Source: Patescibacteria group bacterium | GTDB taxonomy: Bacteria > Patescibacteriota > Minisyncoccia > UBA6257 > 2-01-FULL-56-20 | Assembly (NCBI GenBank): GCA_038063755.1 | Contig: JBBTUL010000011.1 | Location: 71,040-135,039 of the forward strand | DNA: 64,000 nt | Reading direction: 5' to 3' | Part shown: positions 1 to 64,000 of the stretch, piece by piece | How the letters are laid out: the number at the start of each line of letters is the position of its first letter | How positions within the stretch are numbered: the stretch's first letter is position 1 | Translations under genes and position numbers: made by a program | The notes under the pieces: generated by a model | Seen by the model: only the letters and a program-made list of their open reading frames with translations | Told to the model about the DNA's origin: nothing | Database searches by the model: none

Positions 1-1
1 G

Positions 2-1705
2 GTGGGAGAAGCCATTGTCCGTCCCACGGAGGATTCCCGTATTTTTCGAAATGACGGAAAAGCGACCGACGTATTCAAGGGTGCGAAGGGAGGATCCTTT
101 CTCCTGCGATTACCGGCACCCCAGGGTCCGTTGGTGTTTTCCGAAACCCACCCCGACCAATCGAAGTGGTATTTGAACTCCTCAGTTTCTCTCGAGTGGA
201 CGAACGAAAGCGGGACTCTTGCCAGGGGATACAGCTACATACTGAACAACAATCCCATTGACGTTCCGGATGATATTCCCGAAGGAACACAGACGAGTGT
301 TATATATCGAGACCTTCCCGACGGACGGTATTATTTCCACATCAAATCTCTTAGCAATGAGGGACTATGGGGGCGAGTTACCCATTACGCCTTCAAGATA
401 GACGCTTCTCCTCCCGCGGAATTTCGCATTGCGGCACTCCCGAAAGCAAAAACTTCACGGCGCCAACCGATTCTCCAATTCCAGACTACCGACGCGGAAT
501 CAGGTCTTGATCACTATGAAATGAAAGTTATCCCTCTACGGCGACAGGGGGAGGTTCTTGCGAGCCTCAAGGAGGAGAGTCAGCCGATCTTTTTCGAAGC
601 TCAAAGTCCCTATCTTACTTCTCCTCTTTTTCTTGGGTCCTATGACGTAATCGTGCGCGCATACGATGTAGCGGGTAATTACCGCGACTCTGCGGAGCGG
701 ATAAGGATCGTAAGCGCTCTATTTCGCTCTATCGGAGATGAAGGGCTCGAGGTAAAAGAGCTTGTCGTTATTCCGTGGATGGGAATCTGGAGTTCTTTCG
801 CGCTTCTGATTTTCCTCGCGGGATATCTTGTGTTCGTTATACGCCGCTCTCATAAGAAAACAGCCAAGCAGCAGGAAACGAAAGACCTTCCGGACTATGT
901 GCGAGAAAAAATAGATGAATTGAACAAATACCGTTCAAAATACGGAACTCTTATTGCACTCCTTCTTGCCTTTGCCGCATTATCACTCATCCCGATGGCG
1001 CCTCGGACGGCGAATGCGAGCGAGGATATCCTCCGCCTGGCCCCACCGCTTGTAACCAGCATGGCAAAAGACATCTCAAATGAGGAGATTTTTTACGTGG
1101 GCGGCAGGGTAGAGGCACCGCGCGCGGATGTCGTGCTCTATCTTCAAAACCTGAACACGGGAGAGACGATAAGCCAGGCGACGGTATCGAACGAGAGGGG
1201 AGAATGGTTCTACCGGCACAATACGTTTCTCTCATCCGGAGACTATCTTTTGTGGACCCAGGTGAGGTCGGGAGAGGTTCTTTCGCCCCCAAGTCCGCAG
1301 ATAGAGTTGGGTGTTCGCGAGACGGCGCTTCATTTCGGGGCTTCGCGCTTAAGCTACGAAATGCTCTACCTCATACTTTTATTCGTCCTCTCGGCCATAG
1401 TCCTTGTTCTTATCGGGTTCGCGATTTGGCACCATACAAAATTCAGAAAGGTGAAAAGATCTTTGGCGAAAGAGGTGCGAGAGGCGGAGGAATCAATCCG
1501 ACGTGGATTTGCGGTGCTTCGGAGAGACATTCAAAGCGAACTGGCCTTGTTTAAAAAGACGAAGCTCCCGCAATCGATTTCGCAGGAAGAAAAGATACGG
1601 GAGGCGCAACTGCTCAAAGATTTGGCATGGGTCGAGTCCTATGTCGGAAAGGAGGTTTGGGATATAGAGCGCGCATCGGATCCGCGGTCTAGCGGAGCGT
1701 TGTAG
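2..1705 (+). CDS. partial (5'-truncated at window edge) multi-TM membrane/surface protein of unknown function
   Basis: ORF open to position 2. Three hydrophobic helices (GIWSSFALLIFLAGYLVFVI, LIALLLAFAALSLIP, LYLILLFVLSAIVLVLIGFAIW) separate beta-rich segments. No catalytic motif recognised. Confidence 0.5.
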   Translation: MGEAIVRPTEDSRIFRNDGKATDVFKGAKGGSFLLRLPAPQGPLVFSETHPDQSKWYLNSSVSLEWTNESGTLARGYSYILNNNPIDVPDDIPEGTQTSVIYRDLPDGRYYFHIKSLSNEGLWGRVTHYAFKIDASPPAEFRIAALPKAKTSRRQPILQFQTTDAESGLDHYEMKVIPLRRQGEVLASLKEESQPIFFEAQSPYLTSPLFLGSYDVIVRAYDVAGNYRDSAERIRIVSALFRSIGDEGLEVKELVVIPWMGIWSSFALLIFLAGYLVFVIRRSHKKTAKQQETKDLPDYVREKIDELNKYRSKYGTLIALLLAFAALSLIPMAPRTANASEDILRLAPPLVTSMAKDISNEEIFYVGGRVEAPRADVVLYLQNLNTGETISQATVSNERGEWFYRHNTFLSSGDYLLWTQVRSGEVLSPPSPQIELGVRETALHFGASRLSYEMLYLILLFVLSAIVLVLIGFAIWHHTKFRKVKRSLAKEVREAEESIRRGFAVLRRDIQSELALFKKTKLPQSISQEEKIREAQLLKDLAWVESYVGKEVWDIERASDPRSSGAL

Positions 1706-2585
1706 GGTTCTTTCCCTCAACTTGGATAAGGGTCAAAATGAGGCGACCCGTATCGACATTCGCAGAAAATAATTTCACGCGCTTTTCGGGGCTTGGTTTG
1801 CTTGTAAACGAGGCAAGCGCACTACCCCAGGTCCACACTCCGGGCTCTTCCCCCAACGCCCGTATTTTTCTCGATATCTCAAGTGCAAGCTCGGAATTTT
1901 TTCCGGAAAGAGCTTCCGCAAGATCTTCCGGATCCACGAATCCATCTTCGGACGTGAATTTTGAGGTAAAAGTTGCATTTTCGTGTTTCTGCGGGATCGG
2001 TCTCGACTTTCCCGCCGAGAAGAGTGGAATATTTTTTGCTCCGAGTTTTCCGCCCAAATGCGCGAGGCGTATGAGGAGATCCTTGAACGAGAGGTCATCT
2101 ATCGGGCACGACTCTTCGGCGAGAACGGGTCCGTGGTCGACCTTCTCGTCCATAAGGAACAGCGAAACGCCGGTTGTCGTGTCGCCCTCAAGAATGGATG
2201 TCTGAACGGGAGAGGCACCTCGGTGCTTCGGAAGGAGAGATGGATGAACTCCTATCGCTCCAAGGTTGGGAATCATAAGCACGTCTTCGGGAATAATCTT
2301 CGCGTAAGCGGCTACGATAAATAAATCCGGCTTTAACGCCGCAAGTTCATGTTTCGCATCGGACGGCGAGTGCGGCTGTAAAACGGGTACACGAAGCCCC
2401 GAGATGCGAATATATTGCTTTGTCGCCGGCGAGGTGAGTTCCTTTTTCCGACCGGCTGGTTTGTCGGGATTGCAAACAAGTGCATGGGGAATCAGGCCCC
2501 CGGCGACGAGTTCTTCAAGTACTATTTTCGCGAATTCCGGGCTCCCGAAAAAAACGTACTTTGGGTGAAGTGAATTAATTTTCAT
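1689..2585 (-). CDS. fmt: methionyl-tRNA formyltransferase
   Basis: N-terminal MKINSLHPKYVFFGSPEFA and the HPSLLPKHRGASPVQTSILEGD signature. Start taken at the internal Met (ATG at 2583-2585) that gives the canonical Fmt N-terminus. Overlaps def by 11 nt, as in def-fmt operons. Confidence 0.85.
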   Translation of the reverse strand: MKINSLHPKYVFFGSPEFAKIVLEELVAGGLIPHALVCNPDKPAGRKKELTSPATKQYIRISGLRVPVLQPHSPSDAKHELAALKPDLFIVAAYAKIIPEDVLMIPNLGAIGVHPSLLPKHRGASPVQTSILEGDTTTGVSLFLMDEKVDHGPVLAEESCPIDDLSFKDLLIRLAHLGGKLGAKNIPLFSAGKSRPIPQKHENATFTSKFTSEDGFVDPEDLAEALSGKNSELALEISRKIRALGEEPGVWTWGSALASFTSKPSPEKRVKLFSANVDTGRLILTLIQVEGKNPTTLR

Positions 2586-3084
2586 TTTTACTGATGACTC
2601 TGGTGTTTTTTGCGCGGTCAATAAAAAGAATTCCGTCAAGATGGTCAACCTCGTGTTGAAATATTCGGGCAAGAAGACCCCAGGTTTTTATTTTGATCTT
2701 TTTTCCGGATTTATCGTCGGCGACGATGGTTACTTGATAAGAGCGCTCAACCTGTCCATACACCCCAGGGATACTCAAACATCCCTCCTCTTCGATTCGA
2801 GTTTCTGCACTTTTCTTCTCGATGTGAGGATTGAAAAGAGCATAAAACTTCTTTCCGTTTTCAGAAGGAACCTCTGCCACAAACATGCGAAAAGCATGCC
2901 CAACTTGATTTGCAGAAAGCCCAACGCCGTTCGCTTCTCTCATTGTCGCCTTCATGTCAAAGAGAAGTGCTCTCATTTCTCCCGCGTTAAATTTTGAGAA
3001 ATCGAAAGAAGTTGTTTTTTTTCGTAAAAACTTTTCCTCCTCTTTTTTCTTGACAGTTATTATCCTCATGGCACTTTTTTTCAC
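2575..3084 (-). CDS. def: peptide deformylase
   Basis: GCLSIPG and QHEVDHLDG metal-binding motifs. Confidence 0.9.
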   Translation of the reverse strand: MKKSAMRIITVKKKEEEKFLRKKTTSFDFSKFNAGEMRALLFDMKATMREANGVGLSANQVGHAFRMFVAEVPSENGKKFYALFNPHIEKKSAETRIEEEGCLSIPGVYGQVERSYQVTIVADDKSGKKIKIKTWGLLARIFQHEVDHLDGILFIDRAKNTRVISKNEN

Positions 3085-3344
3085 TTTTTTTCCGCTTCGG
3101 AGAAAACAATCTTCATAAAATAAGCTCCTTTGTTCTTGACCGATTTGTTTTGAGAAATCTCCTTCGCAATTTTTCTTAAGTCCCGCGCTTCATAGCGTTT
3201 CGCCATTTTAATGTAGAGAGACTTGTGCTCTTCGTCGCCCAGGAGTTCTGCAATTTCTAGCCCGAGAAGCTGAAAGTCCGCATAAACTCGGCTTCTTTTT
3301 TTTCTTATCCTTATTTCATTCAAGTAATTTGGGGCAATAGGCAC
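3081..3344 (-). CDS. hypothetical small basic protein (87 aa)
   Basis: ORF with a 4-nt overlap to def and lysine-rich composition. No motif recognised. Confidence 0.4.
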   Translation of the reverse strand: MPIAPNYLNEIRIRKKRSRVYADFQLLGLEIAELLGDEEHKSLYIKMAKRYEARDLRKIAKEISQNKSVKNKGAYFMKIVFSEAEKK

Positions 3345-3383
3345 GTGACCATTGTAATGAAAGGACGGTATTTATTCAACAAG

Positions 3384-3413
3384 TTGCAGAACTGACCGTG
3401 TGCCTGTTAGAAT
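3384..3413 (+). promoter_or_regulatory. candidate sigma70-type promoter for ctpA
   Basis: TTGCAG at 3384-3389, a 17-18 nt spacer, then TAGAAT at 3408-3413, about 12 nt upstream of the ctpA ATG at 3426. Confidence 0.35.
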
Positions 3414-3425
3414 ATACGATACAGA

Positions 3426-4640
3426 ATGAAACATCCAATCTTACTAACAGCCGTTGTGGTTTTTGCCGCAGGTGCTCTTCTTTGGAGCGGATTTTCTCTC
3501 GGCGTTTCGACCGTTTTGAATCGGCCATCTCTTTTGCCGCCTGTCTATCTCGAAAACGTTAGCACGACAACGATAGAGGCCGACTTCGGAACGTTCTGGC
3601 AGGCCTGGAATTCTATCGATAAGATTTATCTCAAAAGCACTTCTACGTCAAAAGAAGATCGCGTTTACGGTGCCATTTCGGGACTAGTAGATTCGCTCGG
3701 CGATCCATATTCAGAGTTTTTCCCTCCGGAAGATGGAAAGAAGTTTCGAGAAGACATACAAGGAGACTTCGGGGGCATCGGAGCACAGATCGGAACCAAG
3801 GAAGGAAGAATTATCATAATTGCTCCACTAAAAGATAGTCCGGCGATGCAGGCTGGGCTGAAAGCAGGGGACTATATCCTTTCCGTAAATGCAACATCAA
3901 CAGCCGGATTAGGTGTTGACCGCGCTGTTCAGATCATTCGAGGACCAATCGATTCAAAGGTGAAGCTTCTCGTTCTTCGCGAGGGATGGGATGAACCCAA
4001 AGAGTACGAGATCGTCCGCGCAAAAATTGTAGCTCCAACTCTTGATTTTTCCATGAAGGAGGGAGGTGTCGCGTATGTGCAGCTCTACAGCTTCAACGGA
4101 AACACCGAACGACTTTTTCGCGACGCCATGATTCAGGCTTTCGGGAGCGGCATGAGGGGACTCGTCTTAGATCTTAGAAATAACCCGGGAGGATACTTGG
4201 ATGTTGCGGTAAATCTTGCTGGATGGTTTGTCCCGCGCGGAAAGATCGTCCTAAGCGAGGAAACGAAGCGGGGAGTGGAAGAAGTCTTTCGAGCGAGCGG
4301 AAATGAGGTTCTTCTTGAAACTCCGGTCGTGATTCTTATAAACGGGGGATCTGCGTCGGCCTCAGAAATTCTAGCCGGAGCACTGCAGGACATCCGAGGA
4401 GCGAAGCTTATCGGTGAAACGACTTTTGGAAAAGGGACCGTTCAGCAGCTCGAAGAATTCGCGGACGGTTCTTCGATTAAGCTAACCATTGCACATTGGG
4501 TTCTTCCGTCCGGAAAAATTCTTGAAGGGAAAGGAATCGGCCCCGATTTCAGCGTTGCGGGAAAGAGTGAAGATGAAAAAGAGCCAGAAGACCTTCAGCT
4601 CAAAAAAGCCATCGAAGTGCTTATGGGTGAAATAAAATAA
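3426..4640 (+). CDS. ctpA: carboxyl-terminal processing protease (S41 family, PDZ-containing)
   Basis: N-terminal signal/TM segment, a PDZ-like region and the LDLRNNPGGYLD S41 signature. Confidence 0.85.
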   Translation: MKHPILLTAVVVFAAGALLWSGFSLGVSTVLNRPSLLPPVYLENVSTTTIEADFGTFWQAWNSIDKIYLKSTSTSKEDRVYGAISGLVDSLGDPYSEFFPPEDGKKFREDIQGDFGGIGAQIGTKEGRIIIIAPLKDSPAMQAGLKAGDYILSVNATSTAGLGVDRAVQIIRGPIDSKVKLLVLREGWDEPKEYEIVRAKIVAPTLDFSMKEGGVAYVQLYSFNGNTERLFRDAMIQAFGSGMRGLVLDLRNNPGGYLDVAVNLAGWFVPRGKIVLSEETKRGVEEVFRASGNEVLLETPVVILINGGSASASEILAGALQDIRGAKLIGETTFGKGTVQQLEEFADGSSIKLTIAHWVLPSGKILEGKGIGPDFSVAGKSEDEKEPEDLQLKKAIEVLMGEIK

Positions 4641-4644
4641 AGAC

Positions 4645-5094
4645 ATGAAGGTCATACTTCTTCAGGACGTACGGAATGTAGGAAAAAAAGACGAAGTGAA
4701 GGAAGTTTCCGATGGGTATGCAAGGAACTCTCTTCTACCGAAAAAGCTTGCGGAACCTGCCACGGCATCCGCACTGAAACGGTTGCAGATTATTCTCATG
4801 GTCAAAGAGAAAGAAAAGAATGAATCACGCGATCATCTGGAAAAATTAAAAAAGATGATCGAAGGAAATACTCTCGAGTTTCACTTAAGGACCGATAGCC
4901 ACGGAACACTTTTCGGTTCGATAAACGGAGAAACAATACTCTCTTCGCTGAGGAGGGAGAAGTTTATTACGAAAGAAAGAGTGTCGGTTTTGCTTCCGCG
5001 CCCCATAAAAGAACTTGGCGAGCACACAATAGTGCTGAGTCTTGGGGATGGAATTGAAGCAAAAATACGAGCTAGAGTACTGCCACAACAGTAG
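4645..5094 (+). CDS. rplI: 50S ribosomal protein L9
   Basis: MKVILLQDVRNVGKKDEVKEVSDGYARNSLLPKKLA is a typical L9 N-domain. Confidence 0.9.
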   Translation: MKVILLQDVRNVGKKDEVKEVSDGYARNSLLPKKLAEPATASALKRLQIILMVKEKEKNESRDHLEKLKKMIEGNTLEFHLRTDSHGTLFGSINGETILSSLRREKFITKERVSVLLPRPIKELGEHTIVLSLGDGIEAKIRARVLPQQ

Positions 5095-5344
5095 CCAGTC
5101 TTCGCGAACCGTCAAATTTCGATTTCATCTTTTTGGAAAACTTCACGATTCCATTTTTCATCGCGTAGAGCGTGTCGTCGTCCGCACGTTTAACATTTTT
5201 TCCCGCGAGGTATTTGCTCCCGCGTTGGCGGATCAAGATTTCTCCGACTCCGATAGGCTGTCCGTCCTGGACTTTTACTCCGAGGCGCTGCGACCTGGAA
5301 TCTCTTCCTAATTTTGTTGAGCCAAGGGCTTTTGTATGTGCCAT
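5072..5344 (-). CDS. rpmA: 50S ribosomal protein L27
   Basis: MAHTKALGSTKLGRDSRSQRLGVK... is the L27 signature. The 3' end overlaps rplI convergently by 23 nt. Confidence 0.85.
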   Translation of the reverse strand: MAHTKALGSTKLGRDSRSQRLGVKVQDGQPIGVGEILIRQRGSKYLAGKNVKRADDDTLYAMKNGIVKFSKKMKSKFDGSRRLATVVAVL

Positions 5345-5553
5345 AGGTGAATATTAACTTATCTATCGTATGGTATAATCGCGTCCATGTCAAACATTAT
5401 AAATATCGCGCGAAGGTATAAAAAAGAGATTTTATTTTTCATTTTTTTCTTTCTTGTGTCAAGCACAAGCTTCGCAGTCGGATATCTTGCTCAAAGCGAA
5501 TTTCTTCGCTCCCCGATAACTATCGAAAAATGCCAAGATAATTTGGGCACCCG

Positions 5554-6156
5554 CTAGCTTGGAGTTTCGTCGGTACGGTCAAGCGAGAAAGCTCGCGCAT
5601 GGATCATTTTCCCAAGGAACGTCGAAAGAAACATAATGAGAATCGCGAGGAAGGTAAATAAAAAGTAATAACTTCTCTCGACGAACATCGAGCCGAAGAA
5701 GTAAATCAGAAATATGCTCGGAGTGCTTCCGATTATGGTTGCAAGCATAAATCGGAGCGGGCTTATGGTGGTAAGGCCGGCTGCATAGCTCATATAATCG
5801 AAGATACCAGAGCTCGGAATTCTCAAAAGAACTAAACCCCAAAATTTTTTCTTTTCGGATATCTTTCCCTCCCAAATAGAGATTCTTGAAAACGCCGATT
5901 TAAAATATTTTTGAAGAAAAGCTCTGTTTAGCACTTTTGCTATCCAGAACGCCACCATCGCGCCACTCACCAGTCCGATCTCTGAGGCAATAAACCCAAC
6001 ACTCCAGGGAAGAATAGCTATTCCTCCAAGATCAACAAGGAACCCAGGGATCGGAGGCACTACTACCGCTACGGCTCGAAGGGCAAGAAGTGATATGAAC
6101 GAAAGTATCGGATGTCCATTGCTTAATAAAAATACTTGTGCAATGTAGTCATCCAT
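5554..6156 (-). CDS. DedA/TVP38-like integral membrane protein
   Basis: Multi-TM protein with a proline-rich re-entrant segment (VVPPIPGFLVDLGGIAILPW). Family assignment is tentative. Confidence 0.45.
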   Translation of the reverse strand: MDDYIAQVFLLSNGHPILSFISLLALRAVAVVVPPIPGFLVDLGGIAILPWSVGFIASEIGLVSGAMVAFWIAKVLNRAFLQKYFKSAFSRISIWEGKISEKKKFWGLVLLRIPSSGIFDYMSYAAGLTTISPLRFMLATIIGSTPSIFLIYFFGSMFVERSYYFLFTFLAILIMFLSTFLGKMIHARAFSLDRTDETPS

Positions 6157-6161
6157 GAATC

Positions 6162-6674
6162 TTAAAAGTATGTGCTGGTAATGCGACCAATAGATATCCC
6201 AATCGCAATAGCGATTCCTCCCAGAAGAAGTATCCTGAAGCTATTTTTGATGACTGGAATGTGCGAAATTCTTGCGTCGATTACACCAAGCGTGAGGAGG
6301 GCGACGAGCGAAAGTCCAATTGAGCAGAGAAGCGCGGTAGATGTCGGAAGAAAAAGATAGGGGAGGAGGGGAATGGCTCCGGAGAGAAGGTATGAAAAAA
6401 ACATTACCACCCCACCCAAGAGAGACTTTTTCATCGATATCTCTTTCTGGAACTCATATTCTTCTGCGGACTGCTCTGCAAGGAGGCTCCCAACCGCCAT
6501 AGAGAAAGCTTCGACGAAAACGAGAACGGCTCCGGTGAGGAAAATAGTTTCTCTTCCAACTTCCGCAATCGCTATTCCAGAAAGAAGTCCGACGGTTGAG
6601 ACCAGGCCGTCTTCAACGCCGAATGTAAAATTCCGAATGTAGGACATTCCGTCTTTTCGCCGGTTTGAACTCAT
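6162..6674 (-). CDS. VIT1/CCC1-family (iron/manganese) transporter homolog
   Basis: FGVEDGLVSTVGLLSGIA motif plus C-terminal TM helices. Confidence 0.75.
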   Translation of the reverse strand: MSSNRRKDGMSYIRNFTFGVEDGLVSTVGLLSGIAIAEVGRETIFLTGAVLVFVEAFSMAVGSLLAEQSAEEYEFQKEISMKKSLLGGVVMFFSYLLSGAIPLLPYLFLPTSTALLCSIGLSLVALLTLGVIDARISHIPVIKNSFRILLLGGIAIAIGISIGRITSTYF

Positions 6675-6690
6675 ATGGGTATATTAGTTT

Positions 6691-6726
6691 AAAAAAAAGA
6701 CAACTCCAAGTCTGGAGTTGTCTTTT
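6691..6726 (-). terminator. rho-independent terminator downstream of the DUF378 gene (palindromic, possibly bidirectional)
   Basis: AAAAAAAA-GACAACTCCA-agt-TGGAGTTGTC-TTTT: a perfect 10-bp stem flanked by an A-run and a T-run. Confidence 0.6.
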
Positions 6727-6738
6727 GCGGGGACGAAA

Positions 6739-6969
6739 CTATCCCTGGGCTACGCCTGAAGCAGACGGTCCACAGGCCTTGCAGTCGGCTTTATGCGCAA
6801 AAAGCTCATAAACGGCCGAGAGGCCAACGAGAATATAGATTATTCTCGAAACCCATGCCGAAGGGCCTCCGAAGAGATTTCCTATCTCCCACTGGAAAAG
6901 CCCGAAAAGAAGCCAGTTCAATCCACCAACAACAAGGAGGATGAACGTTACCATATGCAATCCTTTCAT
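6739..6969 (-). CDS. DUF378-like small membrane protein
   Basis: Two TM helices with the GGLNWLLFGLF pattern typical of DUF378. Confidence 0.6.
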   Translation of the reverse strand: MKGLHMVTFILLVVGGLNWLLFGLFQWEIGNLFGGPSAWVSRIIYILVGLSAVYELFAHKADCKACGPSASGVAQG

Positions 6970-7235
6970 GTTTTAGCATTTATGTTCGAACACCCGACCT
7001 TTATTCCATTATACCATTCCCTCTTGAGACTAATTGACAAACGGGGATGGTGGTTGCTATGGTTTTAAAAGCTAATCTTTCGCTGTGCGGGAGAAATCAT
7101 GCGAACAGTGATCGAGATGTTCGTCCTGATCGGTGAATTCTATGTTTTTCTCATTAAGTGGTTTTGGAGGCACGTGAAAGAGGAAAGGTTCCAGGCCTGG
7201 TAGACAGCGGCATTTCCGGCATATGGCCGGATTTT

Positions 7236-8006
7236 TTATTTCAAGTAACCAATTTTTTTGAGCCACCATTCATTCTCCCACTCCCAAAGACGCTTCGCGC
7301 CCAAGAAAGCTTCGAAGTCCGATTTCCAAAACGGAAATTCTTGAAGTTCGATTACGCCTTGAACGGCACCCCATTCGTGCGCGCTCGTCGCGCAAACTAC
7401 GCGCGAGCCGTTATTGCGAATCTTCTCGCGTCCTCCTTTTGTTCTTTTCGTCGCTCCGCAAATCTGGCACTTGCTTACTTGATCGATCCTCAGAATCCAG
7501 CGTGTGTGAAGGGTCGGGAACGTTTTTTTAAGCGCTTCGATATATGCGGCGGTTTGCAGATTGTAATCGCGATAAATCGATTGCGATGTTTTAATATCCA
7601 AGATGCCAAACTTCCCGTCGATAACGGCGAGCGCATCCACCGTTCCGGCATAGCGGTGTTCGGGATGCAATATCCTTCGCTCGATATAATCCGGCGCAAC
7701 CTTGATCGGAGTTTTCGCGGCGAATTCGCGAAATGCAGTGACCGCCGGAGCGATGGAGGAGGGGACACTGGGATTGAGTCCTAGGAGCAATTCTTCGACA
7801 ACTTCGTGCACCAACGTTCCTTCTTCCGCCGAGCGATTCGAGACGGCCTTTGCCGCTTCTTCGCTCCCCATCTCTTTGTAGAAGTTATGGAGTCCCGGCT
7901 TTGATTTTATCGAGACGATTCGGGTTACCCGTGGATACCACGCATCCTCGATGGTGTATCCGTTCGAATCCATAAACTCATATTCATCCCGGAAATATTC
8001 TGACAT
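7236..8006 (-). CDS. PD-(D/E)XK nuclease-superfamily protein with an inserted Cys ribbon
   Basis: GTVDALAVIDGKFGILDIKTS gives D...(D/E)xK with Lys in DIK. C-x2-C ...C ribbon (CQICGATKRTKGGREKIRNNGSRVVC). 7-nt gap after murC. Confidence 0.6.
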   Translation of the reverse strand: MSEYFRDEYEFMDSNGYTIEDAWYPRVTRIVSIKSKPGLHNFYKEMGSEEAAKAVSNRSAEEGTLVHEVVEELLLGLNPSVPSSIAPAVTAFREFAAKTPIKVAPDYIERRILHPEHRYAGTVDALAVIDGKFGILDIKTSQSIYRDYNLQTAAYIEALKKTFPTLHTRWILRIDQVSKCQICGATKRTKGGREKIRNNGSRVVCATSAHEWGAVQGVIELQEFPFWKSDFEAFLGAKRLWEWENEWWLKKIGYLK

Positions 8007-8013
8007 AGCGTAG

Positions 8014-9381
8014 TTATTTGAGGAGGCGTTCAGTATAGCTCACAATGTCGCCCGCACCCATCATGATGACCATGATTCTGTGCTTTTTGCCTAAGATCGA
8101 ATCCGTGAATTTCAAAAGTGTTTTCCTTGAAAGGGAATGGGGATCTTCAAGGTAGAGAAGGGGGAGGTGTCTGTTCTTCTTCCCGATGGCGCGTGCCAGA
8201 TCGTTCGCGGTCATGACGCCCCTTTCCTCGTCGCGACCCTTTACCCGATAGGTCGGCAAGAGGATAAGCCCATCCGCTTCGTCGAACGCTCCGACAAACT
8301 CTTTGAATAACTTCTTTAACCGTTCGGCATGGTGTGGTTGGAACACCGGCAGGATAAGGTGGCCGCGGAATTTTTCTCGAAATGCACCGATGGTCGCTCG
8401 GATCTCGGTTGGATGGTGCGCGTAGTCGTCAAACACCGTAAATGCCATACCGCCGGAATGAAACGATCCGCGCCTCTCGTATCTTCTCCAGGCCCCGCGA
8501 TACCGTCCAAGCGAAGCAAGAATATCCCTTTTAGGAATTTCAAGAAGAGCGCCCAGTCTGTAAACCGCAAGCGCGTTTGACGCGTTGTGGATCCCAGGGA
8601 TTTGCAATGTGCGACGGATGGCTGGGGCGATACTGTCATCCATCGAATACCAGACAAGTTGTAGTTTATTTTTCCGCACCAACGTCTCGATCTTTCCCTT
8701 GAGCGAGAATAAGTACTCATTGTCGCGATTCAGGATAAGCGAACCGCCGACTTGCGTTTGCGCAAGGAAGCGCAAGAATGTCTTTTTAATGTCGGCAAGA
8801 TCGCGATAACAATCCAAGTGCTCGCGGTCGATATTCGTTACGATAGCGCAGTACGGCGCGTAATTTAAAAATGCTTTTTTGAACTCGTCGGCTTCAAGCA
8901 CCAGGTAATCTCCGTGGCCGTTTCGGAAGTTTGAGTTTCTAAATTCTTTGAGTTTCGTTCCCACGATAACAGTCGGATCAAGACCTACCGAAGTCAAAAG
9001 AAGCGCCGCAAGAGCCGTCGTGGTGCTTTTCCCATGAGCGCCGGAGACGGTAATTGTCTTGTACTCACGGGTAATCCTCCCCACCATTTCGGGGTAGGAG
9101 AGAACTTCTATTTTCCGCTTCCGAGCCTCAAAAAGCTCTTTATTTTCGGGTTTTATGGCATTCGAATATATGACAAGCCTCGCGGCGGGGGGAACCCCTC
9201 CAGAATGGCCAATTTTGAGCTTTACGCCCTCTTTTACCAAGGAATCGGTGAGTTCACTTCGGGTGGCGTCGGAGCCCGAAACAGCCCATTTTTGGGCCAA
9301 AAACCACCTGGCGAGGGAACTTACCCCGATACCGCCGATGCCTATAAAATGGACCGATTTTCTCGCCTGTCTTTTCGTCAT
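8014..9381 (-). CDS. murC: UDP-N-acetylmuramate--L-alanine ligase
   Basis: FIGIGGIGVSSLARW N-terminus, GTKLKEF, Mur ligase middle and C domains. Confidence 0.9.
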   Translation of the reverse strand: MTKRQARKSVHFIGIGGIGVSSLARWFLAQKWAVSGSDATRSELTDSLVKEGVKLKIGHSGGVPPAARLVIYSNAIKPENKELFEARKRKIEVLSYPEMVGRITREYKTITVSGAHGKSTTTALAALLLTSVGLDPTVIVGTKLKEFRNSNFRNGHGDYLVLEADEFKKAFLNYAPYCAIVTNIDREHLDCYRDLADIKKTFLRFLAQTQVGGSLILNRDNEYLFSLKGKIETLVRKNKLQLVWYSMDDSIAPAIRRTLQIPGIHNASNALAVYRLGALLEIPKRDILASLGRYRGAWRRYERRGSFHSGGMAFTVFDDYAHHPTEIRATIGAFREKFRGHLILPVFQPHHAERLKKLFKEFVGAFDEADGLILLPTYRVKGRDEERGVMTANDLARAIGKKNRHLPLLYLEDPHSLSRKTLLKFTDSILGKKHRIMVIMMGAGDIVSYTERLLK

Positions 9382-11150
9382 GCGATTTCGCTATTGTAGC
9401 AAGATTCACAGTATACAATCTCCGGTCGATCAGGAGCGTATGAGGTCTCGAATTCATTTGGACAGGAATTCGTACCGTGTGGATGTGCAGCTGTGTTTTG
9501 ATAGACACCGCCCTGCGAAGCCGCTCCCACACAGACACACTTTCGATGCCAAAGTTTAAGTGGATTTCTCTGCTTGAGACGCTCGTAGTGACGACAATTT
9601 GGACAAAGGCGAGGGAGCGCCAGTTTTATTTTCCGGTAAAAAGCGAGCTCTTCGGGAATTATCCGGAAGGCCGTAGTGCACTGATCGTTACAGTCTCCTC
9701 CATGGAGGCATCCGATCGTTTCTTTAAGAACTGACTCATCTATATCCTTGATTTGATCTGGAAGATTTTCGGGTTCTTTTGTGATTGTGTATGACTTGGC
9801 GTCGAGGTCTCGCCAGCGGTAGCCCCTTTCAATAGCATCTTTCTTGGTTAACGGGAAATATTCTTGCGAGAGCGCTTCGTTGTACGCGAAAGGGGAGAGC
9901 TCAGGAGGAAAGAACTCACCATATTTATATACACGCCCGCGTGCATCCACATACGGCATAGCATTCATCTGCTCGATGATCTTGGGAACAAGCGCTTCAT
10001 ATTCTTCCTTTGTATATTGCCTGTTCAGAATGCAATATTGTTTACTGCGTAAACCTATGCAGCCAAAAAGATTGCTGGAAGAATGACACCAGTGGCAGTA
10101 TCTCATCTCACGAGCCGCGTCGGAGTCAGTACAGAAGGCAGTTTTGGACGTGCTCCAGCCGGTCACAACAGATTCATAATTTAATTCCTTTCCGGAACTC
10201 CCATAAATATCGTAGCTGTCCTTCAGATTAAATGCCCTCCCGACGAATTTCACGTTTTCAACTTCATGGACACCAAAACCAGATGTAACATTTTTTGAAT
10301 TCCAAATATTGTCTCCGGTACAGTCGGATGCCTTCGTTTGGTTGGAGAATTTATGGAGCGAACCGACGGCTATTTTGCGATATTCTTCTTCCATCTGTCT
10401 GAGAGTTTCATAGCTTCCCAGATTAATTTTTCCGACCTGAGCTTCGTAATCGGTTTTGGTAAGTTGTTTGTTCCTGAAAACATAACTTTTATTTCGTAGA
10501 CCAGAGCTCATAAAGCAGTTTTTGCAGTTTGCGCAATCGAAAAGAAAGCTTGATTCAACACAACCATGAGAATTATGTAGAAAAGCACTTCTGTAGTTGC
10601 CGCTTCCATCTATATTCTCGTAGCAAAGCTCTGACTTTTGGAGGTACAGCACATCAAAGCAATCCTTTAGGTCGGTGATATTGCTCGAATACGCAACGTT
10701 TTCGCTATCGACCGCCGAATAAGCCAAACAAATATTTTTCGTATTCCTCACAAAGTTTGAGAACTCAGCGTTTTCGTTTTGTGAATATTGCACGAGCGCC
10801 ACTTGGGGAACCTTGCTTTCCAATTGAAAGAATTGATCGAGGAACGGCTTGTTTTGGTCGTATTCTTGTTGGTAGGTTAGCGGGTCCCACCCATCCGATA
10901 GCCAGCACGATTTACAATAGATAGGAAATTTCGCGTCGGGAAGATGCATCGAAACTATCTCCTTGGCGCATAGATCGCACTTTCGCTTGCAGAGAGATCT
11001 TTCGTTTCGCCAAGTTAAGCGGCGAATTAGGCGGCACTCCGGACACCAGGTCGGCGGGGGAACGTTGATCTTTCTGTAGAAATCAAAATCTTCGGGTTCG
11101 ATCGTGAACTCTTTATGGCAGTTTTGACAATTTCGAGCTTCTTGATTCAT
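9378..11150 (-). CDS. cysteine-rich zinc-ribbon-flanked ~590-aa family protein, paralog A
   Basis: N-terminus CQNCHKEFTIEPEDFDFYRKINVPPPTWCPECR..RR..RNER. Central FDCANCKNCFMSSGLRNKSY.F.NKQ..K..YE and YCHWCHSSSNLFGCIGLRSKQYCILNRQYTKEEYE modules. C-terminus AFRIIPEELAFYRKIKLALPRLCPNCRH ... PEIVYCESCYN. 4-nt overlaps with both neighbours. Confidence 0.8.
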   Translation of the reverse strand: MNQEARNCQNCHKEFTIEPEDFDFYRKINVPPPTWCPECRLIRRLTWRNERSLCKRKCDLCAKEIVSMHLPDAKFPIYCKSCWLSDGWDPLTYQQEYDQNKPFLDQFFQLESKVPQVALVQYSQNENAEFSNFVRNTKNICLAYSAVDSENVAYSSNITDLKDCFDVLYLQKSELCYENIDGSGNYRSAFLHNSHGCVESSFLFDCANCKNCFMSSGLRNKSYVFRNKQLTKTDYEAQVGKINLGSYETLRQMEEEYRKIAVGSLHKFSNQTKASDCTGDNIWNSKNVTSGFGVHEVENVKFVGRAFNLKDSYDIYGSSGKELNYESVVTGWSTSKTAFCTDSDAAREMRYCHWCHSSSNLFGCIGLRSKQYCILNRQYTKEEYEALVPKIIEQMNAMPYVDARGRVYKYGEFFPPELSPFAYNEALSQEYFPLTKKDAIERGYRWRDLDAKSYTITKEPENLPDQIKDIDESVLKETIGCLHGGDCNDQCTTAFRIIPEELAFYRKIKLALPRLCPNCRHYERLKQRNPLKLWHRKCVCVGAASQGGVYQNTAAHPHGTNSCPNEFETSYAPDRPEIVYCESCYNSEIA

Positions 11151-11710
11151 TCGAGGGAGTCCAGTAGCTTGTTTGTTGCCTGAAAAGATCGCAACGCCTC
11201 CTGCTTGATTCCCGGCAAGCCGATATAGCCGAGTTTCTGTTTTGCCTTACGCCGAACTTGTCGAACGGCATCGGAAAGGGAGAGATCGCGCCCTCCAAGA
11301 TCGTGGAGATAAATAACCGCTCCTTGGACGGTAATAAACTTAAAGCACTCGGCGCTTTTCATAACCTCCGCAACCTTGCTCTCGGCCTTAACTTTCTCGT
11401 GATGAGCTCGTATAGCATTCAAGATGATCATCGTTTTTCGGGGATCCACTTTCCATCGTTTCAAATATTTCTCGGCAAGTCGGGCGCTTAGCTCTTCGTG
11501 GTTGCCCTGAATCCTCCCGTTGATTTTTTTGGAAAAAATTACATGCGCAAGATAGAGGGCAACAACGACTAATTCACGATCGACATTATATTTTTTCGCC
11601 AGTTCTTCGCCCTTGGCGACTGCCAGTTCCGTAAGTGCCCAGGTCGGAGCTCCATTTTCGATTGTCTTGCGGTGCATGAGAGCCCTGGATCGACGAATGA
11701 GTGTGGACAT
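11147..11710 (-). CDS. hypothetical protein (187 aa)
   Basis: ORF co-directional with paralog A and overlapping it by 4 nt. Helical and His-rich (IRAHHEK) but has no HD dipeptide, so no family assigned. Confidence 0.5.
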   Translation of the reverse strand: MSTLIRRSRALMHRKTIENGAPTWALTELAVAKGEELAKKYNVDRELVVVALYLAHVIFSKKINGRIQGNHEELSARLAEKYLKRWKVDPRKTMIILNAIRAHHEKVKAESKVAEVMKSAECFKFITVQGAVIYLHDLGGRDLSLSDAVRQVRRKAKQKLGYIGLPGIKQEALRSFQATNKLLDSLE

Positions 11711-11719
11711 GAAAAAATT

Positions 11720-12085
11720 TTATTTGTCCTTTTTTAAATCCAAACAGACCGAGTTAATGCAGTATCGTTTTCCAGTCGCGGTCGGACCATCGTCAAAAAC
11801 ATGTCCGAGGTGGGCACCGCAGAAACCGCACTTCACTTCGACGCGTTTCATACCGCCGCCCTCATCCGATTCATAGACGACGCTCGTGTCGGATATCGGT
11901 TTTTCGTAGCTTGGCCACCCGGTTCCAGGATCGAACTTGGCATCCGATGCAAAAAGGGGATTGTCGCACGCGGCACAGTGATATGTGCCGTCATCGTGCG
12001 AATTCCAATAGGTTCCGCTAAAAGGTGCCTCTGTTCCTTTTTCTTGCATGACGTGATGTTGTTCCGGGGTGAGCTCTTTCGGCAT
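11720..12085 (-). CDS. msrB: peptide-methionine (R)-S-oxide reductase
   Basis: CAACDNPLF ... CGFCGAHLGHVF ... RYCINSVCLDL is the MsrB zinc/catalytic signature. Confidence 0.9.
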   Translation of the reverse strand: MPKELTPEQHHVMQEKGTEAPFSGTYWNSHDDGTYHCAACDNPLFASDAKFDPGTGWPSYEKPISDTSVVYESDEGGGMKRVEVKCGFCGAHLGHVFDDGPTATGKRYCINSVCLDLKKDK

Positions 12086-12153
12086 CCTCTCATTTTATCG
12101 CAGTCCGTTGACCCCGTGAATAGGAAGGTCTAATGTCAAAGAAGTAATCGGCT

Positions 12154-12447
12154 TTGCCAAAAAATGGAGATCTTATGGAGGACGATCCTCGTGCGAGATT
12201 TCGCTATCTAGTTGAAGGCAGAAGAAGTCCATCAAAGGAAACTGAATACGAAGACTTTTCTTGGCTTATCAGAGCAAGCGGAGATAGGGAGGCTCAGTCT
12301 TGGGCGTTCATCGTGATGCGAAAATCTCTTATGCGCTATAAAGACTTGCGAATAGTGCGACTGAGCGAGCACGGGTGTACGGCAAGCCTCACCTTTAAGA
12401 GCGATAGGGTGTTCGATTTCAAATCCGAGAGCGAGAAAAGCATTTAA
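12154..12447 (+). CDS. hypothetical protein (97 aa)
   Basis: One of the few plus-strand ORFs. Followed by a strong terminator. Confidence 0.4.
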   Translation: MPKNGDLMEDDPRARFRYLVEGRRSPSKETEYEDFSWLIRASGDREAQSWAFIVMRKSLMRYKDLRIVRLSEHGCTASLTFKSDRVFDFKSESEKSI

Positions 12448-12478
12448 GGGGATAGACAAAGCACATCCTCTTCAAACC

Positions 12479-12524
12479 CCTACCTGTCGCACAATCATCA
12501 TTTTGCGACAGGTAGGGTCTTTTA
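12479..12524 (+). terminator. rho-independent terminator
   Basis: CCTACCTGTCGCA ... TGCGACAGGTAGG is a 13-bp stem, followed by GTCTTTT. Confidence 0.6.
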
Positions 12525-12947
12525 ATTAACCAACGCTCTTAAGAGATCGGCTAACTTGTCTATGGAAAATTGAAATATGCCGAGTATCGCCCTTATGACC
12601 CACATGAAGAGCCTCCAGAAGACCAAGATGAACTGATCAAAGCCTACTCCGGTGACACCTCTGAACCAGTTGTTGATTCCCCGAAGGACGCCCTCTTCTA
12701 TAATTGGCTGAGACAAGTCCTTCGCATTGGTTGAAGTACCCTTCACAGTGTCTTGAACGTCTTCTTTCGCACCACTAAAAAATCCAGAAAAAATGTTTCC
12801 TAAAACCCTCGCTACGTCTTGTGATGCGTTGGATTCGAGATCCGGAAGCGCAGGGTCTGTTTTAGACGAAGTTGCGACTCCTGTCGCAAACGCTGTCGTT
12901 CCAAGAACAAGACTAAAAACAACAGTCCAGAAAAAGATCCTTCTCAT
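12522..12947 (-). CDS. hypothetical secreted/membrane protein (141 aa)
   Basis: N-terminal signal-like helix, Ser/Thr-rich middle region, C-terminal amphipathic/hydrophobic segment. Confidence 0.45.
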   Translation of the reverse strand: MRRIFFWTVVFSLVLGTTAFATGVATSSKTDPALPDLESNASQDVARVLGNIFSGFFSGAKEDVQDTVKGTSTNAKDLSQPIIEEGVLRGINNWFRGVTGVGFDQFILVFWRLFMWVIRAILGIFQFSIDKLADLLRALVN

Positions 12948-12978
12948 TCCTTACATTATAACACATTTCTATAAAAGA

Positions 12979-14241
12979 TCAAAGATAATCCTCGGGATCA
13001 ATAACAACGCCAACCGGAATAAGACCAACGCTTGGTGGAACCGACTTCATGGTGATACTTGGACTCCAGTAAAGACCCAGGTGAAGATGCGGTCCGGTTG
13101 AGTAACCCGTGTTTCCGGAGTATCCGATAATTTGTCCGCGCCTCACTCGATCCCCTTCTCTCACAATTTGTCGAGAAAGGTGACCATAAAGCGTTGCAAG
13201 ATTGTTGTCGTGTTTCAGAAGTACATATTTTCCGTACTGATATTTCTTCAGTCTGCTCTTGTCATTGTCATCAACAGCAAAAACTACTCCGTCCTCTGCA
13301 GCAATGATAGGCGTTCCAACCGGAACGCCTATATCAAGACCGTTGTGTGGCTTTCCACGGTAGAGACTAGATATCGTTCCGAAGTGCTGAGTAATCTTTT
13401 TTTGTCCGCCAATGACTGGCCACTCGAAAACGCCCAGACGTTTCGCCGGAAGAAGGTTCGGATTGAATGATTCGCGGAGCTTTTTTTCAAATTCAGCGAT
13501 TTCGTCAGAGATTGAATCCTGCTGTCCTCGCAGTTCCTGTAGCTGTTTTTCATACACTCCTTCTTTGTTTTTTGTGACGGTAAGAATTGATTCACGCTCA
13601 GCTTTCTTGTCCTCAACAATGAGTTTTCTGTTTTTTAGGTTTTCCTGTCGAACGAGCACCTCGCTTCGTTTTTCCTCAACGTTATTGAGCTTTGATTCGT
13701 ATCCTTCGGATAGAACGCGAAGCTCGGCGATGTCGATCGTAAGCTGCGACCGAATCGTTCCAAGATTTTGTGCCTCGGTAAGGGTTTCGGTAAGCTTCGC
13801 ATTCTGCAGCAGAATCATGAGAAGATTATTTTGATCGTTTCTCTGAAGTTCTCTCATAAGATCGCCGATCGCCTCTTTTTTGTCGGCCACGGAGTCTTCG
13901 ATGTCACGAATGTCGTATTGGAGACCGTCAATCTCAAAACCAAGCTTTTGGCTCGTCACATCGTCAGACTGAATGTTTAGGTTTAACTGCTTCACCGAAT
14001 AGTCGAGGGACTTTAGCTCTTTGGTGAGCGAGCTCTTTTGTCCTTGAATTTCTTTCAGAGTGTTCTGCGTCGTTTCGAGTTCCTTATTGATTGACTCGAG
14101 CCTTTGTGTCCGCGCCTGAATCTCTCGCTCAAGCTCTTCGGGGGTCGAGGTGGTGGCGGCAAGCGCTAAAAAATCTGCCGGAAATGAAATAGTTAAGAAA
14201 AGCGCTAAACTGCAGGAAATGTTTAAGATATAGTTTTTCAT
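12979..14241 (-). CDS. M23 family metallopeptidase with N-terminal coiled coil (EnvC-like murein hydrolase/activator)
   Basis: Signal peptide MKNYILNISCSLALFL, a long coiled coil, then HNGLDIG ... GNTGYSTGPHLHLGLY (the LytM H-x-x-x-D / HxH motifs). Start set at the internal Met (ATG at 14239-14241) preceding the signal peptide. Confidence 0.8.
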   Translation of the reverse strand: MKNYILNISCSLALFLTISFPADFLALAATTSTPEELEREIQARTQRLESINKELETTQNTLKEIQGQKSSLTKELKSLDYSVKQLNLNIQSDDVTSQKLGFEIDGLQYDIRDIEDSVADKKEAIGDLMRELQRNDQNNLLMILLQNAKLTETLTEAQNLGTIRSQLTIDIAELRVLSEGYESKLNNVEEKRSEVLVRQENLKNRKLIVEDKKAERESILTVTKNKEGVYEKQLQELRGQQDSISDEIAEFEKKLRESFNPNLLPAKRLGVFEWPVIGGQKKITQHFGTISSLYRGKPHNGLDIGVPVGTPIIAAEDGVVFAVDDNDKSRLKKYQYGKYVLLKHDNNLATLYGHLSRQIVREGDRVRRGQIIGYSGNTGYSTGPHLHLGLYWSPSITMKSVPPSVGLIPVGVVIDPEDYL

Positions 14242-14249
14242 AATGAACG

Positions 14250-15701
14250 CTAAAGGAGGCGTTGTTCTCCTGAAATCTTCTTTTTGGCGAGAGAGATACG
14301 CTCGAGAGACTCCTCTTTTCCAAGAATTCTCAGAATGTCGAATGGGTCGGGAGAAGCCTTTTTCCCTGAAAGCGCGACACGAACCGGCCACAGAACACTC
14401 CCCTTGCCGTTTTTTTTCATGATCGAATCAAGCATTCGCTCCATCTCTTCTCTGTCGAGGTTTTCTGCTTTTTTTATTGCTTCAGCAACTTCGTGCAGTG
14501 CTTCGATGGTTTTTTCCTCTCCGTCGTTATTCCATCGAAGAAGGTCTACACTATACGCCGGCAACGAAAAAAAGAAATCCGAAAGATCAAAGAAATCGCT
14601 TATTGTTCTCATCCGCTCTTTTTGAATCTCAATTATTTCCAAAAGAAATTCCTCGGATCGTACGCTGATCCCTCGTGCCTTGAGGAGCGGCGTAATCATA
14701 CTTTTAATCTCCTCCGCCTCCATAAGTTTTAAGTGCTCCTTGTTGAGCCACAAAAGCTTTTCTTCGTTAAAAATTGCTCCTGCCTTCTGTACCCGAGAAA
14801 GCGAAAATTCCGCGAGCAATCCGTCGAGGGTAAAAACTTCTTCGTTTCCCTTTGGGTGCCAACCAAGAAGCGCAAGAAAATTTACGATTGCGGCTGGGAA
14901 AAAACCTTGCTCTCTATATTTCAGAAGCGATGTTTCAGCGTAGCGTTTGGACATTTTGCTTCGATCGTGGTTTAGAAGAAGCGGTAGATGTGCGAACTCT
15001 GGTTCTTGAAATCCTAGCGCCTTAGCAAGTAAAATTTGTTTCGGCGTATTCGAAATATGATCTTCTCCTCGAATTACATGCGAGATATTCATGAGTTCAT
15101 CGTCCACAACGGCGGTAAAATTATAGAGTGGATGTTCCAGGTCTTTTGCGATAACAATGTCCCCGAAAAGAGATGCGTCGAATGTGACTGTCCCACGAAC
15201 AATGTCTTTAAATGTAATCTTTGCTTCGGGAGATTTAAAACGGATCACTTGACGCTCGCGCCCCTCCGGAGCCTCGGCAAAACTTCTGCAGTGACCGCTG
15301 TACTTCGGCGCGAACCCCTGCGAGGTCATCGCTTCTTTCTGCGCCTCAAGCTCCTCAGGAGTGCAATAGCAGTAGTAGGCCTTTTTTTCGCTGAGAAGAT
15401 TTTCTAGGTGTTGCTTATAAATATGGACCCGCTCGCTTTGTCGATACGGTCCATAATCTCCGCCGACTTCCGGACCTTCGTCCCAGTTAAGTCCAAGCCA
15501 TCTTAGAGATTCCAAAATTTCGTCCTCGAATTCTTTCTTCGACCGTACTTCGTCGGTGTCTTCGATTCTCAGAATAAACGTTCCTCTTCCCTGGCGTGCA
15601 AAAAGCCAGTTAAACAAGGCGGCTCTTGCTCCCCCAACGTGAAAATGCCCCGTCGGACTTGGAGCAAATCGCACTCTTATAGGCCGAATGCTTTCTTTCA
15701 T
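14250..15701 (-). CDS. gltX: glutamyl-tRNA synthetase
   Basis: RFAPSPTGHFHVGGARAALFNW (HIGH motif) and KMSKR. Confidence 0.9.
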   Translation of the reverse strand: MKESIRPIRVRFAPSPTGHFHVGGARAALFNWLFARQGRGTFILRIEDTDEVRSKKEFEDEILESLRWLGLNWDEGPEVGGDYGPYRQSERVHIYKQHLENLLSEKKAYYCYCTPEELEAQKEAMTSQGFAPKYSGHCRSFAEAPEGRERQVIRFKSPEAKITFKDIVRGTVTFDASLFGDIVIAKDLEHPLYNFTAVVDDELMNISHVIRGEDHISNTPKQILLAKALGFQEPEFAHLPLLLNHDRSKMSKRYAETSLLKYREQGFFPAAIVNFLALLGWHPKGNEEVFTLDGLLAEFSLSRVQKAGAIFNEEKLLWLNKEHLKLMEAEEIKSMITPLLKARGISVRSEEFLLEIIEIQKERMRTISDFFDLSDFFFSLPAYSVDLLRWNNDGEEKTIEALHEVAEAIKKAENLDREEMERMLDSIMKKNGKGSVLWPVRVALSGKKASPDPFDILRILGKEESLERISLAKKKISGEQRLL

Positions 15702-15747
15702 CGGTCTTTATTTTACCACTAAACATGGGCTTGTTTAAAGCCGAAAG

Positions 15748-16890
15748 CTAGACGAGCTGCAATATCTGCTTTGCGATTTCCTCTGCGGCTCGAGGCTTTG
15801 CAAATTGAAGGGCCGATCGAGACATATTGTCTCTTACGGTCGGATTTGAAAGTATTTTCTTTAGCTCGTGCACAAAAGTTTGTGCATTTAGATTTTCTTC
15901 CTCTATTACAATCGCTCCGCCTCCTCCGGCAAAAATGTACGCGTTAGATCGTTGATGATCCTTTGCCGATTCATCAAGAGGAACCAGGACGGAAGGTGTT
16001 CCGAATGGTGCAATCTCGAATAGTGTTCCGCTGCCGGAACGGGCGAGCACAACATCAGCCGCTGATAGGGCTTCGGTAAGTTTTTTCTCTTCAAAGTATG
16101 GCACCAGGGAGTAGCGATGTTCGACTTCGGTCTTCACCGGAAGATCAATAAGAACAGCTTCTGAAAGTTTTTTTGTATCCAAAAAATCCCCGGTTCCTGC
16201 TTGGTGTAAAATCTGCGTCTCGGTGAGGAATTCTTTTAGATTAAGAGCTACGAATCGATTTATGCGCTGAGCTCCTTGCGACCCACCGAGAACAAGAAGA
16301 ACCGGCTCTCCGGGGTTAAAGCCGAGGCTTTCTTTCGCCGCTTCCTGGGTAATCCTCTTCTCCTGGAAACTCCTCCGAACGGGATTTCCTAAAATTAAAA
16401 CTTTTCTCGAGTCGAAGTATTGACGGGCTGCTTCAAAGCTTAAGATGATTTTCTTTGCGAATCGTGCCGTAAGTAGCGTCGTAAGGCCTGGGACGGAGTC
16501 GGACTCATGTATGACAATCGGAATTCGATAAAACCAGCCGCACAAAACCACCGGCAGGGCTCCGGGACCGCCCTTTGAAAAAATCACGTCGGGCATTAAG
16601 AGAAACATTTTCCACCAGGCTTGTATGAGGCCGACGAAAAACTTCGGAATATCGATAAAATTTTGCAGGGAAAAATACCGGCGGAGTTTCCCGGTGAGGA
16701 TCGGGTGTATGGCAACAGGAACGCGTGCGAACTCTCTTGAATACTGATCGAGCGAGCCGAACCAGTGCATCGTGATTTTCCCCGGCAACTGCCCGCGCGT
16801 ATCCTGTAGTATCTCTGCAACAGCGACAAGAGGATTTATATGTCCCCCGCTTCCTCCGCCACAGAAAAGAATTCGAATTTCTGATTCCAT
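15748..16890 (-). CDS. murG: undecaprenyldiphospho-muramoylpentapeptide beta-N-acetylglucosaminyltransferase
   Basis: ILFCGGGSGGHINPLVAVAEIL is the MurG N-terminal motif, with a GT-B C-domain. Confidence 0.9.
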   Translation of the reverse strand: MESEIRILFCGGGSGGHINPLVAVAEILQDTRGQLPGKITMHWFGSLDQYSREFARVPVAIHPILTGKLRRYFSLQNFIDIPKFFVGLIQAWWKMFLLMPDVIFSKGGPGALPVVLCGWFYRIPIVIHESDSVPGLTTLLTARFAKKIILSFEAARQYFDSRKVLILGNPVRRSFQEKRITQEAAKESLGFNPGEPVLLVLGGSQGAQRINRFVALNLKEFLTETQILHQAGTGDFLDTKKLSEAVLIDLPVKTEVEHRYSLVPYFEEKKLTEALSAADVVLARSGSGTLFEIAPFGTPSVLVPLDESAKDHQRSNAYIFAGGGGAIVIEEENLNAQTFVHELKKILSNPTVRDNMSRSALQFAKPRAAEEIAKQILQLV

Positions 16891-16896
16891 AATATA

Positions 16897-18009
16897 TTAG
16901 GTGTACTTAGAAATATTAGCGGCGATACCGCTCATGGTCAAAAAAACGGCAAGGGCAGTCCCCCCGTAGCTTACAAATGGCAACGGAACTCCCGTAAGCG
17001 GTAAAAGTCCTGAAATTGATCCGATATGAACAATGGACTGTAGGGCAATAATAAGTCCGAAACCAGCCAAAATGAGCTTCCCGAAGCGATCCCTCGCCCG
17101 TGAAGCTATCCAGAAGAAGCGAAAAACTAAAATCGCGAATATGACAACAACCACGCTTGTTCCGAGAAAGCCAAGTTCTTGTCCCAAAACGGCGAAAATA
17201 GAGTCGTCGATGACTGCGGGAAGACTACTGGCTTTGGCCGTCGACTGTCCATATCCGACTCCCGTGACCCCTCCGGAACCGATTGCAATGAGCGCTTGAT
17301 TCAAGTGGTAGTTTGCTCCAAGAGAGTCACCACTTTGATCGAAAAAACTCATTACTCGCTTCATTCGGTACGGAGTTGCAAAAATAAGCATCGTAAGAGC
17401 CAGTAAGCCGAGTCCCGCGATTGAAAATATGTATTTCCATTTAGCACCGCTTAAAAAATAGACACCCAAACCGGCAGTAAGCAGGATTGCGACCGTACTC
17501 GTCGCCGGCTGCAAAACCAAAAGTCCTCCGATAATTCCCGAAATAATGAGAAAAGGGAACAGGCCTTCGCTCATTGTTTCTGAACGACTCACTTTGGTAT
17601 TCGAAAGCCAAGCTGCAAGATACAAAATAAAGGAAAGTTTTAGTAGCTCTGCCGGCTGAAACGTAATTGGCCCCATCTCAAGCCAACGGCTTGCTCCTCC
17701 AGAAGTAATTCCGAAACTAGTAAATACCAACGAAAGCAAGCCGACGTTAACAAGCAGGAATGGTAGTGCAATCTTTTGATAAAACTGATATCGGATAAAG
17801 TAAGCCGCAAGAAATCCGAGCAGACCAAGCGAAAGACCGAAATACATCTGATGCTTTAAATAATAGTAACTATCTCCGAACTTAATTTCTCCGATATTCG
17901 AAGAAGCGCTCGATAGTACGATAAGTCCTCCGAGCGTAAGAATGAAAACCGAAGCAAGAAGGAGGTAGTCGGGATGATGTCCCCTCTTTGAAAAAAACCG
18001 CTCTTTCAT
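16897..18009 (-). CDS. ftsW: SEDS-family peptidoglycan glycosyltransferase (FtsW/RodA)
   Basis: Ten TM helices and the LPLTGVPLPFVSYGGTA signature. Sits immediately upstream of murG, as in dcw clusters. Confidence 0.8.
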   Translation of the reverse strand: MKERFFSKRGHHPDYLLLASVFILTLGGLIVLSSASSNIGEIKFGDSYYYLKHQMYFGLSLGLLGFLAAYFIRYQFYQKIALPFLLVNVGLLSLVFTSFGITSGGASRWLEMGPITFQPAELLKLSFILYLAAWLSNTKVSRSETMSEGLFPFLIISGIIGGLLVLQPATSTVAILLTAGLGVYFLSGAKWKYIFSIAGLGLLALTMLIFATPYRMKRVMSFFDQSGDSLGANYHLNQALIAIGSGGVTGVGYGQSTAKASSLPAVIDDSIFAVLGQELGFLGTSVVVVIFAILVFRFFWIASRARDRFGKLILAGFGLIIALQSIVHIGSISGLLPLTGVPLPFVSYGGTALAVFLTMSGIAANISKYT

Positions 18010-19511
18010 TGTCGATGCTTTTTTACCGTTTCACCGGCCCGAATCCCGGTTATCTCTCCATTACGAACAACGACTTGTCCGCCGAGAATGACGAACCGAA
18101 CAAGACCATCTTTGAAAACCGCGCAGTCGGCGAAATTTCCTTCCTTGAGCATTCCTCTTTTTTTAAGTCCGAGCTTCTTTGCAGGGGCAAGTGTGATTTT
18201 TTCCACTGCCCTTTCGATGGATAGCGACTTGTCCTCGAGAAAAAGCCTGAGGAATTCAGGGAATGTTTTCGTCGACCGATCTGAGTGTGTAAAGCTCGTA
18301 TCCTTTCCGAAATTAGGAGCATGCGATGAGACAAGCGATCGATCATGCGAAAGCGCCTTCTTCAGTAGGTCTCCGTTGATATTTTTAATATGAATCACGG
18401 CTCGTAAATCAGTACACGCCATAAGGTGCAACAAAGCACCTCCTACGTCGTCTATCTCGTACATTTCTTGAACATCCTTCAATGTCTTGCCAGACAAAGA
18501 TTCATTTCCTGGGGCGTAGGCAATCTGAATATCAAGACTGTTAACCACTGGAAACTCCTTGATGATCCTCGGAATCATCCATGGATCCCGGATGGCTTTT
18601 TTTATCTCTAGAATTCCTTGGTTTCGCATCCAAAACGGAAGGAGACGATGAATCGGAACGGTACTTACCGGAAATGGATAAACATCAAAATGGACGTTTC
18701 GTTCTTTAGGAAGAGCGTCAAGCTTATCGAGAATTCGAAGATATTGCTCCTCGAATCCCTTAACTGGAACAAGGTGCGAAATGAGCATGTTCACTTGAGA
18801 TTCCTTTGAAAGTTTCAACGCCTCGTCAACGGATTTTTCGACATCACAGTCGACGCTACGTAAATGAATCGAGTACAGTAGGTTCTCCGCGCGAACCGTA
18901 CTCGCAAGAGATAACAGTTCCTTGTACGGTGTATTCCGAGCATGAATATACTCAAGTCCCGTAGAAAGCCCAAACGAACCATCCCGAAATGATTGACGAA
19001 GGATTTTTTCGAATAGTTGTGTTTCGTGCGCCGTAAGATCCCGAAGTTCTTCCCCGATAATCCCCCGTCGTATCGTGCTGTGCCCCGTAAGCGTTGCGAA
19101 ATTCACTCCCAGTCTCAACTTCTGAACATGCGAAAGAAATTCTTTTACGGTATGCCAATCGATGTTCATCTTCGACACATCCGCCCATTTTTGTATCGAT
19201 TCGAGCGAGCCATACAAAAGAGGCGCAAGAGATGATCCGCATTGCCCCCCGATCATCGTTGTAACTCCCTGCCGCAAAAAATCCCATTGCTCAGGATTCT
19301 CAAATAGCGAAAGATAGTGATCCGAGGTTGTTCCAATATCGATAAATCCAGGAGAAACGTAGCCCCCCTGACCATCGATGGTCTCCTCAGCTGCCTTTTC
19401 TGGAAATGACCCGATTGCCGAAATTTTGTTTCCAGATATAAAAATGTCTTTTTGGCTTGGCCGAGAGGCATCCCCAGCCAAAACAGTAACGTTTTTAATG
19501 AGAACCGACAT
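18006..19511 (-). CDS. amidohydrolase-superfamily protein (D-aminoacylase-like)
   Basis: MSVLIKNVTVLAGD ... YVSPGFIDIGTTSDHY N-terminal beta-sandwich/TIM pattern of N-acyl-D-amino-acid deacylases. Start set at the internal Met (ATG at 19509-19511); the ORF is open up to 19532. Confidence 0.6.
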   Translation of the reverse strand: MSVLIKNVTVLAGDASRPSQKDIFISGNKISAIGSFPEKAAEETIDGQGGYVSPGFIDIGTTSDHYLSLFENPEQWDFLRQGVTTMIGGQCGSSLAPLLYGSLESIQKWADVSKMNIDWHTVKEFLSHVQKLRLGVNFATLTGHSTIRRGIIGEELRDLTAHETQLFEKILRQSFRDGSFGLSTGLEYIHARNTPYKELLSLASTVRAENLLYSIHLRSVDCDVEKSVDEALKLSKESQVNMLISHLVPVKGFEEQYLRILDKLDALPKERNVHFDVYPFPVSTVPIHRLLPFWMRNQGILEIKKAIRDPWMIPRIIKEFPVVNSLDIQIAYAPGNESLSGKTLKDVQEMYEIDDVGGALLHLMACTDLRAVIHIKNINGDLLKKALSHDRSLVSSHAPNFGKDTSFTHSDRSTKTFPEFLRLFLEDKSLSIERAVEKITLAPAKKLGLKKRGMLKEGNFADCAVFKDGLVRFVILGGQVVVRNGEITGIRAGETVKKHRQ

Positions 19512-19559
19512 TGTTCCTTTATTATATCTCATCCGGAAACATTCCGTTGTGCCAAGATG

Positions 19560-20444
19560 CTACCTTTCCGATGCGATATTGAGTGTTTTTGTGATCGGGG
19601 ATGGTTTTACGTGGATCGTCCCATTTACATCAGTACGAAAAACCGCACTGCCCAAACGTGAGAGAACGGTTAAAATACCTGCCGATGGATGACCGTATCT
19701 ATTCTCTGCTCCAACCCCAATAAGCGCCACTTCTGGACCCACTGCTTGTAAAAAGTCATTACTTGAAGAAAACTTTGATCCGTGATGTCCGACCTTCAAA
19801 ATATTCGCTGAAAGCTTTTCTTCTTTTGAAATCAAATACCGTTCAAGATTTGATCCTGCGTCACCAACAAGAAGCATGGTCCAGTCCTTGGTTTCGACTT
19901 TTTCGACAAGAGAGGTGTCATTCAATTCTCCGCTTTCTATGATCATTGGGTCCGGCGAAAGAATGCGAATTACACTTTCCCCTTGCTTAATACTGTCTCC
20001 TGCGCCAAGGACAATAATTGGAATATTTCGTTTTTTTATTTCGCCAAGAAGTGCGTTCCATCTTATTCTCGCCTCTCCCTCGGGAGTTCTGCCGTTTATA
20101 ATAAACGTTCCAAACTTATACCTTGCGAGAAGGTGTGAAAATCCTCCAAAATGATCAAGTTGCGGATGAGAAATTATCGCGATATCTATATATGAACCCT
20201 CCGGAAGCTCGCTTCGAATCGCTCGGAGTATTGATGAATCTGGTCCACCGTCCGTCATGATTCTTGCGCCGGAATCGAATTGAACAAGAGAAGAATCACC
20301 TTGGCCTACATCAAAAAAATAAACTTCGTTCTTCGATGAGCCGGTTTCTGTAAAAATTCGGTTCCATAAAAAAACGTCAAATACAAAAAATGTCGCCACA
20401 AAAATTATTCCAAGTGTATTATTTTTTTCTGCGTAAAGATCCAT
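19560..20444 (-). CDS. comEC: ComEC/Rec2 C-terminal metallo-beta-lactamase domain (separate ORF)
   Basis: FFDVGQGDSSLV ... IAIISHPQLDHFGG (MBL HxHxDH-type motif) after one TM helix. In ComEC this domain normally follows the competence domain. Confidence 0.7.
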   Translation of the reverse strand: MDLYAEKNNTLGIIFVATFFVFDVFLWNRIFTETGSSKNEVYFFDVGQGDSSLVQFDSGARIMTDGGPDSSILRAIRSELPEGSYIDIAIISHPQLDHFGGFSHLLARYKFGTFIINGRTPEGEARIRWNALLGEIKKRNIPIIVLGAGDSIKQGESVIRILSPDPMIIESGELNDTSLVEKVETKDWTMLLVGDAGSNLERYLISKEEKLSANILKVGHHGSKFSSSNDFLQAVGPEVALIGVGAENRYGHPSAGILTVLSRLGSAVFRTDVNGTIHVKPSPITKTLNIASER

Positions 20445-21837
20445 TGTCTAGATGATTGTTTTTAATGAGAAAAAAGAAAATCATCAAATAATAGATTGCG
20501 TACAGGAAAGCAGAAAATCGAAAACCTAAAAACTGAAACGGAATCTTACTAAAAAAATTTATTATGCCGGTTTCGTAGAGTAGGAGGATCTTCAGAAACA
20601 ACGCGATCGGAAACGAAAGAGATGCAGAAAAAAGGCCGAGAACGGCAACAACGAATCCAAAAAACATCGTTATTGGAACAAACGGAAGAATAAGCGTGTT
20701 TGGAATAAATGAAAGAAATGAAGCGGAACCAAGCGAGGTTGTAAGTATCGGAAGAACAACAATTTGAGCTCCGAGACTCTGAGAAGCAGCCTTCGTAAGC
20801 CATGATCCCTCCTTTTTTTCTTGTCTTAATTTTGATAACAAGACTTCAAGTTTTGGAGCGACGAAGGCGATACCTAAAAGACTTACGAAGGATAGCTGAA
20901 ATCCCAAAGAGAATAAAATACTCGGACTCGTGACTATCATGAAAAGCGCTATAAAAACGATAGAATGGCCGAAGCTGTAAAGGCGGCCGATGTGACGAGC
21001 GAAGAGGGCAAGAAAGCCCATTCCCGCCGCTCGAACGATAGAAGGCTCGCCTCCAACCATCACCACAAAAATAAGAATTGCGAAAAGTGTTGCGATGAAT
21101 GTAATCTTTCGAGAAAAATAAGGAAGAAGCGTCGCGTATATTACCGTAACAAGAATTGCAACATTGTACCCGGAAAGCGCGACCAAGTGCGTTGTTCCGC
21201 TATCCTTCATTTTCTCGCGAAATTCCTTGCTGAAACCGCTTCGATTCCCGAGAGTTATTCCGCTCGCAAATACCCCCAAATCTCCAGGAAGATGCTCGGT
21301 AAGAGCAGAAATTGCTTTCTGTTTTACGGCAATAAGCTCTTTTCTGATAAAATTTTTTCCCGAACCAGATCTTACTTTGAGGATTTTTGGAAATGCCGCA
21401 AGATGATCCCCGAATTTTTTTTCGTGCGCGGTTATGATCCCTTCGACATCGATATGATCTCCATAAAAGAACGACCCGTTGCTTATCACCTTGATCTTCC
21501 CCGCTCTTGGAGTTTCGAGCTCCGCAAGGAACGAAGCGCTTCCACCTTCAATTGTGATGGGTTCACTTACGATCTCCGCAGAGAAACGGACTCTTTCGTT
21601 AAAGATGATGTCTTCTTGAGATCTTTCTCGCTCAAGCGAGAAAGATCCGTACCATGCCCCGCAGAGAAAACCAAGCAAAACGACGAAAGCGAAAAGTGAC
21701 TTTTTGAAAAGGAAAAGAGATGAAGAACAAAGCAGGGCAATCACAATCAACAAAAAACCGGGAGTACTGATCCCGAAAAGGAACATTCCAGACAAAAAAG
21801 AAAGGGAGGTCCAGAAAATTATTTCCGCGCGCGCCAT
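20419..21837 (-). CDS. comEC: ComEC/Rec2 N-terminal membrane (competence) domain
   Basis: Polytopic membrane protein with HLVALSGYNVAILVTVIYATL, the Competence-domain signature. Its 3' end overlaps the MBL ORF by 26 nt in another frame. Confidence 0.7.
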   Translation of the reverse strand: MARAEIIFWTSLSFLSGMFLFGISTPGFLLIVIALLCSSSLFLFKKSLFAFVVLLGFLCGAWYGSFSLERERSQEDIIFNERVRFSAEIVSEPITIEGGSASFLAELETPRAGKIKVISNGSFFYGDHIDVEGIITAHEKKFGDHLAAFPKILKVRSGSGKNFIRKELIAVKQKAISALTEHLPGDLGVFASGITLGNRSGFSKEFREKMKDSGTTHLVALSGYNVAILVTVIYATLLPYFSRKITFIATLFAILIFVVMVGGEPSIVRAAGMGFLALFARHIGRLYSFGHSIVFIALFMIVTSPSILFSLGFQLSFVSLLGIAFVAPKLEVLLSKLRQEKKEGSWLTKAASQSLGAQIVVLPILTTSLGSASFLSFIPNTLILPFVPITMFFGFVVAVLGLFSASLSFPIALFLKILLLYETGIINFFSKIPFQFLGFRFSAFLYAIYYLMIFFFLIKNNHLDNGSLRRKK

Positions 21838-22484
21838 TTCTTTATGGCGCTATGATTTCCCGATACAAGTACTCTTGGAACGTCCCAGCTTTTCTTGCTT
21901 CTTCCCGGAAAAAATTTCTCCGGACGAGTATAGGTGGAAAATGAACCATTGACACTCTCGAGAGATTCGAGCTTTCCGAGAAATCCTGGTAAAAAACGAC
22001 TCGTTGATTCTGCAAGTACCAACGCAGCCAACTCGCCTCCCGAAAGAACATACTCACCAATAGAGATCTCCTCGTCAGCAATGTATTCTGCGACTCGCTC
22101 ATCGACGCCTTCGTATCTGCCGCAGATACAAACAATTCGTTCGTACTTTGAAAGTCGTTCCGCGTACGAGCTAGTAAGCTTCTTTCCCCGAGTGCTGAAA
22201 AGCAAAACCTTCGTCTTCTTCTTTCCTTTTGAAAGAATCGACGAAACTGCGCGAAAAATTGGGTCCACCTGGAGAACCATCCCGGGACCCCCACCAAATG
22301 GTCGATCATCGACTTTTTTGTGTCTTTCTCTTGAAAAATCACGGATATTATGGACAAAAACCTTTACGGTTCCCTCCATCCTTGCACGCCGAAATAAAGA
22401 TTCGTTAAGATAAGAATCAAAAATTCTTGGAAAAATAGTAAGAAAATGAAACTCGACTTGCCTAGCCTTTTTCTTTTCTTTCAT
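21819..22484 (-). CDS. trmD: tRNA (guanine37-N1)-methyltransferase
   Basis: FHFLTIFP ... DDRPFGGGPGMVLQVDPI ... SIGEYVLSGGE. Confidence 0.9.
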   Translation of the reverse strand: MKEKKKARQVEFHFLTIFPRIFDSYLNESLFRRARMEGTVKVFVHNIRDFSRERHKKVDDRPFGGGPGMVLQVDPIFRAVSSILSKGKKKTKVLLFSTRGKKLTSSYAERLSKYERIVCICGRYEGVDERVAEYIADEEISIGEYVLSGGELAALVLAESTSRFLPGFLGKLESLESVNGSFSTYTRPEKFFPGRSKKSWDVPRVLVSGNHSAIKKWRARK

Positions 22485-22492
22485 GGGTTTAT

Positions 22493-24427
22493 CTACTCTT
22501 CGTCGTGCGTTATCTCAGCTTTATGAAGTGATTCTGCTATTGCCTTTCTCAGGTCTGCAATGTTAACTCCGTCCTTTTTTCTTTCCGCTCTTTGTTTCTC
22601 TGGCACTGACCTTTCCGAAAGATCCTTGAGCGAAAGAGTTTTTTCGGTACTGCTTTGCTGCGATGCCCTTGCTTCTACTTCAATTCTTGGGACAAAAGAT
22701 CTTTTTCTCTGTTGAAACTGAAGCTCCGATCGCTCTGGGCGCTTCGGAAAGTCTTTATTCTGAATTTCCTGCGGAGCTTTTCGAGACACTGCCTCCTCGG
22801 GCTGCTCCGTCCTTTCCTCTGTCGGATGAAGAATCTTTGTTTTTTCTTCACCGCCTCCCTCGAACTCGATCCCGAGACTCGCAAGATCAGCAGAAAACTG
22901 TTTCTGATTAACGCTGACCTTCGGGGAGGAAGATCTCGATGCAGGCATAATTGTCCCCTCTTTTATCCCGGCGAGACATTCTCGGCAGTATACGGGCTTC
23001 CCGGGTATGGGCTCAAAAGGAACGGTTGTTTCTCTCCCGCAAGATGAGCAAATTGCCGAGAAAGACTCTCCGCTTCTCGGAGTGCTCGCTCGCGACATAA
23101 TTGTTTCTCCCTCTCCTCCCCTCGGAACCATTCCGGCCCATCGATTAATTTCGTCCTCAATGACTTCCCGGGGGCGAGCGTATCTTTCCCTTGACTGCTC
23201 AATAATTTCCTGCGCAGTCGATGCGTCCTCTACTCCTTTTATGGGCGGTAATGTTTTCGCGGAAAACGGCCTTGAGGCAACCCCGTCGCATAAAAGTTTC
23301 AAATAAATATGATAGTTCGGAAGGTTTACGATGTCTTGGATAGTAAACTCCGGCTCAAACTCGCTTTCGAGAAACTCCGCATCGGCAGCCCCGACACGAA
23401 AGATGATCATCGTTCCTGCGTTTCCAAAAATTGCGTCTCTTACTTTTGTAGAAACATCCGTAACAAGTTGTCCTATATATTGATGCGCCAGTATCAGATC
23501 AAGTCGATATTTTCTTGCTTCAGATAAAACACTCGCAAATGAATCCGTTGCGAAGTTTTGAAATTCATCGACGTAGAGATAGAAGTCGACGCGCTCGTCC
23601 TCCGGAATACGGACGCGCTCCATCGAGGCAAGTTGAATTTTCGTAATAAGCATCGCTCCCAAAAGCGCGGAGTTATCCTCCCCAATGCGCCCCTTGGAGA
23701 CATTTACCAAAAAAATCTTTCCTTCGTTCATAATGTTAAATATGTCCATCGTGCTTTTCGATTGTCCGACGACGTTTCTCACGATTGCGGTTGAAAGAAA
23801 TTGACCAACCTTGTTTTGAATAGGCGCTATGGCTTCGTTTCTGAACTTGTCTTGCCACGCCTCATACTCGTGAATCCAAAAAGCCTTTACCACTGGATCT
23901 TTAATGTTATTCACAATGGTCTGCCGAAATTCTTTATCGACCAAAATGCGAGTGATACCAAGGAGCGTTGAGCCGGGTGTGTCGAGAAGCGCAAGGATTG
24001 CGTTGTTTAAAATGTATTCCATTCTCGCCGACCAGACATTTGACCAAATTTTCGTAAAAATTCCCATAAGACCTGAAGCAACCAAATGCTTGTATTTCGG
24101 GTCTGGCAGTTCAAGCACATTAAAGCCAATGTGATAATCGATGTCAGCTGGATTGAAATATACGACATCCTTTACGCGCTCCTTCGGGATTTTCGAAAGA
24201 ACTCCCTCAATAAGCTCTCCGTGCGGGTCAACGACACACACGCCTTCGCCGTTTGCGATATCTTGAATAATAAGATTGCTTAAAAAAGCGGACTTTCCGG
24301 TACCGGTCTTTCCGATAACATACATGTGCTGCCTTCGATCGTTTCTTTTGATGCCAAAAATCCGATCGGCGTTACGAAAATCGGTTTTCGCAAAATATAC
24401 GACATCTCTGTCCGGTCTATCAATCAT
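22493..24427 (-). CDS. soluble VirD4/TraD/TraG-like (T4CP-like) P-loop ATPase with C-terminal zinc ribbon and a long charged tail (T4CP-like-1)
   Basis: Walker A HMYVIGKTGTGKS, Walker B FYLYVDEFQNF, and the AHQYIGQL coupling-protein motif. No N-terminal TM. C-terminal ribbon CSSCGRETTVPFEPIPGKPVYCREC, followed by a ~170-aa E/K/R/S-rich low-complexity tail. Confidence 0.75.
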   Translation of the reverse strand: MIDRPDRDVVYFAKTDFRNADRIFGIKRNDRRQHMYVIGKTGTGKSAFLSNLIIQDIANGEGVCVVDPHGELIEGVLSKIPKERVKDVVYFNPADIDYHIGFNVLELPDPKYKHLVASGLMGIFTKIWSNVWSARMEYILNNAILALLDTPGSTLLGITRILVDKEFRQTIVNNIKDPVVKAFWIHEYEAWQDKFRNEAIAPIQNKVGQFLSTAIVRNVVGQSKSTMDIFNIMNEGKIFLVNVSKGRIGEDNSALLGAMLITKIQLASMERVRIPEDERVDFYLYVDEFQNFATDSFASVLSEARKYRLDLILAHQYIGQLVTDVSTKVRDAIFGNAGTMIIFRVGAADAEFLESEFEPEFTIQDIVNLPNYHIYLKLLCDGVASRPFSAKTLPPIKGVEDASTAQEIIEQSRERYARPREVIEDEINRWAGMVPRGGEGETIMSRASTPRSGESFSAICSSCGRETTVPFEPIPGKPVYCRECLAGIKEGTIMPASRSSSPKVSVNQKQFSADLASLGIEFEGGGEEKTKILHPTEERTEQPEEAVSRKAPQEIQNKDFPKRPERSELQFQQRKRSFVPRIEVEARASQQSSTEKTLSLKDLSERSVPEKQRAERKKDGVNIADLRKAIAESLHKAEITHDEE

Positions 24428-24487
24428 GTCTCTTTATTATACGTTATATTTGCCCCTTCATATAGCATTTTTCACGCTTCTAGCAAC

Positions 24488-26263
24488 CTATCGAGTTTCA
24501 GCCAAAAAACACGACTCACAGTAAACAATTGCCTCTTTCTCATTCGAAAATGTGGTCTCGAATGAGTTCTCACACCTCTTGGATCCGTGAGAATGAATTG
24601 TGTTATTTTTATACTTTCCCGACTCTCCTCCTTCGCACATACAAAATCCCTTCTGCCATCGGGGAGGGTTCCTCTTTGCTGTTCGCGCAGAATGCCGACA
24701 AGGAAAACAGCTTCTTGGAAGGGCAAGATTGAAGCGCTTGTAAAAACCAAGTTCTGCGGATGCAATTTGATAGGCTCGCTTGCAGGAAGCGCATCCGATA
24801 ACCTCTTTAAGAATTTCGTCGGATGTGTCGCTGATGTGGTCTGATAGCTCCTCAGCTCGAACCGTTATTTCAAAGTCGCGCAGATTCGGATCCTGCCACC
24901 CGAAACCCGTTTTTAACGCTTCTTCTTTCGCAAGTGGAAGAAGATCAAGCGCCATTGTTTCGTTGTATGCGTATGGGGAAAACTCCGGAGGAAAAAACTC
25001 GCCGTACCCGTAACTCTTCCCCCTGGCATCAACGTACGGCATCTCCTTCATGTGTTTTTTGAGTAGTGAAACCTTCTTCTGATACTCCTCTTTCGAATAC
25101 TGTTTATTAAAAATGCAATACTGCGCGCTTCTAAGGCCAATGCACGCGAAACAGTTCGAGGAAGAGTGACACTCGATACAATATTCAAGCTCGGTACAAC
25201 CAGGCCAGCATTCGATGCAAAATTTCAAGCGGTTTGATTCGTTGCCACAGGTAACGCATTCATATATAAGCTCGGTTGAATCACCCCAATTGGTGAAGTC
25301 GTATGATTCGCTTGTTCCCGCAAGAATGCTTTGGGAATACTTTACGTTCTCTACCCCTATTGCCTCATAGCAGTATTTTGCGTTTTTGGAATTATACACG
25401 TACTCACCAATTACATTTTCATTCTGGGACCCGTGAAAAAACTTCTCGGGAAACTGCTTGTCCATACTCATCATGCGTTCTTTCATCTTCCGAACTACTT
25501 CGTACGAACCGAGGTCAAACTTTTTGATTTCTCGCTCATATTCTTCCTTTGTATATGGCTTGTTGAAAATATAATATTTCTTATGCAGAAGATTCACGCA
25601 ACCAAAGCAGTCCGAACAATCGTCGCATCGTACGAGAAAGGCAGAGTTTTGACACCCTTCACAGTCGTAGGAGAAAAACGTTTTGTAACAACTTGCGACG
25701 AGAGAAACCTCGCTGCAAAGCTCCAGTTTTCCCGATTGGAAAAAATCCACTGAATCCTTCACATCCATAAAGGTAACGCCATAAAGCGAGTTTTCTCCAC
25801 GACCTCCATTGAAGCAAAGATAGCAATTTTTTAGGTCCCCGGACTGATCGCAATAATCGCTGTTTGAGAGTCTGAGGATAGACCGTGAAGCCCGAGGAAC
25901 TTTTTTGATAAACTCCCGGAATTGCGCAAAAAACGGTCTTGAAAGATCGCACTCTTCCCCAAAAGACAGGGGGTCCCATGAGTCAGACCACCACCGAGGA
26001 TGGTCGTAGACTTGAATCGGAGCTGACCTTGGAAAACTCGAAAATATTTCTTCTTTTGTAACGGCATCGACATTCCGAAATAATTGGTGGTCATTTCTGA
26101 AACACATCCTCCTCTGCATTCTGCACTCCGGACACCGCGTCGGTGGTGGAACATCCATCTTCTTGTAGAAATCGAAGTCTTCGGACTCAATAACAAAGTC
26201 CTTGCTGCAGTTTTGACAGACTTGTCCTGAGCTTGCCGAAGGGTTTTTGGTTTCGTGATTCAT
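24488..26263 (-). CDS. cysteine-rich zinc-ribbon-flanked family protein, paralog B
   Basis: CQNCSKDFVIESEDFDFYKKMDVPPPTRCPECR N-ribbon. The second N-ribbon Cys are lost (RNVDAVTKEEIFSSFPRS). Central YCIECHSSSNCFACIGLRSAQYCIFNKQYSKEEY. C-terminus AIVYCESCF. Confidence 0.8.
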   Translation of the reverse strand: MNHETKNPSASSGQVCQNCSKDFVIESEDFDFYKKMDVPPPTRCPECRMQRRMCFRNDHQLFRNVDAVTKEEIFSSFPRSAPIQVYDHPRWWSDSWDPLSFGEECDLSRPFFAQFREFIKKVPRASRSILRLSNSDYCDQSGDLKNCYLCFNGGRGENSLYGVTFMDVKDSVDFFQSGKLELCSEVSLVASCYKTFFSYDCEGCQNSAFLVRCDDCSDCFGCVNLLHKKYYIFNKPYTKEEYEREIKKFDLGSYEVVRKMKERMMSMDKQFPEKFFHGSQNENVIGEYVYNSKNAKYCYEAIGVENVKYSQSILAGTSESYDFTNWGDSTELIYECVTCGNESNRLKFCIECWPGCTELEYCIECHSSSNCFACIGLRSAQYCIFNKQYSKEEYQKKVSLLKKHMKEMPYVDARGKSYGYGEFFPPEFSPYAYNETMALDLLPLAKEEALKTGFGWQDPNLRDFEITVRAEELSDHISDTSDEILKEVIGCASCKRAYQIASAELGFYKRFNLALPRSCFPCRHSARTAKRNPPRWQKGFCMCEGGESGKYKNNTIHSHGSKRCENSFETTFSNEKEAIVYCESCFLAETR

Positions 26264-26290
26264 GAAGGACTATTTACTTTGGTCCAATCG

Positions 26291-28099
26291 TTACGCCGTC
26301 TCTGCCTGAAAACATCCTTCACAATAAACGATATCGGGAAGCGCCTTGTCATATGGAGACTCGAATGTATTCGTACAGCTTGATGACGATTCGTGGGCTT
26401 GATGCAGGGCGATGTTTTTATAGCCACCATCTAACGACACGTCCCCTCTACACTGACATTCTCGAGTATAGAGCTTTGCCGGAAGACGCTGTTTAATACG
26501 TTCGAAGTGGCGTGAATTGTAACAACGACGAGGGATTGGCAATCCGAACCTTTTATAGAATTCGAGTTCTTGTGGGATGATGCGAAAAACTCCCGTGCAG
26601 TTGTGCAGGATGGCCTCTTCGGAATCTTCATCCCAAGATCGGCATCGGATTGTTTGTCCGAGAAGGTCATCCGTGGCGTCCTCTATGGAATCCGGAACAT
26701 CTTGCCATCGCAGTGTCGCTTCGTGCTTTTTTCCCTCAGGTTTCTTCCATATCAGATGCTGTTCGGCAGCGGCATGTTCGGATAGTGGAAAGTTTTCTTG
26801 CGCGAGCGTGTGGTTATAGGGATAGGGAGAAAATTCCGCCGGGAAAAACTCGCCGTATGGGTACCGTAGCCCATTTGCGTCAACATACGGCATTGTATTC
26901 ATGTGCTCAATAACGCGTTCCCGGAGCGCGAAATACTCTTCCTTCGAATATTGCTTGTTCAAAATACAATACTCTCTCTTCTTAACTCCGGCACATCCGA
27001 AAAGATTTGAGGAATTACTACAATAGAGTGCGTATTCAAGATTCTTGTTTTCGGGCCAGCATTCCCAACAGAAGCGACAGTTATATATCCCCAAGCCACT
27101 TGCGACCGCTTCATAGACCAATTCGGCGTTATCTCCCCAGACGGTATAGTCGTAGCACTGCCTCGTGGGAGGCGTTAGTATGTACTGACAGTAACGACTG
27201 TCTTCAAGGCCAAGCGCAAGATAGCAATTTTCGGCATTTTTTGATTGATAGACATACGATCCCGAAGCATTTACGTTTTTGTTGTTTGCCGCATATTTAT
27301 TCGGAAACTTCAGCCAGAACTCGGCGCTTTTCTTCTTGAACTCTTCGATCTTTCCATAGGAGTTGAGAGCGAATTCCTTTACTCGTCTCTCGTATTCCTC
27401 CTTGGTGTAGGGTTCGTTGAAGATATGATATTTCTTGTTCTTTAAATTCACGCAACCGAAGCAGTCATGGCAACCAATACATTGTTTTGAGAACCACATA
27501 TCGTACGATCCGTTACAGCGCGTTGAAAAAAAGCACTTCGAACAGTCGGCGGAAAACGAAAGCTCGTAGCAGAATTCGCTACTATCCATATGTGAAAAAT
27601 CTATGCAGTTCTTTCCGTTATTAACCCCATTTCCGTACATGCAATCTTCGGCATAATTTCCGTTGAAAACGAGGTAGCAATTTTTAAACCCGGTATAATT
27701 GTTGGAATAGTCACTGTTTGTTCCATACACAACCGAAAGCGAGTAAATCGGCACCGCTTTCCAGAGGTCATAAAGCTGTGCAAGAAACGGCTTTGAAAAA
27801 TCGACCTCGCGCCCGAAAGACATCGGATCGATGGTGTCCCCGAAAAACAATTCATTCTCGACGATTTTTTGGCGGGAATCCGGAGGGAACATTGAAAATA
27901 TTTCCTTGCCCGAAACTTCGCTTTTTCGCTTATATAGGAAGCGCTCGTTTCTAAATGCCATCCTCCGCATCATCCTGCAGGCCGGACACCGCGTCGGTGG
28001 TGGAACATCCATCTTCTTGTAGAAATCGAAATCGACCGGCTCAAGAGCGAAATCCTGGTGACAACTCTCGCAGATGCGGTGTTCTATTGCGTCTGTCAC
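26291..28099 (-). CDS. cysteine-rich zinc-ribbon-flanked family protein, paralog C
   Basis: CESCHQDFALEPVDFDFYKKMDVPPPTRCPACR. Central CIGCHDCFGCVNLKNKKYHIFNEPYTKEEYE and FGCAGVKKREYCILNKQYSKEEY. C-terminus GVFRIIPQELEFYKRFGLPIPRRC ... PDIVYCEGCF. Sits in tandem with B. Confidence 0.8.
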   Translation of the reverse strand: MTDAIEHRICESCHQDFALEPVDFDFYKKMDVPPPTRCPACRMMRRMAFRNERFLYKRKSEVSGKEIFSMFPPDSRQKIVENELFFGDTIDPMSFGREVDFSKPFLAQLYDLWKAVPIYSLSVVYGTNSDYSNNYTGFKNCYLVFNGNYAEDCMYGNGVNNGKNCIDFSHMDSSEFCYELSFSADCSKCFFSTRCNGSYDMWFSKQCIGCHDCFGCVNLKNKKYHIFNEPYTKEEYERRVKEFALNSYGKIEEFKKKSAEFWLKFPNKYAANNKNVNASGSYVYQSKNAENCYLALGLEDSRYCQYILTPPTRQCYDYTVWGDNAELVYEAVASGLGIYNCRFCWECWPENKNLEYALYCSNSSNLFGCAGVKKREYCILNKQYSKEEYFALRERVIEHMNTMPYVDANGLRYPYGEFFPAEFSPYPYNHTLAQENFPLSEHAAAEQHLIWKKPEGKKHEATLRWQDVPDSIEDATDDLLGQTIRCRSWDEDSEEAILHNCTGVFRIIPQELEFYKRFGLPIPRRCYNSRHFERIKQRLPAKLYTRECQCRGDVSLDGGYKNIALHQAHESSSSCTNTFESPYDKALPDIVYCEGCFQAETA

Positions 28100-28102
28100 G
28101 CC

Positions 28103-28294
28103 CTATCTTGAAAGTTGTTTTTTGAAGAACGCAGATTGCACCTCTGGAGTTTTCCCACCAAGAATCCAAAATGAAAATTCACTCTTTACGCCTCTGAGCT
28201 CCTTAGCTGACGCAAATACCGGCAGAATAAGCGATAAAATAATAAGAATGACGGCAATGGTGACAATGGTTTTTAACGAGTTTCTCATGTCCAT
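28103..28294 (-). CDS. hypothetical small single-TM protein (63 aa)
   Basis: One TM helix (IVTIAVILIILSLILPVFA), wedged between murD and paralog C with 3-24 nt gaps. Confidence 0.4.
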   Translation of the reverse strand: MDMRNSLKTIVTIAVILIILSLILPVFASAKELRGVKSEFSFWILGGKTPEVQSAFFKKQLSR

Positions 28295-28318
28295 ATTTTA
28301 CTTCAAAAAGCGAAATTG

Positions 28319-29713
28319 TCACGTCGAAAAAAGCGAGCCGAGAACCTCTCGCTTGAACTGATCTCCTCTATCTTTATAGCTTTTAAACATTCCGAAGCTC
28401 GCGCAGGCGGGAGAGAGCATCACAATGTCACCTGCGACAGCCTCCTTCCTTGCCACGTCAACAATCTCTGCCATCGACTTACATCCTTCTATAAATTTAA
28501 CTTCCCTCTTCTTTGTACGATCAATCGCCTCTTTTATTCTTTCCCACTCTTCGCCGATTCCGATAACTGCCTTTACCGATGCGTCGTTTTGGATAAGCTC
28601 GCCAAGCTCGCCGAAATCAGACCCCTTGTGCGACCCTCCCAAAATCATTATTTTTGGATAATTAAAAGCCTTAATCGCTGCAATCGCGCTTTCTGGTGTT
28701 GTCGAGAACGAGTCGTTTACGTATCGAACTCCGTCGATCTCGGCTATTAGCTCGAGCCGATGCGGCAATCCGCGGAAGCTCCTCAGGGTCGCAGCTATTA
28801 CTCTGGTTGAAACTCCGGCGCATTTTGCAGCCATCGTTGCGGCACAAACATTTTCTAGATTGTGCGACCCTGGCAGGAAAATTTCATTCGTGTCGACAAT
28901 CTTTTCTTCTTCGGCGTCGTTTCGCACAAAAACAGAATTGTCACGCACAAAACATCCCTCTCGAACCTCATCATTCCTGCTTACCCAATACTTTTTTCCG
29001 AAAGACTGATTTGCGATAAAAATGGAATTTTTAAAGTCCTGATTTGCGATAATAACATCGTTTGTCGATTGAAATTTTGCGATCGCTCCCTTCGCCTCTA
29101 CGTACTCCTCTTCGGTCACATGGTAGTCGAGGTGCTCGCTTGTTACCATAAGGACCACCGCAATGTTCGGACTTTTTGTTAAATCAATAAGCTGAAAGCT
29201 TGAAAGCTCACAGACCGAAACCGACTGCGCAGTAAGTTTTGGCAAAAGCGAAAGCATCGAAACTCCGATGTTCCCTCCGAGATAAACGTCCTTCCCTTCG
29301 CTTCGCAGCATTTCGGCGATGAGCGATGCGGTCGTTCCCTTCCCTTTTGTTCCGGTTACCCCAATCGTAAGCCCCTCCGCGTATTCAAAAAAGATTTTGG
29401 TTGAAGAAGTTATTTCGATTCCTTTCTCTCTCGTCGCCTTCAAGTAAGCTGCGCCGGAATGAACGCCGGGCGAACGGAATATAAAATCAAATCCGTCGAA
29501 ATTTTCAAACTTTCCGAAAACAACCGGAATGTCGAGAGATCTGCATTTTTTAATTGTCTCAGCATCGAGCAGCGCCTCTTCTTTCTCGTCAAAAACCGTT
29601 GGAATTGCTCCCTCTTCGAGAAGGAAAGAGGCGGCCTCGAGTCCGGCATCAACGCCCAAGCCCAAAACCGCAACCTTTTTCCCACTAAATTTTTCCTTTG
29701 GATCTCCTTTCAT
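28319..29713 (-). CDS. murD: UDP-N-acetylmuramoylalanine--D-glutamate ligase
   Basis: KKVAVLGLGVDAG N-terminus and the GTKGKGTTASLIAEML P-loop. Confidence 0.9.
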   Translation of the reverse strand: MKGDPKEKFSGKKVAVLGLGVDAGLEAASFLLEEGAIPTVFDEKEEALLDAETIKKCRSLDIPVVFGKFENFDGFDFIFRSPGVHSGAAYLKATREKGIEITSSTKIFFEYAEGLTIGVTGTKGKGTTASLIAEMLRSEGKDVYLGGNIGVSMLSLLPKLTAQSVSVCELSSFQLIDLTKSPNIAVVLMVTSEHLDYHVTEEEYVEAKGAIAKFQSTNDVIIANQDFKNSIFIANQSFGKKYWVSRNDEVREGCFVRDNSVFVRNDAEEEKIVDTNEIFLPGSHNLENVCAATMAAKCAGVSTRVIAATLRSFRGLPHRLELIAEIDGVRYVNDSFSTTPESAIAAIKAFNYPKIMILGGSHKGSDFGELGELIQNDASVKAVIGIGEEWERIKEAIDRTKKREVKFIEGCKSMAEIVDVARKEAVAGDIVMLSPACASFGMFKSYKDRGDQFKREVLGSLFST

Positions 29714-29741
29714 GATATAGAGTCAGCTTAAACCACAATCT

Positions 29742-29771
29742 AAAAAGAAAAAAGAACCCTTTCCGGGTTCT
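29742..29771 (-). terminator. rho-independent terminator (minus-strand sense)
   Basis: GAACCC-ggaaa-GGGTTC followed by TTTTTTCTTTTT on the minus strand. It lies ~390 nt downstream of the helicase-nuclease stop and just upstream of the murD start. Confidence 0.55.
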
Positions 29772-30157
29772 ATAGGAGCTGGATTCTTACGAGCTGCGCC
29801 AAATGGAATGTTGGAGAGACCTCCAAAACTGTCCCTACAACAAAAGTAACCACTTGAAAATAGCCGCCTCCCAGAGAGACTAGCCGCCCTGAAAATGAGC
29901 TGCTTCCTCCCCCGGGAAGAACTACTTCAACAAGGACCTTTTTTTCCTGCACTGTAAAACTGTTCAGCGCGTGCAGTTTTTCGATTCGAAGCGCGTCCTG
30001 TGCGAACTGCGAACGCGCATGCGCCATCCTAATCATTTTTAACGTTAGCGCGGCGGCTTCATGGTGCCGCGATTCGAAATCATAGCAACTTTTCGGCTCC
30101 ATCGCTCCTCCTTGTCGGTAATGCTATGAAGAATATAAGCGCGAACGGAAGAATTCG

Positions 30158-33133
30158 TCAAGCCCGCATCGTATCGCGCAGCGCACAATAGTTGCAATCT
30201 TTTCTTTCGCAACGCTTATCCCAAAAAGCTAAGCTTTTTATCTCATCGGCAACCCTAAGCACCGCTTGCTCAAGCTCTAAAACCTCTCCACTTTCGATTT
30301 CAAAAATTTCTTTCTTAAAGACACCCTTGTCGTTTGGCTCCGTAAAATCGATAACGCCAAATTTCATATTGAATTTCTTCTCTGGATAACGATCGAGAAG
30401 TAGTTTATAGAACACTAACTGCCGCTTATAGTCTCCTCCCGAATCGCCAACTTCTCCCGAAATCCAGTTCCGGCTTTCGGGTTTTTTTGTCTTGTAGTCA
30501 ACCACAAAAATGTTGCCTCCATCTTCGGAAAGCTCGATTTTATCAATTTTTCCGGTGATTTTGACATTGTCAGTCAGTATAATCCCGCGAACATTAAACT
30601 CAACAATGGCGTTGTAGTTCCATGTTTCCATGTTCGCTTCGACATACCGCGAAAAATTCTTTCTCCCTTTTTCTAAAAGTAGTTCTTTTTCGCGCTCGGA
30701 AAGCGGGTACTTACTAAGGTAAAAATTGAAACGCTCAATCACAAAGGGAATACCCGCTTCTTCCCCGCTTTTCTTTTTCTCAAAAAAACTCTGTAATGCT
30801 CCGTGTACGGCAATCCCATATATCTGTGCTTTTGAAGGAACGCTCGGGATCCGAATGAGGTTTTTGTAGAAATATTCCCACGGACAGCGAAGATAATTAT
30901 TAAGGTGCGTTGGCGAAAGTCCTCTTGTGAGGAATAGTTCGTTTAAAAATTCTTTTTCGGTGACGCTCGGAGCTTTTCTTTCGTTTTTTGCAAAAACAAT
31001 CTCCCTGCTTTTCTCAAATTCCTCTTCGTATGGAACGCCGTCCTCGATTCGAACAAGCTCCGCTCTTACTTCCTCTAAGAACTGGCTTGGAACGCGCTCT
31101 CGACCATTCGCATCCACCTTTGCAAAGGTGATACATGCTCCTTTTTTTGCACGAGTAAGGGCCATGTAGAACAAACGACGCTCGTCTTCGTTTTTTTCAA
31201 ACTCCTTTACGCTCGCGCTCGTTTTGAAGGGAAGCGCAAAATGATTGTGAGATTTTTTGTTTCCCCAGTGTCCGTCGGTTGCTCCGGCAACATAGACATA
31301 TTCGAATTCAAGCCCTTTCGCTCGATGGGCAGTCATGAGACGAACCGCCTGGAGCCCTCGCCTATGCCTCCCTTTTATAGAAACTCCGTGTTCCTCAAGA
31401 ATCACGAGATGGTCCATAAAATCCTTGAGCTTATAAAAACCGTTATCTCCTACAAGTCCCTTCGCTTCGCCGAAGAAAAGATCGAGTTTCTCCATTTTCT
31501 GGATCATTTCTTCTCCTTTTAGAACGTGCGCAAGAAAACCGGACTCTCGAACAATTTCCTCAAAAAGCCTAAGGAAGGGCTCATTTTCGCTCTTCACTTT
31601 CCACGCCCTCAGATTCTCCACGAACGAATGAACTGCGGGAATGTTCACGAACCTGTTCGCGTCATAATTCTTTCTAAAAAGCATATCAAAAATTGATTCG
31701 CCTCCTCTCGCATCACGCTCAACAAGAGTATAAATGTCGATTGGTTCAATTTCTAAGAAGTCAATGTGCAATGCTTTAATGAGATGTTCGTCGCTTCCAA
31801 AATTCATGACTGCAGCAAGAATCGCAATGAGCTTCTTTATGTCGGGATCGGAGAGCAGGTTTTCGTCTGATTCAACAACGTGAGGAATTCCCTTTTTTGC
31901 CAGAAAGTCTGCGATTGGGAACGCGTCTCGGTTTTCGCGATAAAGAATTGCAATTTCCTCCGGGGCAACTCCTTCGTCGATTTTTCTCGCAATATCTACC
32001 GCAAGAAAATATAATTCCGCTTCGGTCTTTTCGAAGGAGAGAAGCCGCAGGGGTGTCCCGGATTCTTTTTTCACAGAAAACAATGAGTGATGGATGGTGG
32101 CTTTATTGTGGGATATCAGGCTCTCTGCGGAATCAAGTATCGACTGTGTTGATCGATAGTTTGTGGTAAGACTCACAAGACTTGCAACCGGGTATTTGTT
32201 TTTGAAATAAAGAAAGTTCTCAAGACTCGCTCCTTGGAATCTGAAAATCGCTTGCTTTTCGTCGCCAACTACAAATAGATTCGGATTTTCTTGAAAACTT
32301 GCGATAAGTTCCAAAACTTTATTTTGTGCACCATTCGTGTCTTGATGCTCATCAACCAAAATATATTGATAGTTTTCCTGTATCTCAAGAAGAAACGCTT
32401 CGTTCTCTGAAAATGATCTTACGACTTCTAAGATCATATCTTCAAAATCATAAAGTTTTCGCAGCCGAAGTTCGTTTTGATACTCTCGGTAAGCGCTCGC
32501 CAATTCCTTATTTTTTTCGATGCTCACGAGCTTCTTTTGATACTCGCCTTTCATTTTTCCTTGGTGAGCACCCTTCTCGTGATAAAGGTCTGAAATTTTT
32601 CCAAATTCCTCTTTTTCGGTTTCGACCAATTCCTCGAAATCATTCGGTGAAATACCCTCATTTTTTATCGACCTGATTGCCGAGAGGATTGAAGGGATAT
32701 AGAAAAAACTGTCTCCGTAGGGGCGAAGATGCTCGGCCTCCATTCGAAGCACAACATCTCGCAAAATAGAGATCTGATCCACCGCAGTCGCGCTTCGCCC
32801 CCCGATTATTCCAGGGAAATACTCCGGATGGTCTCGGATGATTTTATTGCAAAATCCGTGAAACGTATGGATTGCAACGTAGTATCCCCGACTCCCAATA
32901 AGGGAAACAAGCCGCCGCCTCATATTTGCGGCAGCCGACTCGGTAAAAGTAAGGGCGAGGATGGCATCCGCCGGAGCTCCGGTTTGCTTTAAAATATTCG
33001 CTATTCGAAGGGTAAGAATCTGCGTTTTCCCCGTTCCTGGACCGGCAATGACCATAACCGGTCCCTCGATTGCGTCAACCGCCCGCTTCTGTTCCAGGTT
33101 AAGGCTTGTATATGCTTTTTCGAACGTTTCCAT
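30158..33133 (-). CDS. UvrD/PcrA-type helicase fused to a C-terminal RecB/Cas4-like PD-(D/E)XK nuclease (AddA/AdnB-like helicase-nuclease)
   Basis: Motif I VMVIAGPGTGKTQ, UvrD motifs throughout, and a C-terminal VVDYKT nuclease motif. Cys set LRCPWEY ... CERKDCNYC suggests an Fe-S nuclease domain. Confidence 0.8.
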   Translation of the reverse strand: METFEKAYTSLNLEQKRAVDAIEGPVMVIAGPGTGKTQILTLRIANILKQTGAPADAILALTFTESAAANMRRRLVSLIGSRGYYVAIHTFHGFCNKIIRDHPEYFPGIIGGRSATAVDQISILRDVVLRMEAEHLRPYGDSFFYIPSILSAIRSIKNEGISPNDFEELVETEKEEFGKISDLYHEKGAHQGKMKGEYQKKLVSIEKNKELASAYREYQNELRLRKLYDFEDMILEVVRSFSENEAFLLEIQENYQYILVDEHQDTNGAQNKVLELIASFQENPNLFVVGDEKQAIFRFQGASLENFLYFKNKYPVASLVSLTTNYRSTQSILDSAESLISHNKATIHHSLFSVKKESGTPLRLLSFEKTEAELYFLAVDIARKIDEGVAPEEIAILYRENRDAFPIADFLAKKGIPHVVESDENLLSDPDIKKLIAILAAVMNFGSDEHLIKALHIDFLEIEPIDIYTLVERDARGGESIFDMLFRKNYDANRFVNIPAVHSFVENLRAWKVKSENEPFLRLFEEIVRESGFLAHVLKGEEMIQKMEKLDLFFGEAKGLVGDNGFYKLKDFMDHLVILEEHGVSIKGRHRRGLQAVRLMTAHRAKGLEFEYVYVAGATDGHWGNKKSHNHFALPFKTSASVKEFEKNEDERRLFYMALTRAKKGACITFAKVDANGRERVPSQFLEEVRAELVRIEDGVPYEEEFEKSREIVFAKNERKAPSVTEKEFLNELFLTRGLSPTHLNNYLRCPWEYFYKNLIRIPSVPSKAQIYGIAVHGALQSFFEKKKSGEEAGIPFVIERFNFYLSKYPLSEREKELLLEKGRKNFSRYVEANMETWNYNAIVEFNVRGIILTDNVKITGKIDKIELSEDGGNIFVVDYKTKKPESRNWISGEVGDSGGDYKRQLVFYKLLLDRYPEKKFNMKFGVIDFTEPNDKGVFKKEIFEIESGEVLELEQAVLRVADEIKSLAFWDKRCERKDCNYCALRDTMRA

Positions 33134-33188
33134 GTTCTTCTTTTTTCACAGGATAACACACCGCGAAGCATCATGGTAAAATAATCCA

Positions 33189-34241
33189 ATGGAAACAGCA
33201 CTTCTTTCTTTCTTTTTCGCGGTTTTATTCATCGGTTTCTTGTATCTCGCATACATAGTACGAAAGAACACGAGCGAAAAGCCAAGAGATGATTCTCAGT
33301 CGATGCTGCTTCTGCAAAATCAGATAGCGGAACTCAATCGAACGCTCGACATGAAACTCCGAGAGACCGGCGACAGAGCCGAACGCCAATTCGGGGAAAG
33401 CGCCAAGATTATCAAGGACGTTACCGAGAGACTAACCAAGCTCGACGAAACAAACCGACAAGTGGTGAACTTCGCAGATCAGCTCCAGTCGCTCCAGGAC
33501 ATTTTAAAAAATCCGAAACAGCGCGGCGTTTTGGGCGAATACTACTTGGAGGCCCTTCTTAAAAATGTTCTTCCCCCGGGCTCATACCAGACACAGTATG
33601 AGTTTAAAGATGGAACTAAGGTTGACGCTGTTGTTTTCGTAAAGGACAAGATCATTCCGATCGACTCAAAGTTTTCTCTTGAAAACTACAACCGGATTGT
33701 TGAAGAACGAGATCCTACGGAGCGAGAACGCCTCGAAAAGGTTTTTAGGAATGACCTCAAGAACCGAATCGACGAAACATCGAAATATGTAAAGCCGGAT
33801 GAAGGAACGATGGAATTTGCCTTTATGTTTATTCCGCACGAGGCAATCTATTACGATCTTCTTGTGGCGCAGATCGGCGCAGTCAAAGTCTCGACTCGCG
33901 ATCTCATCGAATATGCCTTTCGAGACAAGCACGTCATCATTGTTTCCCCCACTTCATTCCTCGCTTATCTCCAAACCGTTCTCCAGGGCCTTAAGGCTCT
34001 CCAGATTGAAGAGTCGGCAAAGGAAATACGCAAAAACGTTGAACTTCTCGCGAGCCACTTAGTGAGCTATGAAGAATATATGCGAAAACTGGGAGGCCAT
34101 CTTGGAACCACAGTTACCGCCTATAATAACGCGTCGAAGGAATTCAAGAAGGTTGACAAGGACATTTTCAGAATCACCGACCGCGTACTTGAAGTTGAAT
34201 CAGCCGAACCCGAACTAGAAAAGCCGGAGCTAAGTCGGTAA
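33189..34241 (+). CDS. rmuC: DNA recombination protein RmuC
   Basis: N-terminal TM, a long coiled coil, GVLGEYYLEALLKNVLPPGSYQTQYEF and IDSKFSLENY RmuC core. Confidence 0.8.
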   Translation: METALLSFFFAVLFIGFLYLAYIVRKNTSEKPRDDSQSMLLLQNQIAELNRTLDMKLRETGDRAERQFGESAKIIKDVTERLTKLDETNRQVVNFADQLQSLQDILKNPKQRGVLGEYYLEALLKNVLPPGSYQTQYEFKDGTKVDAVVFVKDKIIPIDSKFSLENYNRIVEERDPTERERLEKVFRNDLKNRIDETSKYVKPDEGTMEFAFMFIPHEAIYYDLLVAQIGAVKVSTRDLIEYAFRDKHVIIVSPTSFLAYLQTVLQGLKALQIEESAKEIRKNVELLASHLVSYEEYMRKLGGHLGTTVTAYNNASKEFKKVDKDIFRITDRVLEVESAEPELEKPELSR

Positions 34242-34242
34242 C

Positions 34243-34268
34243 AAAAAGACCGAGGGGTTAGCTCGGTC
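34243..34268. terminator. bidirectional rho-independent terminator (rmuC / EEP nuclease)
   Basis: AAAAA-GACCGAG-gggttag-CTCGGTC, with T-rich sequence on the plus side and a T-run on the minus side. Confidence 0.6.
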
Positions 34269-34283
34269 ATATGATTTCTGCTT

Positions 34284-34991
34284 TTAGAGATCAATCTCGA
34301 CTGAAATCGCAAGGTGATCAGAGCCGCTGGGCGCCATCACCTGAAACGATCCGGGAACGACTCCGTCGTAAATATCACGACTTACGAAGATATAATCCAG
34401 TCGGGTATTGATCCCCCCCGGATTGCATCCGCTGCACCCTTCGGGATGCGCGCTCCAAGTCGGATTCGAATCGGGATCGGTGTCCCGCATGTGGTTGTTC
34501 ATTGCTGCAATCACTTCGCTTCCGGGGACTGCGTTGAAATCCCCCATCACAACCGTTCGCCTTCCTCGTGAGATCCGAAGAAGACGATGGGCCTGAACTA
34601 GCTGCGTATCCGAGAGCCTTTGATGCGTATGCAGAAGATGCGTACAATATACATGAAGGAGCGGCTCTCCATCACCATCTTCAATCCCTGCATAAACAGC
34701 TCTCCGCATGTCCTTTCGGGACAAAGGATAGCTACCTATGGGTCCAGTCCCTGGTAACCTAGAAAAAATCGCATTCCCCATCACCCTTCCGTCCTTAAGG
34801 GTCATGACCCCAGAACATACTCCATGCCTATATCCTTCCCCAATGAGGATGCGGCGAATATCCCTCTTCGGGTCATTCAGCATGACCTCTTGGAGAGCAA
34901 TCACATCCGCATTGCACGCCCTAAGCAACCTGGAAACTCCCTCGAAATCACAGTTGCACCAAATGTTCCAGGAGAAAAGCTTGATTCTCAT
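34284..34991 (-). CDS. endonuclease/exonuclease/phosphatase (EEP) family protein
   Basis: MRIKLFSWNIWCN ... ADVIALQEV N-terminal EEP motif. The C-terminus carries the SGSDH catalytic His region. Confidence 0.75.
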   Translation of the reverse strand: MRIKLFSWNIWCNCDFEGVSRLLRACNADVIALQEVMLNDPKRDIRRILIGEGYRHGVCSGVMTLKDGRVMGNAIFSRLPGTGPIGSYPLSRKDMRRAVYAGIEDGDGEPLLHVYCTHLLHTHQRLSDTQLVQAHRLLRISRGRRTVVMGDFNAVPGSEVIAAMNNHMRDTDPDSNPTWSAHPEGCSGCNPGGINTRLDYIFVSRDIYDGVVPGSFQVMAPSGSDHLAISVEIDL

Positions 34992-35058
34992 CGGCCTCTT
35001 CCTCCTTTAAATTACTTTCTCCAACGTACACTCTTTTTACAAATTCGTCAAGACAAAC

Positions 35059-35082
35059 AAAAAGACCGAGCGTAGCTCGGTC
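35059..35082 (-). terminator. rho-independent terminator (minus-strand sense)
   Basis: GACCGAGC-gta-GCTCGGTC, followed by TTTTT on the minus strand. Confidence 0.55.
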
Positions 35083-35269
35083 GAATGATGAAGTCCCGAA
35101 GGACATTATTGGAAGGTACGATCCCCTGCCTCGATGGGACGCATGGGGCACCCCGCCGGATGGCCAGGCATGGCCTGACGTTTGGTGTTACCCGGTGTTT
35201 CTTGGCTTCTCCGCACCGAGGCAGGGGTACTTATAATACTTACATCCGCAAATATCGTTGTCAAGAATC
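35083..35269. other. GC-rich structured non-coding element (candidate small RNA; strand and identity unresolved)
   Basis: GTACGATCCCCTGCCTCG (35117-35134) pairs with CGAGGCAGGGGTAC (35217-35230), enclosing ~80 nt. A further internal hairpin GGCCAGG-cat-GGCCTGAC is present. The element is much more GC-rich than flanking DNA and has no convincing ORF. Confidence 0.3.
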
Positions 35270-37024
35270 CTACCGCCTTCCTCCCTGCTCGCGCCAAAGA
35301 GCCGCGTAAAGCCCTTCTTTCGTGAGCAATTCCGTGTGACTCCCGCGCTCTACGATCCTTCCCTTCTCAAGAACATAAATCCGCTTCGCATGTTGAATGG
35401 TCGAAAGGCGGTGCGCTACAAGGATGGTGATTACGTTCGGGCGCGACACTTCGATATCTTGAATCGTTTTGGTGATGGCTTTTTCGGTAATGGAGTCAAG
35501 GCTCGATGTCGCTTCGTCGAAAATAATAAATTCGGGGCTTCGCAGAAGTGCTCGGGCAATCGCAAGACGCTGACGTTCTCCACCTGAAATCTTTATCCCT
35601 CCTTCGCCAATTCTTGTGTCAAGATCCTTTCCGCCGCGCTCTATAATCGCAAGTGCGGAAGCGAGTCGGAGCGCCTCTCGACATTCGTTATCGCTCGCAT
35701 CGGGGTTTACAAAAAGTAGATTTTCCCGGATTGTTCCTGCAAAAAGTTGTGTTTCCTGAGAAACAAGGCCGATTCGCTTTCGGAGCGCTGCGTAATCGAT
35801 CTCCGACGAATCGATTTTGTTTATAAAAATTTGTCCTTCCGTTGGTCGATATAAGCCGGCAAGGAGTTTTATCACGGTGCTCTTTCCCCCACCTGATGGA
35901 CCGACGAAAGCAATCACCTCTCCGTCTTTTGCTTCAAATGAAATTTCTTTTACGGATGGATCTTCATTCCCCTCGTAGGAGAAACTAACTTTTTTAAAGT
36001 TGATACTTTTAAGTGGTCCTGTATCTTTCGGACTATACGGCGCGTGCTCCGGCTCTTTTGTAAAAACTCCCTCAAGCTGCTCAAGGCTTGCCTTCGCCTC
36101 TTGAAACTGGGCTGTAACATTTCCGATTTCCGAGAGGGGGTTGAAAATGGCAAATGAATAAAAAAGTAACGAGAAGAATTCTCCGAGCGTTATCGATCCC
36201 CGAAAAACGAACCATAACATAAGAAGTAAGAGTCCTGAACGAAAAGCATTTATTGTAGTTCCCTGGATAAAGCTCATGGTCCGTATAAGACGAACCTTCT
36301 TGAGCTCAAGATCGAGTATCTTGTCGTTCACCGAATTCAGGCGCCCAATCTCCTGCCGCTCTAAGCCAAGGCTTTTCACCAGTTCAACGTTTCGCATGGT
36401 CTCAGTCGTTGATCCAGCAAGCTCTGCCGTTTCACGCACAACGGCCTTTTGGGCAGCTTTAATCTTTTTTGAAGTGAAAAAAGCAACAGTTCCAAGCACC
36501 GGAATCATGAGAAAATACATGAGTCCTATAATCCACTGAACGGTTGCCGCGTAAATAAGAACAAAGATAATTCCGATGAGAGCAAGGAAGAGATTGTTGA
36601 TCGAACTTGAGATAACACGCTCGCTGTCAGACCTTGCTTTTTGAAGTTTCTGAAGCAGCTCGCCGGATCGCTGATCTTCAAAAGCCACGTACGGAAGCGA
36701 AAAAGAATGCGCAACGCTTTCCGCGTACATCCTGGCTCCTACGCGCTGGGTTACCACGCTCACATAGTAATCCTGAAAGTTTTTCGCAATTCGCGAAATC
36801 AGAGCCACGCCCATTGAGGCAAGAAGCAAGAGAAGAACTCCCCGCAGAAAGTCTTCCCGCGAAAGTTCGTGAATTTTCTGCGCGTAGTCATCAATGATCA
36901 GACGAAAAATTTGCGGATCAAGAAGCGAGAAGCCCTGATTTATGGTTGCGAGAAAAAGCGCGAGAGTAAGGTATTTCTTGTTCCTCTTTAAGTATGAAAA
37001 TATAAGACGCATAGGTCCGGTCAT
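35270..37024 (-). CDS. ABC transporter, fused permease/ATP-binding protein (MsbA-like exporter)
   Basis: Six-TM N-domain, Walker A GPSGGGKST, signature ISGGERQRLAIARAL, Walker B IIFDEATSSLD. Confidence 0.85.
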   Translation of the reverse strand: MTGPMRLIFSYLKRNKKYLTLALFLATINQGFSLLDPQIFRLIIDDYAQKIHELSREDFLRGVLLLLLASMGVALISRIAKNFQDYYVSVVTQRVGARMYAESVAHSFSLPYVAFEDQRSGELLQKLQKARSDSERVISSSINNLFLALIGIIFVLIYAATVQWIIGLMYFLMIPVLGTVAFFTSKKIKAAQKAVVRETAELAGSTTETMRNVELVKSLGLERQEIGRLNSVNDKILDLELKKVRLIRTMSFIQGTTINAFRSGLLLLMLWFVFRGSITLGEFFSLLFYSFAIFNPLSEIGNVTAQFQEAKASLEQLEGVFTKEPEHAPYSPKDTGPLKSINFKKVSFSYEGNEDPSVKEISFEAKDGEVIAFVGPSGGGKSTVIKLLAGLYRPTEGQIFINKIDSSEIDYAALRKRIGLVSQETQLFAGTIRENLLFVNPDASDNECREALRLASALAIIERGGKDLDTRIGEGGIKISGGERQRLAIARALLRSPEFIIFDEATSSLDSITEKAITKTIQDIEVSRPNVITILVAHRLSTIQHAKRIYVLEKGRIVERGSHTELLTKEGLYAALWREQGGRR

Positions 37025-37043
37025 CTTAGCACAAAAATTACAA

Positions 37044-37067
37044 TAAAAAAGACCGGATGAATCCGGT
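37044..37067 (-). terminator. rho-independent terminator (minus-strand sense) immediately upstream of the ABC transporter start
   Basis: GACCGGA-ttca-TCCGGTC followed by TTTTTT on the minus strand, ~335 nt downstream of the exonuclease stop. Confidence 0.5.
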
Positions 37068-37405
37068 CGTCTAATAAATATTTCTTAAAAGCGGCGCGGC
37101 AGAGGTACGAAAAAGACCGCGAGACAGTCCGCCCAAAAATTACCATCGAAAAAGGCCTTTGCCTTTCGATATAAAGACACTGCCTCTTTCTCTGAAGTTT
37201 CTTTCCTGCAGAGCCTTCCTCCGATGAGACTCCTTCCTTCCTCGGACGAAGCGACGAGGAAAGAGTCTCCGTTAGAAAAAGAAACAATGCAATTTCCACC
37301 TGAAGGAATAACAGCCGAAGAAGACTCGATCATTCCACGCATTGTGTATCCTCCTCTAGTTGTGCCGAACTGTTTATACCGCAAACCGAACCGGTTCGTC
37401 AAGGC

Positions 37406-38113
37406 CTATGCCCTTATATAATCGTTCCAATATCGGTAGAGATCCTTGGTCGCACGAAGATCACCAACATTATACCTGGCAATTTCCAAAAACTTTTTTT
37501 CACTAAAAAGTCGGCTCACATCGTCTCCCGTTACTCCATCTTCCTTCGGGCTTTTGATGCCAAATGCCCGAGACCAAAGATGCAAACTTCCTTTTCTGCG
37601 CACCGCTCCGTAGAACGTGAGTTGATCCTGAAGATCAATATGCCGACATCCGCGCTGTTGCGAAAGATATCTTCCTTCCATCAGGTCTTGTGTCGGACGG
37701 ATTTTGTGAATTGCAGAACGAATCGCGAGAAACGGCGCGTCAAACCCTCGCCCATTGAAGCTCACAAACTCGTCGTACTTTTTCGCCCCTTCCCAGAAGC
37801 TTTTGAGCATTTCTTTTTCGCTCATCGGCTTGAATGTAATACCCTCCTCCGTCGTCGGCTCAAGTTTTTCCCCAGGAGCTTGATAATAGACAACGCCCTC
37901 GTCTCTGTCGTAGTCAAGCACACCGATTGCAACAATCTCACCCGTGAGCGGCGAAAAGCCGAGTCCGTTTTTTAGCTCTTCAAGCGCGCCCTCGAATTCC
38001 TCGGAGTCGCCGAATTCTTTTTTTATCCAGCGAGTGAGGTTTTCCTGCGTCGCCTCGTCGAGCGCGTTCCAATCCTCCCCAACTGTTTCGATATCAAAAA
38101 TGAGTCTGGCCAT
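37406..38113 (-). CDS. DEDD-type 3'-5' exonuclease (PolB-exonuclease-like / RNase H fold)
   Basis: MARLIFDIETVG (Exo I DxE), FNGRGFDAPFL (Exo II) and YNVGDLRATKDLY (Exo III Y-x3-D). Confidence 0.75.
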   Translation of the reverse strand: MARLIFDIETVGEDWNALDEATQENLTRWIKKEFGDSEEFEGALEELKNGLGFSPLTGEIVAIGVLDYDRDEGVVYYQAPGEKLEPTTEEGITFKPMSEKEMLKSFWEGAKKYDEFVSFNGRGFDAPFLAIRSAIHKIRPTQDLMEGRYLSQQRGCRHIDLQDQLTFYGAVRRKGSLHLWSRAFGIKSPKEDGVTGDDVSRLFSEKKFLEIARYNVGDLRATKDLYRYWNDYIRA

Positions 38114-38115
38114 GT

Positions 38116-38457
38116 TTATATTCCATAAGGAAGCTTGTTAATTTTTGCCGCGACAATAAAATCGTTTTGAGAAAGACCTCCTATTGCGTGCGTCCAAAGT
38201 TCGAGAGTAACTTTATTATATGAAATTTTGATGTCCGGATGGTGCCCCTCGTCTTCTGCGATCTTCGCTACTTCATAGACGAATGTTACAGCCTCGCTAA
38301 AGCTTTTAAGCACATATTCTTTTTTGATTTTCTTCCCTTCAAGAAGAACCCAGCCGGGACCAATTTCTGAAAGAAGCGGCGTGAGATCCACTCCCTCGAG
38401 GGGTTTTACTCCGCCCTCGCATGCAACGCATCTCTTTTCGTGAAGCGGGGATGTCAT
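38116..38457 (-). CDS. pterin-4a-carbinolamine dehydratase (PCD/DCoH)
   Basis: EGHHPDI ... KVTLELWTH signature. Confidence 0.8.
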   Translation of the reverse strand: MTSPLHEKRCVACEGGVKPLEGVDLTPLLSEIGPGWVLLEGKKIKKEYVLKSFSEAVTFVYEVAKIAEDEGHHPDIKISYNKVTLELWTHAIGGLSQNDFIVAAKINKLPYGI

Positions 38458-39461
38458 TTGTGTGGAGTCATTTTGTATTCTCTTCTCTTCTCCTTATCAA
38501 AACTCCACGGTCCTCCACCGAGAACGATTAACGCGGAAAGAGATGCAAAAAGCGTGATGTGCGAATAAACTGCCTCTCCAAAGTAGAAAAAGGTAAGACT
38601 AAGCACGAAAAAAGCGGTTGCGGAAACCAGGCGCGTCGCTATCCCAAAAATGAGAAGGAGTGCTATTAGGGCTTCGACCACGCCCGCACCGAGCGTCCAC
38701 GTAGCCGGATCAACCGGAATAAGCGAATGTAAGCCATACTGCTCGACGACAAGAGCTGACACGTGCGGATGAAGAAACTTTTCGTATATCGCCGAGAAAA
38801 GCATCGCACCTCCCACGCCGATTCTCAAGAGGAATGGAACATGTCTGGCTGCGCTCTCTGCTGGATTGCTTGATCGTATTCCCAAAAGATCGTCTATGCC
38901 TGGTCTCGAGCTGCCGGACGCAAGCACCGCGACCCCCATCATAAGAAACTCGAGATTTCCTAAGAGAATTCCGTCGGCGGCAAAAAGCGCTGCTCCATAA
39001 AGGAGAATCGTCATAAGAAGCACGGGGACGGTTATGAGTCCTCCTAGAATAAGAAATCCGAGGATCGCCTGAATAAAGCCGAATTGAGAAACATTTCCGA
39101 AAGCTGGCGAAATGAGAGTCCCGCTCGTCGAAGCGCCAATAAGCGCTATTCCAAGACCGAGGCGGAGCATCCACGGCACCAATTCCTCATATGCAACCGC
39201 CCGCTCCCTGAATCTCTCTCGCAAGATGCCGATAGCCTTAGATTTAAAAAATATTAGAAGACCAGTGAGGGCTATAGCCAAAACAACGAGGGCAACCAAC
39301 AAATTTTCCCACTCTAAAACCGATGAAAAAAGAAATTTCCAGTCGGTTCCGCTTTTTGAGAAGGAACCTTCCGGCGCAACGTAAATGACATGCGCAGATA
39401 CCAACTCCGGAAAGCCGATAAACGCTCCAAAAAGTACGAAGAAAAATCGCTTCAAGCTCAT
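38454..39461 (-). CDS. DoxX-like polytopic membrane protein
   Basis: Eight predicted TM helices arranged as two DoxX-like repeats. 4-nt overlap with the PCD gene. Confidence 0.5.
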   Translation of the reverse strand: MSLKRFFFVLFGAFIGFPELVSAHVIYVAPEGSFSKSGTDWKFLFSSVLEWENLLVALVVLAIALTGLLIFFKSKAIGILRERFRERAVAYEELVPWMLRLGLGIALIGASTSGTLISPAFGNVSQFGFIQAILGFLILGGLITVPVLLMTILLYGAALFAADGILLGNLEFLMMGVAVLASGSSRPGIDDLLGIRSSNPAESAARHVPFLLRIGVGGAMLFSAIYEKFLHPHVSALVVEQYGLHSLIPVDPATWTLGAGVVEALIALLLIFGIATRLVSATAFFVLSLTFFYFGEAVYSHITLFASLSALIVLGGGPWSFDKEKRREYKMTPHK

Positions 39462-39477
39462 CGTTCTATTATAGCAG

Positions 39478-40518
39478 TTACGGCAGAAGCATCATCCCAT
39501 CACCAAAAGAAAAGAATCTGAACTTCCTACGAATCGCTTTTCGATAAAGCCCAAGAAGTCTTCTTCTGCCGCAAAAAGCAGAAACGAGCATAAGAAGGCT
39601 CGACATCGGAACATGAAAATTTGTAATCAGGCCGTCAACAACCCTTAGCTGATATCCTTCTTTTATGAAAAGCTTTGTTTTTCCTTTGAATTTTATGCCC
39701 TTCTTCCCCCACGCCGACTCGAGTGCGCGGACAACGGTCGTCCCAACCGCAATAATCGGTCTCTTTTCTTTCTTTGCCTTCGATATTTCCCTGACAGTGT
39801 TTTCCGGTATCTCATAGTACTCCTCGTGTAATCGATTCTTTTCTAGATTTTCTAAATTAAGAGGGCCGAATGTGCCAAGACCCACATGAAGCGTTAGGCG
39901 AACAATCTTATTTCCTTTTGCACGAATCTTCCGAAGTAGACGACCCGTAAAGTGAAGAGAAGCCGTTGGAGCGGCCGCCGACCCCTTCTTCTTGGCAAAA
40001 ACTGCCTGATAATACATCCTCTTTCCTTTCTCCGTGAGCGATGAATGAGAGAGATATGGCGGAAGGGGTGTCTCTCCGAGGTTGTCCAAATATCTAAAAA
40101 TATTTTTCGCAGGGAACGAAGGACGCAAAACATACTCGCCCCCTATCTCCTTTTTGACCAAAAGGTGTCCGCTCTTGCCGCAAAGGAGAATGGTTCCGTC
40201 CTTGAGCCTTTTCGGCGAAAGAGCTCGTATTTCTTTTGCGCTGTGAGAAAGGTAAAGAAGCTTGATCGCGCCGCCTGTTTTTTTGCGAACCAGGAATCGT
40301 GCCGGAACCACCTTCGTTTCGTTCATGACAACAAGCGCGTTCGCGGGTAGATACTCGCATATATTTTTGAAAGTACTATAGACCGCTTCTCCACCGCTTC
40401 TTCTTGCGATAAGAAGACGAGCGGAATCTCTCGGACGTGCGGGGTCTTGGGCGATAAGTTCCTTTTTTAACGAGTAATCGTATGTCTTGAGACTCTTCTT
40501 GAATCTTTTTTCGTTCAT
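39478..40518 (-). CDS. queA: S-adenosylmethionine:tRNA ribosyltransferase-isomerase
   Basis: YDYSLKKELIAQDPARPRDSARLL ... ALVVMNETKVVPARF is the QueA N-terminus. Confidence 0.85.
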   Translation of the reverse strand: MNEKRFKKSLKTYDYSLKKELIAQDPARPRDSARLLIARRSGGEAVYSTFKNICEYLPANALVVMNETKVVPARFLVRKKTGGAIKLLYLSHSAKEIRALSPKRLKDGTILLCGKSGHLLVKKEIGGEYVLRPSFPAKNIFRYLDNLGETPLPPYLSHSSLTEKGKRMYYQAVFAKKKGSAAAPTASLHFTGRLLRKIRAKGNKIVRLTLHVGLGTFGPLNLENLEKNRLHEEYYEIPENTVREISKAKKEKRPIIAVGTTVVRALESAWGKKGIKFKGKTKLFIKEGYQLRVVDGLITNFHVPMSSLLMLVSAFCGRRRLLGLYRKAIRRKFRFFSFGDGMMLLP

Positions 40519-40521
40519 CTT

Positions 40522-41667
40522 TTAGAAATTCCCGCGGAAAATTTCCTTTCGTATTTTTGCGATAAACTCGTTGAAGAAATAAAGGTTGTGGAAAGTAAGA
40601 AGGCTTAGGCCGGATATCTCTTTCGCTCGAATAAGGTGGGAAAGATATCCCCGTTTATACGTTCTGCAAACGAAACATGAGCAGGAAGCATCAAGTGGCT
40701 TTTTTTCATAGGGTGTCTGTTGAAACTTCATTTTTGAAACATCAACCTTTCCTTTTGAAGTGAAGGCTATTCCGTGTCTTGCAAGGTGCGTCGGGACGAT
40801 GCAGTCAAATGTATCTATTCCCTCTCGTATTATTTTTGGAATGTCTTCAAGATAGCCAATTCCCAAAAGATGTCGAGGCTTTTCCTTGGGAAGAATGTTT
40901 AAAACCCACCTGATCATTTGTGTCATTTTTTTCTTATCGTCTCCGAATTCTCCCCCGATTCCGAACCCATCAAACGGAAGCAATCCGATGTTTCTCGCGC
41001 TCTCTTCCCGAAGATCTTTGTACCTTCCGCCCTGAACGATTCCGTAGAGCGCCTGCTTCGAGTCTCGGGCCTCAAGCGATTCTTGCGCCCATCGGTGTGT
41101 TCGTACGAGGGATTCTTTAATATATTTTTTGTTCGCAAGGGGCGAAGTACACTCATCGAATGCAAACATTATATCCGCCCCAATTTGTTCTTGAATCCTT
41201 ATTGATCGCTCGGGGTTTAAAAATATTTCGCTTCCATCAAGATACGAGGTAAAGCGAACGCCTTCGTCTGATATTTTTAAAAGCCTGGGCTGTTGCCCGC
41301 TTTGAATTTCCGCTTTCCTCTTTTTTTTCAATATTTTCCCAACACCTGAATCTCTTCCGAAGCCGAGGCTAAAAACCTGGAAACCGCCTGAGTCCGTCAT
41401 GATCGGTCTATTCCATTGCATAAAGCGATGTATTCCTCCGGCCCTCTTTATCGCCGCTCCGCCAGGACGCAAGTGAAGGTGAAAAGTGTTTGCGATAAGC
41501 ATCTGTGTTTTTGTGTCGGAAACCTCTTTCACAGCAAGAGCCTTCACGGCGGCTTGAGTTGCCACTGGAACAAGGGTCGGGGTTTCTACTAGGCCGTGCG
41601 GAGTCTTAAGAATCCCGAGGCGCGCCTTACTCTTCCTGGATTGTTTTATTATTTTGAAACTGATCAT
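40522..41667 (-). CDS. tgt: queuine tRNA-ribosyltransferase
   Basis: ANTFHLHLRPG ... MTDSGGFQVFSL and C-terminal zinc site CSCFVC ... H. Confidence 0.9.
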   Translation of the reverse strand: MISFKIIKQSRKSKARLGILKTPHGLVETPTLVPVATQAAVKALAVKEVSDTKTQMLIANTFHLHLRPGGAAIKRAGGIHRFMQWNRPIMTDSGGFQVFSLGFGRDSGVGKILKKKRKAEIQSGQQPRLLKISDEGVRFTSYLDGSEIFLNPERSIRIQEQIGADIMFAFDECTSPLANKKYIKESLVRTHRWAQESLEARDSKQALYGIVQGGRYKDLREESARNIGLLPFDGFGIGGEFGDDKKKMTQMIRWVLNILPKEKPRHLLGIGYLEDIPKIIREGIDTFDCIVPTHLARHGIAFTSKGKVDVSKMKFQQTPYEKKPLDASCSCFVCRTYKRGYLSHLIRAKEISGLSLLTFHNLYFFNEFIAKIRKEIFRGNF

Positions 41668-41727
41668 ATAGAAGCTACTTTACCCCATCGCGAGATTCCA
41701 ATCAAAAAATCCCGACAATGGTCGGGA

Positions 41728-42429
41728 TCATGAAAAACTGATTCGGGGACAAATAATGCTTCGTTCCCCGCCAACTGGCACGTTTGCCAATGCCCGACGG
41801 AGAAATTCCTTATCTTTGTAGTACTGCAGAGCAAGAACCTTCTTGGGAGTATCATCCGGCTTTCCGCCGGGAAAGAGGGGAAATTTTCTTCCTGTCTCTC
41901 GAGGAGTGGGCACTTCGATCGCCAACCTTTTCTCTAAGGTTCGGACGAGCGAAAAACTGAGGGCCGAAACGATCCTCATCGCTCCAGCATCAAGATCAAA
42001 CCCTCTCCGAGCAGATCGGAAAAGCGCGAACCACCTCTCATCAAGAGCGGCGAGCGCTCCTTGAAGAAACTCGGGCCTTTGTCCGCTTCCTTTCAGCTCT
42101 TTTTCGAAAACTTCTACTTCGATGCGTGGAAGACTCCGTCCTCCGGCATTGAAGATCGGAGCGAAGATAGCCGTAAGAAGCATTCGGATATTCAGACACT
42201 CCTCGCCCAAAGCTTCTTCCGTCATGCCATGATCGAATCGGGACGAAAAATACTCGGCCCTTGTCCTCATGTAGGACTCGAAAGCCTCTGGGCTTGAGGT
42301 CCTAAGTGCGACCTCCCACTCCCTTTTTTCATGGGCCCTTCCTTCACTCTCACCAAGAGAAAGTTCACGCAGCTCTCGATAACCATAGACATAATCCTCA
42401 TCACAAAAAGAGATAATTCGCTTTTTCAT
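41728..42429 (-). CDS. hypothetical protein (233 aa)
   Basis: ORF co-directional with and just upstream of tgt-queA. Helical. No motif recognised. Confidence 0.5.
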   Translation of the reverse strand: MKKRIISFCDEDYVYGYRELRELSLGESEGRAHEKREWEVALRTSSPEAFESYMRTRAEYFSSRFDHGMTEEALGEECLNIRMLLTAIFAPIFNAGGRSLPRIEVEVFEKELKGSGQRPEFLQGALAALDERWFALFRSARRGFDLDAGAMRIVSALSFSLVRTLEKRLAIEVPTPRETGRKFPLFPGGKPDDTPKKVLALQYYKDKEFLRRALANVPVGGERSIICPRISFS

Positions 42430-42487
42430 CTATCTCCTCCGTCAAGATGCTTCAACTCTTATAACACTTTATAAAAAAGCTGTCAAC

Positions 42488-42916
42488 TTAAAAACGGATG
42501 GGCACGCGAACTTCCGCATCGAGCTCCTTGAGACCCGACGGGTTGTCCTTTTTAAAAACGAGGATCCCCTCTTTCGATTTCGGCCGACTATAAGTTATCA
42601 TTCCTTCGAACGGAACGAAATCTTCTGTCATCCATTCGCTTCGCGCCTCAGCTACTCCTGCGCCCAAGAAAGTTCCATCCGCATCAAGTATCTGGAAAGG
42701 AAACGACGCCTCAAAAAACCACCCTCCCCTTGCTCTGCCGGACACCCGCAAAGGTTGAGTTACGAGTGAGTAGGGCTCGGGCGTTTCTATTATAATTTCG
42801 TCGCTTCGAGAAAGATTTACCTTCTGCTGCGCATATTTTTTCGGTACCGGAACAAACAAAACTACGAGAAGCAGCGCTAGAATGGTTACAGCGAGTACGA
42901 TTACAAGAATCTTCAT
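42488..42916 (-). CDS. membrane-anchored Gmad2/GerM-like Ig-fold protein
   Basis: N-terminal TM followed by the PLRVSGRARGGWFFEASFPFQILDADG pattern of Gmad2 immunoglobulin-like domains. Confidence 0.55.
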   Translation of the reverse strand: MKILVIVLAVTILALLLVVLFVPVPKKYAQQKVNLSRSDEIIIETPEPYSLVTQPLRVSGRARGGWFFEASFPFQILDADGTFLGAGVAEARSEWMTEDFVPFEGMITYSRPKSKEGILVFKKDNPSGLKELDAEVRVPIRF

Positions 42917-42936
42917 GGACTCAATGTTATCACATC

Positions 42937-43746
42937 CTACTTCGCAATTGAAAATTTATTTCGTTTTTCAATCACGGCCCCTTCCGAAACCAAAGCCTTC
43001 AGGGCTTCTAGGAAACGATTATTTTTTACGTCACATGCTTTTCGCAAATCACCAAGTGTTCTATCTCTCTCGAGAAGAAGGCTGACTATTCTTCCGCGCG
43101 CCTCACGGTTTGAACCCAGAAATGGAGTCTGCATCAGATACTTCCTGCTCCGCTTGTTGGGATTATCTTTACCGAGTTTTTTCCCAAGCATTGATCCGTA
43201 ATCCATAAGCGCGTAGTACCACTCCCTTGGATTCTTTTTATCGAACGTCTGCTCGACAAGCAAAAGGACCTCTGTGTCAGTCACTTTTTTCTTCCGTTTG
43301 AACCACTCATGGATATAGGCTCGCCTTATGTTGGTCTCGATAAACACACTCGGAGCGTTCCAGGCAAACGCCATAATCGCTCCGGCGGTGGCTGGACCGA
43401 CGCCGGGAAGCCGAAGCAATTCTTCGCTCTTTTCTGGGATTTTTCCTCTATTTGTTTTTACAATGATTTCCGAAAGTCGCTTGAGCGAGAAAGCTCTGCG
43501 ATTATATCCAAGACCCTGCCATTCTTTTAAAACATCTTTCGTCTGTGCTATGGCAAGCCTCTGAATTGTCGGGAATTTTTGAAGGAACCTCTCGTACTTC
43601 TCTTCCACTCGAGAGACCTGTGTTTGCTGAAGCATGATCTCGGAAACAAGGATTCGATATGGGTTTCTTGTGCGTCGCCACGGAAAATCGCGCCGGTTGG
43701 CGCGATAAAAGCGATAAATCTTTCTCCGAAATTCAGCTTTTGTCAT
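42937..43746 (-). CDS. HhH-GPD DNA glycosylase, MutY-like N-domain, no Fe-S Cys cluster
   Basis: DFPWRRTRNPYRILVSEIMLQQTQV (MutY signature), HhH LPGVGPATAGAI, Asp in the ETNIRR region. Only one Cys in the whole protein. Confidence 0.7.
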   Translation of the reverse strand: MTKAEFRRKIYRFYRANRRDFPWRRTRNPYRILVSEIMLQQTQVSRVEEKYERFLQKFPTIQRLAIAQTKDVLKEWQGLGYNRRAFSLKRLSEIIVKTNRGKIPEKSEELLRLPGVGPATAGAIMAFAWNAPSVFIETNIRRAYIHEWFKRKKKVTDTEVLLLVEQTFDKKNPREWYYALMDYGSMLGKKLGKDNPNKRSRKYLMQTPFLGSNREARGRIVSLLLERDRTLGDLRKACDVKNNRFLEALKALVSEGAVIEKRNKFSIAK

Positions 43747-43764
43747 CCAAAGACAAAACCCTTC

Positions 43765-44280
43765 CTACTCAACGATAATCTTCGCCGTCATTTGGGGATG
43801 CGGTCCGCAATGATAACTGTACGTGCCGGGTTTAGAAAATAGAAATGAATAAACCTGTCCCTGCGAAAGAAGAGGACTTTTGAAAAGTCCTGTATCGCTT
43901 GTAACGTCGTGCCGCACGCTATCTTTGTTGGTCCAAATAACAGTTGTTCCCAGATTAACCTTTATGCTGTTTGAAAAAAACGCGAAGTTGCTGATCTCGA
44001 TATTTTGTACTCCCGGCTTAACGACCGTCTTCGGTATTCCGGACACATCCTCCTCCCCAACAATCTTCTCTCCAGACGGCGGAGTTACTGTGGTTTTCCG
44101 AATGGGCGCTCCCCCCGTAGCTCCGGACACTCCAGTCTGTGCGTCGCCGTTCTCAGGAACAGTACCGGCTTCCGGAGATCCGGCCGGAGCTTCGTCGTTC
44201 TTCATAAACACGAAATACGACCCTCCTCCGAGCAGAACCACCAATACTACGAGTGCGATAATTTTTGCGGTTGTTGTCAT
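43765..44280 (-). CDS. membrane-anchored cupredoxin (plastocyanin/azurin-like type-1 copper protein)
   Basis: C-terminal YSYHCGPHPQMTAKIIV (Cys-x2-His-x4-Met ligands) plus an upstream His region. N-terminal TM. Start set at the internal Met (ATG at 44278-44280). Confidence 0.65.
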   Translation of the reverse strand: MTTTAKIIALVVLVVLLGGGSYFVFMKNDEAPAGSPEAGTVPENGDAQTGVSGATGGAPIRKTTVTPPSGEKIVGEEDVSGIPKTVVKPGVQNIEISNFAFFSNSIKVNLGTTVIWTNKDSVRHDVTSDTGLFKSPLLSQGQVYSFLFSKPGTYSYHCGPHPQMTAKIIVE

Positions 44281-44355
44281 TTTTTGTATTTTCACAATTA
44301 TACCATATGCGTGATATACTGCCCCTACAAGGTCGTTATCACCACTTTCTACGTC

Positions 44356-44550
44356 ATGCTCGAAAACCATCTCTACAATCTGCTTCTCCAGCTTTCGGAG
44401 GAACACAAAAGCTTATGGCGGATCAAGGACGAGTACCTAAAAGACGCTGGCGATTGTGCCGATTGCCAGGCAATTTGGAAGAAGCTCAAGGCGGACAAAG
44501 AAGCACACGTCGTGGAACTCACCGCTCTCGTAAAAAAGCACCTCGGGTAG
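44356..44550 (+). CDS. hypothetical small protein (64 aa) with a CxxC pair
   Basis: MLENHLYNLLLQLSEEHKSLWRIKDEYLKDAGDCADCQAIW... The start is trimmed to avoid overlap with the opposite-strand cupredoxin. Confidence 0.35.
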   Translation: MLENHLYNLLLQLSEEHKSLWRIKDEYLKDAGDCADCQAIWKKLKADKEAHVVELTALVKKHLG

Positions 44551-44564
44551 AGGTGCTTTTTCCT

Positions 44565-44801
44565 TTAAGCGTTCGTGGTCGGCGCCTCGCCTTCGGACGC
44601 TTGTTTTTTACTGAAAACGAAGAGATACAAGATTTCCAAAATCCCTACTGTGTGAACAAGAAGGAATGCGATAAACCAGTATTTCTTGCCCAGCCTCGCG
44701 GCTTTCCAGAGCGCAAGCCCTTTCCAGGGAATCGTCCAAAGTATCAAAAGGCCAAGTACAAGAAGTTCTTGATTGGTAAGCTGTCCTTGAAAAAAATTCA
44801 T
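44565..44801 (-). CDS. small two-TM membrane protein (DUF5652-like)
   Basis: LVLGLLILWTIPWKGLALWKAARLGKKYWFIAFLL pattern. Confidence 0.5.
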   Translation of the reverse strand: MNFFQGQLTNQELLVLGLLILWTIPWKGLALWKAARLGKKYWFIAFLLVHTVGILEILYLFVFSKKQASEGEAPTTNA

Positions 44802-44852
44802 TGTTTTTTACGTTAGCGACCTTTTTAGAACGTTGTCTTCCCACAAAGCATA

Positions 44853-45926
44853 TTATAGAAGCTTTTCAATGCGAACTCCAAGGAGACGGATAGCGCTTCC
44901 CTTTGCGTTCTCTCTTCCATCAAGAAATGGCATAAAAAGACGAAGGGCTTCGAATTTTAAGAGGGACGAATCGGCAGTCGGCTCGGGAAGTGTGTGCGAT
45001 TTTGTCTTTGTTTCAAAACCGGCAAAACGAACCGTTATAACCACTCTCCCGAACACCGAAAAATCGCTTTTTTGAAATCTTCGCATCACATCACCCGCAA
45101 GAACCAAAAGACGCTCCGATAGTTGTGTTGCGTCTTTGAGGTCGTGCTCGAATGTTTCTTGTTCACCGATTGACTTCGCTTCCCATTCTTCGATAAGCGG
45201 GCTTTCATCGATCCCTCGGAGGCGATCGTACATCTCCCCTCCCCACTTGCCGAAAAAGTTGACAAGCTCCAGTCGCGAGAATTTTTTCACGTCACGCACG
45301 ATAATAATCCCTTCTTTCTTCAGAAACCCTTCTGTTTTGGGTCCGATACCGGGGATTTTCCTCACGGGAAGTTTTTCAAGAAAGATTTCTGCTTCATCCC
45401 TGGTCACAACCGTAAGCCCGTCCGGTTTTTGTATGTCGGATGCTATTTTCGCGATAAGTTTGTTCGGTCCAATTCCGATTGACGCGGTAAGTCGCTCTTT
45501 CGCAAAAATTTCTTTTTTGATTTTTTTTGCGATATCTCTCGCTTTTTCAAATGACTTAGTCGAAGAAATATCAAAATACGCCTCATCAATGCTGGCCGGC
45601 TCGACATGTTTTGCGTATCCACGCAGTACCTCCACAACACTATTTGAAACTTCGCCGTATTTTTTGAAATTGCCCTCGAGGAACACGACCACCGGTTTTC
45701 CCTCCTTCCTGGCCGCCTCCGACCTGCGCCACGCCTCCGATATCGGCATAGCGGATTTGATACCGTATTCGCGTGCCTTATAGTTTGCAGTTGAAACAAC
45801 GCCCCTGCCCTTTCCGCCCTGCGGGTCCGCTCCAACGGCGATCGGGCGTCCCTTAAATCGAGAATTGTCACGCTCCTCGACCGAGGCGAAGAAGGCGTCC
45901 ATGTCGAGATGTCCGATGATTCTCAT
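44853..45926 (-). CDS. dinB: DNA polymerase IV (Y-family)
   Basis: IIGHLDMDAFFASVE, then palm/fingers/little-finger motifs. Confidence 0.9.
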   Translation of the reverse strand: MRIIGHLDMDAFFASVEERDNSRFKGRPIAVGADPQGGKGRGVVSTANYKAREYGIKSAMPISEAWRRSEAARKEGKPVVVFLEGNFKKYGEVSNSVVEVLRGYAKHVEPASIDEAYFDISSTKSFEKARDIAKKIKKEIFAKERLTASIGIGPNKLIAKIASDIQKPDGLTVVTRDEAEIFLEKLPVRKIPGIGPKTEGFLKKEGIIIVRDVKKFSRLELVNFFGKWGGEMYDRLRGIDESPLIEEWEAKSIGEQETFEHDLKDATQLSERLLVLAGDVMRRFQKSDFSVFGRVVITVRFAGFETKTKSHTLPEPTADSSLLKFEALRLFMPFLDGRENAKGSAIRLLGVRIEKLL

Positions 45927-46071
45927 CCTCCCATTATACTCACGAACAACCTTTTCCTCCCGCCATGCATCTTTCGGGAGTGCGCTCCAAGCCTGCCTGC
46001 CGTCAGGCAGAGCCGCTAAGCCAGGTCCTACCCTCCCTTAAAGATGCATGGCGAGATCGCTTTCCCGAATA

Positions 46072-46734
46072 TCACGCATGGTATACGTAGTCCGGTTTGT
46101 AGAATTTTTTAAGCGGGCAATCCGCCGCCCGATGCTTTCGGGCAGGGCAATGCTGCCTCCCGTAATTGATGAGCCGATAGGTAAACGAAAACCACTCTTC
46201 TTTCGGAAGGATCGCCATAAGGTCGCGCTCGATTTTTATCGGGTCGTTTCTGTGGGTCGTAAGTCCCAGTGCGTTTGCAAGACGAATGACGTGGGTATCA
46301 ACCGCAATTCCCTCTACCACGCCGTAGGCGTTCCCCAAGATGACATTCGCGCTTTTCCGTCCAACGCCCGGAATGGTCACCATTTCCTCCATCGTTTTCG
46401 GCAACTTTCCACGAAATTGCTCCTGGATTATTTTTGCCGCCGCAAGGATATTCTTCGTTTTATTCCTGTAAAAACCCGAAGGACGGATGTCTTTTTCAAA
46501 TTCGGCGCGATTGGCGGTCACATAGTCACCGAGCTTCCGATATTTTTTAAAAAGCATCGGTGTTATCTCATTCACTTTTTTGTCGGTACACTGCGCACTC
46601 AACTGCACCGCAACCAGAAGCTCCCATGGATTCGAAAAGTGAAGCGCGATCTTCGCTTTTGGAAATAGCTTTTTTAGGGCTGTGTTTACCGCCCTGGCTC
46701 GCCATTTCTTTTCGCTTAAACGGAGAATCATCAT
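46072..46734 (-). CDS. nth: endonuclease III-family HhH-GPD glycosylase/lyase
   Basis: ELLVAVQLSAQCTDKKVN, HhH IPGVGRKSANVILGNA, catalytic Asp after VDTHV. The C-terminal region has only C-x9-C (HCPARKHRAADC), not the canonical four-Cys spacing. Start at the internal Met; the ORF is open to 46776. Confidence 0.75.
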   Translation of the reverse strand: MMILRLSEKKWRARAVNTALKKLFPKAKIALHFSNPWELLVAVQLSAQCTDKKVNEITPMLFKKYRKLGDYVTANRAEFEKDIRPSGFYRNKTKNILAAAKIIQEQFRGKLPKTMEEMVTIPGVGRKSANVILGNAYGVVEGIAVDTHVIRLANALGLTTHRNDPIKIERDLMAILPKEEWFSFTYRLINYGRQHCPARKHRAADCPLKKFYKPDYVYHA

Positions 46735-46747
46735 GAATGTTTTGATA

Positions 46748-48802
46748 CTATCGACTCTTTTTTGCTTTCTTTTCACCGCCCTTCAGCATCGCGCTTCCTT
46801 TGACCTTCCTCGTGAGCACGCGCAACTCATCTCTTAAAACTGCCGCTAGTTCAAAGTCAAGACGTTCTGCAGCGCGCCTCATTTCCCCTTCTTTTGCTTT
46901 CAAGAGTTTTTCCATAGCGGACTTCGTTTTTGGAATCGGAGCAAGTTCGAGCGATAGAATTTCGCCGACGGGAAGTATGTCTCTGATTTCGCGGATTATG
47001 GTCCGCGGAGTGATGTTGTGCTTTTTGTTGTACGCCAACTGAATTTCGCGGCGCCTTTCCGTTTCTTTTACCGCACGCTCAATCGAACCGGTAATATGAT
47101 CGGCATAAATGATTACCTCGCCACGAACATTTCGTGCCGCACGACCGATGGTTTGGATAAGCGATGTTTCGCTTCGCAGGAATCCCTCTTTGTCGGCGTC
47201 GAGGATCGCAACAAGCGATACCTCCGGAAGATCGAGACCTTCGCGCAAAAGATTCACGCCGACCAGGACATCAAAATTCCCTTTTCGAAGATCGGTCAAG
47301 ATTTTGATTCGATCAAGCGTCTTTACGTCGCTGTGAAGGTATGCAACTTTGATGCCTTCTTCACGAAGGTAGTCAGTAAGATCCTCCGCCATCTTTTTGG
47401 TAAGAGTTGTCACCAGCACACGCTCTTTTACGTTCCCGCTCTCCTTCTTCGGACTCACTCGATCTTTAATGCGCGGGATGAGATCGTGCACTTGACCCTT
47501 TACCGGACACATCGTTATCTTGGGATCAACGAGGCCCGTTGGACGAATAATCTGCTCGACGATCTGCTGACTCTCTCTCCGCTCAAAAACACCCGGGGTC
47601 GCTGAGGTGTAGATAGATTGCCCAATTCGCTCCTCAAATTCCGGAAAACGCAGCGGGCGGTTATCCGCCGCTGATGGTAATCGAAACCCGTATTCGATAA
47701 GTGTCTTTTTCCTTGAAGAGTCCCCCGCGAACATTCCCTGGAGCTGCGGAATCGTCACGTGTGACTCATCGATGACGGTCAGAAATTCCGGCTTCCCGTC
47801 CGGCGTATGCGGAAAGTAGTCGAGGAGCGTATCGGGGGCTTCACCCGATGGGCGTCCGGAAAGGGGTTGCGAGTAGTTCTCTATGCCGTGGCAATAGCCG
47901 ACTTCCCTAATCATCGCGAGATCGAACTTCGTCCTTCGCTCAAGGCGCTCCGCTTCAAGGAATTTTTTCTCCTTTTCGAATTTCTTGAGCTGCTCTTTGA
48001 GTTCTTTTTGAATCGCTATCATCGCACGCTCTCGATCCGGCACGAGCGTGATGAAGTGTTTCGCGGGAGCGATGTAGGCCTCGGGAATCGCCTTGGTAAT
48101 GTTCGGCACAAAACCCTCAACGGGATCTATCTCGTAAATCTCGCCGATGACACTCTTGTGGAGTTCGAACGAATATATAAACTCCCGATCGGTTGGCATA
48201 ATCTCCCAGTTGTCGCCGCGCAAGCGAAACGTTCCGCGTTTGAGGTCCGCCGTGGTGCGCGTGAATTGGAGGGATACGAGCTTTCGCATGAGCTCTTGGC
48301 GCAACATCTTTTCCCCGGTTTTGAAATGTAAAATATTTTCGGCATAGACCTCAGGTGCGCCAAGACCGTAAATACAGGAGACTGAAGCAACGATGATAAC
48401 GTCTTTGCGCGTGAGAAGTGCGGTTGTCGCCGCATGGCGAAGCTTATCTATCTCCTCGTTTATCATCGCCTCCTTGTCGATGTAGGTGTCGGATGTCGGC
48501 AGATAGGCTTCCGGCTGATAGTAGTCGTAGTAGGAAACGAAGTAGTGGACGGAGTTTTTTGGGAAAAGCTCCCGGAATTCATTGCAAAGCTGTGCGGCAA
48601 GCGTCTTGTTGTGCGCAATGACGAGCGTCGGTTTCCCGATCTTTTCGATGACATTTGCGATGGTAAACGTCTTTCCCGAACCGGTTACGCCGAGAAGTGT
48701 TTGATGCTCAAGACCCTTTTTTATACCCGAAACGAGCCGTCCAATCGCTTGCGGCTGATCACCTGCGGGTTTGTTTTTTGAGACCAACGTAAAGCCATCC
48801 AT
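46748..48802 (-). CDS. uvrB: excinuclease ABC subunit B
   Basis: GVTGSGKTFTIANVI Walker A, helicase motifs, C-terminal UVR domain. Confidence 0.9.
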   Translation of the reverse strand: MDGFTLVSKNKPAGDQPQAIGRLVSGIKKGLEHQTLLGVTGSGKTFTIANVIEKIGKPTLVIAHNKTLAAQLCNEFRELFPKNSVHYFVSYYDYYQPEAYLPTSDTYIDKEAMINEEIDKLRHAATTALLTRKDVIIVASVSCIYGLGAPEVYAENILHFKTGEKMLRQELMRKLVSLQFTRTTADLKRGTFRLRGDNWEIMPTDREFIYSFELHKSVIGEIYEIDPVEGFVPNITKAIPEAYIAPAKHFITLVPDRERAMIAIQKELKEQLKKFEKEKKFLEAERLERRTKFDLAMIREVGYCHGIENYSQPLSGRPSGEAPDTLLDYFPHTPDGKPEFLTVIDESHVTIPQLQGMFAGDSSRKKTLIEYGFRLPSAADNRPLRFPEFEERIGQSIYTSATPGVFERRESQQIVEQIIRPTGLVDPKITMCPVKGQVHDLIPRIKDRVSPKKESGNVKERVLVTTLTKKMAEDLTDYLREEGIKVAYLHSDVKTLDRIKILTDLRKGNFDVLVGVNLLREGLDLPEVSLVAILDADKEGFLRSETSLIQTIGRAARNVRGEVIIYADHITGSIERAVKETERRREIQLAYNKKHNITPRTIIREIRDILPVGEILSLELAPIPKTKSAMEKLLKAKEGEMRRAAERLDFELAAVLRDELRVLTRKVKGSAMLKGGEKKAKKSR

Positions 48803-48860
48803 AGGAAGACATACACATCCTACTGGCTAGAAGCAAAAAAGGGAATGTGGCAGTTCGGTT

Positions 48861-50600
48861 CTATGCGACTTCTGCGTTATAGCATTGCTCGCAGTATACG
48901 ATCTCGGGACGGTCGGGGGCGTAGGAGGTTTCGAATTCGCTTGGGCAGGGAGCGTTTTCGTGGTCGTGCCCTTTCTTGCACATACACCTACGACGCCAAA
49001 GGCGCAATGGTTTATGCAGGTCCATTCGCTCTCCTCTTCTACAGCCGGGGCACAGTCGCGGAATTGGTAAATCCATCTTTCGGTAAAAGCCGAACTCCTG
49101 TTGGGTGGTCTTAAAAGCGAGGGTGCAGTTATGGATGCATCCTTGGCGGTGCTCGCATTCTATAACTTCGCTCAGAATATCGTCGTTGGCCTCCTTGATC
49201 GTAGCCGGCAGATCGCTTGAGGTTTTTGTTGATTGGTACTCTCTTGGTTCCGGCTCGGCCCATCGACAGCCGAACGCCAACGCCTCGTCTTTATGCAGAG
49301 GAAAGTAAAACTGCGTCAGCGATTCGTTATACGCAAACGGGGAAAGTTCGACAGGAAAGAACTCGCCGTACGGGTACACCTGTCCGTTCAATCCAACGTA
49401 TGGATTGTTGCTCATACCCTCAACTATGCTCGCCCGAAGCTCTAAGTACTCGTCTTTGCCGTATTGCTTGTTTAATATGCAATATTGCTTTTTCCGCAGA
49501 CCTACACACCCGAAGAGATCTTGGCTAACACGACAGTAGTCACAATATTGGATTCTCGCACTACTCTCGAACGTGTTTAAAGAAAAATAAATATTGGAAT
49601 CGAGATATCCCACATTAACACCCTCGTATAACAGCGAACACTCCTTGTCCCCTACACCATACATGTCATAGGAATCCTTCGCGTGACTTGCCTGCGCGCA
49701 GTATTTGATATCTTCACAATCTGCGGAGTTGAAACTATGTTTTGCATTCTTGCAGTTAACGAGGTTATCGCCCGAGGAGCCAACGCACTTGATGATATTC
49801 GCATATTTATGAAACGCGGCTTCTTTCATGCGAACATATTCCATACGGAGTTCCCTCTGGGTAGAATAGTCGCTACTAATAGCTTCGAGCCGCTTCCGAT
49901 ACTCTTCTTCGGCAAGCTGTTGGTTACGAAACACAAATTTACCGTTGCGTAAATTGCTGCTCATAAAGCAGTCGGAAGAGTTGCGACAGTCATAAAGGTA
50001 TGAGCTATTCATGCAATCCTTGCAATCAGAAATGAAGACGCACTTCACGCAGCGTTCTGAATCCATAGCCTCGTAAACGCTCTCGGAATTCATAATCACG
50101 ATGGAATCAAGTGTTTCTCTACAGCTCCACGCCCCTTTGGAATACGACACTGTGTCTGAATTCAGCGTTGAGGGTGAAAGATACACGTTTTTAGAAAACC
50201 ACGTGAAATCAGAATAGGGCGAATTCTCGTTTTGATAAGCTTCCAGACTTGGCCTCGGCATGACATCCGAAAGCTCCTTCCACTGAGAGAAAAAAGTCTT
50301 GTTCGAATTGTATTCGAGGCCGTAATCCAATGGATCCCACTTATCAGACCACCAACACTCATTGCAATACACGGGGAATTTAACGCTTTTCGAATAATGA
50401 GAAATGCCCTGTATGCCGCATAACCCACACTGGAACTTATGCATATTGAACTCATTTCGGAAAAGCATTCTTCGCTTCATCCTACACTCCGGGCACCACG
50501 TCGGCGCCGGAACGTCTATCTTTTTGTAGAAATCGAAATCCTCGGATTCGATGGTGAACGCTTGATGACAACTTTGACAATTTTTTGTCTCTTGATTCAT
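48861..50600 (-). CDS. cysteine-rich zinc-ribbon-flanked family protein, paralog D
   Basis: MNQETKNCQSCHQAFTIESEDFDFYKKIDVPAPTWCPECR. Central YCDYCRVSQDLFGCVGLRKKQYCILNKQYGKDEY. C-terminus PEIVYCEQCYNAEVA. Start chosen to match the family N-terminus; the ORF is open to 50621. Confidence 0.8.
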   Translation of the reverse strand: MNQETKNCQSCHQAFTIESEDFDFYKKIDVPAPTWCPECRMKRRMLFRNEFNMHKFQCGLCGIQGISHYSKSVKFPVYCNECWWSDKWDPLDYGLEYNSNKTFFSQWKELSDVMPRPSLEAYQNENSPYSDFTWFSKNVYLSPSTLNSDTVSYSKGAWSCRETLDSIVIMNSESVYEAMDSERCVKCVFISDCKDCMNSSYLYDCRNSSDCFMSSNLRNGKFVFRNQQLAEEEYRKRLEAISSDYSTQRELRMEYVRMKEAAFHKYANIIKCVGSSGDNLVNCKNAKHSFNSADCEDIKYCAQASHAKDSYDMYGVGDKECSLLYEGVNVGYLDSNIYFSLNTFESSARIQYCDYCRVSQDLFGCVGLRKKQYCILNKQYGKDEYLELRASIVEGMSNNPYVGLNGQVYPYGEFFPVELSPFAYNESLTQFYFPLHKDEALAFGCRWAEPEPREYQSTKTSSDLPATIKEANDDILSEVIECEHRQGCIHNCTLAFKTTQQEFGFYRKMDLPIPRLCPGCRRGERMDLHKPLRLWRRRCMCKKGHDHENAPCPSEFETSYAPDRPEIVYCEQCYNAEVA

Positions 50601-50655
50601 GGTCGTGTTTGTCCCGCCCACAGGCGGGATCCTCGATTTTGTCTATTCGCTACGC

Positions 50656-50727
50656 TCATACAAAATCGGGACAGTTCTGGCAGACCCGCCCTGAGCTTGC
50701 CGAAGGGGTTTTTGTTTCGCTCGTCAT
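50656..50727 (-). pseudogene. decayed N-terminal remnant of a further Cys-rich family paralog
   Basis: The minus strand encodes MTSETKTPSASSGRVCQNCPDFV-stop. 17 of 23 residues match the paralog B N-terminus (MNHETKNPSASSGQVCQNCSKDFV). Lies in the 109-nt gap between paralogs E and D. Confidence 0.6.
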
Positions 50728-50730
50728 GGA

Positions 50731-52452
50731 TTATGCAACCTCTGCGTTATGGCAAGATTCACAGTATAGATTCTCTCCGGGAAGCGATGTTTCAAACGCG
50801 TTTCCGCATGGGCTGTCGCCATGCGCGTGAGAAACGCTGTTTTGATAACCGCCCGAGCCAATCGTTCCTCTGCAAGCACATTGGCCTTCGTGGAGGTAAT
50901 TTGGTCCGCGAGCTTGAAATCTCCTGGCATGTCGACAATCTGGACAAAGCCGGGGAAGCGGCACTGAAAGTTTTTTGTAAAACGCAAATTCATCGGGAAT
51001 AATTCGATAATTTTTCTTGCAATCGATGCAGGCAAAAATCTTTTCAACAAGCGATTGATCGGCATCGCCAATCGCATCAGGAATCTCCGCCCAGGAAATC
51101 GTTTCTTTTCCAAATGTGCCGCGCTCGAAATCCTCCCACTTAAAACCAAGCTCGAGCGCCTCTTCCTTTGAGAGCGGAAACTGTTCCATTGCTGCGGATT
51201 CGTTGTAGCCAAACGTGCTGACTGATGCGGGGAAGAATTCGCCGTAATTTCCCGCATCTTTCATAGACGCAACTATCTTCTCGCGCAGTGTTTGATACTC
51301 CTCTTTCGAATATTCGTGGTTAAGAATGCAGTAATCTTTTTTACGAACTCCAACCGATCCAAAACAGTTGTTCGCATTGAAGCAGTAGTAGCAGTATTCC
51401 GTAAACGAACACGTCCAGCACATGCGGCAGCAGATTTGATTCGAGACATCCATTCCGGCGTTCACCGTGTTATACATCATCTCAGCGTTGCGCCCCGTAG
51501 TATCGCAGTCCATACAATCCTTGGCGTTACGCCACACATGGACGTTATACTTACAATCCTCGGCCTCATAACAATGAAAGCAGGATTTGCAATTTTTTGC
51601 GTTTTTTATGTAGTTTCCGCTTGAATTTGGCGCTTGGACAATTTCTGCATACTTTCTCGGTTGGGTTTTCAAAAATTTCTCGAATTTTTCTCTGAACGCT
51701 TCAACGCCGGAATTCGTATCGAGTCGGAAATTCTGCAGCTCCTTTTCATATTCTTCTTTCGAATATGGCTTATTGAAAATGCAGTATTTGGAGTTTCTTA
51801 AATTCACACACCCAACGCAGTTCGACACACCTCGACAGTCAAACAGAAAGGCACTCTCGCGGCAATCATGACATCCTCTGCTCCAGGAAATGCCGTAGCA
51901 GCCATAACAGTCGTCGCTTTCGTACGAAAGCTCGGTTTGGTGTGAAAATGAAACGTCGACAAGATCACGACATTGCTGAATCCAATAACAATGCGTGCAA
52001 TTCTCGTTGTTTGAAGACTCCACGATCATGTAGCAATTCTTGCTGTCTGCGGAAATATTCGTGTATTCCGAATTCGTGCTACGAATGTATACGAGCGCTA
52101 CTTTCGGAACCGAATCCCATACCGCCTTGAACTGTTCCATGAACGGTCTCGATGGCGTGTATGCCCGGCCATAATCAAGTGGATTCCAATCGTCGGAGAA
52201 CCAGCAGTCATGACACCAGACGGTATACGGCTTCTCGGGACTATACATGGAGATCACCACTTTCTTGCATTTGTCGCACGCGCGTCGATAGAAACTCCGT
52301 TCGTTACGGAATGAAAGTCGGTGTCTCGCACGACAGAGAGGACAAAGCTTCGGCGCCAGAACGTCTATCTTTTTATAGAAATCAAAATCTTCCGGTTCGA
52401 TGAAAAAAGGCTTCTTGCATTGTGTGCAGGTTTTCGTCTCCGGCATTGTCAT
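50731..52452 (-). CDS. cysteine-rich zinc-ribbon-flanked family protein, paralog E
   Basis: CTQCKKPFFIEPEDFDFYKKIDVLAPKLCPLCR. Central FDCRGVSNCVGCVNLRNSKYCIFNKPYSKEEYE. C-terminus NYRIIPDEFAFYKKLSVPLPRLCPDCRH ... NLYCESCHNAEVA. Confidence 0.8.
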   Translation of the reverse strand: MTMPETKTCTQCKKPFFIEPEDFDFYKKIDVLAPKLCPLCRARHRLSFRNERSFYRRACDKCKKVVISMYSPEKPYTVWCHDCWFSDDWNPLDYGRAYTPSRPFMEQFKAVWDSVPKVALVYIRSTNSEYTNISADSKNCYMIVESSNNENCTHCYWIQQCRDLVDVSFSHQTELSYESDDCYGCYGISWSRGCHDCRESAFLFDCRGVSNCVGCVNLRNSKYCIFNKPYSKEEYEKELQNFRLDTNSGVEAFREKFEKFLKTQPRKYAEIVQAPNSSGNYIKNAKNCKSCFHCYEAEDCKYNVHVWRNAKDCMDCDTTGRNAEMMYNTVNAGMDVSNQICCRMCWTCSFTEYCYYCFNANNCFGSVGVRKKDYCILNHEYSKEEYQTLREKIVASMKDAGNYGEFFPASVSTFGYNESAAMEQFPLSKEEALELGFKWEDFERGTFGKETISWAEIPDAIGDADQSLVEKIFACIDCKKNYRIIPDEFAFYKKLSVPLPRLCPDCRHARRFQARGPNYLHEGQCACRGTIGSGGYQNSVSHAHGDSPCGNAFETSLPGENLYCESCHNAEVA

Positions 52453-52469
52453 GAGTTACGAAATCCGGA

Positions 52470-52931
52470 CTACTTCACCTCGAGAAGTTTTACGGTAAAC
52501 AAAAGTGCTGAGTTCGGCGGAATCGGACCAACGGCTTGTGCTCCATAAGCGAACTCCGGTGCGATAGTGAGCTTCCTCTCTCCGCCAACCTTCATACCCG
52601 CAACTCCTTCGTCCCAACCTCGGATAACTTGTCCGACGCCCAAGACGAATGAAAACGGTGTTCCCCGATCAAGCGAGCTGTCAAACTTTGTTCCATCGGT
52701 CAAGGTTCCCGTATAGTGCACCGAAACAGTTTTTCCTGCTACTGCTTCCGCTCCTGTCCCAAGAACAACATCTTCAATTTTTAATCCTTCCATTTGCTTT
52801 ATTGTATTGTTTGTTTGAACCGTGACGTTCGGCTCGTCTATTTTTACTTCCTCCGGCTTGTTTTTCTCTCCATACCAAATCGCACCAGCAAGCACAGCCA
52901 CCGCAAGTAGTCCGAATATAATTGTTTTCAT
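52470..52931 (-). CDS. FKBP-type peptidyl-prolyl cis-trans isomerase (secreted)
   Basis: Signal peptide, then VSVHYTGTLTDGTKFDSSLDRGTPFSFVLGVGQVIRGWDEGVAGMKVGG. Start at the internal Met (ATG at 52929-52931). Confidence 0.85.
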   Translation of the reverse strand: MKTIIFGLLAVAVLAGAIWYGEKNKPEEVKIDEPNVTVQTNNTIKQMEGLKIEDVVLGTGAEAVAGKTVSVHYTGTLTDGTKFDSSLDRGTPFSFVLGVGQVIRGWDEGVAGMKVGGERKLTIAPEFAYGAQAVGPIPPNSALLFTVKLLEVK

Positions 52932-52941
52932 GCGGTTTATT

Positions 52942-53271
52942 TTATCGTATTTCTGTCCCTGGGGAAACATCCCTCTCGACCGTAAGCGCAACCGGAAGCC
53001 CTTCCTCATCTGTCGCCGCAAGCATCATTCCCCTGCTTTCCTCTCCCATGAGCGTGCGGGGATCGAGATTCACAACCACGATAATGTTTTTCCCGACCAT
53101 TTCTTCCGGAGTATACGCTTTCCCAATCCCTGCAAGAATCTGCCGGATCTCCTCTGGATCACCTCCGAGACTTACCTGCATTTTAAGAAGCTTTTCCGAA
53201 CCCTCCACCCGCTCGGCGGAGAGCACCCTGCCGACCTTGAGCTCAGTATTCTTAAATTCGTCTATGGTCAT
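52942..53271 (-). CDS. tRNA-binding domain protein (CsaA/Myf-like)
   Basis: ELKVGRVLSAERVEGSEKLLKMQVSLGG ... NIIVVVNLDPRTLMGEESRGMMLA is the OB-fold tRNA_bind signature. Start at the internal Met (ATG at 53269-53271). Confidence 0.75.
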   Translation of the reverse strand: MTIDEFKNTELKVGRVLSAERVEGSEKLLKMQVSLGGDPEEIRQILAGIGKAYTPEEMVGKNIIVVVNLDPRTLMGEESRGMMLAATDEEGLPVALTVERDVSPGTEIR

Positions 53272-53464
53272 TCGAAAATTGTAGCATGGTGAATCGCATT
53301 CACGAAAAACATCCGGGCGGTTTCGTTTTACATCTCTCGAACCGGAATACTTCGGCTCCGGCGGCCGAAATTTCCTGCCGCTCGTCGGCTCGACGCTTCG
53401 CGTCCAAGCTCGATCCGACTCCGCAAGCTTCTCGATCGGCAAAACGAAACCTACCCCTTGACGA

Positions 53465-53564
53465 AGGGTGAGGTAGCCCGCAGGTATTTTTCGGGGTTTC
53501 GCGGAGCGCGACGGCGCAAGCGTAAGCAACATTTCTTAAAAAATGTATGCGGCCCCGAAAAATA
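53465..53564. repeat. 21-22 bp perfect inverted repeat with 56-nt spacer
   Basis: GCCCGCAGGTATTTTTCGGGG at 53466-53486 is exactly reverse-complementary to CCCCGAAAAATACCTGCGGGC at 53543-53563. Confidence 0.7.
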
Positions 53565-53580
53565 CCTGCGGGCTGACGTG

Positions 53581-53616
53581 CGAGCTTAAATAAAAAATCA
53601 CCCCGACCTAAGCCAG
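53581..53616 (-). terminator. rho-independent terminator downstream of the RRM gene
   Basis: AATCACCC-cgacctaagcca-GGGTGATT, with a T-run on the minus strand. Confidence 0.6.
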
Positions 53617-53644
53617 GGTGATTTTTCTGAAAGTAAACGCCGAG

Positions 53645-53950
53645 TTACCAGCTGTTTCTTCCGCCTCCGAAGCCGCCGCCTTCTCGGCGAGGAGGACGTG
53701 CCTCCATCGGGCGTGCTTCGTTGACTGTAAGGGCGCGTCCTTCCAACTCCTTACCATTCCACATTTCTATGGCCTTCTGCGCTTCGGCATCATCGTCAAA
53801 TTCGACAAAGCCAAACCCTTTCGAGCGGCCTGTCATTTTATCGGTGATAACCGTTACGGAAGAAACAGTTCCGGCTTGCGAAAAAGCCTGTGACAAACTG
53901 TCTTGGTTGGTGGTGTAGGAAAGATTTCCCACGTATAACCTCTTAGACAT
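53645..53950 (-). CDS. RRM-type RNA-binding protein with Gly/Arg-rich tail
   Basis: RNP-2 LYVGNL, RNP-1 KGFGFVEF, C-terminal RREGGGFGGGRNSW. Confidence 0.85.
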   Translation of the reverse strand: MSKRLYVGNLSYTTNQDSLSQAFSQAGTVSSVTVITDKMTGRSKGFGFVEFDDDAEAQKAIEMWNGKELEGRALTVNEARPMEARPPRREGGGFGGGRNSW

Positions 53951-54137
53951 TCGATAACGTAATAATTTCCAGTATAACGCGATGTAAGACGACCTTCCTT
54001 TCCCGTCTGCGTTGCTCTATCCCTCATCGGGAAAAGAAGCGCGAGTAACGAAAAACCTTACAACTGCTCGGACAGTATACCATACTATTTTAAATCTGTC
54101 ACTACCCCAAAAAAGTCTTATAAATCAAGCTATTTCC

Positions 54138-54623
54138 CTATTGCTTCTTTTCAACCTTAAACGCCTCTATGTCCTTCAAAACCTTTTCTAATACCCCCTG
54201 GATCTCCCCGAGGGTCGCTTGGCTCTTTACGCTTTGCTCATCGTTTTCATCCTCGCCTTCTTGAATCTTGTCGATATCATCTGATATTTCCTCAATATCC
54301 TCTCCGAGTTCATCGATTTCTTCCTCGATCTCTCCGATGTCCTCTCCAATTTCTTCGATGTCTTCTTCAACCTCTTCTATGGTTTGACGGCTCTTGTTTA
54401 CGCTCATTTGAATGAAAAGGGAAAGATAAATTGCTTCGAGCGATACGATGGTTGTAAGCGCGATCGACAGCTTCTCGAAATTAACCCCAAAAAATACGAG
54501 CGACAATATCCCGCCGAAAAGAAACGTATGAACAAGGATTGACGTCGGAGAACCCGCAGCCGACATAATGGTCTCTGACCATTGCTCAGCCCTTGATTGT
54601 ATGTGCCGTGATTTTTTTCCCAT
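54138..54623 (-). CDS. membrane protein with a C-terminal acidic tandem-repeat/coiled-coil tail
   Basis: Two TM helices, then EEVEEDIEEIGEDIGEIEEEIDELGEDIEEISDDIDKIQEGEDENDE (period 6-7 aa). Confidence 0.6.
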   Translation of the reverse strand: MGKKSRHIQSRAEQWSETIMSAAGSPTSILVHTFLFGGILSLVFFGVNFEKLSIALTTIVSLEAIYLSLFIQMSVNKSRQTIEEVEEDIEEIGEDIGEIEEEIDELGEDIEEISDDIDKIQEGEDENDEQSVKSQATLGEIQGVLEKVLKDIEAFKVEKKQ

Positions 54624-54718
54624 AGATTTTTATCTTCCTCTATCTCCTCGTAGCAAATGAATACGCTCCGAAAGAGGACGTATTATAGTTTAAAAAAGTT
54701 CGCTCGTCAACCTACAAC

Positions 54719-55759
54719 CTACCGCTCCTTGACGTTCGCTGCGTTATAAATATCAAGTAAGGAAAAAAAGAGGCTGAATAGAAGCGGGCCAATCAAAAAT
54801 CCAAATGGCCCAAAAAGGCTGATGCCTCCAATTACTCCCATAAGCATAAGCAACGGGTGGAGATTTGAACCCATGTTCATAAGTTTCGGCCCAAGGAAGT
54901 TATCAACGAGACCGACCGCAACCATGCCCCATATAAGAAGTCCTAGCGCGCCACTCGTCGCACCAGAGACAAAGAGATAAAGAATGGCTGGAATGAGCAC
55001 AAGTGAAGTTCCAATACCAGGAATAAGGGCGCTTATTGCCGTCACGCCTCCCCAAAAAGCGGCGTTTGGTACTCCGAATACCCAATACCCGGAGCCGGCA
55101 ATAATTCCCTGGATAATAGCGACGACGAGCGAGCCGCGAATCACGCCATTTACGGTTCTCTTGAGTTTTCCCATGATCTCGTCATCGTATTCGTCTGAAA
55201 GCGGGCTAAATGAGATAACCCAGGCCCTAAACTTCTCTCCGTCCTTCAGGAGATAGTAGAAAATTATAAGGAAAATGAAGAAATCGATCAGAATGCCGAC
55301 GGTTCCGCTAAAGAGCGATCCGAGGCTTTTGACCGCCCCACTCAACAGGTTTCCAACCTCGTTATTGATGTTGAATGATGTTCTTGAAATTATCTCCTGG
55401 ACACGGTCCGGAATAAGCCCTAAAAGAGTGTCTGTCACGCCGTTTGTGGTTATGTGGGAATAGAGCGCAACTGCGTCCTGAAACACTTGAACCCCGATAA
55501 TTACGAGCGGAACGAGGACGATAAGGAGCACTAAAAGAACTGTTACAAGCGCCGAAAGCGGTTTTAATCCTCGAAACATCTTTGTAAGCCAGAAAAAAAG
55601 TGGGTGAAAAATGATTGCAAAAGTCACGGCGAGAATGACGGCGCCAAGGTACGGGAAAAGCACAAAAAACGACGCCATTCCTATAATCAGCAAAAATCCG
55701 AAAAAGAAATAAGTTTGAAGTTTTTGGGTATTCTCAACCGGCATATGATTATTATACAT
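54719..55759 (-). CDS. AI-2E family transporter (PerM/UPF0118)
   Basis: Eight TM helices and the characteristic FFFGFLLIIGMASFFVLFPYLGAV N-terminal pattern. Confidence 0.7.
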   Translation of the reverse strand: MYNNHMPVENTQKLQTYFFFGFLLIIGMASFFVLFPYLGAVILAVTFAIIFHPLFFWLTKMFRGLKPLSALVTVLLVLLIVLVPLVIIGVQVFQDAVALYSHITTNGVTDTLLGLIPDRVQEIISRTSFNINNEVGNLLSGAVKSLGSLFSGTVGILIDFFIFLIIFYYLLKDGEKFRAWVISFSPLSDEYDDEIMGKLKRTVNGVIRGSLVVAIIQGIIAGSGYWVFGVPNAAFWGGVTAISALIPGIGTSLVLIPAILYLFVSGATSGALGLLIWGMVAVGLVDNFLGPKLMNMGSNLHPLLMLMGVIGGISLFGPFGFLIGPLLFSLFFSLLDIYNAANVKER

Positions 55760-56229
55760 TATTTTCTTTTAGAGTCACCTTTTCGCAGAATGGACGTATG
55801 AAATTCCTTTGGGAGATGGGGGCGCAAAACTTTGAGTGACACAAGCGGAAGAACTCTCTCTTTCATTTTCTTCAAAATGTCGCTTCGCAAGTCTTTCTGA
55901 TCGTATCCGAAGCAAATGAGATCCGGGTCGATCCTTCGAATAATTTCATACGAACCAATTTCCTTATCTCCAAGATACACCGCATGTGGAATGCTTGTTC
56001 TTCGAAGCGCTCGGGCTCGCGCATGAGCGTTTCTCTCTGGAGGGTGTCCCTTGAGCCTCCTTACCACGAAGTCTTGTGGAATAACCACGAAGAGCCTCTC
56101 GGCATAACACCTCGCTTCACGAAGCGCGCGAAGGTGCCCTTCGTGGATACCGTCAAACGTCCCGAAAAAGATAGCTTTTTGGGCTTTCTTCGCCTTTTTG
56201 TTTTTTATTTTTTTCTGCGTAACCATCAA
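55759..56229 (-). CDS. cytidylyltransferase-like nucleotidyltransferase (FMN adenylyltransferase-like, HxGH type)
   Basis: FGTFDGIHEGH matches the (T/H)xGH motif of the nucleotidylyl transferase superfamily, in a 156-aa single domain. Confidence 0.55.
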   Translation of the reverse strand: MMVTQKKIKNKKAKKAQKAIFFGTFDGIHEGHLRALREARCYAERLFVVIPQDFVVRRLKGHPPERNAHARARALRRTSIPHAVYLGDKEIGSYEIIRRIDPDLICFGYDQKDLRSDILKKMKERVLPLVSLKVLRPHLPKEFHTSILRKGDSKRK

Positions 56230-56276
56230 GATCGATTATAACAGAGGCAAGGTCTGCTATACTAAAAATAGGTATT

Positions 56277-57497
56277 ATGCTCTTACTTGGAATAGCACTG
56301 ATCGTAGTTCTAAACTTTATAGTTTCTATGACCGAAGCGGCAATTCTTGCCGTTCCCCTTCACCGAGCAAAACTCCTCCTCAAAAAAACAAGTCGCTCTC
56401 AGGGAGCGCAAGCACTCATTCATCTCAAAGAAGCGAGTGAAGAGGCAATTACAACTCTCACCTCCCTTTCAAATCTCATAACCGTCGTAGGAAGCGTCGT
56501 CGTTGGTGCAGTTGCAGAAGAAACACTTGGCGCCCATTGGGTTTGGCTTTTCGCCGCAGTCCTTACGTTCGTCATCATGGTCTCAAGTGAGATCATCCCA
56601 AAACGAATTGGCGAAAAATATGCTGAAAGTATTGCATTGTGGTCCGCACCGGCAATCATAGTTCTTTCAAAGGTTTTCCGCCCTCTCACCTTTCTTGTCA
56701 CAAAACTTCTTAAATCCGCCCTTCGAAGAGACGGGAAGCGGCGCATCACTCGAGCGGAAGAAATCGCATATCTTGCAAGTATCGGCGGAATGGAAGGGGC
56801 TATTAGGGAGTATGAGACAAGAATTATTGAGCGCGTGTTTAAGCTTGCGGATATTACGGCGGTCGACATGATGACCCCAAAGCCCTTCGTTCTCATGCTC
56901 GACGGGGATAGAACAATTGGCGAAGCTGCCCATGAAATCGTCGCATGCCGCTACTCAAAAATACCGGTATACGAAAGATCCCACGACAGAATAGTCGGAA
57001 TTGCCCGTCAGTCAACGCTTTTAAAGCATCTCGTGGAAGATGAACAGGGCCTGCAAATTAAGACCCTTGTCGAAGATCCGCTCATCGTTCCGGAGGGTCG
57101 GATTGGAGACGATCTCTTGAAAGATTTTCAAGAAAAAAAGAAATCTTTTGCGATAGTTGTAGACGGCCGAGGACACGTAAGCGGGATTGTCACGCTGCGT
57201 GACGTAATTGAAGAGCTCGTCGGAGAAACGGTTGGGGAAAGAGACATCGCTCCCGAACTCGTCAAGCGCGTATCAAAAACGGAAGTTCTTGTACACGGTC
57301 AAACTCAAATTTCGTTCTTGAACAGATTCTTCAATACGAACATTCCCAATCACCGAAACGTAAATGGTTTCCTGCTCGATGAATTCGGGCATCTCCCGAA
57401 GGTCGGTGAGGTGCTCAAGTACGATGGCGTCGAGATCGAAATTCACGAAGCTGGAAGAAGCCAGATCGAACGTGTTCTTATCCGAAAGCCAGAATAA
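56277..57497 (+). CDS. CNNM/HlyC-CorC family transporter (DUF21-CBS pair-CorC_HlyC)
   Basis: N-terminal 4-TM DUF21, two CBS motifs, C-terminal transporter-associated domain. Confidence 0.8.
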   Translation: MLLLGIALIVVLNFIVSMTEAAILAVPLHRAKLLLKKTSRSQGAQALIHLKEASEEAITTLTSLSNLITVVGSVVVGAVAEETLGAHWVWLFAAVLTFVIMVSSEIIPKRIGEKYAESIALWSAPAIIVLSKVFRPLTFLVTKLLKSALRRDGKRRITRAEEIAYLASIGGMEGAIREYETRIIERVFKLADITAVDMMTPKPFVLMLDGDRTIGEAAHEIVACRYSKIPVYERSHDRIVGIARQSTLLKHLVEDEQGLQIKTLVEDPLIVPEGRIGDDLLKDFQEKKKSFAIVVDGRGHVSGIVTLRDVIEELVGETVGERDIAPELVKRVSKTEVLVHGQTQISFLNRFFNTNIPNHRNVNGFLLDEFGHLPKVGEVLKYDGVEIEIHEAGRSQIERVLIRKPE

Positions 57498-57560
57498 CTC
57501 CTACGCAATTTCCGCATTATAGCAAGCCTCACCCCGACCCGAAGTCGAGGGTTCAGTATA

Positions 57561-59312
57561 CTATGCTACTTCTGCATTGTAGCAACCTTCACAATACACG
57601 ATCTCGGGGCGACCGGGGGCGTAGGAGGTTTTGAATTCTGCGAAGCAAGAAGTATTCCCGTGTGAGTGAGGGATGGTATTTTTGTACACGCCGCTTGTCG
57701 ATTGCGGACCACCACAGTCGCAACTTCGCTTCCATAACCTCGGAGGATTCACTCTTTTAAACCGCGCATAATAGCGACAATTCGGACATAAAACCGGAAG
57801 AGGAACACCAAACCTCCGATAAAGCTGAAGTTCTGCGGGAACGATTCGAAAGGCGGCTGTGCATTTTTCTCCGCACCCACCATCATGACTACAACCGATC
57901 ACCTCATTTACAATGTCATCCTGAACCTCGGTTATCAAGTCAGGAAGCTCTGCGGGCTTCTTCGTTATCGCGTAATTCTTTTTTTCATCATCCTTCCAGC
58001 GCTCTCCATGTCGCAACGCTTCGTCTTTTGAAACGGGAAACCAATCAAGGGCCGCGGATTCGTTGTACGCAAACGGACTAAGCTTGTTCGGAAAAAACTC
58101 GCCATATTCCCCCGTTCGTTTCATATGTTCAGCGATCTTCGCTCTCAATGTCTCAAACTCTTCCTTTGAATATTTTTTATTCAAAATCGCGTAGGAGGCA
58201 TGCTTCAGTCCCGCTGAACCAAACACGTTCGTGCACGAATGACAGTTATTTGAGTACTCCGCATCAACGCATTTCCAGCAAAATACCGTAAACTTATTTC
58301 CCCGAGAGTTATCGGGCGTAACAGATTCATAGCACAACTCCGGGTTTCCGGTGTAAATACAGTCGTACGAATCTTTGGCTCGATCATTTATGACAATGTA
58401 GGATGAATTCTCGATTGGCGAGAAACAGTAAAAGCACTGTTTTGCCGATTTTGCCTCAAGAAGAAAGAACCCCGAGGAGTTGGTTGTTTTGGGGGCGTGT
58501 GTGTACCTTCGCGGAAACTGCAGACTAAATTCACTAAACATTTTTTTGTTCGCTTCGATGCCCGCACGACTTCCGAGATTCAACTTCGCAAGCTCTTTCT
58601 CGTACTCGTCCTTAGCGTACTGTCTGTTAAGGATGCAATATCGCTTGTTTCGCAAACCGACACATAAAACACAGTCAGAGCATCCTCTAAGATCGAACCC
58701 GAACACGCAATTGTTTGAGTCAAAACAAAGTTCACAATATTTGCAGTTATAACACTTATCGCAGTTAATGCTTTCGTACATCAATTCGGAATTATTTACA
58801 TTCCATGCGTCCATAATGTCCTTCGCATGATTCACGATGTACATATAAAGGCCGTTTTCGACGTACCAACCACAAGCCCCAAGATAACAGTTTTTACTAA
58901 ATGCCCAATCGTAGGTATATTCGCAATTCACACTACCAACACCATCGTCGTTCATACTCGATATTGCCGGCACCTTATTCATGAGTTCCTGAAGTTGATC
59001 AAAGAATGGACGTGAAAAATCAAAATCACGCCCATATGAGGCCGGATCCCATCCGTCAGACCACCAGCACCTTACGCAATAGACCGGAAATTCTGTATCG
59101 GGTGGATACATTCCAATCATATCCTTCCTGCACAAATCACACTTGCGGCGATAAAACGTCCGCTCGTTGCGAAATCTTAGCCGACGTTTCAGGCGACACT
59201 CCGGGCACCAGGTCGGATACGGAACGTCTATCTTTTTATAGAAATCGAAATCTTCGGATTCGATCGTGAAATCCTTATGGCAGTTTTGACAAACCTTGAT
59301 TTCACTACTCAT
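57561..59312 (-). CDS. cysteine-rich zinc-ribbon-flanked family protein, paralog F
   Basis: CQNCHKDFTIESEDFDFYKKIDVPYPTWCPECR, then RKCDLCRK...VYCVRCW. Central FGFDLRGCSDCVLCVGLRNKRYCILNRQYAKDEYE. C-terminus AAFRIVPAELQLYRRFGVPLPVLCPNCRY ... PEIVYCEGCYNAEVA. Confidence 0.8.
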   Translation of the reverse strand: MSSEIKVCQNCHKDFTIESEDFDFYKKIDVPYPTWCPECRLKRRLRFRNERTFYRRKCDLCRKDMIGMYPPDTEFPVYCVRCWWSDGWDPASYGRDFDFSRPFFDQLQELMNKVPAISSMNDDGVGSVNCEYTYDWAFSKNCYLGACGWYVENGLYMYIVNHAKDIMDAWNVNNSELMYESINCDKCYNCKYCELCFDSNNCVFGFDLRGCSDCVLCVGLRNKRYCILNRQYAKDEYEKELAKLNLGSRAGIEANKKMFSEFSLQFPRRYTHAPKTTNSSGFFLLEAKSAKQCFYCFSPIENSSYIVINDRAKDSYDCIYTGNPELCYESVTPDNSRGNKFTVFCWKCVDAEYSNNCHSCTNVFGSAGLKHASYAILNKKYSKEEFETLRAKIAEHMKRTGEYGEFFPNKLSPFAYNESAALDWFPVSKDEALRHGERWKDDEKKNYAITKKPAELPDLITEVQDDIVNEVIGCSHDGGCGEKCTAAFRIVPAELQLYRRFGVPLPVLCPNCRYYARFKRVNPPRLWKRSCDCGGPQSTSGVYKNTIPHSHGNTSCFAEFKTSYAPGRPEIVYCEGCYNAEVA

Positions 59313-59352
59313 GAGTTTTTACATTCCGCGTTCAGCTATTTACGCTTTACCC

Positions 59353-60801
59353 TCAAATAAGCGGCTCCGGAGGAAGATTCGACTGTATCGCCGAATGACC
59401 CTTCCCTTCGATAATTGCCTTTTCCTGCGCACTCCGAATAATAGTCGACTCTTCCTCTGCAATAAGTCGTCGCGCGTCATCAGCCGGAATAGAATATTTT
59501 TCTCGCGACTGAGCAAGGATTTCGGGCTTAAACGAACGATGTGGAGGATCAAGAACGGCCAGCGTTTCGGCAGAGAAAGGATCGTACGACTCTCCATCAA
59601 TCGTCATTTTAATATAAAATTCCCGCATCCCAAGATTGATCATGTCTTTTACGTCGAAGATCGGAGCCATTTCTGGTTTAAGCGTCACGGCATCATCCCC
59701 TCCCACGCGAAAGATCACAATACTCCCTACGTTTCCCAAAACCGCTGCTTGAACGCGCGGCAGGAGCTGTCCCATATATTGGTGCGCAACGGTAAGTGCT
59801 AAGCCGTACTTTCTGGCCTCCGAGAGAATATTCTCGAATGTCTCAGTAACCAAGTTTTGAAACTCGTCGACATAAAGATAAAAATCGTGACGCTCGGATT
59901 CGGGCAAGGCAGCGCGAGCCATACCAGCCTGCTTGATCTTGGTAATGAACATCGAACCGAAAAAACTTGAGTTCTCTTCTCCAAGCCTCCCTTTAGAAAG
60001 ATTGATCAAGATAATCTTCTTTTGCTGAATAAGCTCCTCAAGTTTTATTTTGTTCCCTTTTTGTCCGAAAATATTTCGCAGTGTTGGATCTGAAAGAAAC
60101 TGTCCGAGCTTGTTTACGAGCGGAATAATCGCGTCGGTATCGAACTTTTCGGACCAATCCGCAAATTCGATCGCCCAGAAACGCTTTACCATGTCGTCTT
60201 CGATGTATTCGACGACCTTCTGGCGATAGTTCCGGTCAGTAAGCATAGAAATCATACCTCGCATGGTGGCGTGCGGGTAATCAAGGAGCGCTAAAACCGT
60301 GAATCGAAAAACGTGCTCAAGACGCGGCGTCCAGTTCGCGCCAAACTGTTTTTCCATTACTTCAATCAGGCCCTGAGTGAGCTGATGCTTAAACAATGGA
60401 TCAACATTTGCAAGCGGATTGAAAGATGCCGGAAACGCGTGATCTGATGGGTCTATAACGACTACATCCCCTATCCGATTCTCGGGAATGAAATCAAGCG
60501 TCGCTTCGACAACGTCTCCGTGCGGATCAATGAGGCAAAGACCGTATCCTTGCGCAATGTCTTGGCGCATCATAAGTTCAAGCAGCTTCGTCTTTCCAAC
60601 GCCGCTTTTTCCAATTATGTACATATGACGTCGCCGATCTTTCCGTTTGATGCCAAAAATGAAACGTTTCTCTTCAAGCGCCGCAACGTAATTCGTTCTT
60701 CCGATAAAAGAAACTTCGCTCGTGTCTACTTTGCCGTATATCGGCAAATCCGTCGGGGGCGGAGCATATTTGATTATCTGTATTCGATTCGCCTTTGGCA
60801 T
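59353..60801 (-). CDS. soluble VirD4/TraD/TraG-like (T4CP-like) P-loop ATPase (T4CP-like-2)
   Basis: HMYIIGKSGVGKT Walker A, FYLYVDEFQNL Walker B, AHQYMGQLL. The N-terminal region is alignable with T4CP-like-1 (FGIKR.DRR.HMY.IGK). ATGA start/stop overlap with the upstream gene. Confidence 0.75.
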   Translation of the reverse strand: MPKANRIQIIKYAPPPTDLPIYGKVDTSEVSFIGRTNYVAALEEKRFIFGIKRKDRRRHMYIIGKSGVGKTKLLELMMRQDIAQGYGLCLIDPHGDVVEATLDFIPENRIGDVVVIDPSDHAFPASFNPLANVDPLFKHQLTQGLIEVMEKQFGANWTPRLEHVFRFTVLALLDYPHATMRGMISMLTDRNYRQKVVEYIEDDMVKRFWAIEFADWSEKFDTDAIIPLVNKLGQFLSDPTLRNIFGQKGNKIKLEELIQQKKIILINLSKGRLGEENSSFFGSMFITKIKQAGMARAALPESERHDFYLYVDEFQNLVTETFENILSEARKYGLALTVAHQYMGQLLPRVQAAVLGNVGSIVIFRVGGDDAVTLKPEMAPIFDVKDMINLGMREFYIKMTIDGESYDPFSAETLAVLDPPHRSFKPEILAQSREKYSIPADDARRLIAEEESTIIRSAQEKAIIEGKGHSAIQSNLPPEPLI

Positions 60802-61304
60802 CAGATTGCTTCGATTTCCTTCAAAAATGCTTCGTAATCGCCAATTGTCTCCTTGGCATCATCTTGAGAAACAGCAAACCCTGGACTGTGGACAAGATCA
60901 TTGCGAACGCGATGAGCTCGCCAAATACGCGGAAACGACTTCAGTTCATCTGAGGTAAGTCGGGCAAGTCTATCCGCGAAATGTTCTCCAGGAAGGCCGA
61001 GCTGTTTTAAAATGTCGTCTACAAGTCCATCGGCATCGATTATCGCAAATTTTACAGCATCGAGAGATCCGCCTTCGAGGCGCTTCGTGATTTCACTCCA
61101 ACGCTCTGCGATAACGGCGCTTCTCAATGTTCTCTTTCTCTTGTGCTTGGCCGGGTTAAAAACAAAATTTGGTCTGAACTTTAAGAGGCCGGAAATTGAG
61201 AAAACCAAAATCACGACAAGCCCAACATCAAAGACAATAAAGACGATTTTTAAAAAAATAAAGAATCCGCTAAATCCCTCGAAAAAACTTTGAAGTCCTT
61301 GCAT
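60801..61304 (-). CDS. TM-anchored protein with a HEPN-like Rx4-6H motif
   Basis: N-terminal TM helices (FFIFLKIVFIVFDVGLVVILVFSISGLL). C-terminal helical domain with RAHRVRNDLVHSPGF (R-N-x3-H). Confidence 0.5.
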   Translation of the reverse strand: MQGLQSFFEGFSGFFIFLKIVFIVFDVGLVVILVFSISGLLKFRPNFVFNPAKHKRKRTLRSAVIAERWSEITKRLEGGSLDAVKFAIIDADGLVDDILKQLGLPGEHFADRLARLTSDELKSFPRIWRAHRVRNDLVHSPGFAVSQDDAKETIGDYEAFLKEIEAI

Positions 61305-61321
61305 GTGTCTCTATGAGATTC

Positions 61322-62686
61322 TTAATTAAATCGATCCATTGCTCCTTCCTCGCCGTAGATCGGAAGTCCGGCAGGCGGGCCAGCCTTTCGGCTGACGACG
61401 CGCTTAATATGAGGTGCGGTGAGCACCAAAAATGTCGGTGGATGAAATAACGATGAAAGGCAACGGATGTTCATGGGGAAGCTCTTCGCTCCAAAATTCC
61501 ATCCGAAAAGATACGAAGTCATAAGTTTTGAGGTAAACATCTTCGATGGAAGTCGAGGACTCCGGTAGCTCGAAAGCATTCTTTGTTTTCGGTAACGAAC
61601 ACGATACTTTGAGAATATATGAGGCCAGTCCCAAATTTGTCCGCGCGTTTCGACTCCCGGTGTGTTTTTTCGAAATGAGTTCAGGTTGACGGCCGCATAC
61701 TGGTTGAAAGCTCCGCTAATTCCTCTTCTGGGGAAGTTTTCCAAGAATATTTCCTTCGGAGATATGTACATGATGCGAATTCTCGTCTCGAATGCGGGAA
61801 AAGAAAGATTTTCTTCGATAGCCTTCAGGACATCTGTTTCTCCTGGCGTACGCTGCAGTAAGGCACGGCCAAGCGCTTGTTCCTGGCTTGTTGCCTCTGC
61901 GACTTTTTTGACGACGCTGAATGCCGGAAGAATTCCACCCGGAAACTCCGCGGCGGTTCCAACGCTTGATCCTCCTCCTTTTTTCACCCGAAGCATTTTT
62001 TCCTTTCGATCTTTTAGGCTGTCGATTAGTCCTTCAAACTGCACGCTCCAATCAGGACCGAGGGCAGCAACAATAATCTGGATGCCGACAAACTCTCCGG
62101 GCTTTGCTTTTCCCAGGACTTCAAGAAACGCGGAAATCGGATCATATTGCTTGTCTTCGTCGGGAGACTCAAAGTCAAGGTAAGTTTTTATCGGATACGC
62201 AGCGCTCTTCGCCAAAATAAGTTCTGTTCCCCATAGCTCATACCCTCGCTCGTACACCTCTCCCATGTTCCGAGGAAGCGAGTCGAGATATTCTTCCGGC
62301 TGTGTTATCTCGATATCGGGGTAGTAAGAAAAAAACGCCGCCTCGACCAGCTCCTTGTGCTTCTTTGGGGTCCTTACATAAAAATGAATCTCACCGCCAT
62401 GACTTACCATTTCGAATGTAAACCACAGAGTAACTTCTCCCTCCCAGTACCATTCTTTTAGGTTTCCCGGAGCGTTTCTGAGGGAGTGTATCGCGGAAAA
62501 AATTTGTTCCATGCCCTTCGGGCTTTTCTTGATTTCTCTTGGAATATGAAGTTCGAGGAGAACGAACGGGATTCTCCCTTTATATTCTTCTTGACGCCAC
62601 GACATCCACGCGTTCCTGGCGATTGGGAAAAAAATCACAAACACGATGATCCACCAAATGGAAGCGATGAAGTCAAGCAAAAACAT
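61322..62686 (-). CDS. hypothetical membrane protein (454 aa, N-terminal TM then large soluble domain)
   Basis: N-terminal TM IASIWWIIVFVIFFPIA. No NTP-binding motif. Tightly linked upstream of the HEPN-like gene and T4CP-like-2. Confidence 0.55.
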   Translation of the reverse strand: MFLLDFIASIWWIIVFVIFFPIARNAWMSWRQEEYKGRIPFVLLELHIPREIKKSPKGMEQIFSAIHSLRNAPGNLKEWYWEGEVTLWFTFEMVSHGGEIHFYVRTPKKHKELVEAAFFSYYPDIEITQPEEYLDSLPRNMGEVYERGYELWGTELILAKSAAYPIKTYLDFESPDEDKQYDPISAFLEVLGKAKPGEFVGIQIIVAALGPDWSVQFEGLIDSLKDRKEKMLRVKKGGGSSVGTAAEFPGGILPAFSVVKKVAEATSQEQALGRALLQRTPGETDVLKAIEENLSFPAFETRIRIMYISPKEIFLENFPRRGISGAFNQYAAVNLNSFRKNTPGVETRGQIWDWPHIFSKYRVRYRKQRMLSSYRSPRLPSKMFTSKLMTSYLFGWNFGAKSFPMNIRCLSSLFHPPTFLVLTAPHIKRVVSRKAGPPAGLPIYGEEGAMDRFN

Positions 62687-62732
62687 TTGTCATTATTATA
62701 CCATCGTCAGCCTTGTTGTGTGAACGCAGAAA

Positions 62733-62768
62733 ACACAAAAAGCCCCGTTCCGGGGCTTTTTGTTTTGT
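62733..62768. terminator. palindromic, probably bidirectional, rho-independent terminator
   Basis: AAAAA-GCCCCG-ttc-CGGGGC-TTTTTGTTTT, immediately downstream of the sigma-R4 HTH gene stop. Confidence 0.6.
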
Positions 62769-62770
62769 GT

Positions 62771-63811
62771 CTACGCTTCCTTGATGTCGTATGCACCGTC
62801 TTCCTTTCTCGTAAAGTGCTCTCGATTCTGAAGATTAACAAGAATGGTGTTGTTCTTGAAGAGTCGCTCCTTCTGCACGGCAAGCACGACCTCATTTGAC
62901 CTCAAGGGTCCATGTTTTTTAAGAATTTTCATTATGATCTCCCTCGCCGTTCCCGGTTCATATCCGTGTTCCGAAAGACCATAGATACCCCGCCCAACAA
63001 GCACGAAACGAGAATCCTTGATAAGCTCGTTGTGCACCGTTGAGGCAATGGCAACCTTCATGTCAAAACGAGCGTTATTGATAAGACTTGCGATGTCCTC
63101 GAAATGAACCGGTTCCTGATTCCTCTTCATCACCGCGTAGATTCGATCGCGAATTGTTCTCGGATTGATCTCCGGCCAGTCGGAAAGACCAATATCACCG
63201 AAAGAGTTCTTGTGGATTCTCTTCGAGATGCTCGCGTATTCTGCCGCATGTGCAGGAACTATCTTTTTTTCCTTAATGAAGTTTTTAAATTCGGCTTGGT
63301 ATCCGCCATTTAAGATTTTCGCTTTTTGCGCTTTGAGGGCGCTTGCCCACTGCGCTATAAATGCCTTCGCTTTCTTGAGCGATGGTACGTCGAGGTAATA
63401 AAGTGGAGTAATTTCGTCATCACCATTGTGCTCGTGGAAAGCTTTCGACGAAGCAAGTAAAACGGAAAGGTGATTCTCGTGAAGATCTTCGTATGAACCT
63501 TGAAGATTTCCGACCATCGCTTCTTTTCGAATCACTCCTCCAACGTCCTTGAGGCACTTCTTCCCCTGCTTCAAAACGTCTTGTACAAGCGGATGCGTTA
63601 CCGCAGCATCTCCAATAACCTTAAGCGCGGAGGCCTCGATTTGTCGAACCCTTTCTCGAGTCACCCCAAACCGCTTCCCGATCGCATCAAGAGTTTCTCC
63701 TTCAACTGGTCCATTCTTTCCGATACCAAAACGCCCCGCTACAACCTCTTTTTGGCGATCGGTGAGATTCTTAAATAATTGCTGTAATACCTTCGCTTGA
63801 AATGAACTCAT
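62771..63811 (-). CDS. sigma-70 region 4-type HTH DNA-binding protein with a large uncharacterised C-terminal domain
   Basis: LTDRQKEVVAGRFGI ... ETLDAIGKRFGVTRERVRQIEASALKVI is a typical sigma region 4.2 HTH. The remaining ~270 aa are unassigned. Confidence 0.65.
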   Translation of the reverse strand: MSSFQAKVLQQLFKNLTDRQKEVVAGRFGIGKNGPVEGETLDAIGKRFGVTRERVRQIEASALKVIGDAAVTHPLVQDVLKQGKKCLKDVGGVIRKEAMVGNLQGSYEDLHENHLSVLLASSKAFHEHNGDDEITPLYYLDVPSLKKAKAFIAQWASALKAQKAKILNGGYQAEFKNFIKEKKIVPAHAAEYASISKRIHKNSFGDIGLSDWPEINPRTIRDRIYAVMKRNQEPVHFEDIASLINNARFDMKVAIASTVHNELIKDSRFVLVGRGIYGLSEHGYEPGTAREIIMKILKKHGPLRSNEVVLAVQKERLFKNNTILVNLQNREHFTRKEDGAYDIKEA

Positions 63812-64000
63812 GAATCTTGGCTGTTTGATTTAACGTTTATCATTATAAATCGGCCCTTTTCTATTGTCAAGCCCAGATCACGCAGAAACAAGCTTCTCAC
63901 TACCGAACCTACTTCTTCAGAGAAAGCCTCTGCCAAACCACGAGAAGCGGGCTTGCAACGAAAATTGAGGAATAGACTCCGGTCGTCACGCCGACAAGTA

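What the first reader, a model, noticed from the sequence alone, without database searches (positions are those of the whole stretch)
35083..35269. GC-rich ~115-nt long-hairpin element between the EEP nuclease and the ABC transporter (candidate small RNA)
The 187-nt gap contains GTACGATCCCCTGCCTCG paired with CGAGGCAGGGGTAC around an ~80-nt interior that holds further hairpins. A strong minus-sense terminator (35059-35082) immediately follows it. Size and shape are compatible with a small SRP-type or 6S-type RNA. I could not find the SRP domain-IV GGAA/AGCAGC signature in either orientation, so identity is open.
Basis: seen in the sequence. Interest (0 to 1): 0.5.

Follow-up and report, generated by a model that had tools for sequence, protein, structure and literature searches.

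The report
Orphan GC-rich hairpin, candidate small RNA
A real but species-specific 115-base GC-rich hairpin with promoter-like motifs and a terminator sits in a gene-insertion hotspot of an uncultured Patescibacteria genome; it is not SRP, 6S or any catalogued RNA, and its role is unproven.

Summary
The hairpin (35116-35230) and the minus-strand terminator (35082-35054) are in the sequence as described. Only the basal G+C clamp is statistically meaningful. It is 11 bp perfect, or 14 bp with one G.U on the minus strand. The 83-nt interior folds no better than shuffles on either strand.

Rfam 15 gives no hit at gathering level, and only sub-threshold hits to unrelated families at E up to 10. SRP and 6S do not appear at all, so neither is supported.

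The host is a Patescibacteria MAG from Hainich groundwater. On the minus strand a TTGACA-17-TGnAAGTAT promoter-like site lies 5 nt after the ABC stop codon, which puts the predicted start at the first base of the hairpin. A C/U-rich linker, a cUUCGg mini-hairpin and an intrinsic terminator follow. The EEP gene then has its own promoter-like site. This reads as a ~175-nt stand-alone or 3'UTR-type small-RNA unit.

The element is absent from both related species recovered. One has ABC abutting RmuC, and the other lacks ABC, hairpin and EEP entirely. No second copy or homologue was found anywhere I searched.

Best reading: a lineage-specific small transcript or 3'UTR hairpin (confidence about 0.4). 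Main rival: a DNA-level palindromic insertion. Interest is low.

The parts
35259..35264 (-). -35-like hexamer TTGACA of putative promoter P1, starting 5 nt after the ABC stop codon
   Evidence: Read. TTGACA is enriched in non-coding DNA here: 8 of 21 copies lie in 7% of the window.
35236..35244 (-). TG-extended -10-like box TGTAAGTAT, 17-nt spacer from the -35. Predicted start is about 35230-35228.
   Evidence: The -10 matches only 3 of 6 consensus positions (A2 and T6 present), so it fell below the threshold of the consensus scan.
35116..35230 (-). GC-rich long hairpin, 115 nt, 65% G+C. It is the element of the finding.
35214..35227 (-). 5' arm of the basal clamp on the minus strand, CCCCUGCCUCGGUG. 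It pairs with 35123-35136.
   Evidence: 14 bp with one G.U, of which 11 bp are perfect.
35123..35136 (-). 3' arm of the basal clamp on the minus strand, CAUCGAGGCAGGGG
35163..35179 (-). Apical 7-bp hairpin GUCAGGC-CAU-GCCUGGC. It is the only interior helix present in both the MFE and the centroid fold of the minus strand.
   Evidence: The interior as a whole is not better than shuffles.
35093..35104 (-). Mini-hairpin GUCC-UUCG-GGAC (cUUCGg tetraloop in minus sense), flanked by single-stranded CUUCCAAUAAU and UUCAUCAUUC
35054..35082 (-). Intrinsic terminator T_A: GACCGAGC-UAC-GCUCGGUC followed by UUUUUGUUUG
   Evidence: It is 86% identical over 36 nt to the terminator after the EEP gene.
35023..35051 (-). 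Putative promoter P2 of the EEP gene: TTGACG, 17 nt, TACGTT. Predicted start is about 25 nt before the ATG at 34991, with the SD AAAGGAGG in between.
34284..34991 (-). EEP-family (Exo_endo_phos, distant Xth-like) gene. It is absent, together with the hairpin, from both related species.
34243..34268 (-). Terminator T_B after the EEP gene, abutting the RmuC stop codon. It is the second copy of the 36-nt repeat.
35270..37024 (-). ABC exporter gene (ABC_membrane + ABC_tran). The hairpin lies in its 3' untranslated region.

Best explanation
The hairpin is the 5' domain of a species-specific non-coding transcription unit of about 175 nt on the minus strand (about 35230 to 35055).

Proposed layout:
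- A sigma-70-type promoter (P1, TTGACA-17-TGnAAGTAT) sits 5 nt after the ABC stop codon, so transcription would begin at the first base of the G+C-clamped stem-loop.
- The stem-loop is followed by a C/U-rich single-stranded linker, a cUUCGg mini-hairpin, a second linker and a canonical intrinsic terminator (T_A).
- Read-through from the ABC gene would put the same RNA at the 3' end of the ABC mRNA. This is the layout of a '3'UTR sRNA with its own promoter'.
- T_A insulates the next gene (EEP), which has its own promoter-like site (P2) and a Shine-Dalgarno sequence.

Inferred mechanism: the 14-bp clamp and the terminator hairpin protect both ends of a small stable RNA, or the 3' end of the ABC mRNA, from exonucleases. 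The exposed linkers (CCUUCCAAUAAU, UUCAUCAUUC) are the likely contact surface.

Shown: the stem, the terminator, the promoter-like motifs and their placement, the absence from relatives, and the absence of any known family.
Inferred: that the unit is transcribed, and what it does.
For: - Stem and terminator are in the sequence. Fold z is -3.3 on the minus strand.
- TTGACA behaves as a genuine -35 signal in this genome: 8 of 21 copies lie in the 7% non-coding DNA. All six intergenic TTGAC[AG] sites with a 17-nt spacer and an xAxxxT hexamer are on the minus strand, as are most genes in the window. Two of the six bracket this element, P1 at 35264 and P2 at 35051.
- P1 puts the predicted start at the base of the stem. 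P2 gives the EEP gene a leader of about 25 nt with an SD, as I estimated for the promoter at 63870. The hairpin is therefore not needed as an EEP leader.
- The cUUCGg tetraloop and the G.U that extends the clamp to 14 bp exist only in minus sense.
- It is not coding. The only long ORF across it (74 aa) has no homologue among 1.84 billion representative proteins and no NCBIfam match.
- The genome is 93% ORF-covered by my crude map, and this 278-nt spacer is one of its larger gaps.
- A comparable closed hairpin (B, 46047-45958) is retained in species 2 with an A-to-G change that keeps pairing as G.U on the gene-sense strand.
Against: - There are no expression data.
- The -10 of P1 matches only 3 of 6 positions and failed the consensus scan.
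- The interior folds no better than shuffles, so nothing beyond a clamp is supported.
- There is no homologue and no covariation. The only copies found are 100% identical contigs from the same aquifer population.
- It is absent from both related species, so no conservation argues for function.
- A duplex scan of the linkers against 5' regions of genes in the window singled out no target.
Confidence: 0.4

Rival explanations
1. DNA-level palindromic insertion with no RNA function of its own. It could be a MITE-like element, a template-switch inverted duplication, or a recombination scar left at the junction of two acquired gene cassettes (ABC and EEP) in an insertion hotspot.
For: - The RNH/RmuC junction is a hotspot. 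It is empty in species 3, holds a pilin-like cassette, a 107-aa ORF and ABC in species 2, and holds a 92-aa ORF, ABC, the hairpin and EEP here.
- The hairpin sits exactly at the ABC|EEP boundary. The EEP gene is flanked by 36-nt direct repeats. The pilin-like cassette of species 2 is flanked by a 24-27-nt duplicate of the RNH 3' end.
- Only the terminal inverted repeat is significant and the interior is not. That is the pattern of a TIR plus stuffer.
- Two other closed hairpins (B, C) also occupy sites that are empty in species 3.
- B differs between species 1 and 2 by a 20-nt palindromic indel, which suggests a mutational source of palindromes.
Against: - No second copy was found in about 81 kb of this genome (window plus L213 and L215), nor in about 620 kb of related Patescibacteria loci (about 568 kb plus L123, L216 and L217), nor in viral contigs, phages or plasmids.
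- A, B and C share no terminal sequence.
- There is no clear target-site duplication. The flanking GTAC is itself palindromic.
- It does not explain why a TTGACA-17-TGn box sits exactly where it would start transcription at the stem.
Confidence: 0.28
2. Cis-regulatory 5' leader (attenuator or riboswitch-like) of the EEP nuclease gene. P1 would drive a leader of about 240 nt, and T_A would be a conditional terminator.
For: - The hairpin and EEP are present or absent together relative to species 2 and 3.
- The order promoter, structured RNA, terminator, about 64 nt, ATG resembles Gram-positive leaders and type III toxin-antitoxin loci.
Against: - Four EEP homologue contexts (at most 48% identity) carry no similar upstream element by fold, blastn or covariance model.
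- A 14-bp G+C clamp is too stable to act as a switching P1 helix.
- Reading by eye, the only antiterminator pairing I could find is 6 bp (CUCGGU with ACCGAG). No tool was run on this.
- P2 with its SD gives EEP an ordinary independent promoter.
- There are no tandem repeats as in ToxI.
Confidence: 0.1
3. Plus-strand RNA, antisense to the ABC 3' end, folding into a single 40-bp rod.
For: - The plus-strand fold is one well-defined rod: MFE equals the centroid, -58.2 kcal/mol, z = -3.5, with 7 G.U pairs that would be A.C on the other strand.
- A weak TCGAAT-17-CATTAT site precedes it on the plus strand (read).
Against: - The interior that carries all those G.U pairs is no better than shuffles (z = -0.3).
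- There is no plus-strand terminator and the -35 is poor.
- Nearly all genes and all good promoter-like sites in the window are on the minus strand.
Confidence: 0.05
4. A divergent housekeeping RNA: SRP (4.5S) RNA or 6S RNA.
For: Only its size and hairpin shape.
Against: - There is no Rfam hit for SRP, 6S, tmRNA or RNase P even at E up to 10.
- The helix has no significant interior and no 6S-type central bubble of note.
- It is missing from the same locus in both relatives, and there is no homologue in about 620 kb of related loci.
Confidence: 0.01
5. A chance inverted repeat in a spacer.
For: About 1.3 perfect repeats with arms of at least 11 nt and loops of 40-110 nt are expected per 64 kb by chance. 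The interior is not significantly structured.
Against: - Only about 7% of chance repeats would fall in non-coding DNA, which is about 0.09 expected.
- The stem extends to 14 bp, plus GUAC/GUAC.
- It is 65% G+C in a 47% genome.
- It is precisely framed by promoter-like and terminator signals.
Confidence: 0.06

Closest known systems
3'UTR-embedded small RNAs with their own promoter (the class of DapZ and MicL in enterobacteria; from general knowledge, not tested here)
   Same: A promoter-like site lies at the end of the upstream coding sequence. The transcript shares the mRNA's intrinsic terminator. It would be about 175 nt, with structured ends and single-stranded linkers.
   Different: Expression and targets are unknown. 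The host is a Patescibacteria genome, and I know of no chaperone-dependent sRNA network described for that group (my knowledge, not tested). The 5' domain is an unusually long G+C-clamped hairpin. There is no conservation even between sister species.
Palindromic intergenic repeats and MITEs (REP/BIME, ERIC, RUP, Correia elements)
   Same: Length of about 100-120 bp, terminal inverted repeats, intergenic position just after a stop codon, co-transcription with the upstream gene, and presence/absence polymorphism between close relatives.
   Different: It is single-copy in everything searched. It has no clear target-site duplication and no family consensus.
Integron attC sites
   Same: An imperfect palindrome of about 60-140 nt at the 3' end of a gene, at a cassette boundary in a variable array.
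   Different: No R''/R' core sites (RYYYAAC / GTTRRRY) on either strand. No integrase was seen. The neighbouring cassettes end in plain terminators.
Bacterial small SRP RNA (RF00169) and 6S RNA (RF00013)
   Same: A hairpin-shaped RNA of about 100-180 nt.
   Different: No covariance-model signal, no conserved motifs, and no conservation in relatives.
Type III toxin-antitoxin loci (ToxIN)
   Same: The order promoter, structured RNA, terminator, nuclease-fold gene.
   Different: The RNA is not a tandem repeat array. EEP is not a known type III toxin and has no PADLOC match. EEP has its own promoter-like site.

Membership tests
Bacterial small SRP RNA (RF00169 / SRP clan) | Covariance-model match to the domain IV helix with GNAR tetraloop and symmetric/asymmetric loops | tested here: not met
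   No hit at gathering score in the window. SRP is not listed even at E up to 10 on 34900-35400.
Bacterial small SRP RNA (RF00169 / SRP clan) | Universally conserved across related genomes | tested here: inconclusive
   It is absent at the syntenic locus of both relatives, with no model hit in their fetched DNA. Their whole genomes were not available.
6S RNA (RF00013) | A rod of about 180 nt with a large central bubble, and a covariance-model match | tested here: not met
   No Rfam match. The hairpin is 115 nt and its interior is not distinguishable from shuffles.
Intrinsic (Rho-independent) terminator | G+C-rich stem-loop followed by a U-run on the transcribed strand | tested here: met
   Stem 35082-35064 (8 bp, 6 G-C, loop 3) followed by UUUUUGUUUG. 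This applies to T_A, not to the long hairpin.
Independent or 3'UTR-type small RNA gene | Own promoter upstream and terminator downstream on one strand | tested here: inconclusive
   TTGACA-17-TGnAAGTAT lies at 35264-35236 and the terminator at 35082-35054. The -35 motif is enriched in non-coding DNA, but the -10 is weak and was missed by the consensus scan.
Independent or 3'UTR-type small RNA gene | A discrete transcript is detected | not testable with these tools
   There is no transcriptome access.
Independent or 3'UTR-type small RNA gene | Conserved structure with covariation in relatives | tested here: not met
   No homologue was found. All copies found are identical.
MITE / REP-type repeat | Multiple dispersed copies in the genome | tested here: not met
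   It is single-copy in the 64-kb window and in the extra ~17 kb of the same genome. The rest of the genome was not available.
MITE / REP-type repeat | Terminal inverted repeats | tested here: met
   The arms are 11 nt perfect, or 14 of 14 allowing one transition.
MITE / REP-type repeat | Target-site duplication and an empty site in relatives | tested here: inconclusive
   The flanking GTAC...GTAC is self-complementary. Species 2 lacks the whole 1054-nt block rather than the hairpin alone.
Integron attC | R''/R' core sites RYYYAAC ... GTTRRRY | tested here: not met
   There is no match on either strand in 35090-35260.
Riboswitch / leader of the EEP gene | The same structured element upstream of homologous genes | tested here: not met
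   EEP homologues in L126, L128, L129 and L130 have unrelated upstream DNA and give no model hit.
Type III toxin-antitoxin | The antitoxin RNA is a tandem array of short repeats | tested here: not met
   No tandem or direct repeats lie within 35083-35269.

The most novel reading that the evidence does not exclude
The closed G+C-clamped hairpins of this genome are A (the finding), B at 46047-45958 and C at 53575-53475. B and C occupy sites that are empty in species 3, and A lies in a segment that species 3 lacks altogether. They could be a new kind of self-inserting or cassette-boundary element of Patescibacteria, acting as the recombination or transcription module by which single genes such as EEP are slotted into hotspots like the RNH/RmuC junction. 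Alternatively, the promoter-RNA-terminator unit and the EEP nuclease could form a mobile RNA-plus-nuclease pair.
Probability: 0.06. Interest if true: 0.65.

Novelty: new member of a known kind. Interest (0 to 1): 0.2.

Why it matters
If it is transcribed, this would be one of very few candidate regulatory small RNAs proposed for the Candidate Phyla Radiation. Their non-coding RNA repertoire is almost unexplored because the organisms are uncultured. On present evidence, though, it is an unconserved single-copy hairpin, so its value is mainly local.

The by-product may be more useful. Three related species show stepwise gain of single genes at one convergent gene junction, with short flanking duplications. 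That is a clean natural example of how these tiny genomes pick up accessory genes.

Tried and rejected
- **Rfam.** Gathering level on the whole window, and permissive mode on the locus and on hairpins B and C. This gave only sub-threshold chance matches.
- **Stem-pattern scan of genome contigs**. The pattern was too loose (18 specified bases) and returned 120 or more chance hits in G+C-rich genomes. None resembles the interior. That scan was wasted, and it did not even show the source genome.
- **Sequence and model searches.** blastn, nhmmer and a single-sequence covariance model were run against the window, about 17 kb of additional DNA from the same genome, 85 related loci (about 568 kb) and the two sister-species loci. 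Nothing was found.
- **Other collections.** Viral contigs (two DNA patterns and the EEP protein), phage records and plasmid records. Only 22-nt chance matches appeared.
- **EEP-leader idea.** Four homologue contexts were fetched and their upstream regions folded. No shared element was found.
- **Protein-coding or pseudogene idea.** The 74-aa ORF has no homologue and no NCBIfam match.
- **Defence-system context.** PADLOC gave no hit for EEP and only generic helicase and ABC matches for the neighbours.
- **Plus-strand G.U argument.** Dropped after the interior failed the shuffle test.
- **sRNA target prediction by duplex energy**. Uninformative.
- **Link to the nearby DGR.** Its TR/VR pair lies elsewhere.
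- **Foreign origin by composition.** EEP's G+C and GC3 are barely above those of its neighbours, so this is not informative.
- **Literature search** on Patescibacteria small RNAs. Nothing relevant was found.

Full report
**What is there.**
- The window carries two minus-strand genes. One is an ABC exporter (35270-37024; ABC_membrane + ABC_tran). The other is an EEP-family hydrolase (34284-34991; Exo_endo_phos, distantly Xth-like).
- A 278-nt spacer separates them.
- In it, GTACGATCCCCTGCCTCG (35116-35133) faces CGAGGCAGGGGTAC (35217-35230).
- The perfect arms are 11 nt (35123-35133 and 35217-35227), and this 11-mer occurs nowhere else in the window.
- On the minus strand the clamp extends to 14 bp with one G.U.
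- Reading on along the minus strand come a linker (CUUCCAAUAAU), a GUCC-UUCG-GGAC mini-hairpin (35104-35093), a second linker, and an intrinsic terminator: stem 35082-35064 followed by UUUUUGUUUG.
- The hairpin is 65% G+C in a 46.7% window.

**Is it more than chance?**
- The 236-nt region folds better than dinucleotide shuffles, with z = -3.3 (minus) and -4.0 (plus). The 120-nt core gives z = -3.1 and -3.5.
- In a sliding scan of the whole window, the 120-nt window over the hairpin ranks 3rd on the plus strand and 13th on the minus strand.
- The 83-nt interior alone is no better than shuffles on either strand, at z = -0.3 and +0.5. Only the basal clamp carries signal. The plus-strand rod with its seven G.U pairs is not evidence for anything.
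- Perfect inverted repeats with arms of at least 11 nt and loops of 40-110 nt number 4, against 1.3 expected. Three of them (this one, B at 46047-45958 and C at 53575-53475) lie in, or straddle, the 7% of the window left non-coding by my crude ORF map. As a class they are not chance.

**Known families.**
- Rfam 15 gives no hit at gathering scores in the whole 64 kb.
- Permissive mode on 34900-35400 gives four weak hits, all far below their gathering scores and mostly driven by the terminator and mini-hairpin: rpsL_pseudo, PhotoRC-I, SorY and SorX. SRP, 6S, tmRNA and RNase P are not listed.
- ARAGORN finds no tRNA or tmRNA.
- There are no attC core sites.
- The 74-aa ORF across the element has no homologue in 1.84 billion representative proteins.

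**Source and relatives.**
- The neighbouring proteins are on record as a 'Patescibacteria group bacterium' MAG.
- The contig is CAYHMX010000002.1 of GCA_964357965.1. Identical contigs come from Hainich groundwater samples. All are 100% identical over the locus, so there is no population variation to use.
- **Species 2** (L123/L217; ABC 81%, RNH 91%, DinB 87% amino-acid identity) keeps the synteny RNH ... ABC, RmuC, UvrD-like helicase. Its ABC stop and RmuC stop are 6 nt apart. The whole 1054-nt block 35285-34232 (hairpin, T_A, EEP, T_B) is missing.
- **Species 3** (L216; DinB 79%) has RNH and RmuC 3 nt apart, with no small ORF, ABC, hairpin or EEP.
- The convergent RNH/RmuC junction is therefore a gene-insertion hotspot, and the hairpin sits at the ABC|EEP boundary inside it.
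- The EEP gene is flanked by two 86%-identical 36-nt terminator copies.
- In species 2 a pilin-like cassette is flanked by a 24-27-nt duplicate of the RNH 3' end.

**Search for homologues.** All of the following were negative.
- EEP homologues reach at most 48% identity. The four contexts I fetched have unrelated upstream DNA.
- Eighty metagenome loci with ABC homologues (54-66% identity) show no RmuC synteny and no blastn or nhmmer hit.
- A covariance model built from the element found nothing in those loci and the four EEP-homologue contexts, 85 loci in all.
- The same model finds no second copy in the window, in about 17 kb more of the same genome, or in the sister-species loci.
- Viral contigs, phage records and plasmid records are negative.
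- My one genome-contig scan used too loose a pattern and returned only chance hits.

**Signals that suggest transcription.**
- TTGACA behaves as a real -35 box here. Eight of 21 copies lie in non-coding DNA, and all six intergenic TTGAC[AG]-N17-xAxxxT sites are on the minus strand, as are most genes in the window.
- Two of the six bracket the element.
- P1 is TTGACA 35264-35259, then 17 nt, then AAGTAT preceded by TGn. It starts 5 nt after the ABC stop and predicts a start at 35230-35228, the first bases of the stem.
- P2 is TTGACG 35051-35046, then 17 nt, then TACGTT. It follows T_A directly and gives EEP a leader of about 25 nt with AAAGGAGG.
- The unit P1-hairpin-linkers-T_A would be about 175 nt.
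- The cUUCGg loop and the clamp's G.U exist only in minus sense.
- P1's -10 is weak and failed the stock consensus scan.

**Interpretation.**
- *Best supported (about 0.4).* A lineage-specific small non-coding transcript or 3'UTR hairpin on the minus strand. The clamp and the terminator stabilise its ends, and T_A insulates EEP.
- *Main rival (about 0.28).* A DNA-level palindromic insertion or recombination scar at a cassette boundary. For it: only the terminal repeat is significant, the setting is a hotspot, and hairpins B and C occupy sites that are empty in species 3. Against it: the element is single-copy and the promoter placement would be unexplained.
- *EEP leader or attenuator (about 0.1).* Disfavoured by P2, by the unswitchable 14-bp clamp, and by the absence of the element upstream of EEP homologues.
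- *SRP or 6S.* Effectively excluded.

**Side result.** Hairpin B is retained in species 2 with a 20-nt apical indel. It also has an A-to-G change that preserves pairing as G.U on the gene-sense strand. That is one substitution, so it is suggestive only.

**Verdict.** The feature is real. It is not a known RNA. It is unconserved and single-copy, and its role remains a hypothesis that needs transcript data. Interest is low (0.2). I file it as a new member of a known kind: an orphan sRNA or intergenic hairpin.

Noticed in passing
window 33189-38113; L123 10001-15253; L216 18460-20211: The convergent junction between the RNase-H-like exonuclease gene and rmuC is a gene-insertion hotspot. It is empty (3 nt) in species 3. 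It holds a pilin-like gene, a 107-aa ORF and ABC in species 2. It holds a 92-aa ORF, ABC, the hairpin and EEP in the window.
   Followed up: partly
L123 10685-10708 and 11938-11961; window 35089-35056 and 34275-34240: Inserted genes are flanked by short direct duplications. In species 2 a 24-27-nt copy of the RNH 3' end flanks the pilin-like (N_methyl + Laminin_G_3) gene. In the window two 86%-identical 36-nt terminator copies flank the EEP gene. This suggests integration by recombination at short homologies.
   Followed up: partly
window 45958-46047 (minus strand); L217 2548-2620: Hairpin B is a 17-bp clamp enclosing about 55 nt, with fold z = -5.8, lying between the HhH-GPD glycosylase stop and the dinB start. 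It has no Rfam match. It is conserved in species 2 with a 20-nt palindromic apical indel and a G.U-compatible A-to-G change. It is absent in species 3, where the two genes overlap.
   Followed up: partly
window 53475-53575 (minus strand), plus a terminator-like hairpin at 53440-53474: Hairpin C has perfect 22-nt arms around a 56-nt interior. With its flanks it is the most structured spot in the window (z = -8.3). It lies between the terminator of an RRM-protein gene and a tRNA_bind-domain gene (52942-53271). Species 3 has only a 91-nt terminator-plus-promoter gap there. It has no Rfam match.
   Followed up: partly
L213 4353-6222 (same contig, about 3.6-5.5 kb beyond window position 64000): A diversity-generating retroelement: reverse transcriptase (RVT_1), bAvd, and a 128-nt template/variable repeat pair (6095-6222 against 4353-4480, 88% identity) at the 3' end of a 302-aa gene. 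It is unrelated to the hairpin.
   Followed up: partly
window 9378-11150, 24488-26263, 26291-28099, 48861-50621, 50731-52452, 57561-59312: Six diverged paralogues of about 590 aa with no Pfam family for the one copy annotated in L213 (window 57561-59312). Some lie next to repeated modules of DUF8128, a 167-aa protein and a VirD4/TrwB-like ATPase. This is an expanded gene family of unknown role.
   Followed up: no
window 12471-12525 (minus strand): A 14-15-bp perfect hairpin with a 12-nt loop right after a stop codon, without a proper U-run. Long, strong hairpins after genes seem common in this genome.
   Followed up: no
window-wide: TTGACA is strongly enriched in non-coding DNA (8 of 21 copies in 7% of the sequence). 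Where a 17-nt spacer and an xAxxxT box follow, the site always lies on the minus strand, as do most genes. This Patescibacteria genome therefore appears to use a canonical -35 with rather loose -10 boxes.
   Followed up: partly

What the first reader, a model, noticed from the sequence alone, without database searches (positions are those of the whole stretch)
50622..50730. Decayed paralog N-terminus between copies E and D: a recombination scar
The 109-nt spacer between E and D encodes, on the minus strand, MTSETKTPSASSGRVCQNCPDFV-stop (50727 to 50656). 17 of 23 residues match the N-terminus of paralog B, located 25 kb away. The fragment breaks off where the FxIExEDFDFY block should begin. A GC hairpin (CCCGCC-caca-GGCGGG, 50613-50630) sits between the remnant and the D start. 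This implies gain/loss or recombination among family members and that family size is in flux.
Basis: seen in the sequence. Interest (0 to 1): 0.55.

Follow-up and report, generated by a model that had tools for sequence, protein, structure and literature searches.

The report
Conserved double-hairpin leader, not deletion scar
The "decayed gene start" between two paralogous genes is one copy of a recurring cassette in these ultra-small (CPR) bacteria, made of a short duplicate of a gene's first ~30 bases plus a conserved double hairpin just upstream of the intact gene, and it matches no described RNA family.

Summary
The 23-codon ORF at 50727..50656 (-) matches the start of paralog B (53/69 nt, 18/23 aa). 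It includes a 17-nt exact run found only twice in the window. A GC hairpin follows it.

It is not a one-off deletion scar. The ORF's last five codons and the hairpin belong to a 64-nt double-hairpin element (50673..50610): TGTCCCGAT-hairpin1-ATCGAGGATCC-hairpin2-CGGGACA. The same element occurs at about ten other places in unrelated CPR contigs, ending 7-13 nt (8 of 10 copies) before the start of a downstream gene. Its left neighbour is always a diverged copy of that gene's first 28-38 nt. This holds for eight paralogs of this family, a transketolase-like gene and tRNA-Trp. The stems covary (98.9% of cells paired, 18/33 pairs changed on both sides). There is no Rfam match.

In six of eight family cases the short ORF reads through the hairpins and stops near the real start codon. 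The window's copy has two premature stops and two broken pairs, so it looks partly degenerate. Recombination among family 5' ends is independently supported.

How the cassette works is inferred. The favoured reading is a cis-acting upstream-ORF and hairpin leader in a genome that almost lacks Shine-Dalgarno sites. A purely selfish insertion remains possible.

The parts
50731..50733 (-). TAA stop codon of paralog E. The short ORF starts 3 nt downstream.
50656..50727 (-). Short upstream ORF, MTSETKTPSASSGRVCQNCPDFV plus TGA.
50674..50727 (-). Left repeat: a family-type 5' end (ATG..ETK..CQN) lying to the left of the element. It is 64-73% identical to the starts of D and B outside the insert.
   Evidence: flank identities counted by hand from the codon print-out
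50683..50706 (-). 24-nt in-frame insert (PSASSGRV) shared with paralog B (21/24 nt, 17 of them a contiguous exact run). It is a copy of a short motif that is dispersed in CPR contigs.
50610..50673 (-). Core of the conserved double-hairpin element: TGTCCCGAT-hairpin1-ATCGAGGATCC-hairpin2-CGGGACA.
   Evidence: (covariance model, 59.9 bits, E 4e-13)
50629..50672 (-). Hairpin 1: 13-bp stem with one bulged A. Its 5' arm is the last codons of the short ORF. The apical part carries the two in-frame stops (TGA, TAG) and the only two unpaired cells in the 8-sequence alignment.
50612..50629 (-). Hairpin 2, UCCCGCC-UGUG-GGCGGGA.
50601..50609 (-). A-rich tail (AACACGACC) between the element and D's ATG. 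The equivalent tail is 7-13 nt in 8 of 10 copies.
48861..50600 (-). Paralog D (579 aa from ATG 50600). Its first ~25 codons are closer to paralogs A, F and J5 than to D orthologs.
26192..26263 (-). Start of paralog B, the sequence the fragment resembles. It carries the same insert.

Best explanation
The 109-nt E-D spacer is one copy of a recurring three-part cassette:
1. a diverged duplicate of the first ~30 nt of a gene, which here forms a short upstream ORF with the family's own N-terminus;
2. a conserved double hairpin of 54-134 nt, each hairpin closed by UCC(N)CG...CG(N)GGA and the two joined by GGAUCC;
3. a short A-rich tail ending at the start of the intact gene.

Shown here:
- The architecture recurs upstream of family paralogs of several subfamilies, a transketolase-like gene and tRNA-Trp.
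- The stems covary.
- The left repeat begins at the first nucleotide of the gene.
- Elsewhere the short ORF usually stays open through the hairpins and stops next to the real start codon.
- This genome almost lacks Shine-Dalgarno sites and often has -10-like boxes directly before start codons.

Inferred:
- The cassette arose by insertion of a small palindromic element into the 5' end of a transcription unit, together with duplication of that 5' end.
- It then spread among paralogs by recombination through their conserved N-terminal block.
- It now acts in cis on the RNA. Ribosomes that start on the short ORF (leaderless, or re-initiating after the upstream gene; here 3 nt after E's stop) melt hairpin 1, translate through, terminate at the main start codon and re-initiate there. 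The hairpins would gate or tune that coupling.
- The window's copy is partly degenerate, with two premature stops and a broken apical stem. Its 5' part has been made B-like, by gene conversion or by acquiring the same 24-nt motif.
For: Recurrence:
- The junction CQNC codons followed by TCCCG occurs at 8 distinct family loci.
- Covariance model R1 hits: L003 81 bits, L135 74.6 and 42.2, L104 73.5, L061 67.5, window 59.9, L021 41.8, L108 22.2, L026 21.4, L044 21.3.

Structure:
- All nine copies that were folded give the two-hairpin shape, or in L026 a closing-helix variant, with z scores of -4.8 to -7.1 and 0/200 shuffles as stable.
- On the hand-made 8-sequence alignment, 98.9% of 189 cells pair and 18/33 pairs change on both sides. 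0/500 shuffles reach this. The covariation score is 0.301, against at most 0.069 when the partners are slid.

5' duplicates:
- tRNA-Trp: 22/32 nt, colinear with tRNA positions 2-33; 1/2000 shuffles reach the score.
- Transketolase-like gene: 22/28 nt; 1/2000 shuffles.
- L061: the short ORF MKYESKTITCQNC copies its own gene's atypical start MEYKSQNVVCQNC.

Reading frame: the short ORF ends between 16 nt before and 11 nt after the main ATG in 6 of 8 family copies.

Genome context: an SD-like 4-mer is present in 3/41 genes. A TAnWWT hexamer lies at -18..-11 in 12/41 genes, against 3% of random positions.

Acquired rather than ancestral: six other D orthologs lack the cassette.

Module exchange:
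- D's N-terminus is mosaic.
- The L003-J5 and L135 genes share the leader and their first ~50 residues but are only 46% identical overall.

No Rfam family matches.
Against: - There are no expression data. Nothing shows that the short ORF is translated or that the hairpins form in RNA rather than in single-stranded DNA.
- In the short copies the other two frames are often open too, so the open frame is only suggestive.
- The window's own copy stops 53 nt before D's ATG, so coupling cannot work here as proposed.
- A copy upstream of a tRNA gene cannot act through translation.
- Only about 10 copies were found, in 1.4 Mb of DNA that was chosen because it contains this gene family, so the sample is biased.
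- The structural alignment was made by hand to fit the structure.
- The left repeats are 26-40% diverged from the genes. This makes a simple recent target-site duplication unlikely and leaves their origin unexplained.
Confidence: 0.5

Rival explanations
1. Selfish miniature palindromic insertion (MITE- or REP-like) with no present host function. The double hairpin would be a small mobile DNA element that lands in the first ~30 nt of transcription units. The partial 5' duplicate would be a by-product of insertion, and the gene survives because an intact copy is regenerated. This is compatible with the origin step of the best explanation but denies any regulatory role.
For: - The element has terminal inverted repeats (TGTCCCG...CGGGACA) and near two-fold symmetry, so it matches on both strands.
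- It occurs next to unrelated genes: family paralogs, a transketolase-like gene and tRNA-Trp.
- Two copies lie within 5 kb in L135.
- A further variant, followed by what looks like a third hairpin, lies in an AT-rich IMG/VR contig.
- Two copies, in the window and in L108, have decayed short ORFs.
Against: - There is only one copy in the 64-kb window, and no copy was seen away from a gene start.
- The orientation and the 7-13 nt distance to the start are constant (8 of 10 copies).
- The stems show compensatory change between copies that share a leader module, for example GCGATTCC/GGAATCG against GCGACCCC/GGGGTCG. An immobile relic would not need this.
- No short target-site duplication was found, and no transposase was looked for or seen.
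Confidence: 0.22
2. RNA-processing module. The double hairpin would be an endonuclease target (RNase III type, or cleavage in the conserved single-stranded ACA just 3' of hairpin 2). Cleavage would leave a new RNA 5' end a few nucleotides before the start codon or the tRNA. Internal or long-leader genes would thereby become near-leaderless mRNAs in an organism that initiates without Shine-Dalgarno sites.
For: - This is the only reading that covers both the mRNA and the tRNA contexts.
- The tail from GGGAC to the gene start is a constant 7-13 nt in 8 of 10 copies.
- The genome is SD-poor with promoter-like boxes abutting start codons.
- Long perfect stems are plausible double-strand RNase substrates.
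Against: - There is no direct evidence of cleavage.
- It does not explain why the short ORF and its frame are kept.
- Translation of a leaderless mRNA after processing is itself an assumption.
Confidence: 0.13
3. One reading: a one-off pseudogene stump. A B-like paralog once lay between E and D, a deletion removed all but its first ~70 nt, and the hairpin is unrelated spacer or a terminator.
For: - The fragment is highly similar to B, including a rare insert.
- E orthologs are commonly followed within 0-10 nt by another paralog, so a gene start 3 nt after E's stop is the normal array layout.
- True N-terminal stumps do exist elsewhere, for example L003 7885-7950 and L041 7382-7510.
Against: - The truncation point coincides exactly with the boundary of an element conserved in other genomes, and the DFV codons belong to that element.
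- The sequence from there to D's ATG is homologous to leaders of other paralogs. For example it shares TGTCCCGATTTTGT, ACAAAATCGAGGATCC and 10/17 loop bases with L003 13780.
- Outside the 24-nt insert the fragment is no closer to B (24/33) than to D (21/33). That insert is itself a dispersed motif.
Confidence: 0.05
4. DNA recombination site for cassette exchange. The bulged hairpins would be folded-strand substrates of a site-specific recombinase, as with integron attC or folded phage att sites, and would move paralog genes in and out of arrays.
For: - The hairpins have conserved stem bases, a constant extrahelical base and highly variable tips. From my own knowledge this resembles attC architecture.
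- Paralog arrays differ in every genome.
- At tRNA-Trp the junction falls in the anticodon loop. From my own knowledge this is a classic integrase crossover site.
Against: - The elements lie 5' of genes and not between every pair of array members. Most array junctions are 0-10 nt or overlapping.
- No recombinase gene was identified.
- The inserted segment at the tRNA is only ~90 nt.
Confidence: 0.06
5. Intrinsic terminator or insulator for gene E.
For: A strong GC hairpin lies downstream of E. The scan scores it as the top terminator-like site, but on the plus strand.
Against: On the coding (minus) strand the hairpins are followed by ACAAACACGACC, not a U tract. The T run belongs to the opposite strand, where no gene ends. 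The element also occurs where no upstream gene ends nearby, for example in L135 after a promoter-like TTATAAT.
Confidence: 0.03

Closest known systems
Leader-peptide (upstream ORF) attenuators and translationally coupled leaders such as ermC, trp and pheST (from my own knowledge, not tested here)
   Same: A short ORF lies upstream of the regulated gene. Its 3' codons form the 5' arm of a conserved hairpin, so ribosome movement would remodel the structure. In most copies the short ORF ends at or next to the main start codon.
   Different: The short ORF is a duplicate of the regulated gene's own first codons. No terminator U tract, no SD to sequester and no regulatory codons are evident. The same element also precedes a tRNA gene. 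There is no Rfam match.
Small palindromic repeats that are cotranscribed with neighbouring genes: Neisseria Correia elements, ERIC, REP/BIME (from my own knowledge)
   Same: The element is short (54-134 nt), has inverted-repeat ends, forms hairpins, sits close to gene starts, and could alter expression or processing of the adjacent transcript.
   Different: It shows low copy number. It has a fixed orientation and distance to the downstream start. It carries a ~30-nt diverged duplicate of the gene's 5' end instead of a 2-10 bp target duplication. It consists of two tandem hairpins with identical closing stems joined by GGATCC.
Integron attC sites and folded single-strand att sites (from my own knowledge)
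   Same: Structure is conserved rather than sequence: fixed stem base, constant extrahelical base and a variable apical region of 4 to about 100 nt. The element is associated with arrays of promoterless-looking genes.
   Different: The element lies 5' of genes, occurs only at some array members and has two hairpins per element. No integrase is known here, and no integron has been reported in this group to my knowledge.
tRNA-gene-targeting integrative elements, which leave a partial tRNA duplicate (from my own knowledge)
   Same: In L021 a partial copy of tRNA-Trp ending in the anticodon loop lies on one side of the element and the intact tRNA on the other.
   Different: The duplicated part is the 5' half, starting at nucleotide 1-2. 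The intervening 'element' is about 90 nt with no integrase. The same layout occurs at protein-coding genes.

Membership tests
Truncated paralog (pseudogene stump) | Sequence similarity to a full-length paralog beyond chance | tested here: met
   53/69 nt and 18/23 aa identical to B. Local score 57 against 24.7 +/- 2.8 for shuffles.
Truncated paralog (pseudogene stump) | Truncation point and flanking spacer are idiosyncratic to this genome | tested here: not met
   The same junction and the same downstream double hairpin occur at about 10 loci in other CPR contigs.
Truncated paralog (pseudogene stump) | A longer or intact version exists in close relatives | tested here: inconclusive
   Four assemblies of the same population are identical. 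The syntenic relative's E-D region could not be fetched. Six D orthologs elsewhere have no B-like gene or fragment of this kind upstream.
Any Rfam 15 family | Covariance-model match | tested here: not met
   The best hits have E 3-7 and lie far below the gathering scores.
Rho-independent terminator | GC-rich hairpin followed by a U run on the transcribed strand | tested here: not met
   On the minus strand the hairpins are followed by ACAAACACGACC. The T run is on the plus strand.
Upstream-ORF / leader-peptide control element | A short ORF whose codons overlap one arm of a conserved hairpin upstream of the regulated gene | tested here: met
   The TGT CCC GAT... codons form the 5' arm of hairpin 1 in all 8 family copies.
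Upstream-ORF / leader-peptide control element | The short ORF terminates at or next to the main start codon (coupling) | tested here: inconclusive
   Met in 6 of 8 family copies (from 16 nt before to 11 nt after the ATG). Not met in the window (stop 53 nt upstream) or in L108. Other frames are often open too.
Upstream-ORF / leader-peptide control element | Mutually exclusive alternative structures | tested here: inconclusive
   5' (U)UGUCCCG can also pair with 3' CGGGACA(A), and L026 folds with that closing helix. The conserved stem bases are identical in both folds, so covariation cannot decide between them.
MITE / REP-like mobile repeat | Terminal inverted repeats | tested here: met
   TGTCCCG(AT)...(AT)CGGGACA. 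The element matches on both strands.
MITE / REP-like mobile repeat | Many copies per genome at varied sites | tested here: inconclusive
   One copy in the 64-kb window and two in 7.8 kb of L135. Whole genomes could not be scanned.
MITE / REP-like mobile repeat | Short (2-10 bp) target-site duplication and an associated transposase | tested here: not met
   No short direct repeat was seen. Instead there is a 28-38 nt diverged duplicate of the gene's 5' end. Transposase genes were not searched for.
Integron attC | Lies at the 3' end of each cassette in an array next to intI/attI | tested here: not met
   The element lies 5' of genes and at only some array members. Most junctions in 80 arrays are 0-10 nt. 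intI was not searched for.

The most novel reading that the evidence does not exclude
A previously undescribed small element of CPR bacteria that enters transcription units exactly at their 5' ends, in both mRNA and tRNA genes. It leaves a duplicate that starts at nucleotide +1 and runs for ~30 nt. This suggests a mechanism guided by the transcription start or by the RNA 5' end. In these SD-less, largely leaderless genomes, the resulting leaderless short ORF plus double hairpin would be the device that delivers ribosomes, or a processed 5' end, to the displaced gene.
Probability: 0.2. Interest if true: 0.8.

Novelty: new variant of a known kind. Interest (0 to 1): 0.6.

Why it matters
CPR/Patescibacteria have tiny genomes with very little non-coding DNA and few known regulatory RNAs. 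How they start translation without Shine-Dalgarno sites is poorly understood.

This cassette is a conserved structured element tied to gene starts. It is built from a copy of the gene's own 5' end and is shared by an mRNA family, a metabolic gene and a tRNA. If it is regulatory, it is a new leader type for a very large uncharacterised paralog family: more than 5,500 scored proteins matched each query (E <= 1e-20 or 1e-30), the genes often form arrays, and they lie next to VirD4-like coupling proteins. If it is mobile, its ~30-nt duplication that starts at +1 would point to an unusual insertion mechanism.

There is also a practical lesson. Short gene-start 'remnants' between paralogs should not be read as deletion scars until they have been compared across genomes.

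Tried and rejected
- Exact look-ups of E, D and P0121 found nothing on record.
- An exact 37-mer of the spacer is absent from the GTDB representative genomes.
- The first viral-contig pattern scan gave 21 hits, all chance matches in GC-rich phage DNA without hairpins. A stricter pattern gave one plausible copy and one chance hit inside a coding region.
- Split Shine-Dalgarno idea: GAGGA in the junction brought near the ATG by hairpin 2. I dropped it because this genome hardly uses SD sites (3/41 genes).
- The terminator reading was rejected because there is no U tract on the coding strand.
- Folding the whole 151-nt spacer gave a weak z score of -1.0. The signal appears only when the element core is folded alone (z = -4.8).
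- MAFFT misaligned the variable hairpins, so I used a hand-segmented, N-padded alignment. This biases the pair counts towards the structure.
- Translational bypass (hopping from the short ORF's Cys codon to D's) was considered and dropped, because D has its own complete start.
- Pfam gave only weak zf_Tbcl hits below the cut-off. NCBIfam and PDB sequence searches gave nothing useful for the protein family.
- Literature searches found no description of the family or the element.

Full report
**What is at the coordinates.** All six members of a ~580-aa zinc-ribbon family in the window lie on the minus strand:
- A 9378-11150
- B 24488-26263
- C 26291-28099
- D 48861-50600
- E 50731-52452
- F 57561-59312

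E ends with TAA at 50733-50731. Three nucleotides later an ORF runs 50727..50656 and reads MTSETKTPSASSGRVCQNCPDFV-stop. D's ATG is at 50600.

The fragment matches the start of B at 53/69 nt and 18/23 residues, with one 3-nt gap. It includes a 17-nt exact run that occurs only at these two places in the window. The best local score of the fragment elsewhere in the window is 57, against 24.7 +/- 2.8 for shuffles. The spacer is identical in four separate assemblies of the same Hainich groundwater population, one of them an NCBI MAG.

**The family.** Each of the three paralogs queried (B, D, E) matched more than 5,500 proteins among the candidates scored (E <= 1e-20 or 1e-30). Every source name shown is a CPR/Patescibacteria label or a generic one, apart from two stray bins, and nearly all hits are 'hypothetical'. 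Pfam gives only a sub-threshold treble-clef zinc-finger hit. NCBIfam and PDB sequence searches give nothing useful.

Paralogs within a genome are 35-45% identical, and orthologous groups exist across genomes. In 80 loci holding E orthologs, the genes usually sit in tandem arrays with junctions of 0-10 nt or overlaps. The composition of the array differs in every genome.

**The key finding.** An N-terminus profile searched over the six-frame translation of all fetched loci found short N-terminal ORFs in other genomes. Reading them showed that several end the same way as the window's fragment...TGY CAR AAY TGT CCC G.... What follows is also conserved:

TGTCCCGAT - variable hairpin - ATCGAGGATCC - variable hairpin - CGGGACAAAA - 7-13 nt - ATG of a full-length paralog.

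In the window this core is 50673..50610.

A covariance model built from five copies finds the element at these positions:

| Locus and position | Bits |
|---|---|
| L003 13780 | 81 |
| L135 2916 | 74.6 |
| L104 2909 | 73.5 |
| L061 3904 | 67.5 |
| window | 59.9 |
| L135 7459 | 42.2 |
| L021 1061 | 41 (41.8 on the opposite strand) |
| L108 2922 | 22.2 |
| L026 5798 | 21.4 |
| L044 2083 | 21.3 |

Nothing in Rfam 15 matches.

**Structure.**
- Each of the nine cores that were folded forms two adjacent hairpins closed by UCC(N)CG...CG(N)GGA, or a closing-helix variant in L026. The z scores are -4.8 to -7.1, and no shuffle out of 200 is as stable. The window's copy is the weakest.
- On a hand-segmented alignment of eight copies, 98.9% of 189 cells are standard pairs and 18 of 33 pairs change on both sides.
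- 0 of 500 shuffles reach this. The covariation score is 0.301, against at most 0.069 when the partners are slid.
- The alignment was fitted by hand, so these figures lean towards the structure.
- The only two unpaired cells are in the apical stem of the window's hairpin 1. That is the same stretch that carries its two in-frame stop codons.

**The left-hand fragment is a duplicate of the downstream gene's own 5' end.** Two copies lie outside the family.
- In L135, the element at 7459-7610 precedes a transketolase-like gene that starts MINPEAKLN. The ORF running into the element starts MLNPDLKLN. That is 22/28 nt identical, and 1/2000 shuffles reach the score.
- In L021, the element lies 13 nt upstream of tRNA-Trp. 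The 32 nt directly to its left align colinearly with tRNA positions 2-33, at 22/32 identities (1/2000 shuffles). The duplicate ends in the anticodon loop.
- In L061, the short ORF MKYESKTITCQNC copies its own gene's unusual start MEYKSQNVVCQNC.

So the 'N-terminal remnant' belongs to the cassette. In the copies where it can be traced to a particular gene (L135b, L021, L061), it starts at the gene's first nucleotide and runs 28-38 nt to the element's left edge. In the window it is 56 nt long because of the 24-nt insert.

**Relation to paralog B.** Outside the 24-nt insert, the window's fragment is about as close to D (21/33 nt) as to B (24/33). I counted these by hand from the codon print-out. 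The B-specific signal is therefore the insert itself (21/24 nt identical).

That insert is a copy of a short motif, CCCTTCGRCARGCTCAGGRC. The motif also occurs in-frame in the C-terminal loops of two paralogs in L084, just after a D ortholog in L005, in L037, and in degenerate form in L003 J4. Similar 8-9-residue inserts sit at the same N-terminal position in scattered family members. The B-likeness can therefore be explained either by gene conversion from a B-type start or by the same motif entering the same hot spot.

**Is the cassette ancestral to D?** No. Six D orthologs (65-70% identical) have no such element. Two follow non-family genes, three follow another paralog directly or with an SD-bearing spacer, and one (L003 J2) has a different 21-codon stump and a different hairpin.

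D's first ~25 codons are closer to paralogs A, F and J5 (38-42/51 nt) than to any D ortholog (29-37/51). The next 43 codons show the reverse pattern. The L003-J5 and L135 genes share the leader and their first ~50 residues, but are only 46% identical overall. The leader plus first codons therefore behaves as a module that is exchanged between paralog bodies, presumably through the conserved EDFDFYKK... block.

**Other evidence of recombination.** C and B are 44% identical as proteins yet share a 49-nt exact run (28030-27982 and 26176-26128). A sibling assembly (L010, 4x coverage) has a single C/B chimera whose crossover lies in that run. With a 49-nt repeat and low coverage, an assembly collapse cannot be excluded.

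**How it may work (inferred).** This genome almost lacks Shine-Dalgarno sites (3/41 genes). It often has -10-like hexamers directly before start codons: 12/41 genes, against 3% of random positions. This suggests leaderless or coupled initiation.

In six of eight family copies the short ORF stays open through both hairpins and stops between 16 nt before and 11 nt after the main ATG. In two of them the stop forms an ATGA overlap with the main start. This fits a ribosome-delivery or coupling leader whose hairpins are opened by the translating ribosome. However, the other frames are often open too, and the tRNA copy cannot work this way.

An RNA-processing role would cover all contexts. A purely selfish insertion cannot be excluded. 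The window's copy has premature stops (TGA, TAG) and a broken apical stem, so it looks partly degenerate. In that narrower sense 'decayed' is apt.

**Verdict.**
- The 'recombination scar of a lost paralog' reading is replaced by 'a copy of a conserved 5'-duplicate plus double-hairpin cassette'.
- The element appears undescribed: it has no Rfam match and I found no literature on it. Its mechanism remains open.

Noticed in passing
window 28030-27982 and 26176-26128 (minus strand); L010 6001-7758: Adjacent paralogs C and B are 44% identical as proteins but share a 49-nt perfectly identical run in their N-terminal block. A sibling Hainich assembly (4x coverage) has one C/B chimeric gene with the crossover in that run. 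This is either a real unequal crossover or an assembly collapse.
   Followed up: partly
window 50706-50683 and 26242-26219; L084 2166 and 5589; L005 9790(-); L037 302; L003 11564: A short dispersed motif, CCCTTCGRCARGCTCAGGRC, reads as PSASSGQ, LRQAQGK or PFGKLRA depending on frame. It is inserted in-frame at different places in family genes and also lies in intergenic DNA of unrelated CPR contigs. It occurs far more often than chance allows. Its nature is unknown.
   Followed up: partly
window, upstream of 41 long ORFs: Only 3/41 genes have an SD-like 4-mer at -16..-7. 12/41 genes have a TAnWWT hexamer at -18..-11, against 3% of random positions. This suggests that many mRNAs are leaderless.
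   Followed up: partly
window 22493-24427 and 59353-60801; L001 11782-13683; L003 4661-6109: VirD4/TraG-like coupling-protein genes sit directly next to family members, and this arrangement is conserved across genomes. Two of them (window 22493-24427 and L001 11782-13683) carry a zf_Tbcl_2 zinc finger. It hints at a functional link between the paralog family and type IV secretion.
   Followed up: no
L003 7885-7950; L041 7382-7510; L084 5747-5893; L012 2983-3075: Other N-terminal fragments of the family lie between array members without the double-hairpin element. L003 has a 21-codon stump plus a different hairpin upstream of the D ortholog. L041 has a 43-codon stump. L084 and L012 have N-terminal pieces in another frame from the adjoining full-length ORF, which may be frameshifted gene starts.
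   Followed up: partly
window 50600-50525 (start of D): D is mosaic. The first ~25 codons are closer to paralogs A, F and J5 than to six D orthologs. The following 43 codons show the reverse pattern.
   Followed up: yes
window 50621 and 50600: Two start-codon calls exist for D in public records: GTG at 50621 (586 aa), which lies inside hairpin 2, and ATG at 50600 (579 aa, NCBI). The family alignment favours the ATG.
   Followed up: partly
L021 1002-1013: About 50 nt upstream of the partial tRNA-Trp duplicate there is a further exact 12-mer, TCCAAAACCGCT, identical to the tRNA's anticodon loop and 3' stem. This suggests more than one round of partial duplication at this tRNA gene.
   Followed up: no
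L196 14503-14552 (-) and the ~35 nt after it: An AT-rich IMG/VR contig carries a copy of the double hairpin, followed directly by a stretch (TCCCGCACC...CGTCGGGA) that looks like a third hairpin with the same closing stem. It was not folded and its context was not examined.
   Followed up: no

What the first reader, a model, noticed from the sequence alone, without database searches (positions are those of the whole stretch)
57561..63811. Five-gene co-directional array: sigma-R4 HTH protein, large membrane protein, TM-HEPN-like protein, T4CP-like ATPase, Cys-rich paralog F
On the minus strand the genes 62771-63811, 61322-62686, 60801-61304, 59353-60801 and 57561-59312 are spaced by 17-nt, ATGA-overlap and 40-nt junctions. 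A palindromic terminator (62733-62768) separates only the first gene. This looks like one transcription unit. It combines a DNA-binding regulator-like protein, two membrane components, a predicted RNase-type (HEPN) motif and an FtsK/VirD4-class ATPase with the multi-copy Cys-rich protein. That composition resembles a secretion/translocation module or a defence/abortive-infection module more than housekeeping. Locus 1 (murD to trmD) lacks the membrane and HEPN-like genes, so locus 2 may be the complete form.
Basis: inference. Interest (0 to 1): 0.78.

Follow-up and report, generated by a model that had tools for sequence, protein, structure and literature searches.

The report
Split coupling-ATPase module with membrane HEPN
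This is a chromosomal gene set, kept in the same order in about 80 related ultra-small (Patescibacteria) species, that encodes a conjugation-type "coupling" ATPase split into a membrane-anchor protein and an extremely conserved motor, with a membrane-tethered RNase-like (HEPN) protein encoded between them. It looks like a domesticated nucleic-acid translocation machine, not a defence island, and its function has not been described.

Summary
All five ORFs are real. The window comes from a Patescibacteria (Parcubacteria/Paceibacteria-type) MAG.

**The parts**
- In Bacillus plasmid pBM69 and in phage G this domain is fused to the same kind of ATPase. DUF8128 plus the 482-aa ATPase is therefore a split monoderm-type coupling protein (T4CP).

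**Conservation in 80 species loci**
- DUF8128 is followed by TM-HEPN in 79/79 loci, and by the ATPase in 65/67.
- The sigma-R4/HARE-HTH gene precedes DUF8128 in 67/75 loci, and SecDF lies upstream in 55/65.
- Cys-rich paralogues follow in variable numbers.
- The ATPase is about 80% identical across species, against 63% for SecD.

**Wider cluster and transcription**
- In other genomes the cluster continues through the Cys-rich array to the second ATPase, then trmD and comEC.
- The sigma-R4 gene has its own promoter and terminator.

**Verdict.** Defence is unlikely. The best reading is a domesticated membrane nucleic-acid translocation and processing motor, possibly linked to ComEC DNA uptake. 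The function is not proven.

The parts
63842..63870 (-). Promoter-like site (TTGACA-17-TATAAT, 12/12) upstream of the sigma-R4/HARE-HTH gene
   Evidence: consensus scan only
62771..63811 (-). 346-aa DNA-binding protein: sigma-70 region 4 (res 14-64), a sub-threshold HARE-HTH match (219-281) and a weak winged-helix match (288-339). Syntenic neighbour, probably its own transcription unit
   Evidence: HARE-HTH is on record for the Wolfebacteria orthologue; directly upstream of DUF8128 in 67/75 loci
62735..62763 (-). Intrinsic-terminator-like hairpin (13-bp stem, 7 GC pairs, T-run) ending the sigma-R4 unit
   Evidence: strong hairpins sit at the same place in many related loci
62695..62724 (-). 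Promoter-like site with extended -10 (TTCACA-18-TG-TATAAT, 11/12) in front of the DUF8128 gene
61322..62686 (-). 454-aa DUF8128 protein: one N-terminal TM helix (res 1-28), a soluble domain like the VirB4 N-terminal domain, and a conserved flexible C-tail (FHPPT...GPPAGLPIYGEE). Proposed membrane anchor and N-terminal half of a split coupling protein
60801..61304 (-). 167-aa membrane-tethered HEPN-domain protein: hydrophobic segment 6-45, a basic stretch, then a HEPN four-helix domain with invariant H131, R134-N135-x3-H139, D92, D96 and R112
59353..60801 (-). 482-aa soluble T4CP-type (FtsK/HerA-superfamily) ATPase: Walker A GKSGVGKT at residue 64, Walker B DE at 312-313, no TM segment. About 80% identical across species. 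N-terminus carries a PPPxxLPIYG motif
   Evidence: two genes downstream of DUF8128 in 65/67 loci
57561..59312 (-). 583-aa Cys-rich paralogue F (39 Cys, 12 CxxC). It has homologous N- and C-terminal zinc-ribbon modules, no TM segment and no hydrophobic N-terminus. Variable-copy neighbour of the module
24488..28099 (-). Cys-rich paralogues C (26291-28099) and B (24488-26263). In other genomes this kind of array lies between the short and the long ATPase
22493..24427 (-). 644-aa long T4CP-type ATPase paralogue (43% identical to the short one) with a C-terminal treble-clef zinc finger (455-485) and a charged tail
19560..22484 (-). trmD (21819-22484), comEC channel domain (20419-21837) and comEC metallo-beta-lactamase domain (19560-20444). 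They are tightly spaced with the long ATPase and form the conserved tail of the ancestral cluster

Best explanation
**What it is (mostly shown).** This is a chromosomal module inherited in a fixed position in Parcubacteria/Paceibacteria-type Patescibacteria. Its invariant core is three genes.
1. DUF8128, a single-pass membrane protein whose cytoplasmic domain has the fold of the VirB4 N-terminal domain.
2. A membrane-tethered HEPN-domain protein with an intact RNxxxH motif.
3. A soluble T4CP-type hexameric-ATPase homologue.

DUF8128 and the ATPase are the two halves of a coupling protein. In Bacillus plasmid pBM69 (next to a relaxase and conjugation genes) and in Bacillus phage G the two halves are one ~830-aa polypeptide. 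In this lineage the gene was split at the linker, the HEPN gene was inserted between the halves, and the system was domesticated.

The sigma-R4/HARE-HTH gene is a conserved upstream neighbour with its own promoter and terminator. The Cys-rich gene belongs to a fluid multi-copy array that usually follows the module. In the ancestral layout the cluster continues through the Cys-rich array to a second, longer T4CP-type ATPase, then trmD and comEC.

**How it most likely works (inferred).**
- The DUF8128 TM helix and VirB4-NTD-like domain tether a ring of the ATPase to the cytoplasmic face of the membrane.
- The conserved C-tail of DUF8128 and the similar N-terminal PPxxLPIYG peptide of the ATPase act as docking elements.
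- As in coupling proteins, the ATPase threads a nucleic-acid substrate at the membrane.
- The HEPN dimer, held at the same membrane face, cuts or senses RNA associated with that traffic.
- Because the paralogous ATPase shares tight junctions with comEC, the most likely process is nucleic-acid import (competence and/or salvage), or another housekeeping DNA or RNA transaction at the membrane.
- Conjugation and defence are the less likely processes.
For: **ORFs and domains**
- ORFs and Pfam/NCBIfam domains.
- DUF8128 family membership.
- One profile, phrog_5156, covers DUF8128 at positions 78-305 and the ATPase at positions 388-817.

**Structure of DUF8128**
- The AlphaFold model is confident (pLDDT 85.5, pTM 0.81).
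- The Foldseek top 10 are all TrwK chains (E 4e-5 to 2e-3).

**Fused relatives**
- Phage G gp156 (825 aa): its C-terminus matches the ATPase (E 6e-29) and its N-terminus matches DUF8128 (hhalign 92%, E 5e-7).
- pBM69 833-aa protein: its C-terminus matches the ATPase (E 1e-21) and its N-terminus matches DUF8128 (94.7%, E 6e-8). A replication-relaxation protein and conjugal transfer genes lie beside it.

**HEPN protein**
- Model pLDDT 90.5.
- The RNxxxH motif is invariant.

**Conservation**
- 237 relatives were found in species-representative genomes, and 80 loci were analysed.
- In one search, TM-HEPN follows DUF8128 in 79/79 loci and the ATPase follows in 65/67. Sigma-R4 precedes in 67/75 and SecDF lies upstream in 55/65.
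- Mean pairwise identity is 79.9% for the ATPase and 62.7% for SecD.

**Context**
- The window is otherwise housekeeping genes with unremarkable GC.
- DUF8128 has no relatives in IMG/VR, phage or plasmid collections.
- The extended order up to trmD-comEC was seen in full in four loci (L006, L031, L050, L068). In three more (L047, L078, L084) the long ATPase directly follows TM-HEPN. It is partial in others.
- ATPl/trmD junctions overlap or are at most 18 nt in most of these loci (139 nt in L033). ComEC follows ATPl in 8 of the 12 loci with enough flank.

**Literature**
- VirD4-type T4CP homologues occur in 2,918 of 3,035 Patescibacteria genomes (5,713 in all). Only 148 lie near virB4, and the authors raise exaptation (PMC12102498).
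- The com genes named as conserved across the Candidate Phyla Radiation (CPR, another name for Patescibacteria) are ComEC, DprA and ComFC, with no ATPase motor among them (PMC10633639).
Against: - No experiment and no expression data bear on this. The substrate (DNA, RNA or protein) is entirely inferred.
- Linkage to comEC passes through trmD, an unrelated housekeeping gene, and the cluster begins with secDF. Frozen synteny in small genomes could therefore explain the adjacency without any functional link.
- ComEC was seen within the 10-kb flanks in only 10 of 80 loci. Long Cys-rich arrays often push it beyond the flank.
- In Southlakia epibionticum (a different class) the t4cp homologue was reported as non-essential, and comEC is dispensable for growth (PMC12102498, PMC10633639). 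That sits uneasily with the extreme conservation seen here.
- A role for a cytoplasmic HEPN RNase in DNA import is not obvious.
- Pairwise-distance correlations between the module proteins and SecD are only about 0.3, so strict co-inheritance is not demonstrated.
- The physical DUF8128-ATPase-HEPN complex was not modelled.
Confidence: 0.5

Rival explanations
1. **Dedicated protein-export system.** The split T4CP recognises the signal-less Cys-rich paralogues encoded next to it and delivers them to or across the membrane, with SecDF upstream as part of the same export theme. The Cys-rich proteins would be surface, host-interaction or structural subunits.
For: - At least one Cys-rich gene lies within 10 kb downstream in 39/48 loci, often as tandem arrays of 2-5 copies.
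- The arrays vary in copy number and order, as substrate or effector families do.
- These proteins have no TM segment and no hydrophobic N-terminus.
- T4CPs are known substrate receptors for proteins as well as DNA (established knowledge).
- The long ATPase carries a treble-clef zinc finger, and the Cys-rich proteins carry a treble-clef-like N-terminus.
Against: - The invariant CxxC...CxxC zinc-ribbon modules look like cytoplasmic Zn-binding domains.
- No channel component (VirB6- or VirB8-like) lies in the cluster.
- A Cys-rich gene lies within 300 bp of the ATPase in only 15/55 loci, and 9/48 loci have none in 10 kb.
- Cys-rich copies also sit next to Mur ligase genes elsewhere in the window.
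- It gives no role to the HEPN protein.
Confidence: 0.17
2. **Ordinary coupling protein encoded in trans.** The module is simply the coupling protein of the Patescibacteria virB4-type T4SS, which is encoded elsewhere near dnaA/dnaN, and it feeds substrates to that machine.
For: - Coupling-protein genes are often encoded far from virB4 (PMC12102498).
- The ATPase is T4CP-class by profile.
- The fused relatives on pBM69 sit in a conjugation cluster.
- The VirB4-NTD-like fold of DUF8128 could mediate docking onto a VirB4/VirB3/VirB8 platform (inference).
Against: - T4CP homologues are present in 2,918 of 3,035 genomes, but VirB4 in only 2,417, so hundreds of genomes have the ATPase without a T4SS (PMC12102498).
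- Only 148 of 5,713 lie near virB4.
- About 80% identity is far above what coupling proteins of conjugative or effector systems show (own knowledge).
- The conserved partners are HEPN and comEC, not T4SS parts.
Confidence: 0.13
3. **Housekeeping role unrelated to import.** Examples are an FtsK-like chromosome-segregation or division motor, or a membrane-bound RNA-processing complex in which the ATPase regulates or feeds the HEPN RNase, by analogy with ATPase-plus-HEPN pairs such as PrrC/RloC or Las1-Grc3.
For: - The ATPase is conserved more strongly than SecD.
- The module sits at a fixed position among cell-envelope and translation genes.
- The ATPase belongs to the FtsK/HerA superfamily.
- The RNxxxH catalytic motif is invariant.
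Against: - No FtsK gamma domain or other FtsK-specific profile was detected.
- The closest homologues are DNA-transfer coupling proteins.
- I could not test whether these genomes lack FtsK or RNase Y.
Confidence: 0.12
4. **Defence or abortive-infection system.** The ATPase senses invading DNA and activates a HEPN RNase toxin.
For: - HEPN RNases and HerA/FtsK-type ATPases are common in defence systems (established knowledge).
- The ATPase gives weak PADLOC hits to mad8 (1.4e-12), DndH and HerA models. The sigma-R4 segment matches MzaA.
Against: - No PADLOC model matches DUF8128, the HEPN protein or the Cys-rich protein, and no system is recovered.
- There is no MNT antitoxin partner.
- The module sits at a fixed syntenic position next to secDF in 55/65 species.
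- About 80% identity is the opposite of fast-evolving, patchy defence genes.
- GC content is native.
- DUF8128 is absent from viral and plasmid collections.
Confidence: 0.04

Closest known systems
Fused monoderm coupling proteins: the 833-aa 'DUF87 domain-containing protein' of Bacillus methanolicus plasmid pBM69, and Bacillus phage G gp156 (825 aa, PHROG 5156)
   Same: - They have the same two modules in the same order: an N-terminal DUF8128-like domain (hhalign 94.7% and 92.3%) and a C-terminal ATPase homologous to the 482-aa protein (tblastn E 1e-21 and 6e-29).
- A second VirB4/VirD4-class ATPase lies nearby: gp155 in phage G and an 'ATP-binding protein' in pBM69.
   Different: - Here the two modules are separate genes with a HEPN gene between them.
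- The locus is chromosomal, at a fixed position, with no relaxase or conjugation genes.
- The ATPase is about 80% conserved across species.
- The TM helix is at the extreme N-terminus here, whereas in gp156 the hydrophobic stretch is mid-protein.
Canonical T4SS coupling proteins (VirD4 / TrwB / TraD)
   Same: - The ATPase passes Pfam's cut-offs for TrwB_AAD_bind, T4SS-DNA_transf and TraG-D_C.
- Walker A and B motifs are intact.
- The best sequence match among solved structures is TrwB, although it is weak.
   Different: - The ATPase polypeptide has no N-terminal TM domain.
- NCBIfam TraD/VirD4 scores are far below the curated cut-offs (51.8 vs 366; 47.8 vs 250).
- It is not linked to a relaxase, virB4 or virB6.
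VirB4 (TrwK of R388), and stand-alone VirB4-N-terminal-like proteins such as TrsD
   Same: - As in VirB3-VirB4 fusions, it carries an N-terminal membrane helix (own knowledge).
   Different: - No sequence-level similarity to VirB4 was detectable.
- The partner ATPase is T4CP-like rather than VirB4-like by profile.
- Relationship to TrsD was not tested, because no TrsD profile was available.
HEPN RNase toxins (HepT/HEPN-MNT, e.g. SO_3166; Csm6/Csx1 HEPN domains)
   Same: - Invariant R-N-x3-H motif.
   Different: - It is anchored in the membrane by an N-terminal helix.
- It has no MNT antitoxin or CARF partner.
- It matches no Pfam, NCBIfam or PADLOC HEPN profile.
- It is embedded in a housekeeping-like, strictly conserved operon.
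ComB (VirB4-type) and ComFA-dependent DNA uptake with ComEC
   Same: This is a functional analogy only. A VirB4/VirD4-class ATPase set is genetically tied to the ComEC channel. CPR genomes are described as keeping ComEC, DprA and ComFC (PMC10633639).
   Different: - There is no homology to ComFA, which is a DEAD-box helicase (own knowledge).
- No ComB channel components are present.
- The link rests on gene order alone.

Membership tests
Type IV coupling protein (VirD4/TrwB/TraD) | FtsK/HerA-superfamily nucleotide-binding domain with Walker A and B | tested here: met
   GKSGVGKT at residue 64 and D312-E313 are invariant in 37 species. DUF87 scores 33.1 bits against a 23.2-bit cut-off.
Type IV coupling protein (VirD4/TrwB/TraD) | T4CP-specific profile, including the all-alpha domain region | tested here: met
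   Pfam TrwB_AAD_bind 37.2 bits (cut-off 20.5) over residues 54-366. T4SS-DNA_transf 24.1 bits (cut-off 20.1). TraG-D_C 22.9 bits (cut-off 22).
Type IV coupling protein (VirD4/TrwB/TraD) | N-terminal transmembrane domain in the same polypeptide | tested here: not met
   The 482-aa and 644-aa ATPases have no hydrophobic segment. The anchor is presumably supplied in trans by DUF8128 (inference).
Type IV coupling protein (VirD4/TrwB/TraD) | Genetic association with a relaxase and/or T4SS channel genes | tested here: not met
   No relaxase, VirB4, VirB6 or VirB8 family was found among the window ORFs of 120 aa or more that were scanned, nor in the gene tables of L001 and L003.
Type IV coupling protein (VirD4/TrwB/TraD) | Curated NCBIfam equivalog or subfamily score | tested here: not met
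   SXT_TraD 51.8 vs 366; conju_CD1115 47.8 vs 250; conj_TOL_TraD 42.9 vs 647.
VirB4 | VirB4 N-terminal-domain fold | tested here: met
   [not shown]
VirB4 | N-terminal domain and ATPase domain in one polypeptide, matching VirB4 sequence profiles | tested here: not met
   The two parts are separate genes. VirB4-type NCBIfam hits have E 0.003-0.017, far below the cut-offs. There is no PDB sequence match, even with a profile.
HEPN domain RNases | Four-helix HEPN fold | tested here: met
   [not shown]
HEPN domain RNases | Conserved Rx4-6H motif | tested here: met
   R134-N-D-L-V-H139. R134, N135 and H139 are invariant in 37 sequences.
HEPN domain RNases | Match to a curated HEPN sequence family | tested here: not met
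   No Pfam, NCBIfam, PADLOC or PHROG family at E<=0.1, apart from chance-level hits.
HEPN domain RNases | Ribonuclease activity | not testable with these tools
   Needs a biochemical assay of residues ~55-167 with R134A and H139A controls.
Known anti-phage defence systems (PADLOC) | Component proteins match the models of one system; patchy, mobile distribution | tested here: not met
   Only the ATPase gives weak hits (mad8, DndH, HerA), and the sigma-R4 segment matches MzaA. The module sits at a fixed position next to secDF in 55/65 species. ATPase identity is 79.9%.
Pfam DUF8128 (PF26449) | Match to the family model | tested here: met
   Precomputed Pfam annotation assigns PF26449.1 to the exact window protein (P0001) and to all 120 listed homologues. 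The local hmmscan found no family, so the local Pfam copy apparently lacks this model.
Fused monoderm T4CP (pBM69 833-aa protein / phage G gp156 type) | DUF8128-like N-domain and homologous ATPase C-domain | tested here: met
   hhalign 94.7% (E 6e-8) and 92.3% (E 5e-7) for the N-domain. tblastn E 1e-21 and 6e-29 for the ATPase. phrog_5156 covers both.
Fused monoderm T4CP (pBM69 833-aa protein / phage G gp156 type) | Single polypeptide encoded on a plasmid or phage beside transfer genes | tested here: not met
   Here it is two genes separated by the HEPN gene, in a chromosomal housekeeping context. DUF8128 has no relatives in IMG/VR, phage or PLSDB collections.

The most novel reading that the evidence does not exclude
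The DUF8128-HEPN-ATPase trio, the second zinc-finger ATPase and the Cys-rich zinc-ribbon paralogues together form a previously unrecognised nucleic-acid import machine that is near-universal in Paceibacteria. In this reading a conjugation coupling protein was domesticated and run "in reverse" as the missing cytoplasmic motor for ComEC, replacing ComFA. A membrane-tethered HEPN RNase processes incoming or associated RNA, so that these auxotrophic ultra-small cells can take up and salvage host nucleic acids.
Probability: 0.15. Interest if true: 0.85.

Novelty: new variant of a known kind. Interest (0 to 1): 0.62.

Why it matters
**An open question in the literature.** VirD4-type coupling-protein homologues are reported in 96% of Patescibacteria genomes, at about two per genome, and almost never next to the T4SS. 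Their role is explicitly left open (PMC12102498).

**What this analysis adds.**
- It gives those orphan ATPases a concrete genomic and structural context. There is a strictly conserved three-gene core: a VirB4-NTD-like anchor, a membrane HEPN protein and the motor.
- It gives them an evolutionary origin, as a split of a fused monoderm coupling protein.
- It places them in a conserved supercluster that ends in comEC.
- The motor is more conserved than SecD, which points to an important and heavily constrained function in organisms that cannot make their own nucleotides.

**What becomes testable.** The analysis yields defined hypotheses: the complex forms, the HEPN domain has RNase activity, and the machine depends on or feeds ComEC DNA uptake. 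It also assigns a fold and a partner to Pfam DUF8128, and it identifies a new membrane-anchored HEPN family that no current profile library detects.

Tried and rejected
**Searches that found nothing**
- Sequence searches of DUF8128 against the PDB found nothing meaningful, either as a single sequence or as a profile. Only fold comparison was informative.
- The Cys-rich protein matched no PDB sequence. In Pfam it gave only a sub-threshold treble-clef hit.
- An ATPase profile against PDB sequences matched only the Walker A region.
- The exhaustive representative search with the DUF8128 profile found 2,546 clusters. The 150 listed are all 180-590 aa, so no fusions or other phyla could be seen. 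Ten of the more distant ones still come from Parcubacteria-group MAGs or carry no name.
- Rfam found nothing real in 56-64 kb. A sub-threshold Thr_leader hit falls on the terminator hairpin.
- Literature searches for DUF8128, for Cys-rich Parcubacteria paralogues and for HEPN with VirB4 found nothing relevant.

**Tests that were negative or inconclusive**
- The Embleya plasmid 812-aa T4CP showed no significant DUF8128-like N-domain.
- Pairwise-distance correlation with SecD, used as a test of vertical co-inheritance, gave only about 0.3 and was not used as evidence.
- Ordering the Cys-rich paralogues by orthology failed. Most assignments are ambiguous, so I dropped the idea that each paralogue holds a conserved slot.

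**Not available**
- The afdb50 fold library was unavailable.

**Readings rejected**
- VirB6/TrbL/TcpH-type channel for the 454-aa protein, because it has a single TM helix and a VirB4-NTD fold.
- Mobile defence island.

Full report
**1. Observation**

The five minus-strand ORFs exist exactly as described.
- Junctions are 84 nt, 17 nt, a 1-nt overlap and 40 nt. The overlap reads TGATG, not ATGA.
- The hairpin at 62763..62735 is a strong terminator-like element, with a 13-bp stem followed by a T-run.
- It is followed at once by an extended -10 promoter-like site (62724..62695), 8 nt upstream of the ATG of the 454-aa gene.
- The first gene has a perfect TTGACA-17-TATAAT site at 63870..63842.
- Strong hairpins lie after the orthologous first gene in many related loci.

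On consensus evidence the array is therefore one gene plus four genes, not one unit. Co-directionality is not informative, because nearly every gene of the window is on the minus strand. GC content in the region is unremarkable.

**2. Source and context**

The 454-aa protein is identical to a protein of a Patescibacteria MAG (NCBI AAB495_03070; assembly GCA_964357965.1).
- The rest of the window is housekeeping: Mur ligases, FtsW, MurG, GltX, Tgt, QueA, UvrB, DinB, an AddA-like helicase-nuclease, RmuC, TrmD and ComEC.
- Beyond the window end, SecD and SecF lie directly upstream of the first gene.

**3. The proteins**

*(a) 346-aa protein.*
- Sigma-70 region 4 at residues 14-64 scores 49.5 bits against a 24.1-bit cut-off.
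- A HARE-HTH match at 219-281 falls just below Pfam's cut-off.
- There is a weak winged-helix match at 288-339.
- Pfam lists HARE-HTH for the Wolfebacteria orthologue.

*(b) 454-aa protein.*
- Precomputed Pfam annotation places it in DUF8128 (PF26449).
- It has one hydrophobic segment (residues 1-28) and no Walker A motif.
- A 60-sequence alignment gave a confident AlphaFold model (pLDDT 85.5, pTM 0.81).
- No P-loop proteins appear, and the protein has no Walker motif. I therefore infer that the match is to the VirB4 N-terminal domain.
- Foldseek independently ranks ten TrwK chains first.

*(c) 167-aa protein.*
- It has a hydrophobic N-terminus (6-45), then a basic stretch (KHKRKRTLR), then a helical domain.
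- H131, R134, N135 and H139 (the RNDLVH motif) are invariant in 37 homologues.
- By the positive-inside rule the HEPN domain faces the cytoplasm (inference).
- No sequence library recognises this protein.

*(d) 482-aa protein.*
- It is a soluble T4CP-class ATPase, matching TrwB_AAD_bind, DUF87, T4SS-DNA_transf and TraG-D_C above Pfam's cut-offs.
- Its Walker motifs are intact.

*(e) 583-aa protein.*
- It has 39 Cys and 12 CxxC motifs, and no TM segment.
- Its N- and C-terminal zinc-ribbon modules are homologous to each other, and two repeats lie between them.
- The family has more than 4,400 members and no Pfam domain.

**4. DUF8128 and the ATPase are two halves of one protein**

- PHROG 5156, an 824-position profile, matches DUF8128 at positions 78-305 and the ATPase at positions 388-817.
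- Bacillus phage G gp156 (825 aa) has the ATPase at its C-terminus (E 6e-29) and a DUF8128-like N-terminus (hhalign 92%, E 5e-7). Its neighbour gp155 is annotated VirB-like.
- The 833-aa "DUF87" protein of B. methanolicus plasmid pBM69 has the same architecture: ATPase at E 1e-21, N-domain at 94.7% and E 6e-8. It sits beside a replication-relaxation protein, conjugal transfer proteins and another ATPase.

The fused form is therefore the coupling protein of a monoderm conjugation-type system. The form in this window is split at the linker. Consistent with that, the conserved but poorly modelled C-tail of DUF8128 (…FHPPT…GPPAGLPIYGEE) resembles the N-terminus of the ATPase (…APPPTDLPIYGKV).

**5. 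Conservation**

A scan of one genome per species found 237 relatives of DUF8128. The 80 best loci, all Patescibacteria MAGs, were analysed with the window proteins as queries.

| Relationship | Loci |
|---|---|
| TM-HEPN directly follows DUF8128 | 79/79 |
| An ATPase comes next (62 short form, 3 long form) | 65/67 |
| Sigma-R4 gene directly precedes DUF8128 | 67/75 |
| SecD-SecF lie upstream | 55/65 |
| Cys-rich gene within 1.5 kb of the ATPase | 36/55 |
| At least one Cys-rich gene within 10 kb downstream (up to five) | 39/48 |

The order and orthology of the Cys-rich copies are not conserved.

Mean pairwise identity over 45 species:

| Protein | Mean pairwise identity |
|---|---|
| ATPase (short form) | 79.9% |
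| SecD | 62.7% |
| DUF8128 | 52.4% |
| Sigma-R4 protein | 45.9% |
| TM-HEPN | 36.9% |

DUF8128 has no relatives in IMG/VR, in GenBank phages or in PLSDB plasmids.

**6. The larger cluster**

Adding the window's TrmD and ComEC proteins as queries showed a longer conserved order: SecD-SecF-sigmaR4-DUF8128-HEPN-ATPase-[Cys-rich × n]-long ATPase-TrmD-ComEC-ComEC(MBL).
- The full order is present in L006, L031, L050 and L068.
- In L047, L078 and L084 the long ATPase directly follows HEPN.
- The order is partial in L012, L033, L061 and L055.
- ATPl/trmD junctions overlap or are at most 18 nt in most of these loci (139 nt in L033). ComEC follows ATPl in 8 of the 12 loci with enough flank.
- ComEC also stays nearby in two rearranged layouts, L013 and L054.

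In the window, Cys C, Cys B, the long ATPase, trmD, comEC and the MBL gene (28099..19560) form the same tail with tight junctions.

**7. Literature**

- A phylum-wide survey found 5,713 VirD4-type T4CP homologues in 2,918 of 3,035 Patescibacteria genomes. Only 148 lie near virB4, and VirB4 itself is present in 2,417 genomes. The authors could not exclude exaptation (PMC12102498).
- About two copies per genome fits the short and long ATPases found here (inference).
- That paper does not describe DUF8128 or a HEPN partner, and a full-text search for DUF8128 found nothing.
- The com genes said to be conserved across the Candidate Phyla Radiation (CPR, another name for Patescibacteria) are ComEC, DprA and ComFC (PMC10633639).

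**8. Interpretation**

*Shown:*
- the identity and folds of the parts;
- the split-fusion relationship between DUF8128 and the ATPase;
- the strict three-gene core;
- the extreme conservation of the motor;
- the chromosomal housekeeping context;
- the conserved extension of the cluster to comEC.

*Inferred:*
- DUF8128 tethers a ring of the ATPase to the membrane;
- the HEPN protein acts with that ring;
- the substrate is nucleic acid;
- the process is import with ComEC.

Rivals are export of the Cys-rich proteins, an in-trans coupling protein for the virB4 T4SS, another housekeeping role, and defence. Defence is the weakest: no PADLOC system matches, there is no antitoxin, the position is fixed, and evolution is slow.

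**9. Verdict**

The module is a new variant of a known kind: a domesticated, split coupling protein with a new membrane HEPN partner. Its function is unproven but can now be tested.

Noticed in passing
window 9378-11150, 24488-26263, 26291-28099, 48861-50621, 50731-52452, 57561-59312 (all minus strand): Six paralogues (35-45% identical) of a ~580-aa Cys-rich protein family with no Pfam domain and more than 4,400 database relatives, all from Patescibacteria-type MAGs. The N-terminal module (CxxC...FxIExEDFDFYKK...CPxCR) recurs near the C-terminus, and two internal repeats end in LRNKKYCIxNKQYxKEEY. Two copies sit directly beside Mur ligase genes. Fold and function are unknown.
   Followed up: partly
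window 19560-24427 (minus strand): The long T4CP-type ATPase, trmD, comEC (Competence + DUF4131) and a separate metallo-beta-lactamase ORF are spaced by 8 nt, then by 19-nt and 26-nt overlaps. ComEC is therefore split into channel and nuclease-like ORFs, and it appears to be co-operonic with a coupling-type ATPase. The same arrangement recurs in at least seven other species.
   Followed up: partly
window 22493-24427, residues 455-485 and 490-644 of the product: The long ATPase ends in a treble-clef zinc finger (Pfam zf_Tbcl_2, 53.9 bits; CSSCGRETTVPFEPIPGKPVYCRECL), followed by a ~150-residue charged, low-complexity tail. The PVYCxxC signature also recurs in the Cys-rich paralogues.
   Followed up: no
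window 61322-61420 (C-tail of DUF8128) and 60730-60801 (N-terminus of the ATPase): The two proteins share a short linear motif: GPPAGLPIYGEE at the conserved, low-confidence C-tail of DUF8128, and APPPTDLPIYGKV at the start of the ATPase. It may be a docking peptide left at both sides of the split. The long ATPase lacks it.
   Followed up: no
L001 3568-4941 (same contig, about 5 kb beyond the window end, upstream of SecD): A reverse transcriptase (RVT_1, 336 aa) lies divergent from a bAvd-family protein (116 aa). This looks like a diversity-generating retroelement next to the cluster.
   Followed up: no
L085 (Bacillus phage G 87999-97294), gp155-gp156: Jumbo phage G encodes a VirB-like ATPase (gp155), a fused DUF8128-ATPase (gp156, 825 aa) and an HNH endonuclease side by side. 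SPO1-like Bacillus phages carry related ATPases (gp27.4). Their role in the phages is unknown.
   Followed up: partly
L086 (Sulfitobacter mediterraneus plasmid NZ_CP081110.1, 99994-101181): A lone 395-aa ATPase, 37.6% identical to the window ATPase (E 8e-78), is flanked by transposases on an alphaproteobacterial plasmid. It is much closer than any other non-Patescibacteria hit and may be a horizontal transfer.
   Followed up: no
window 2-1705 (+), 7236-8006 (-), 12522-12947 (-), 41728-42429 (-): These ORFs of 141-567 aa have no Pfam family at E<=1e-4. The 567-aa ORF runs off the window start.
   Followed up: no
whole window: About 47 of the 52 substantial ORFs are on the minus strand, and GC skew is negative almost throughout (cumulative -1.97). 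This fits a single replichore with strong leading-strand gene bias.
   Followed up: no
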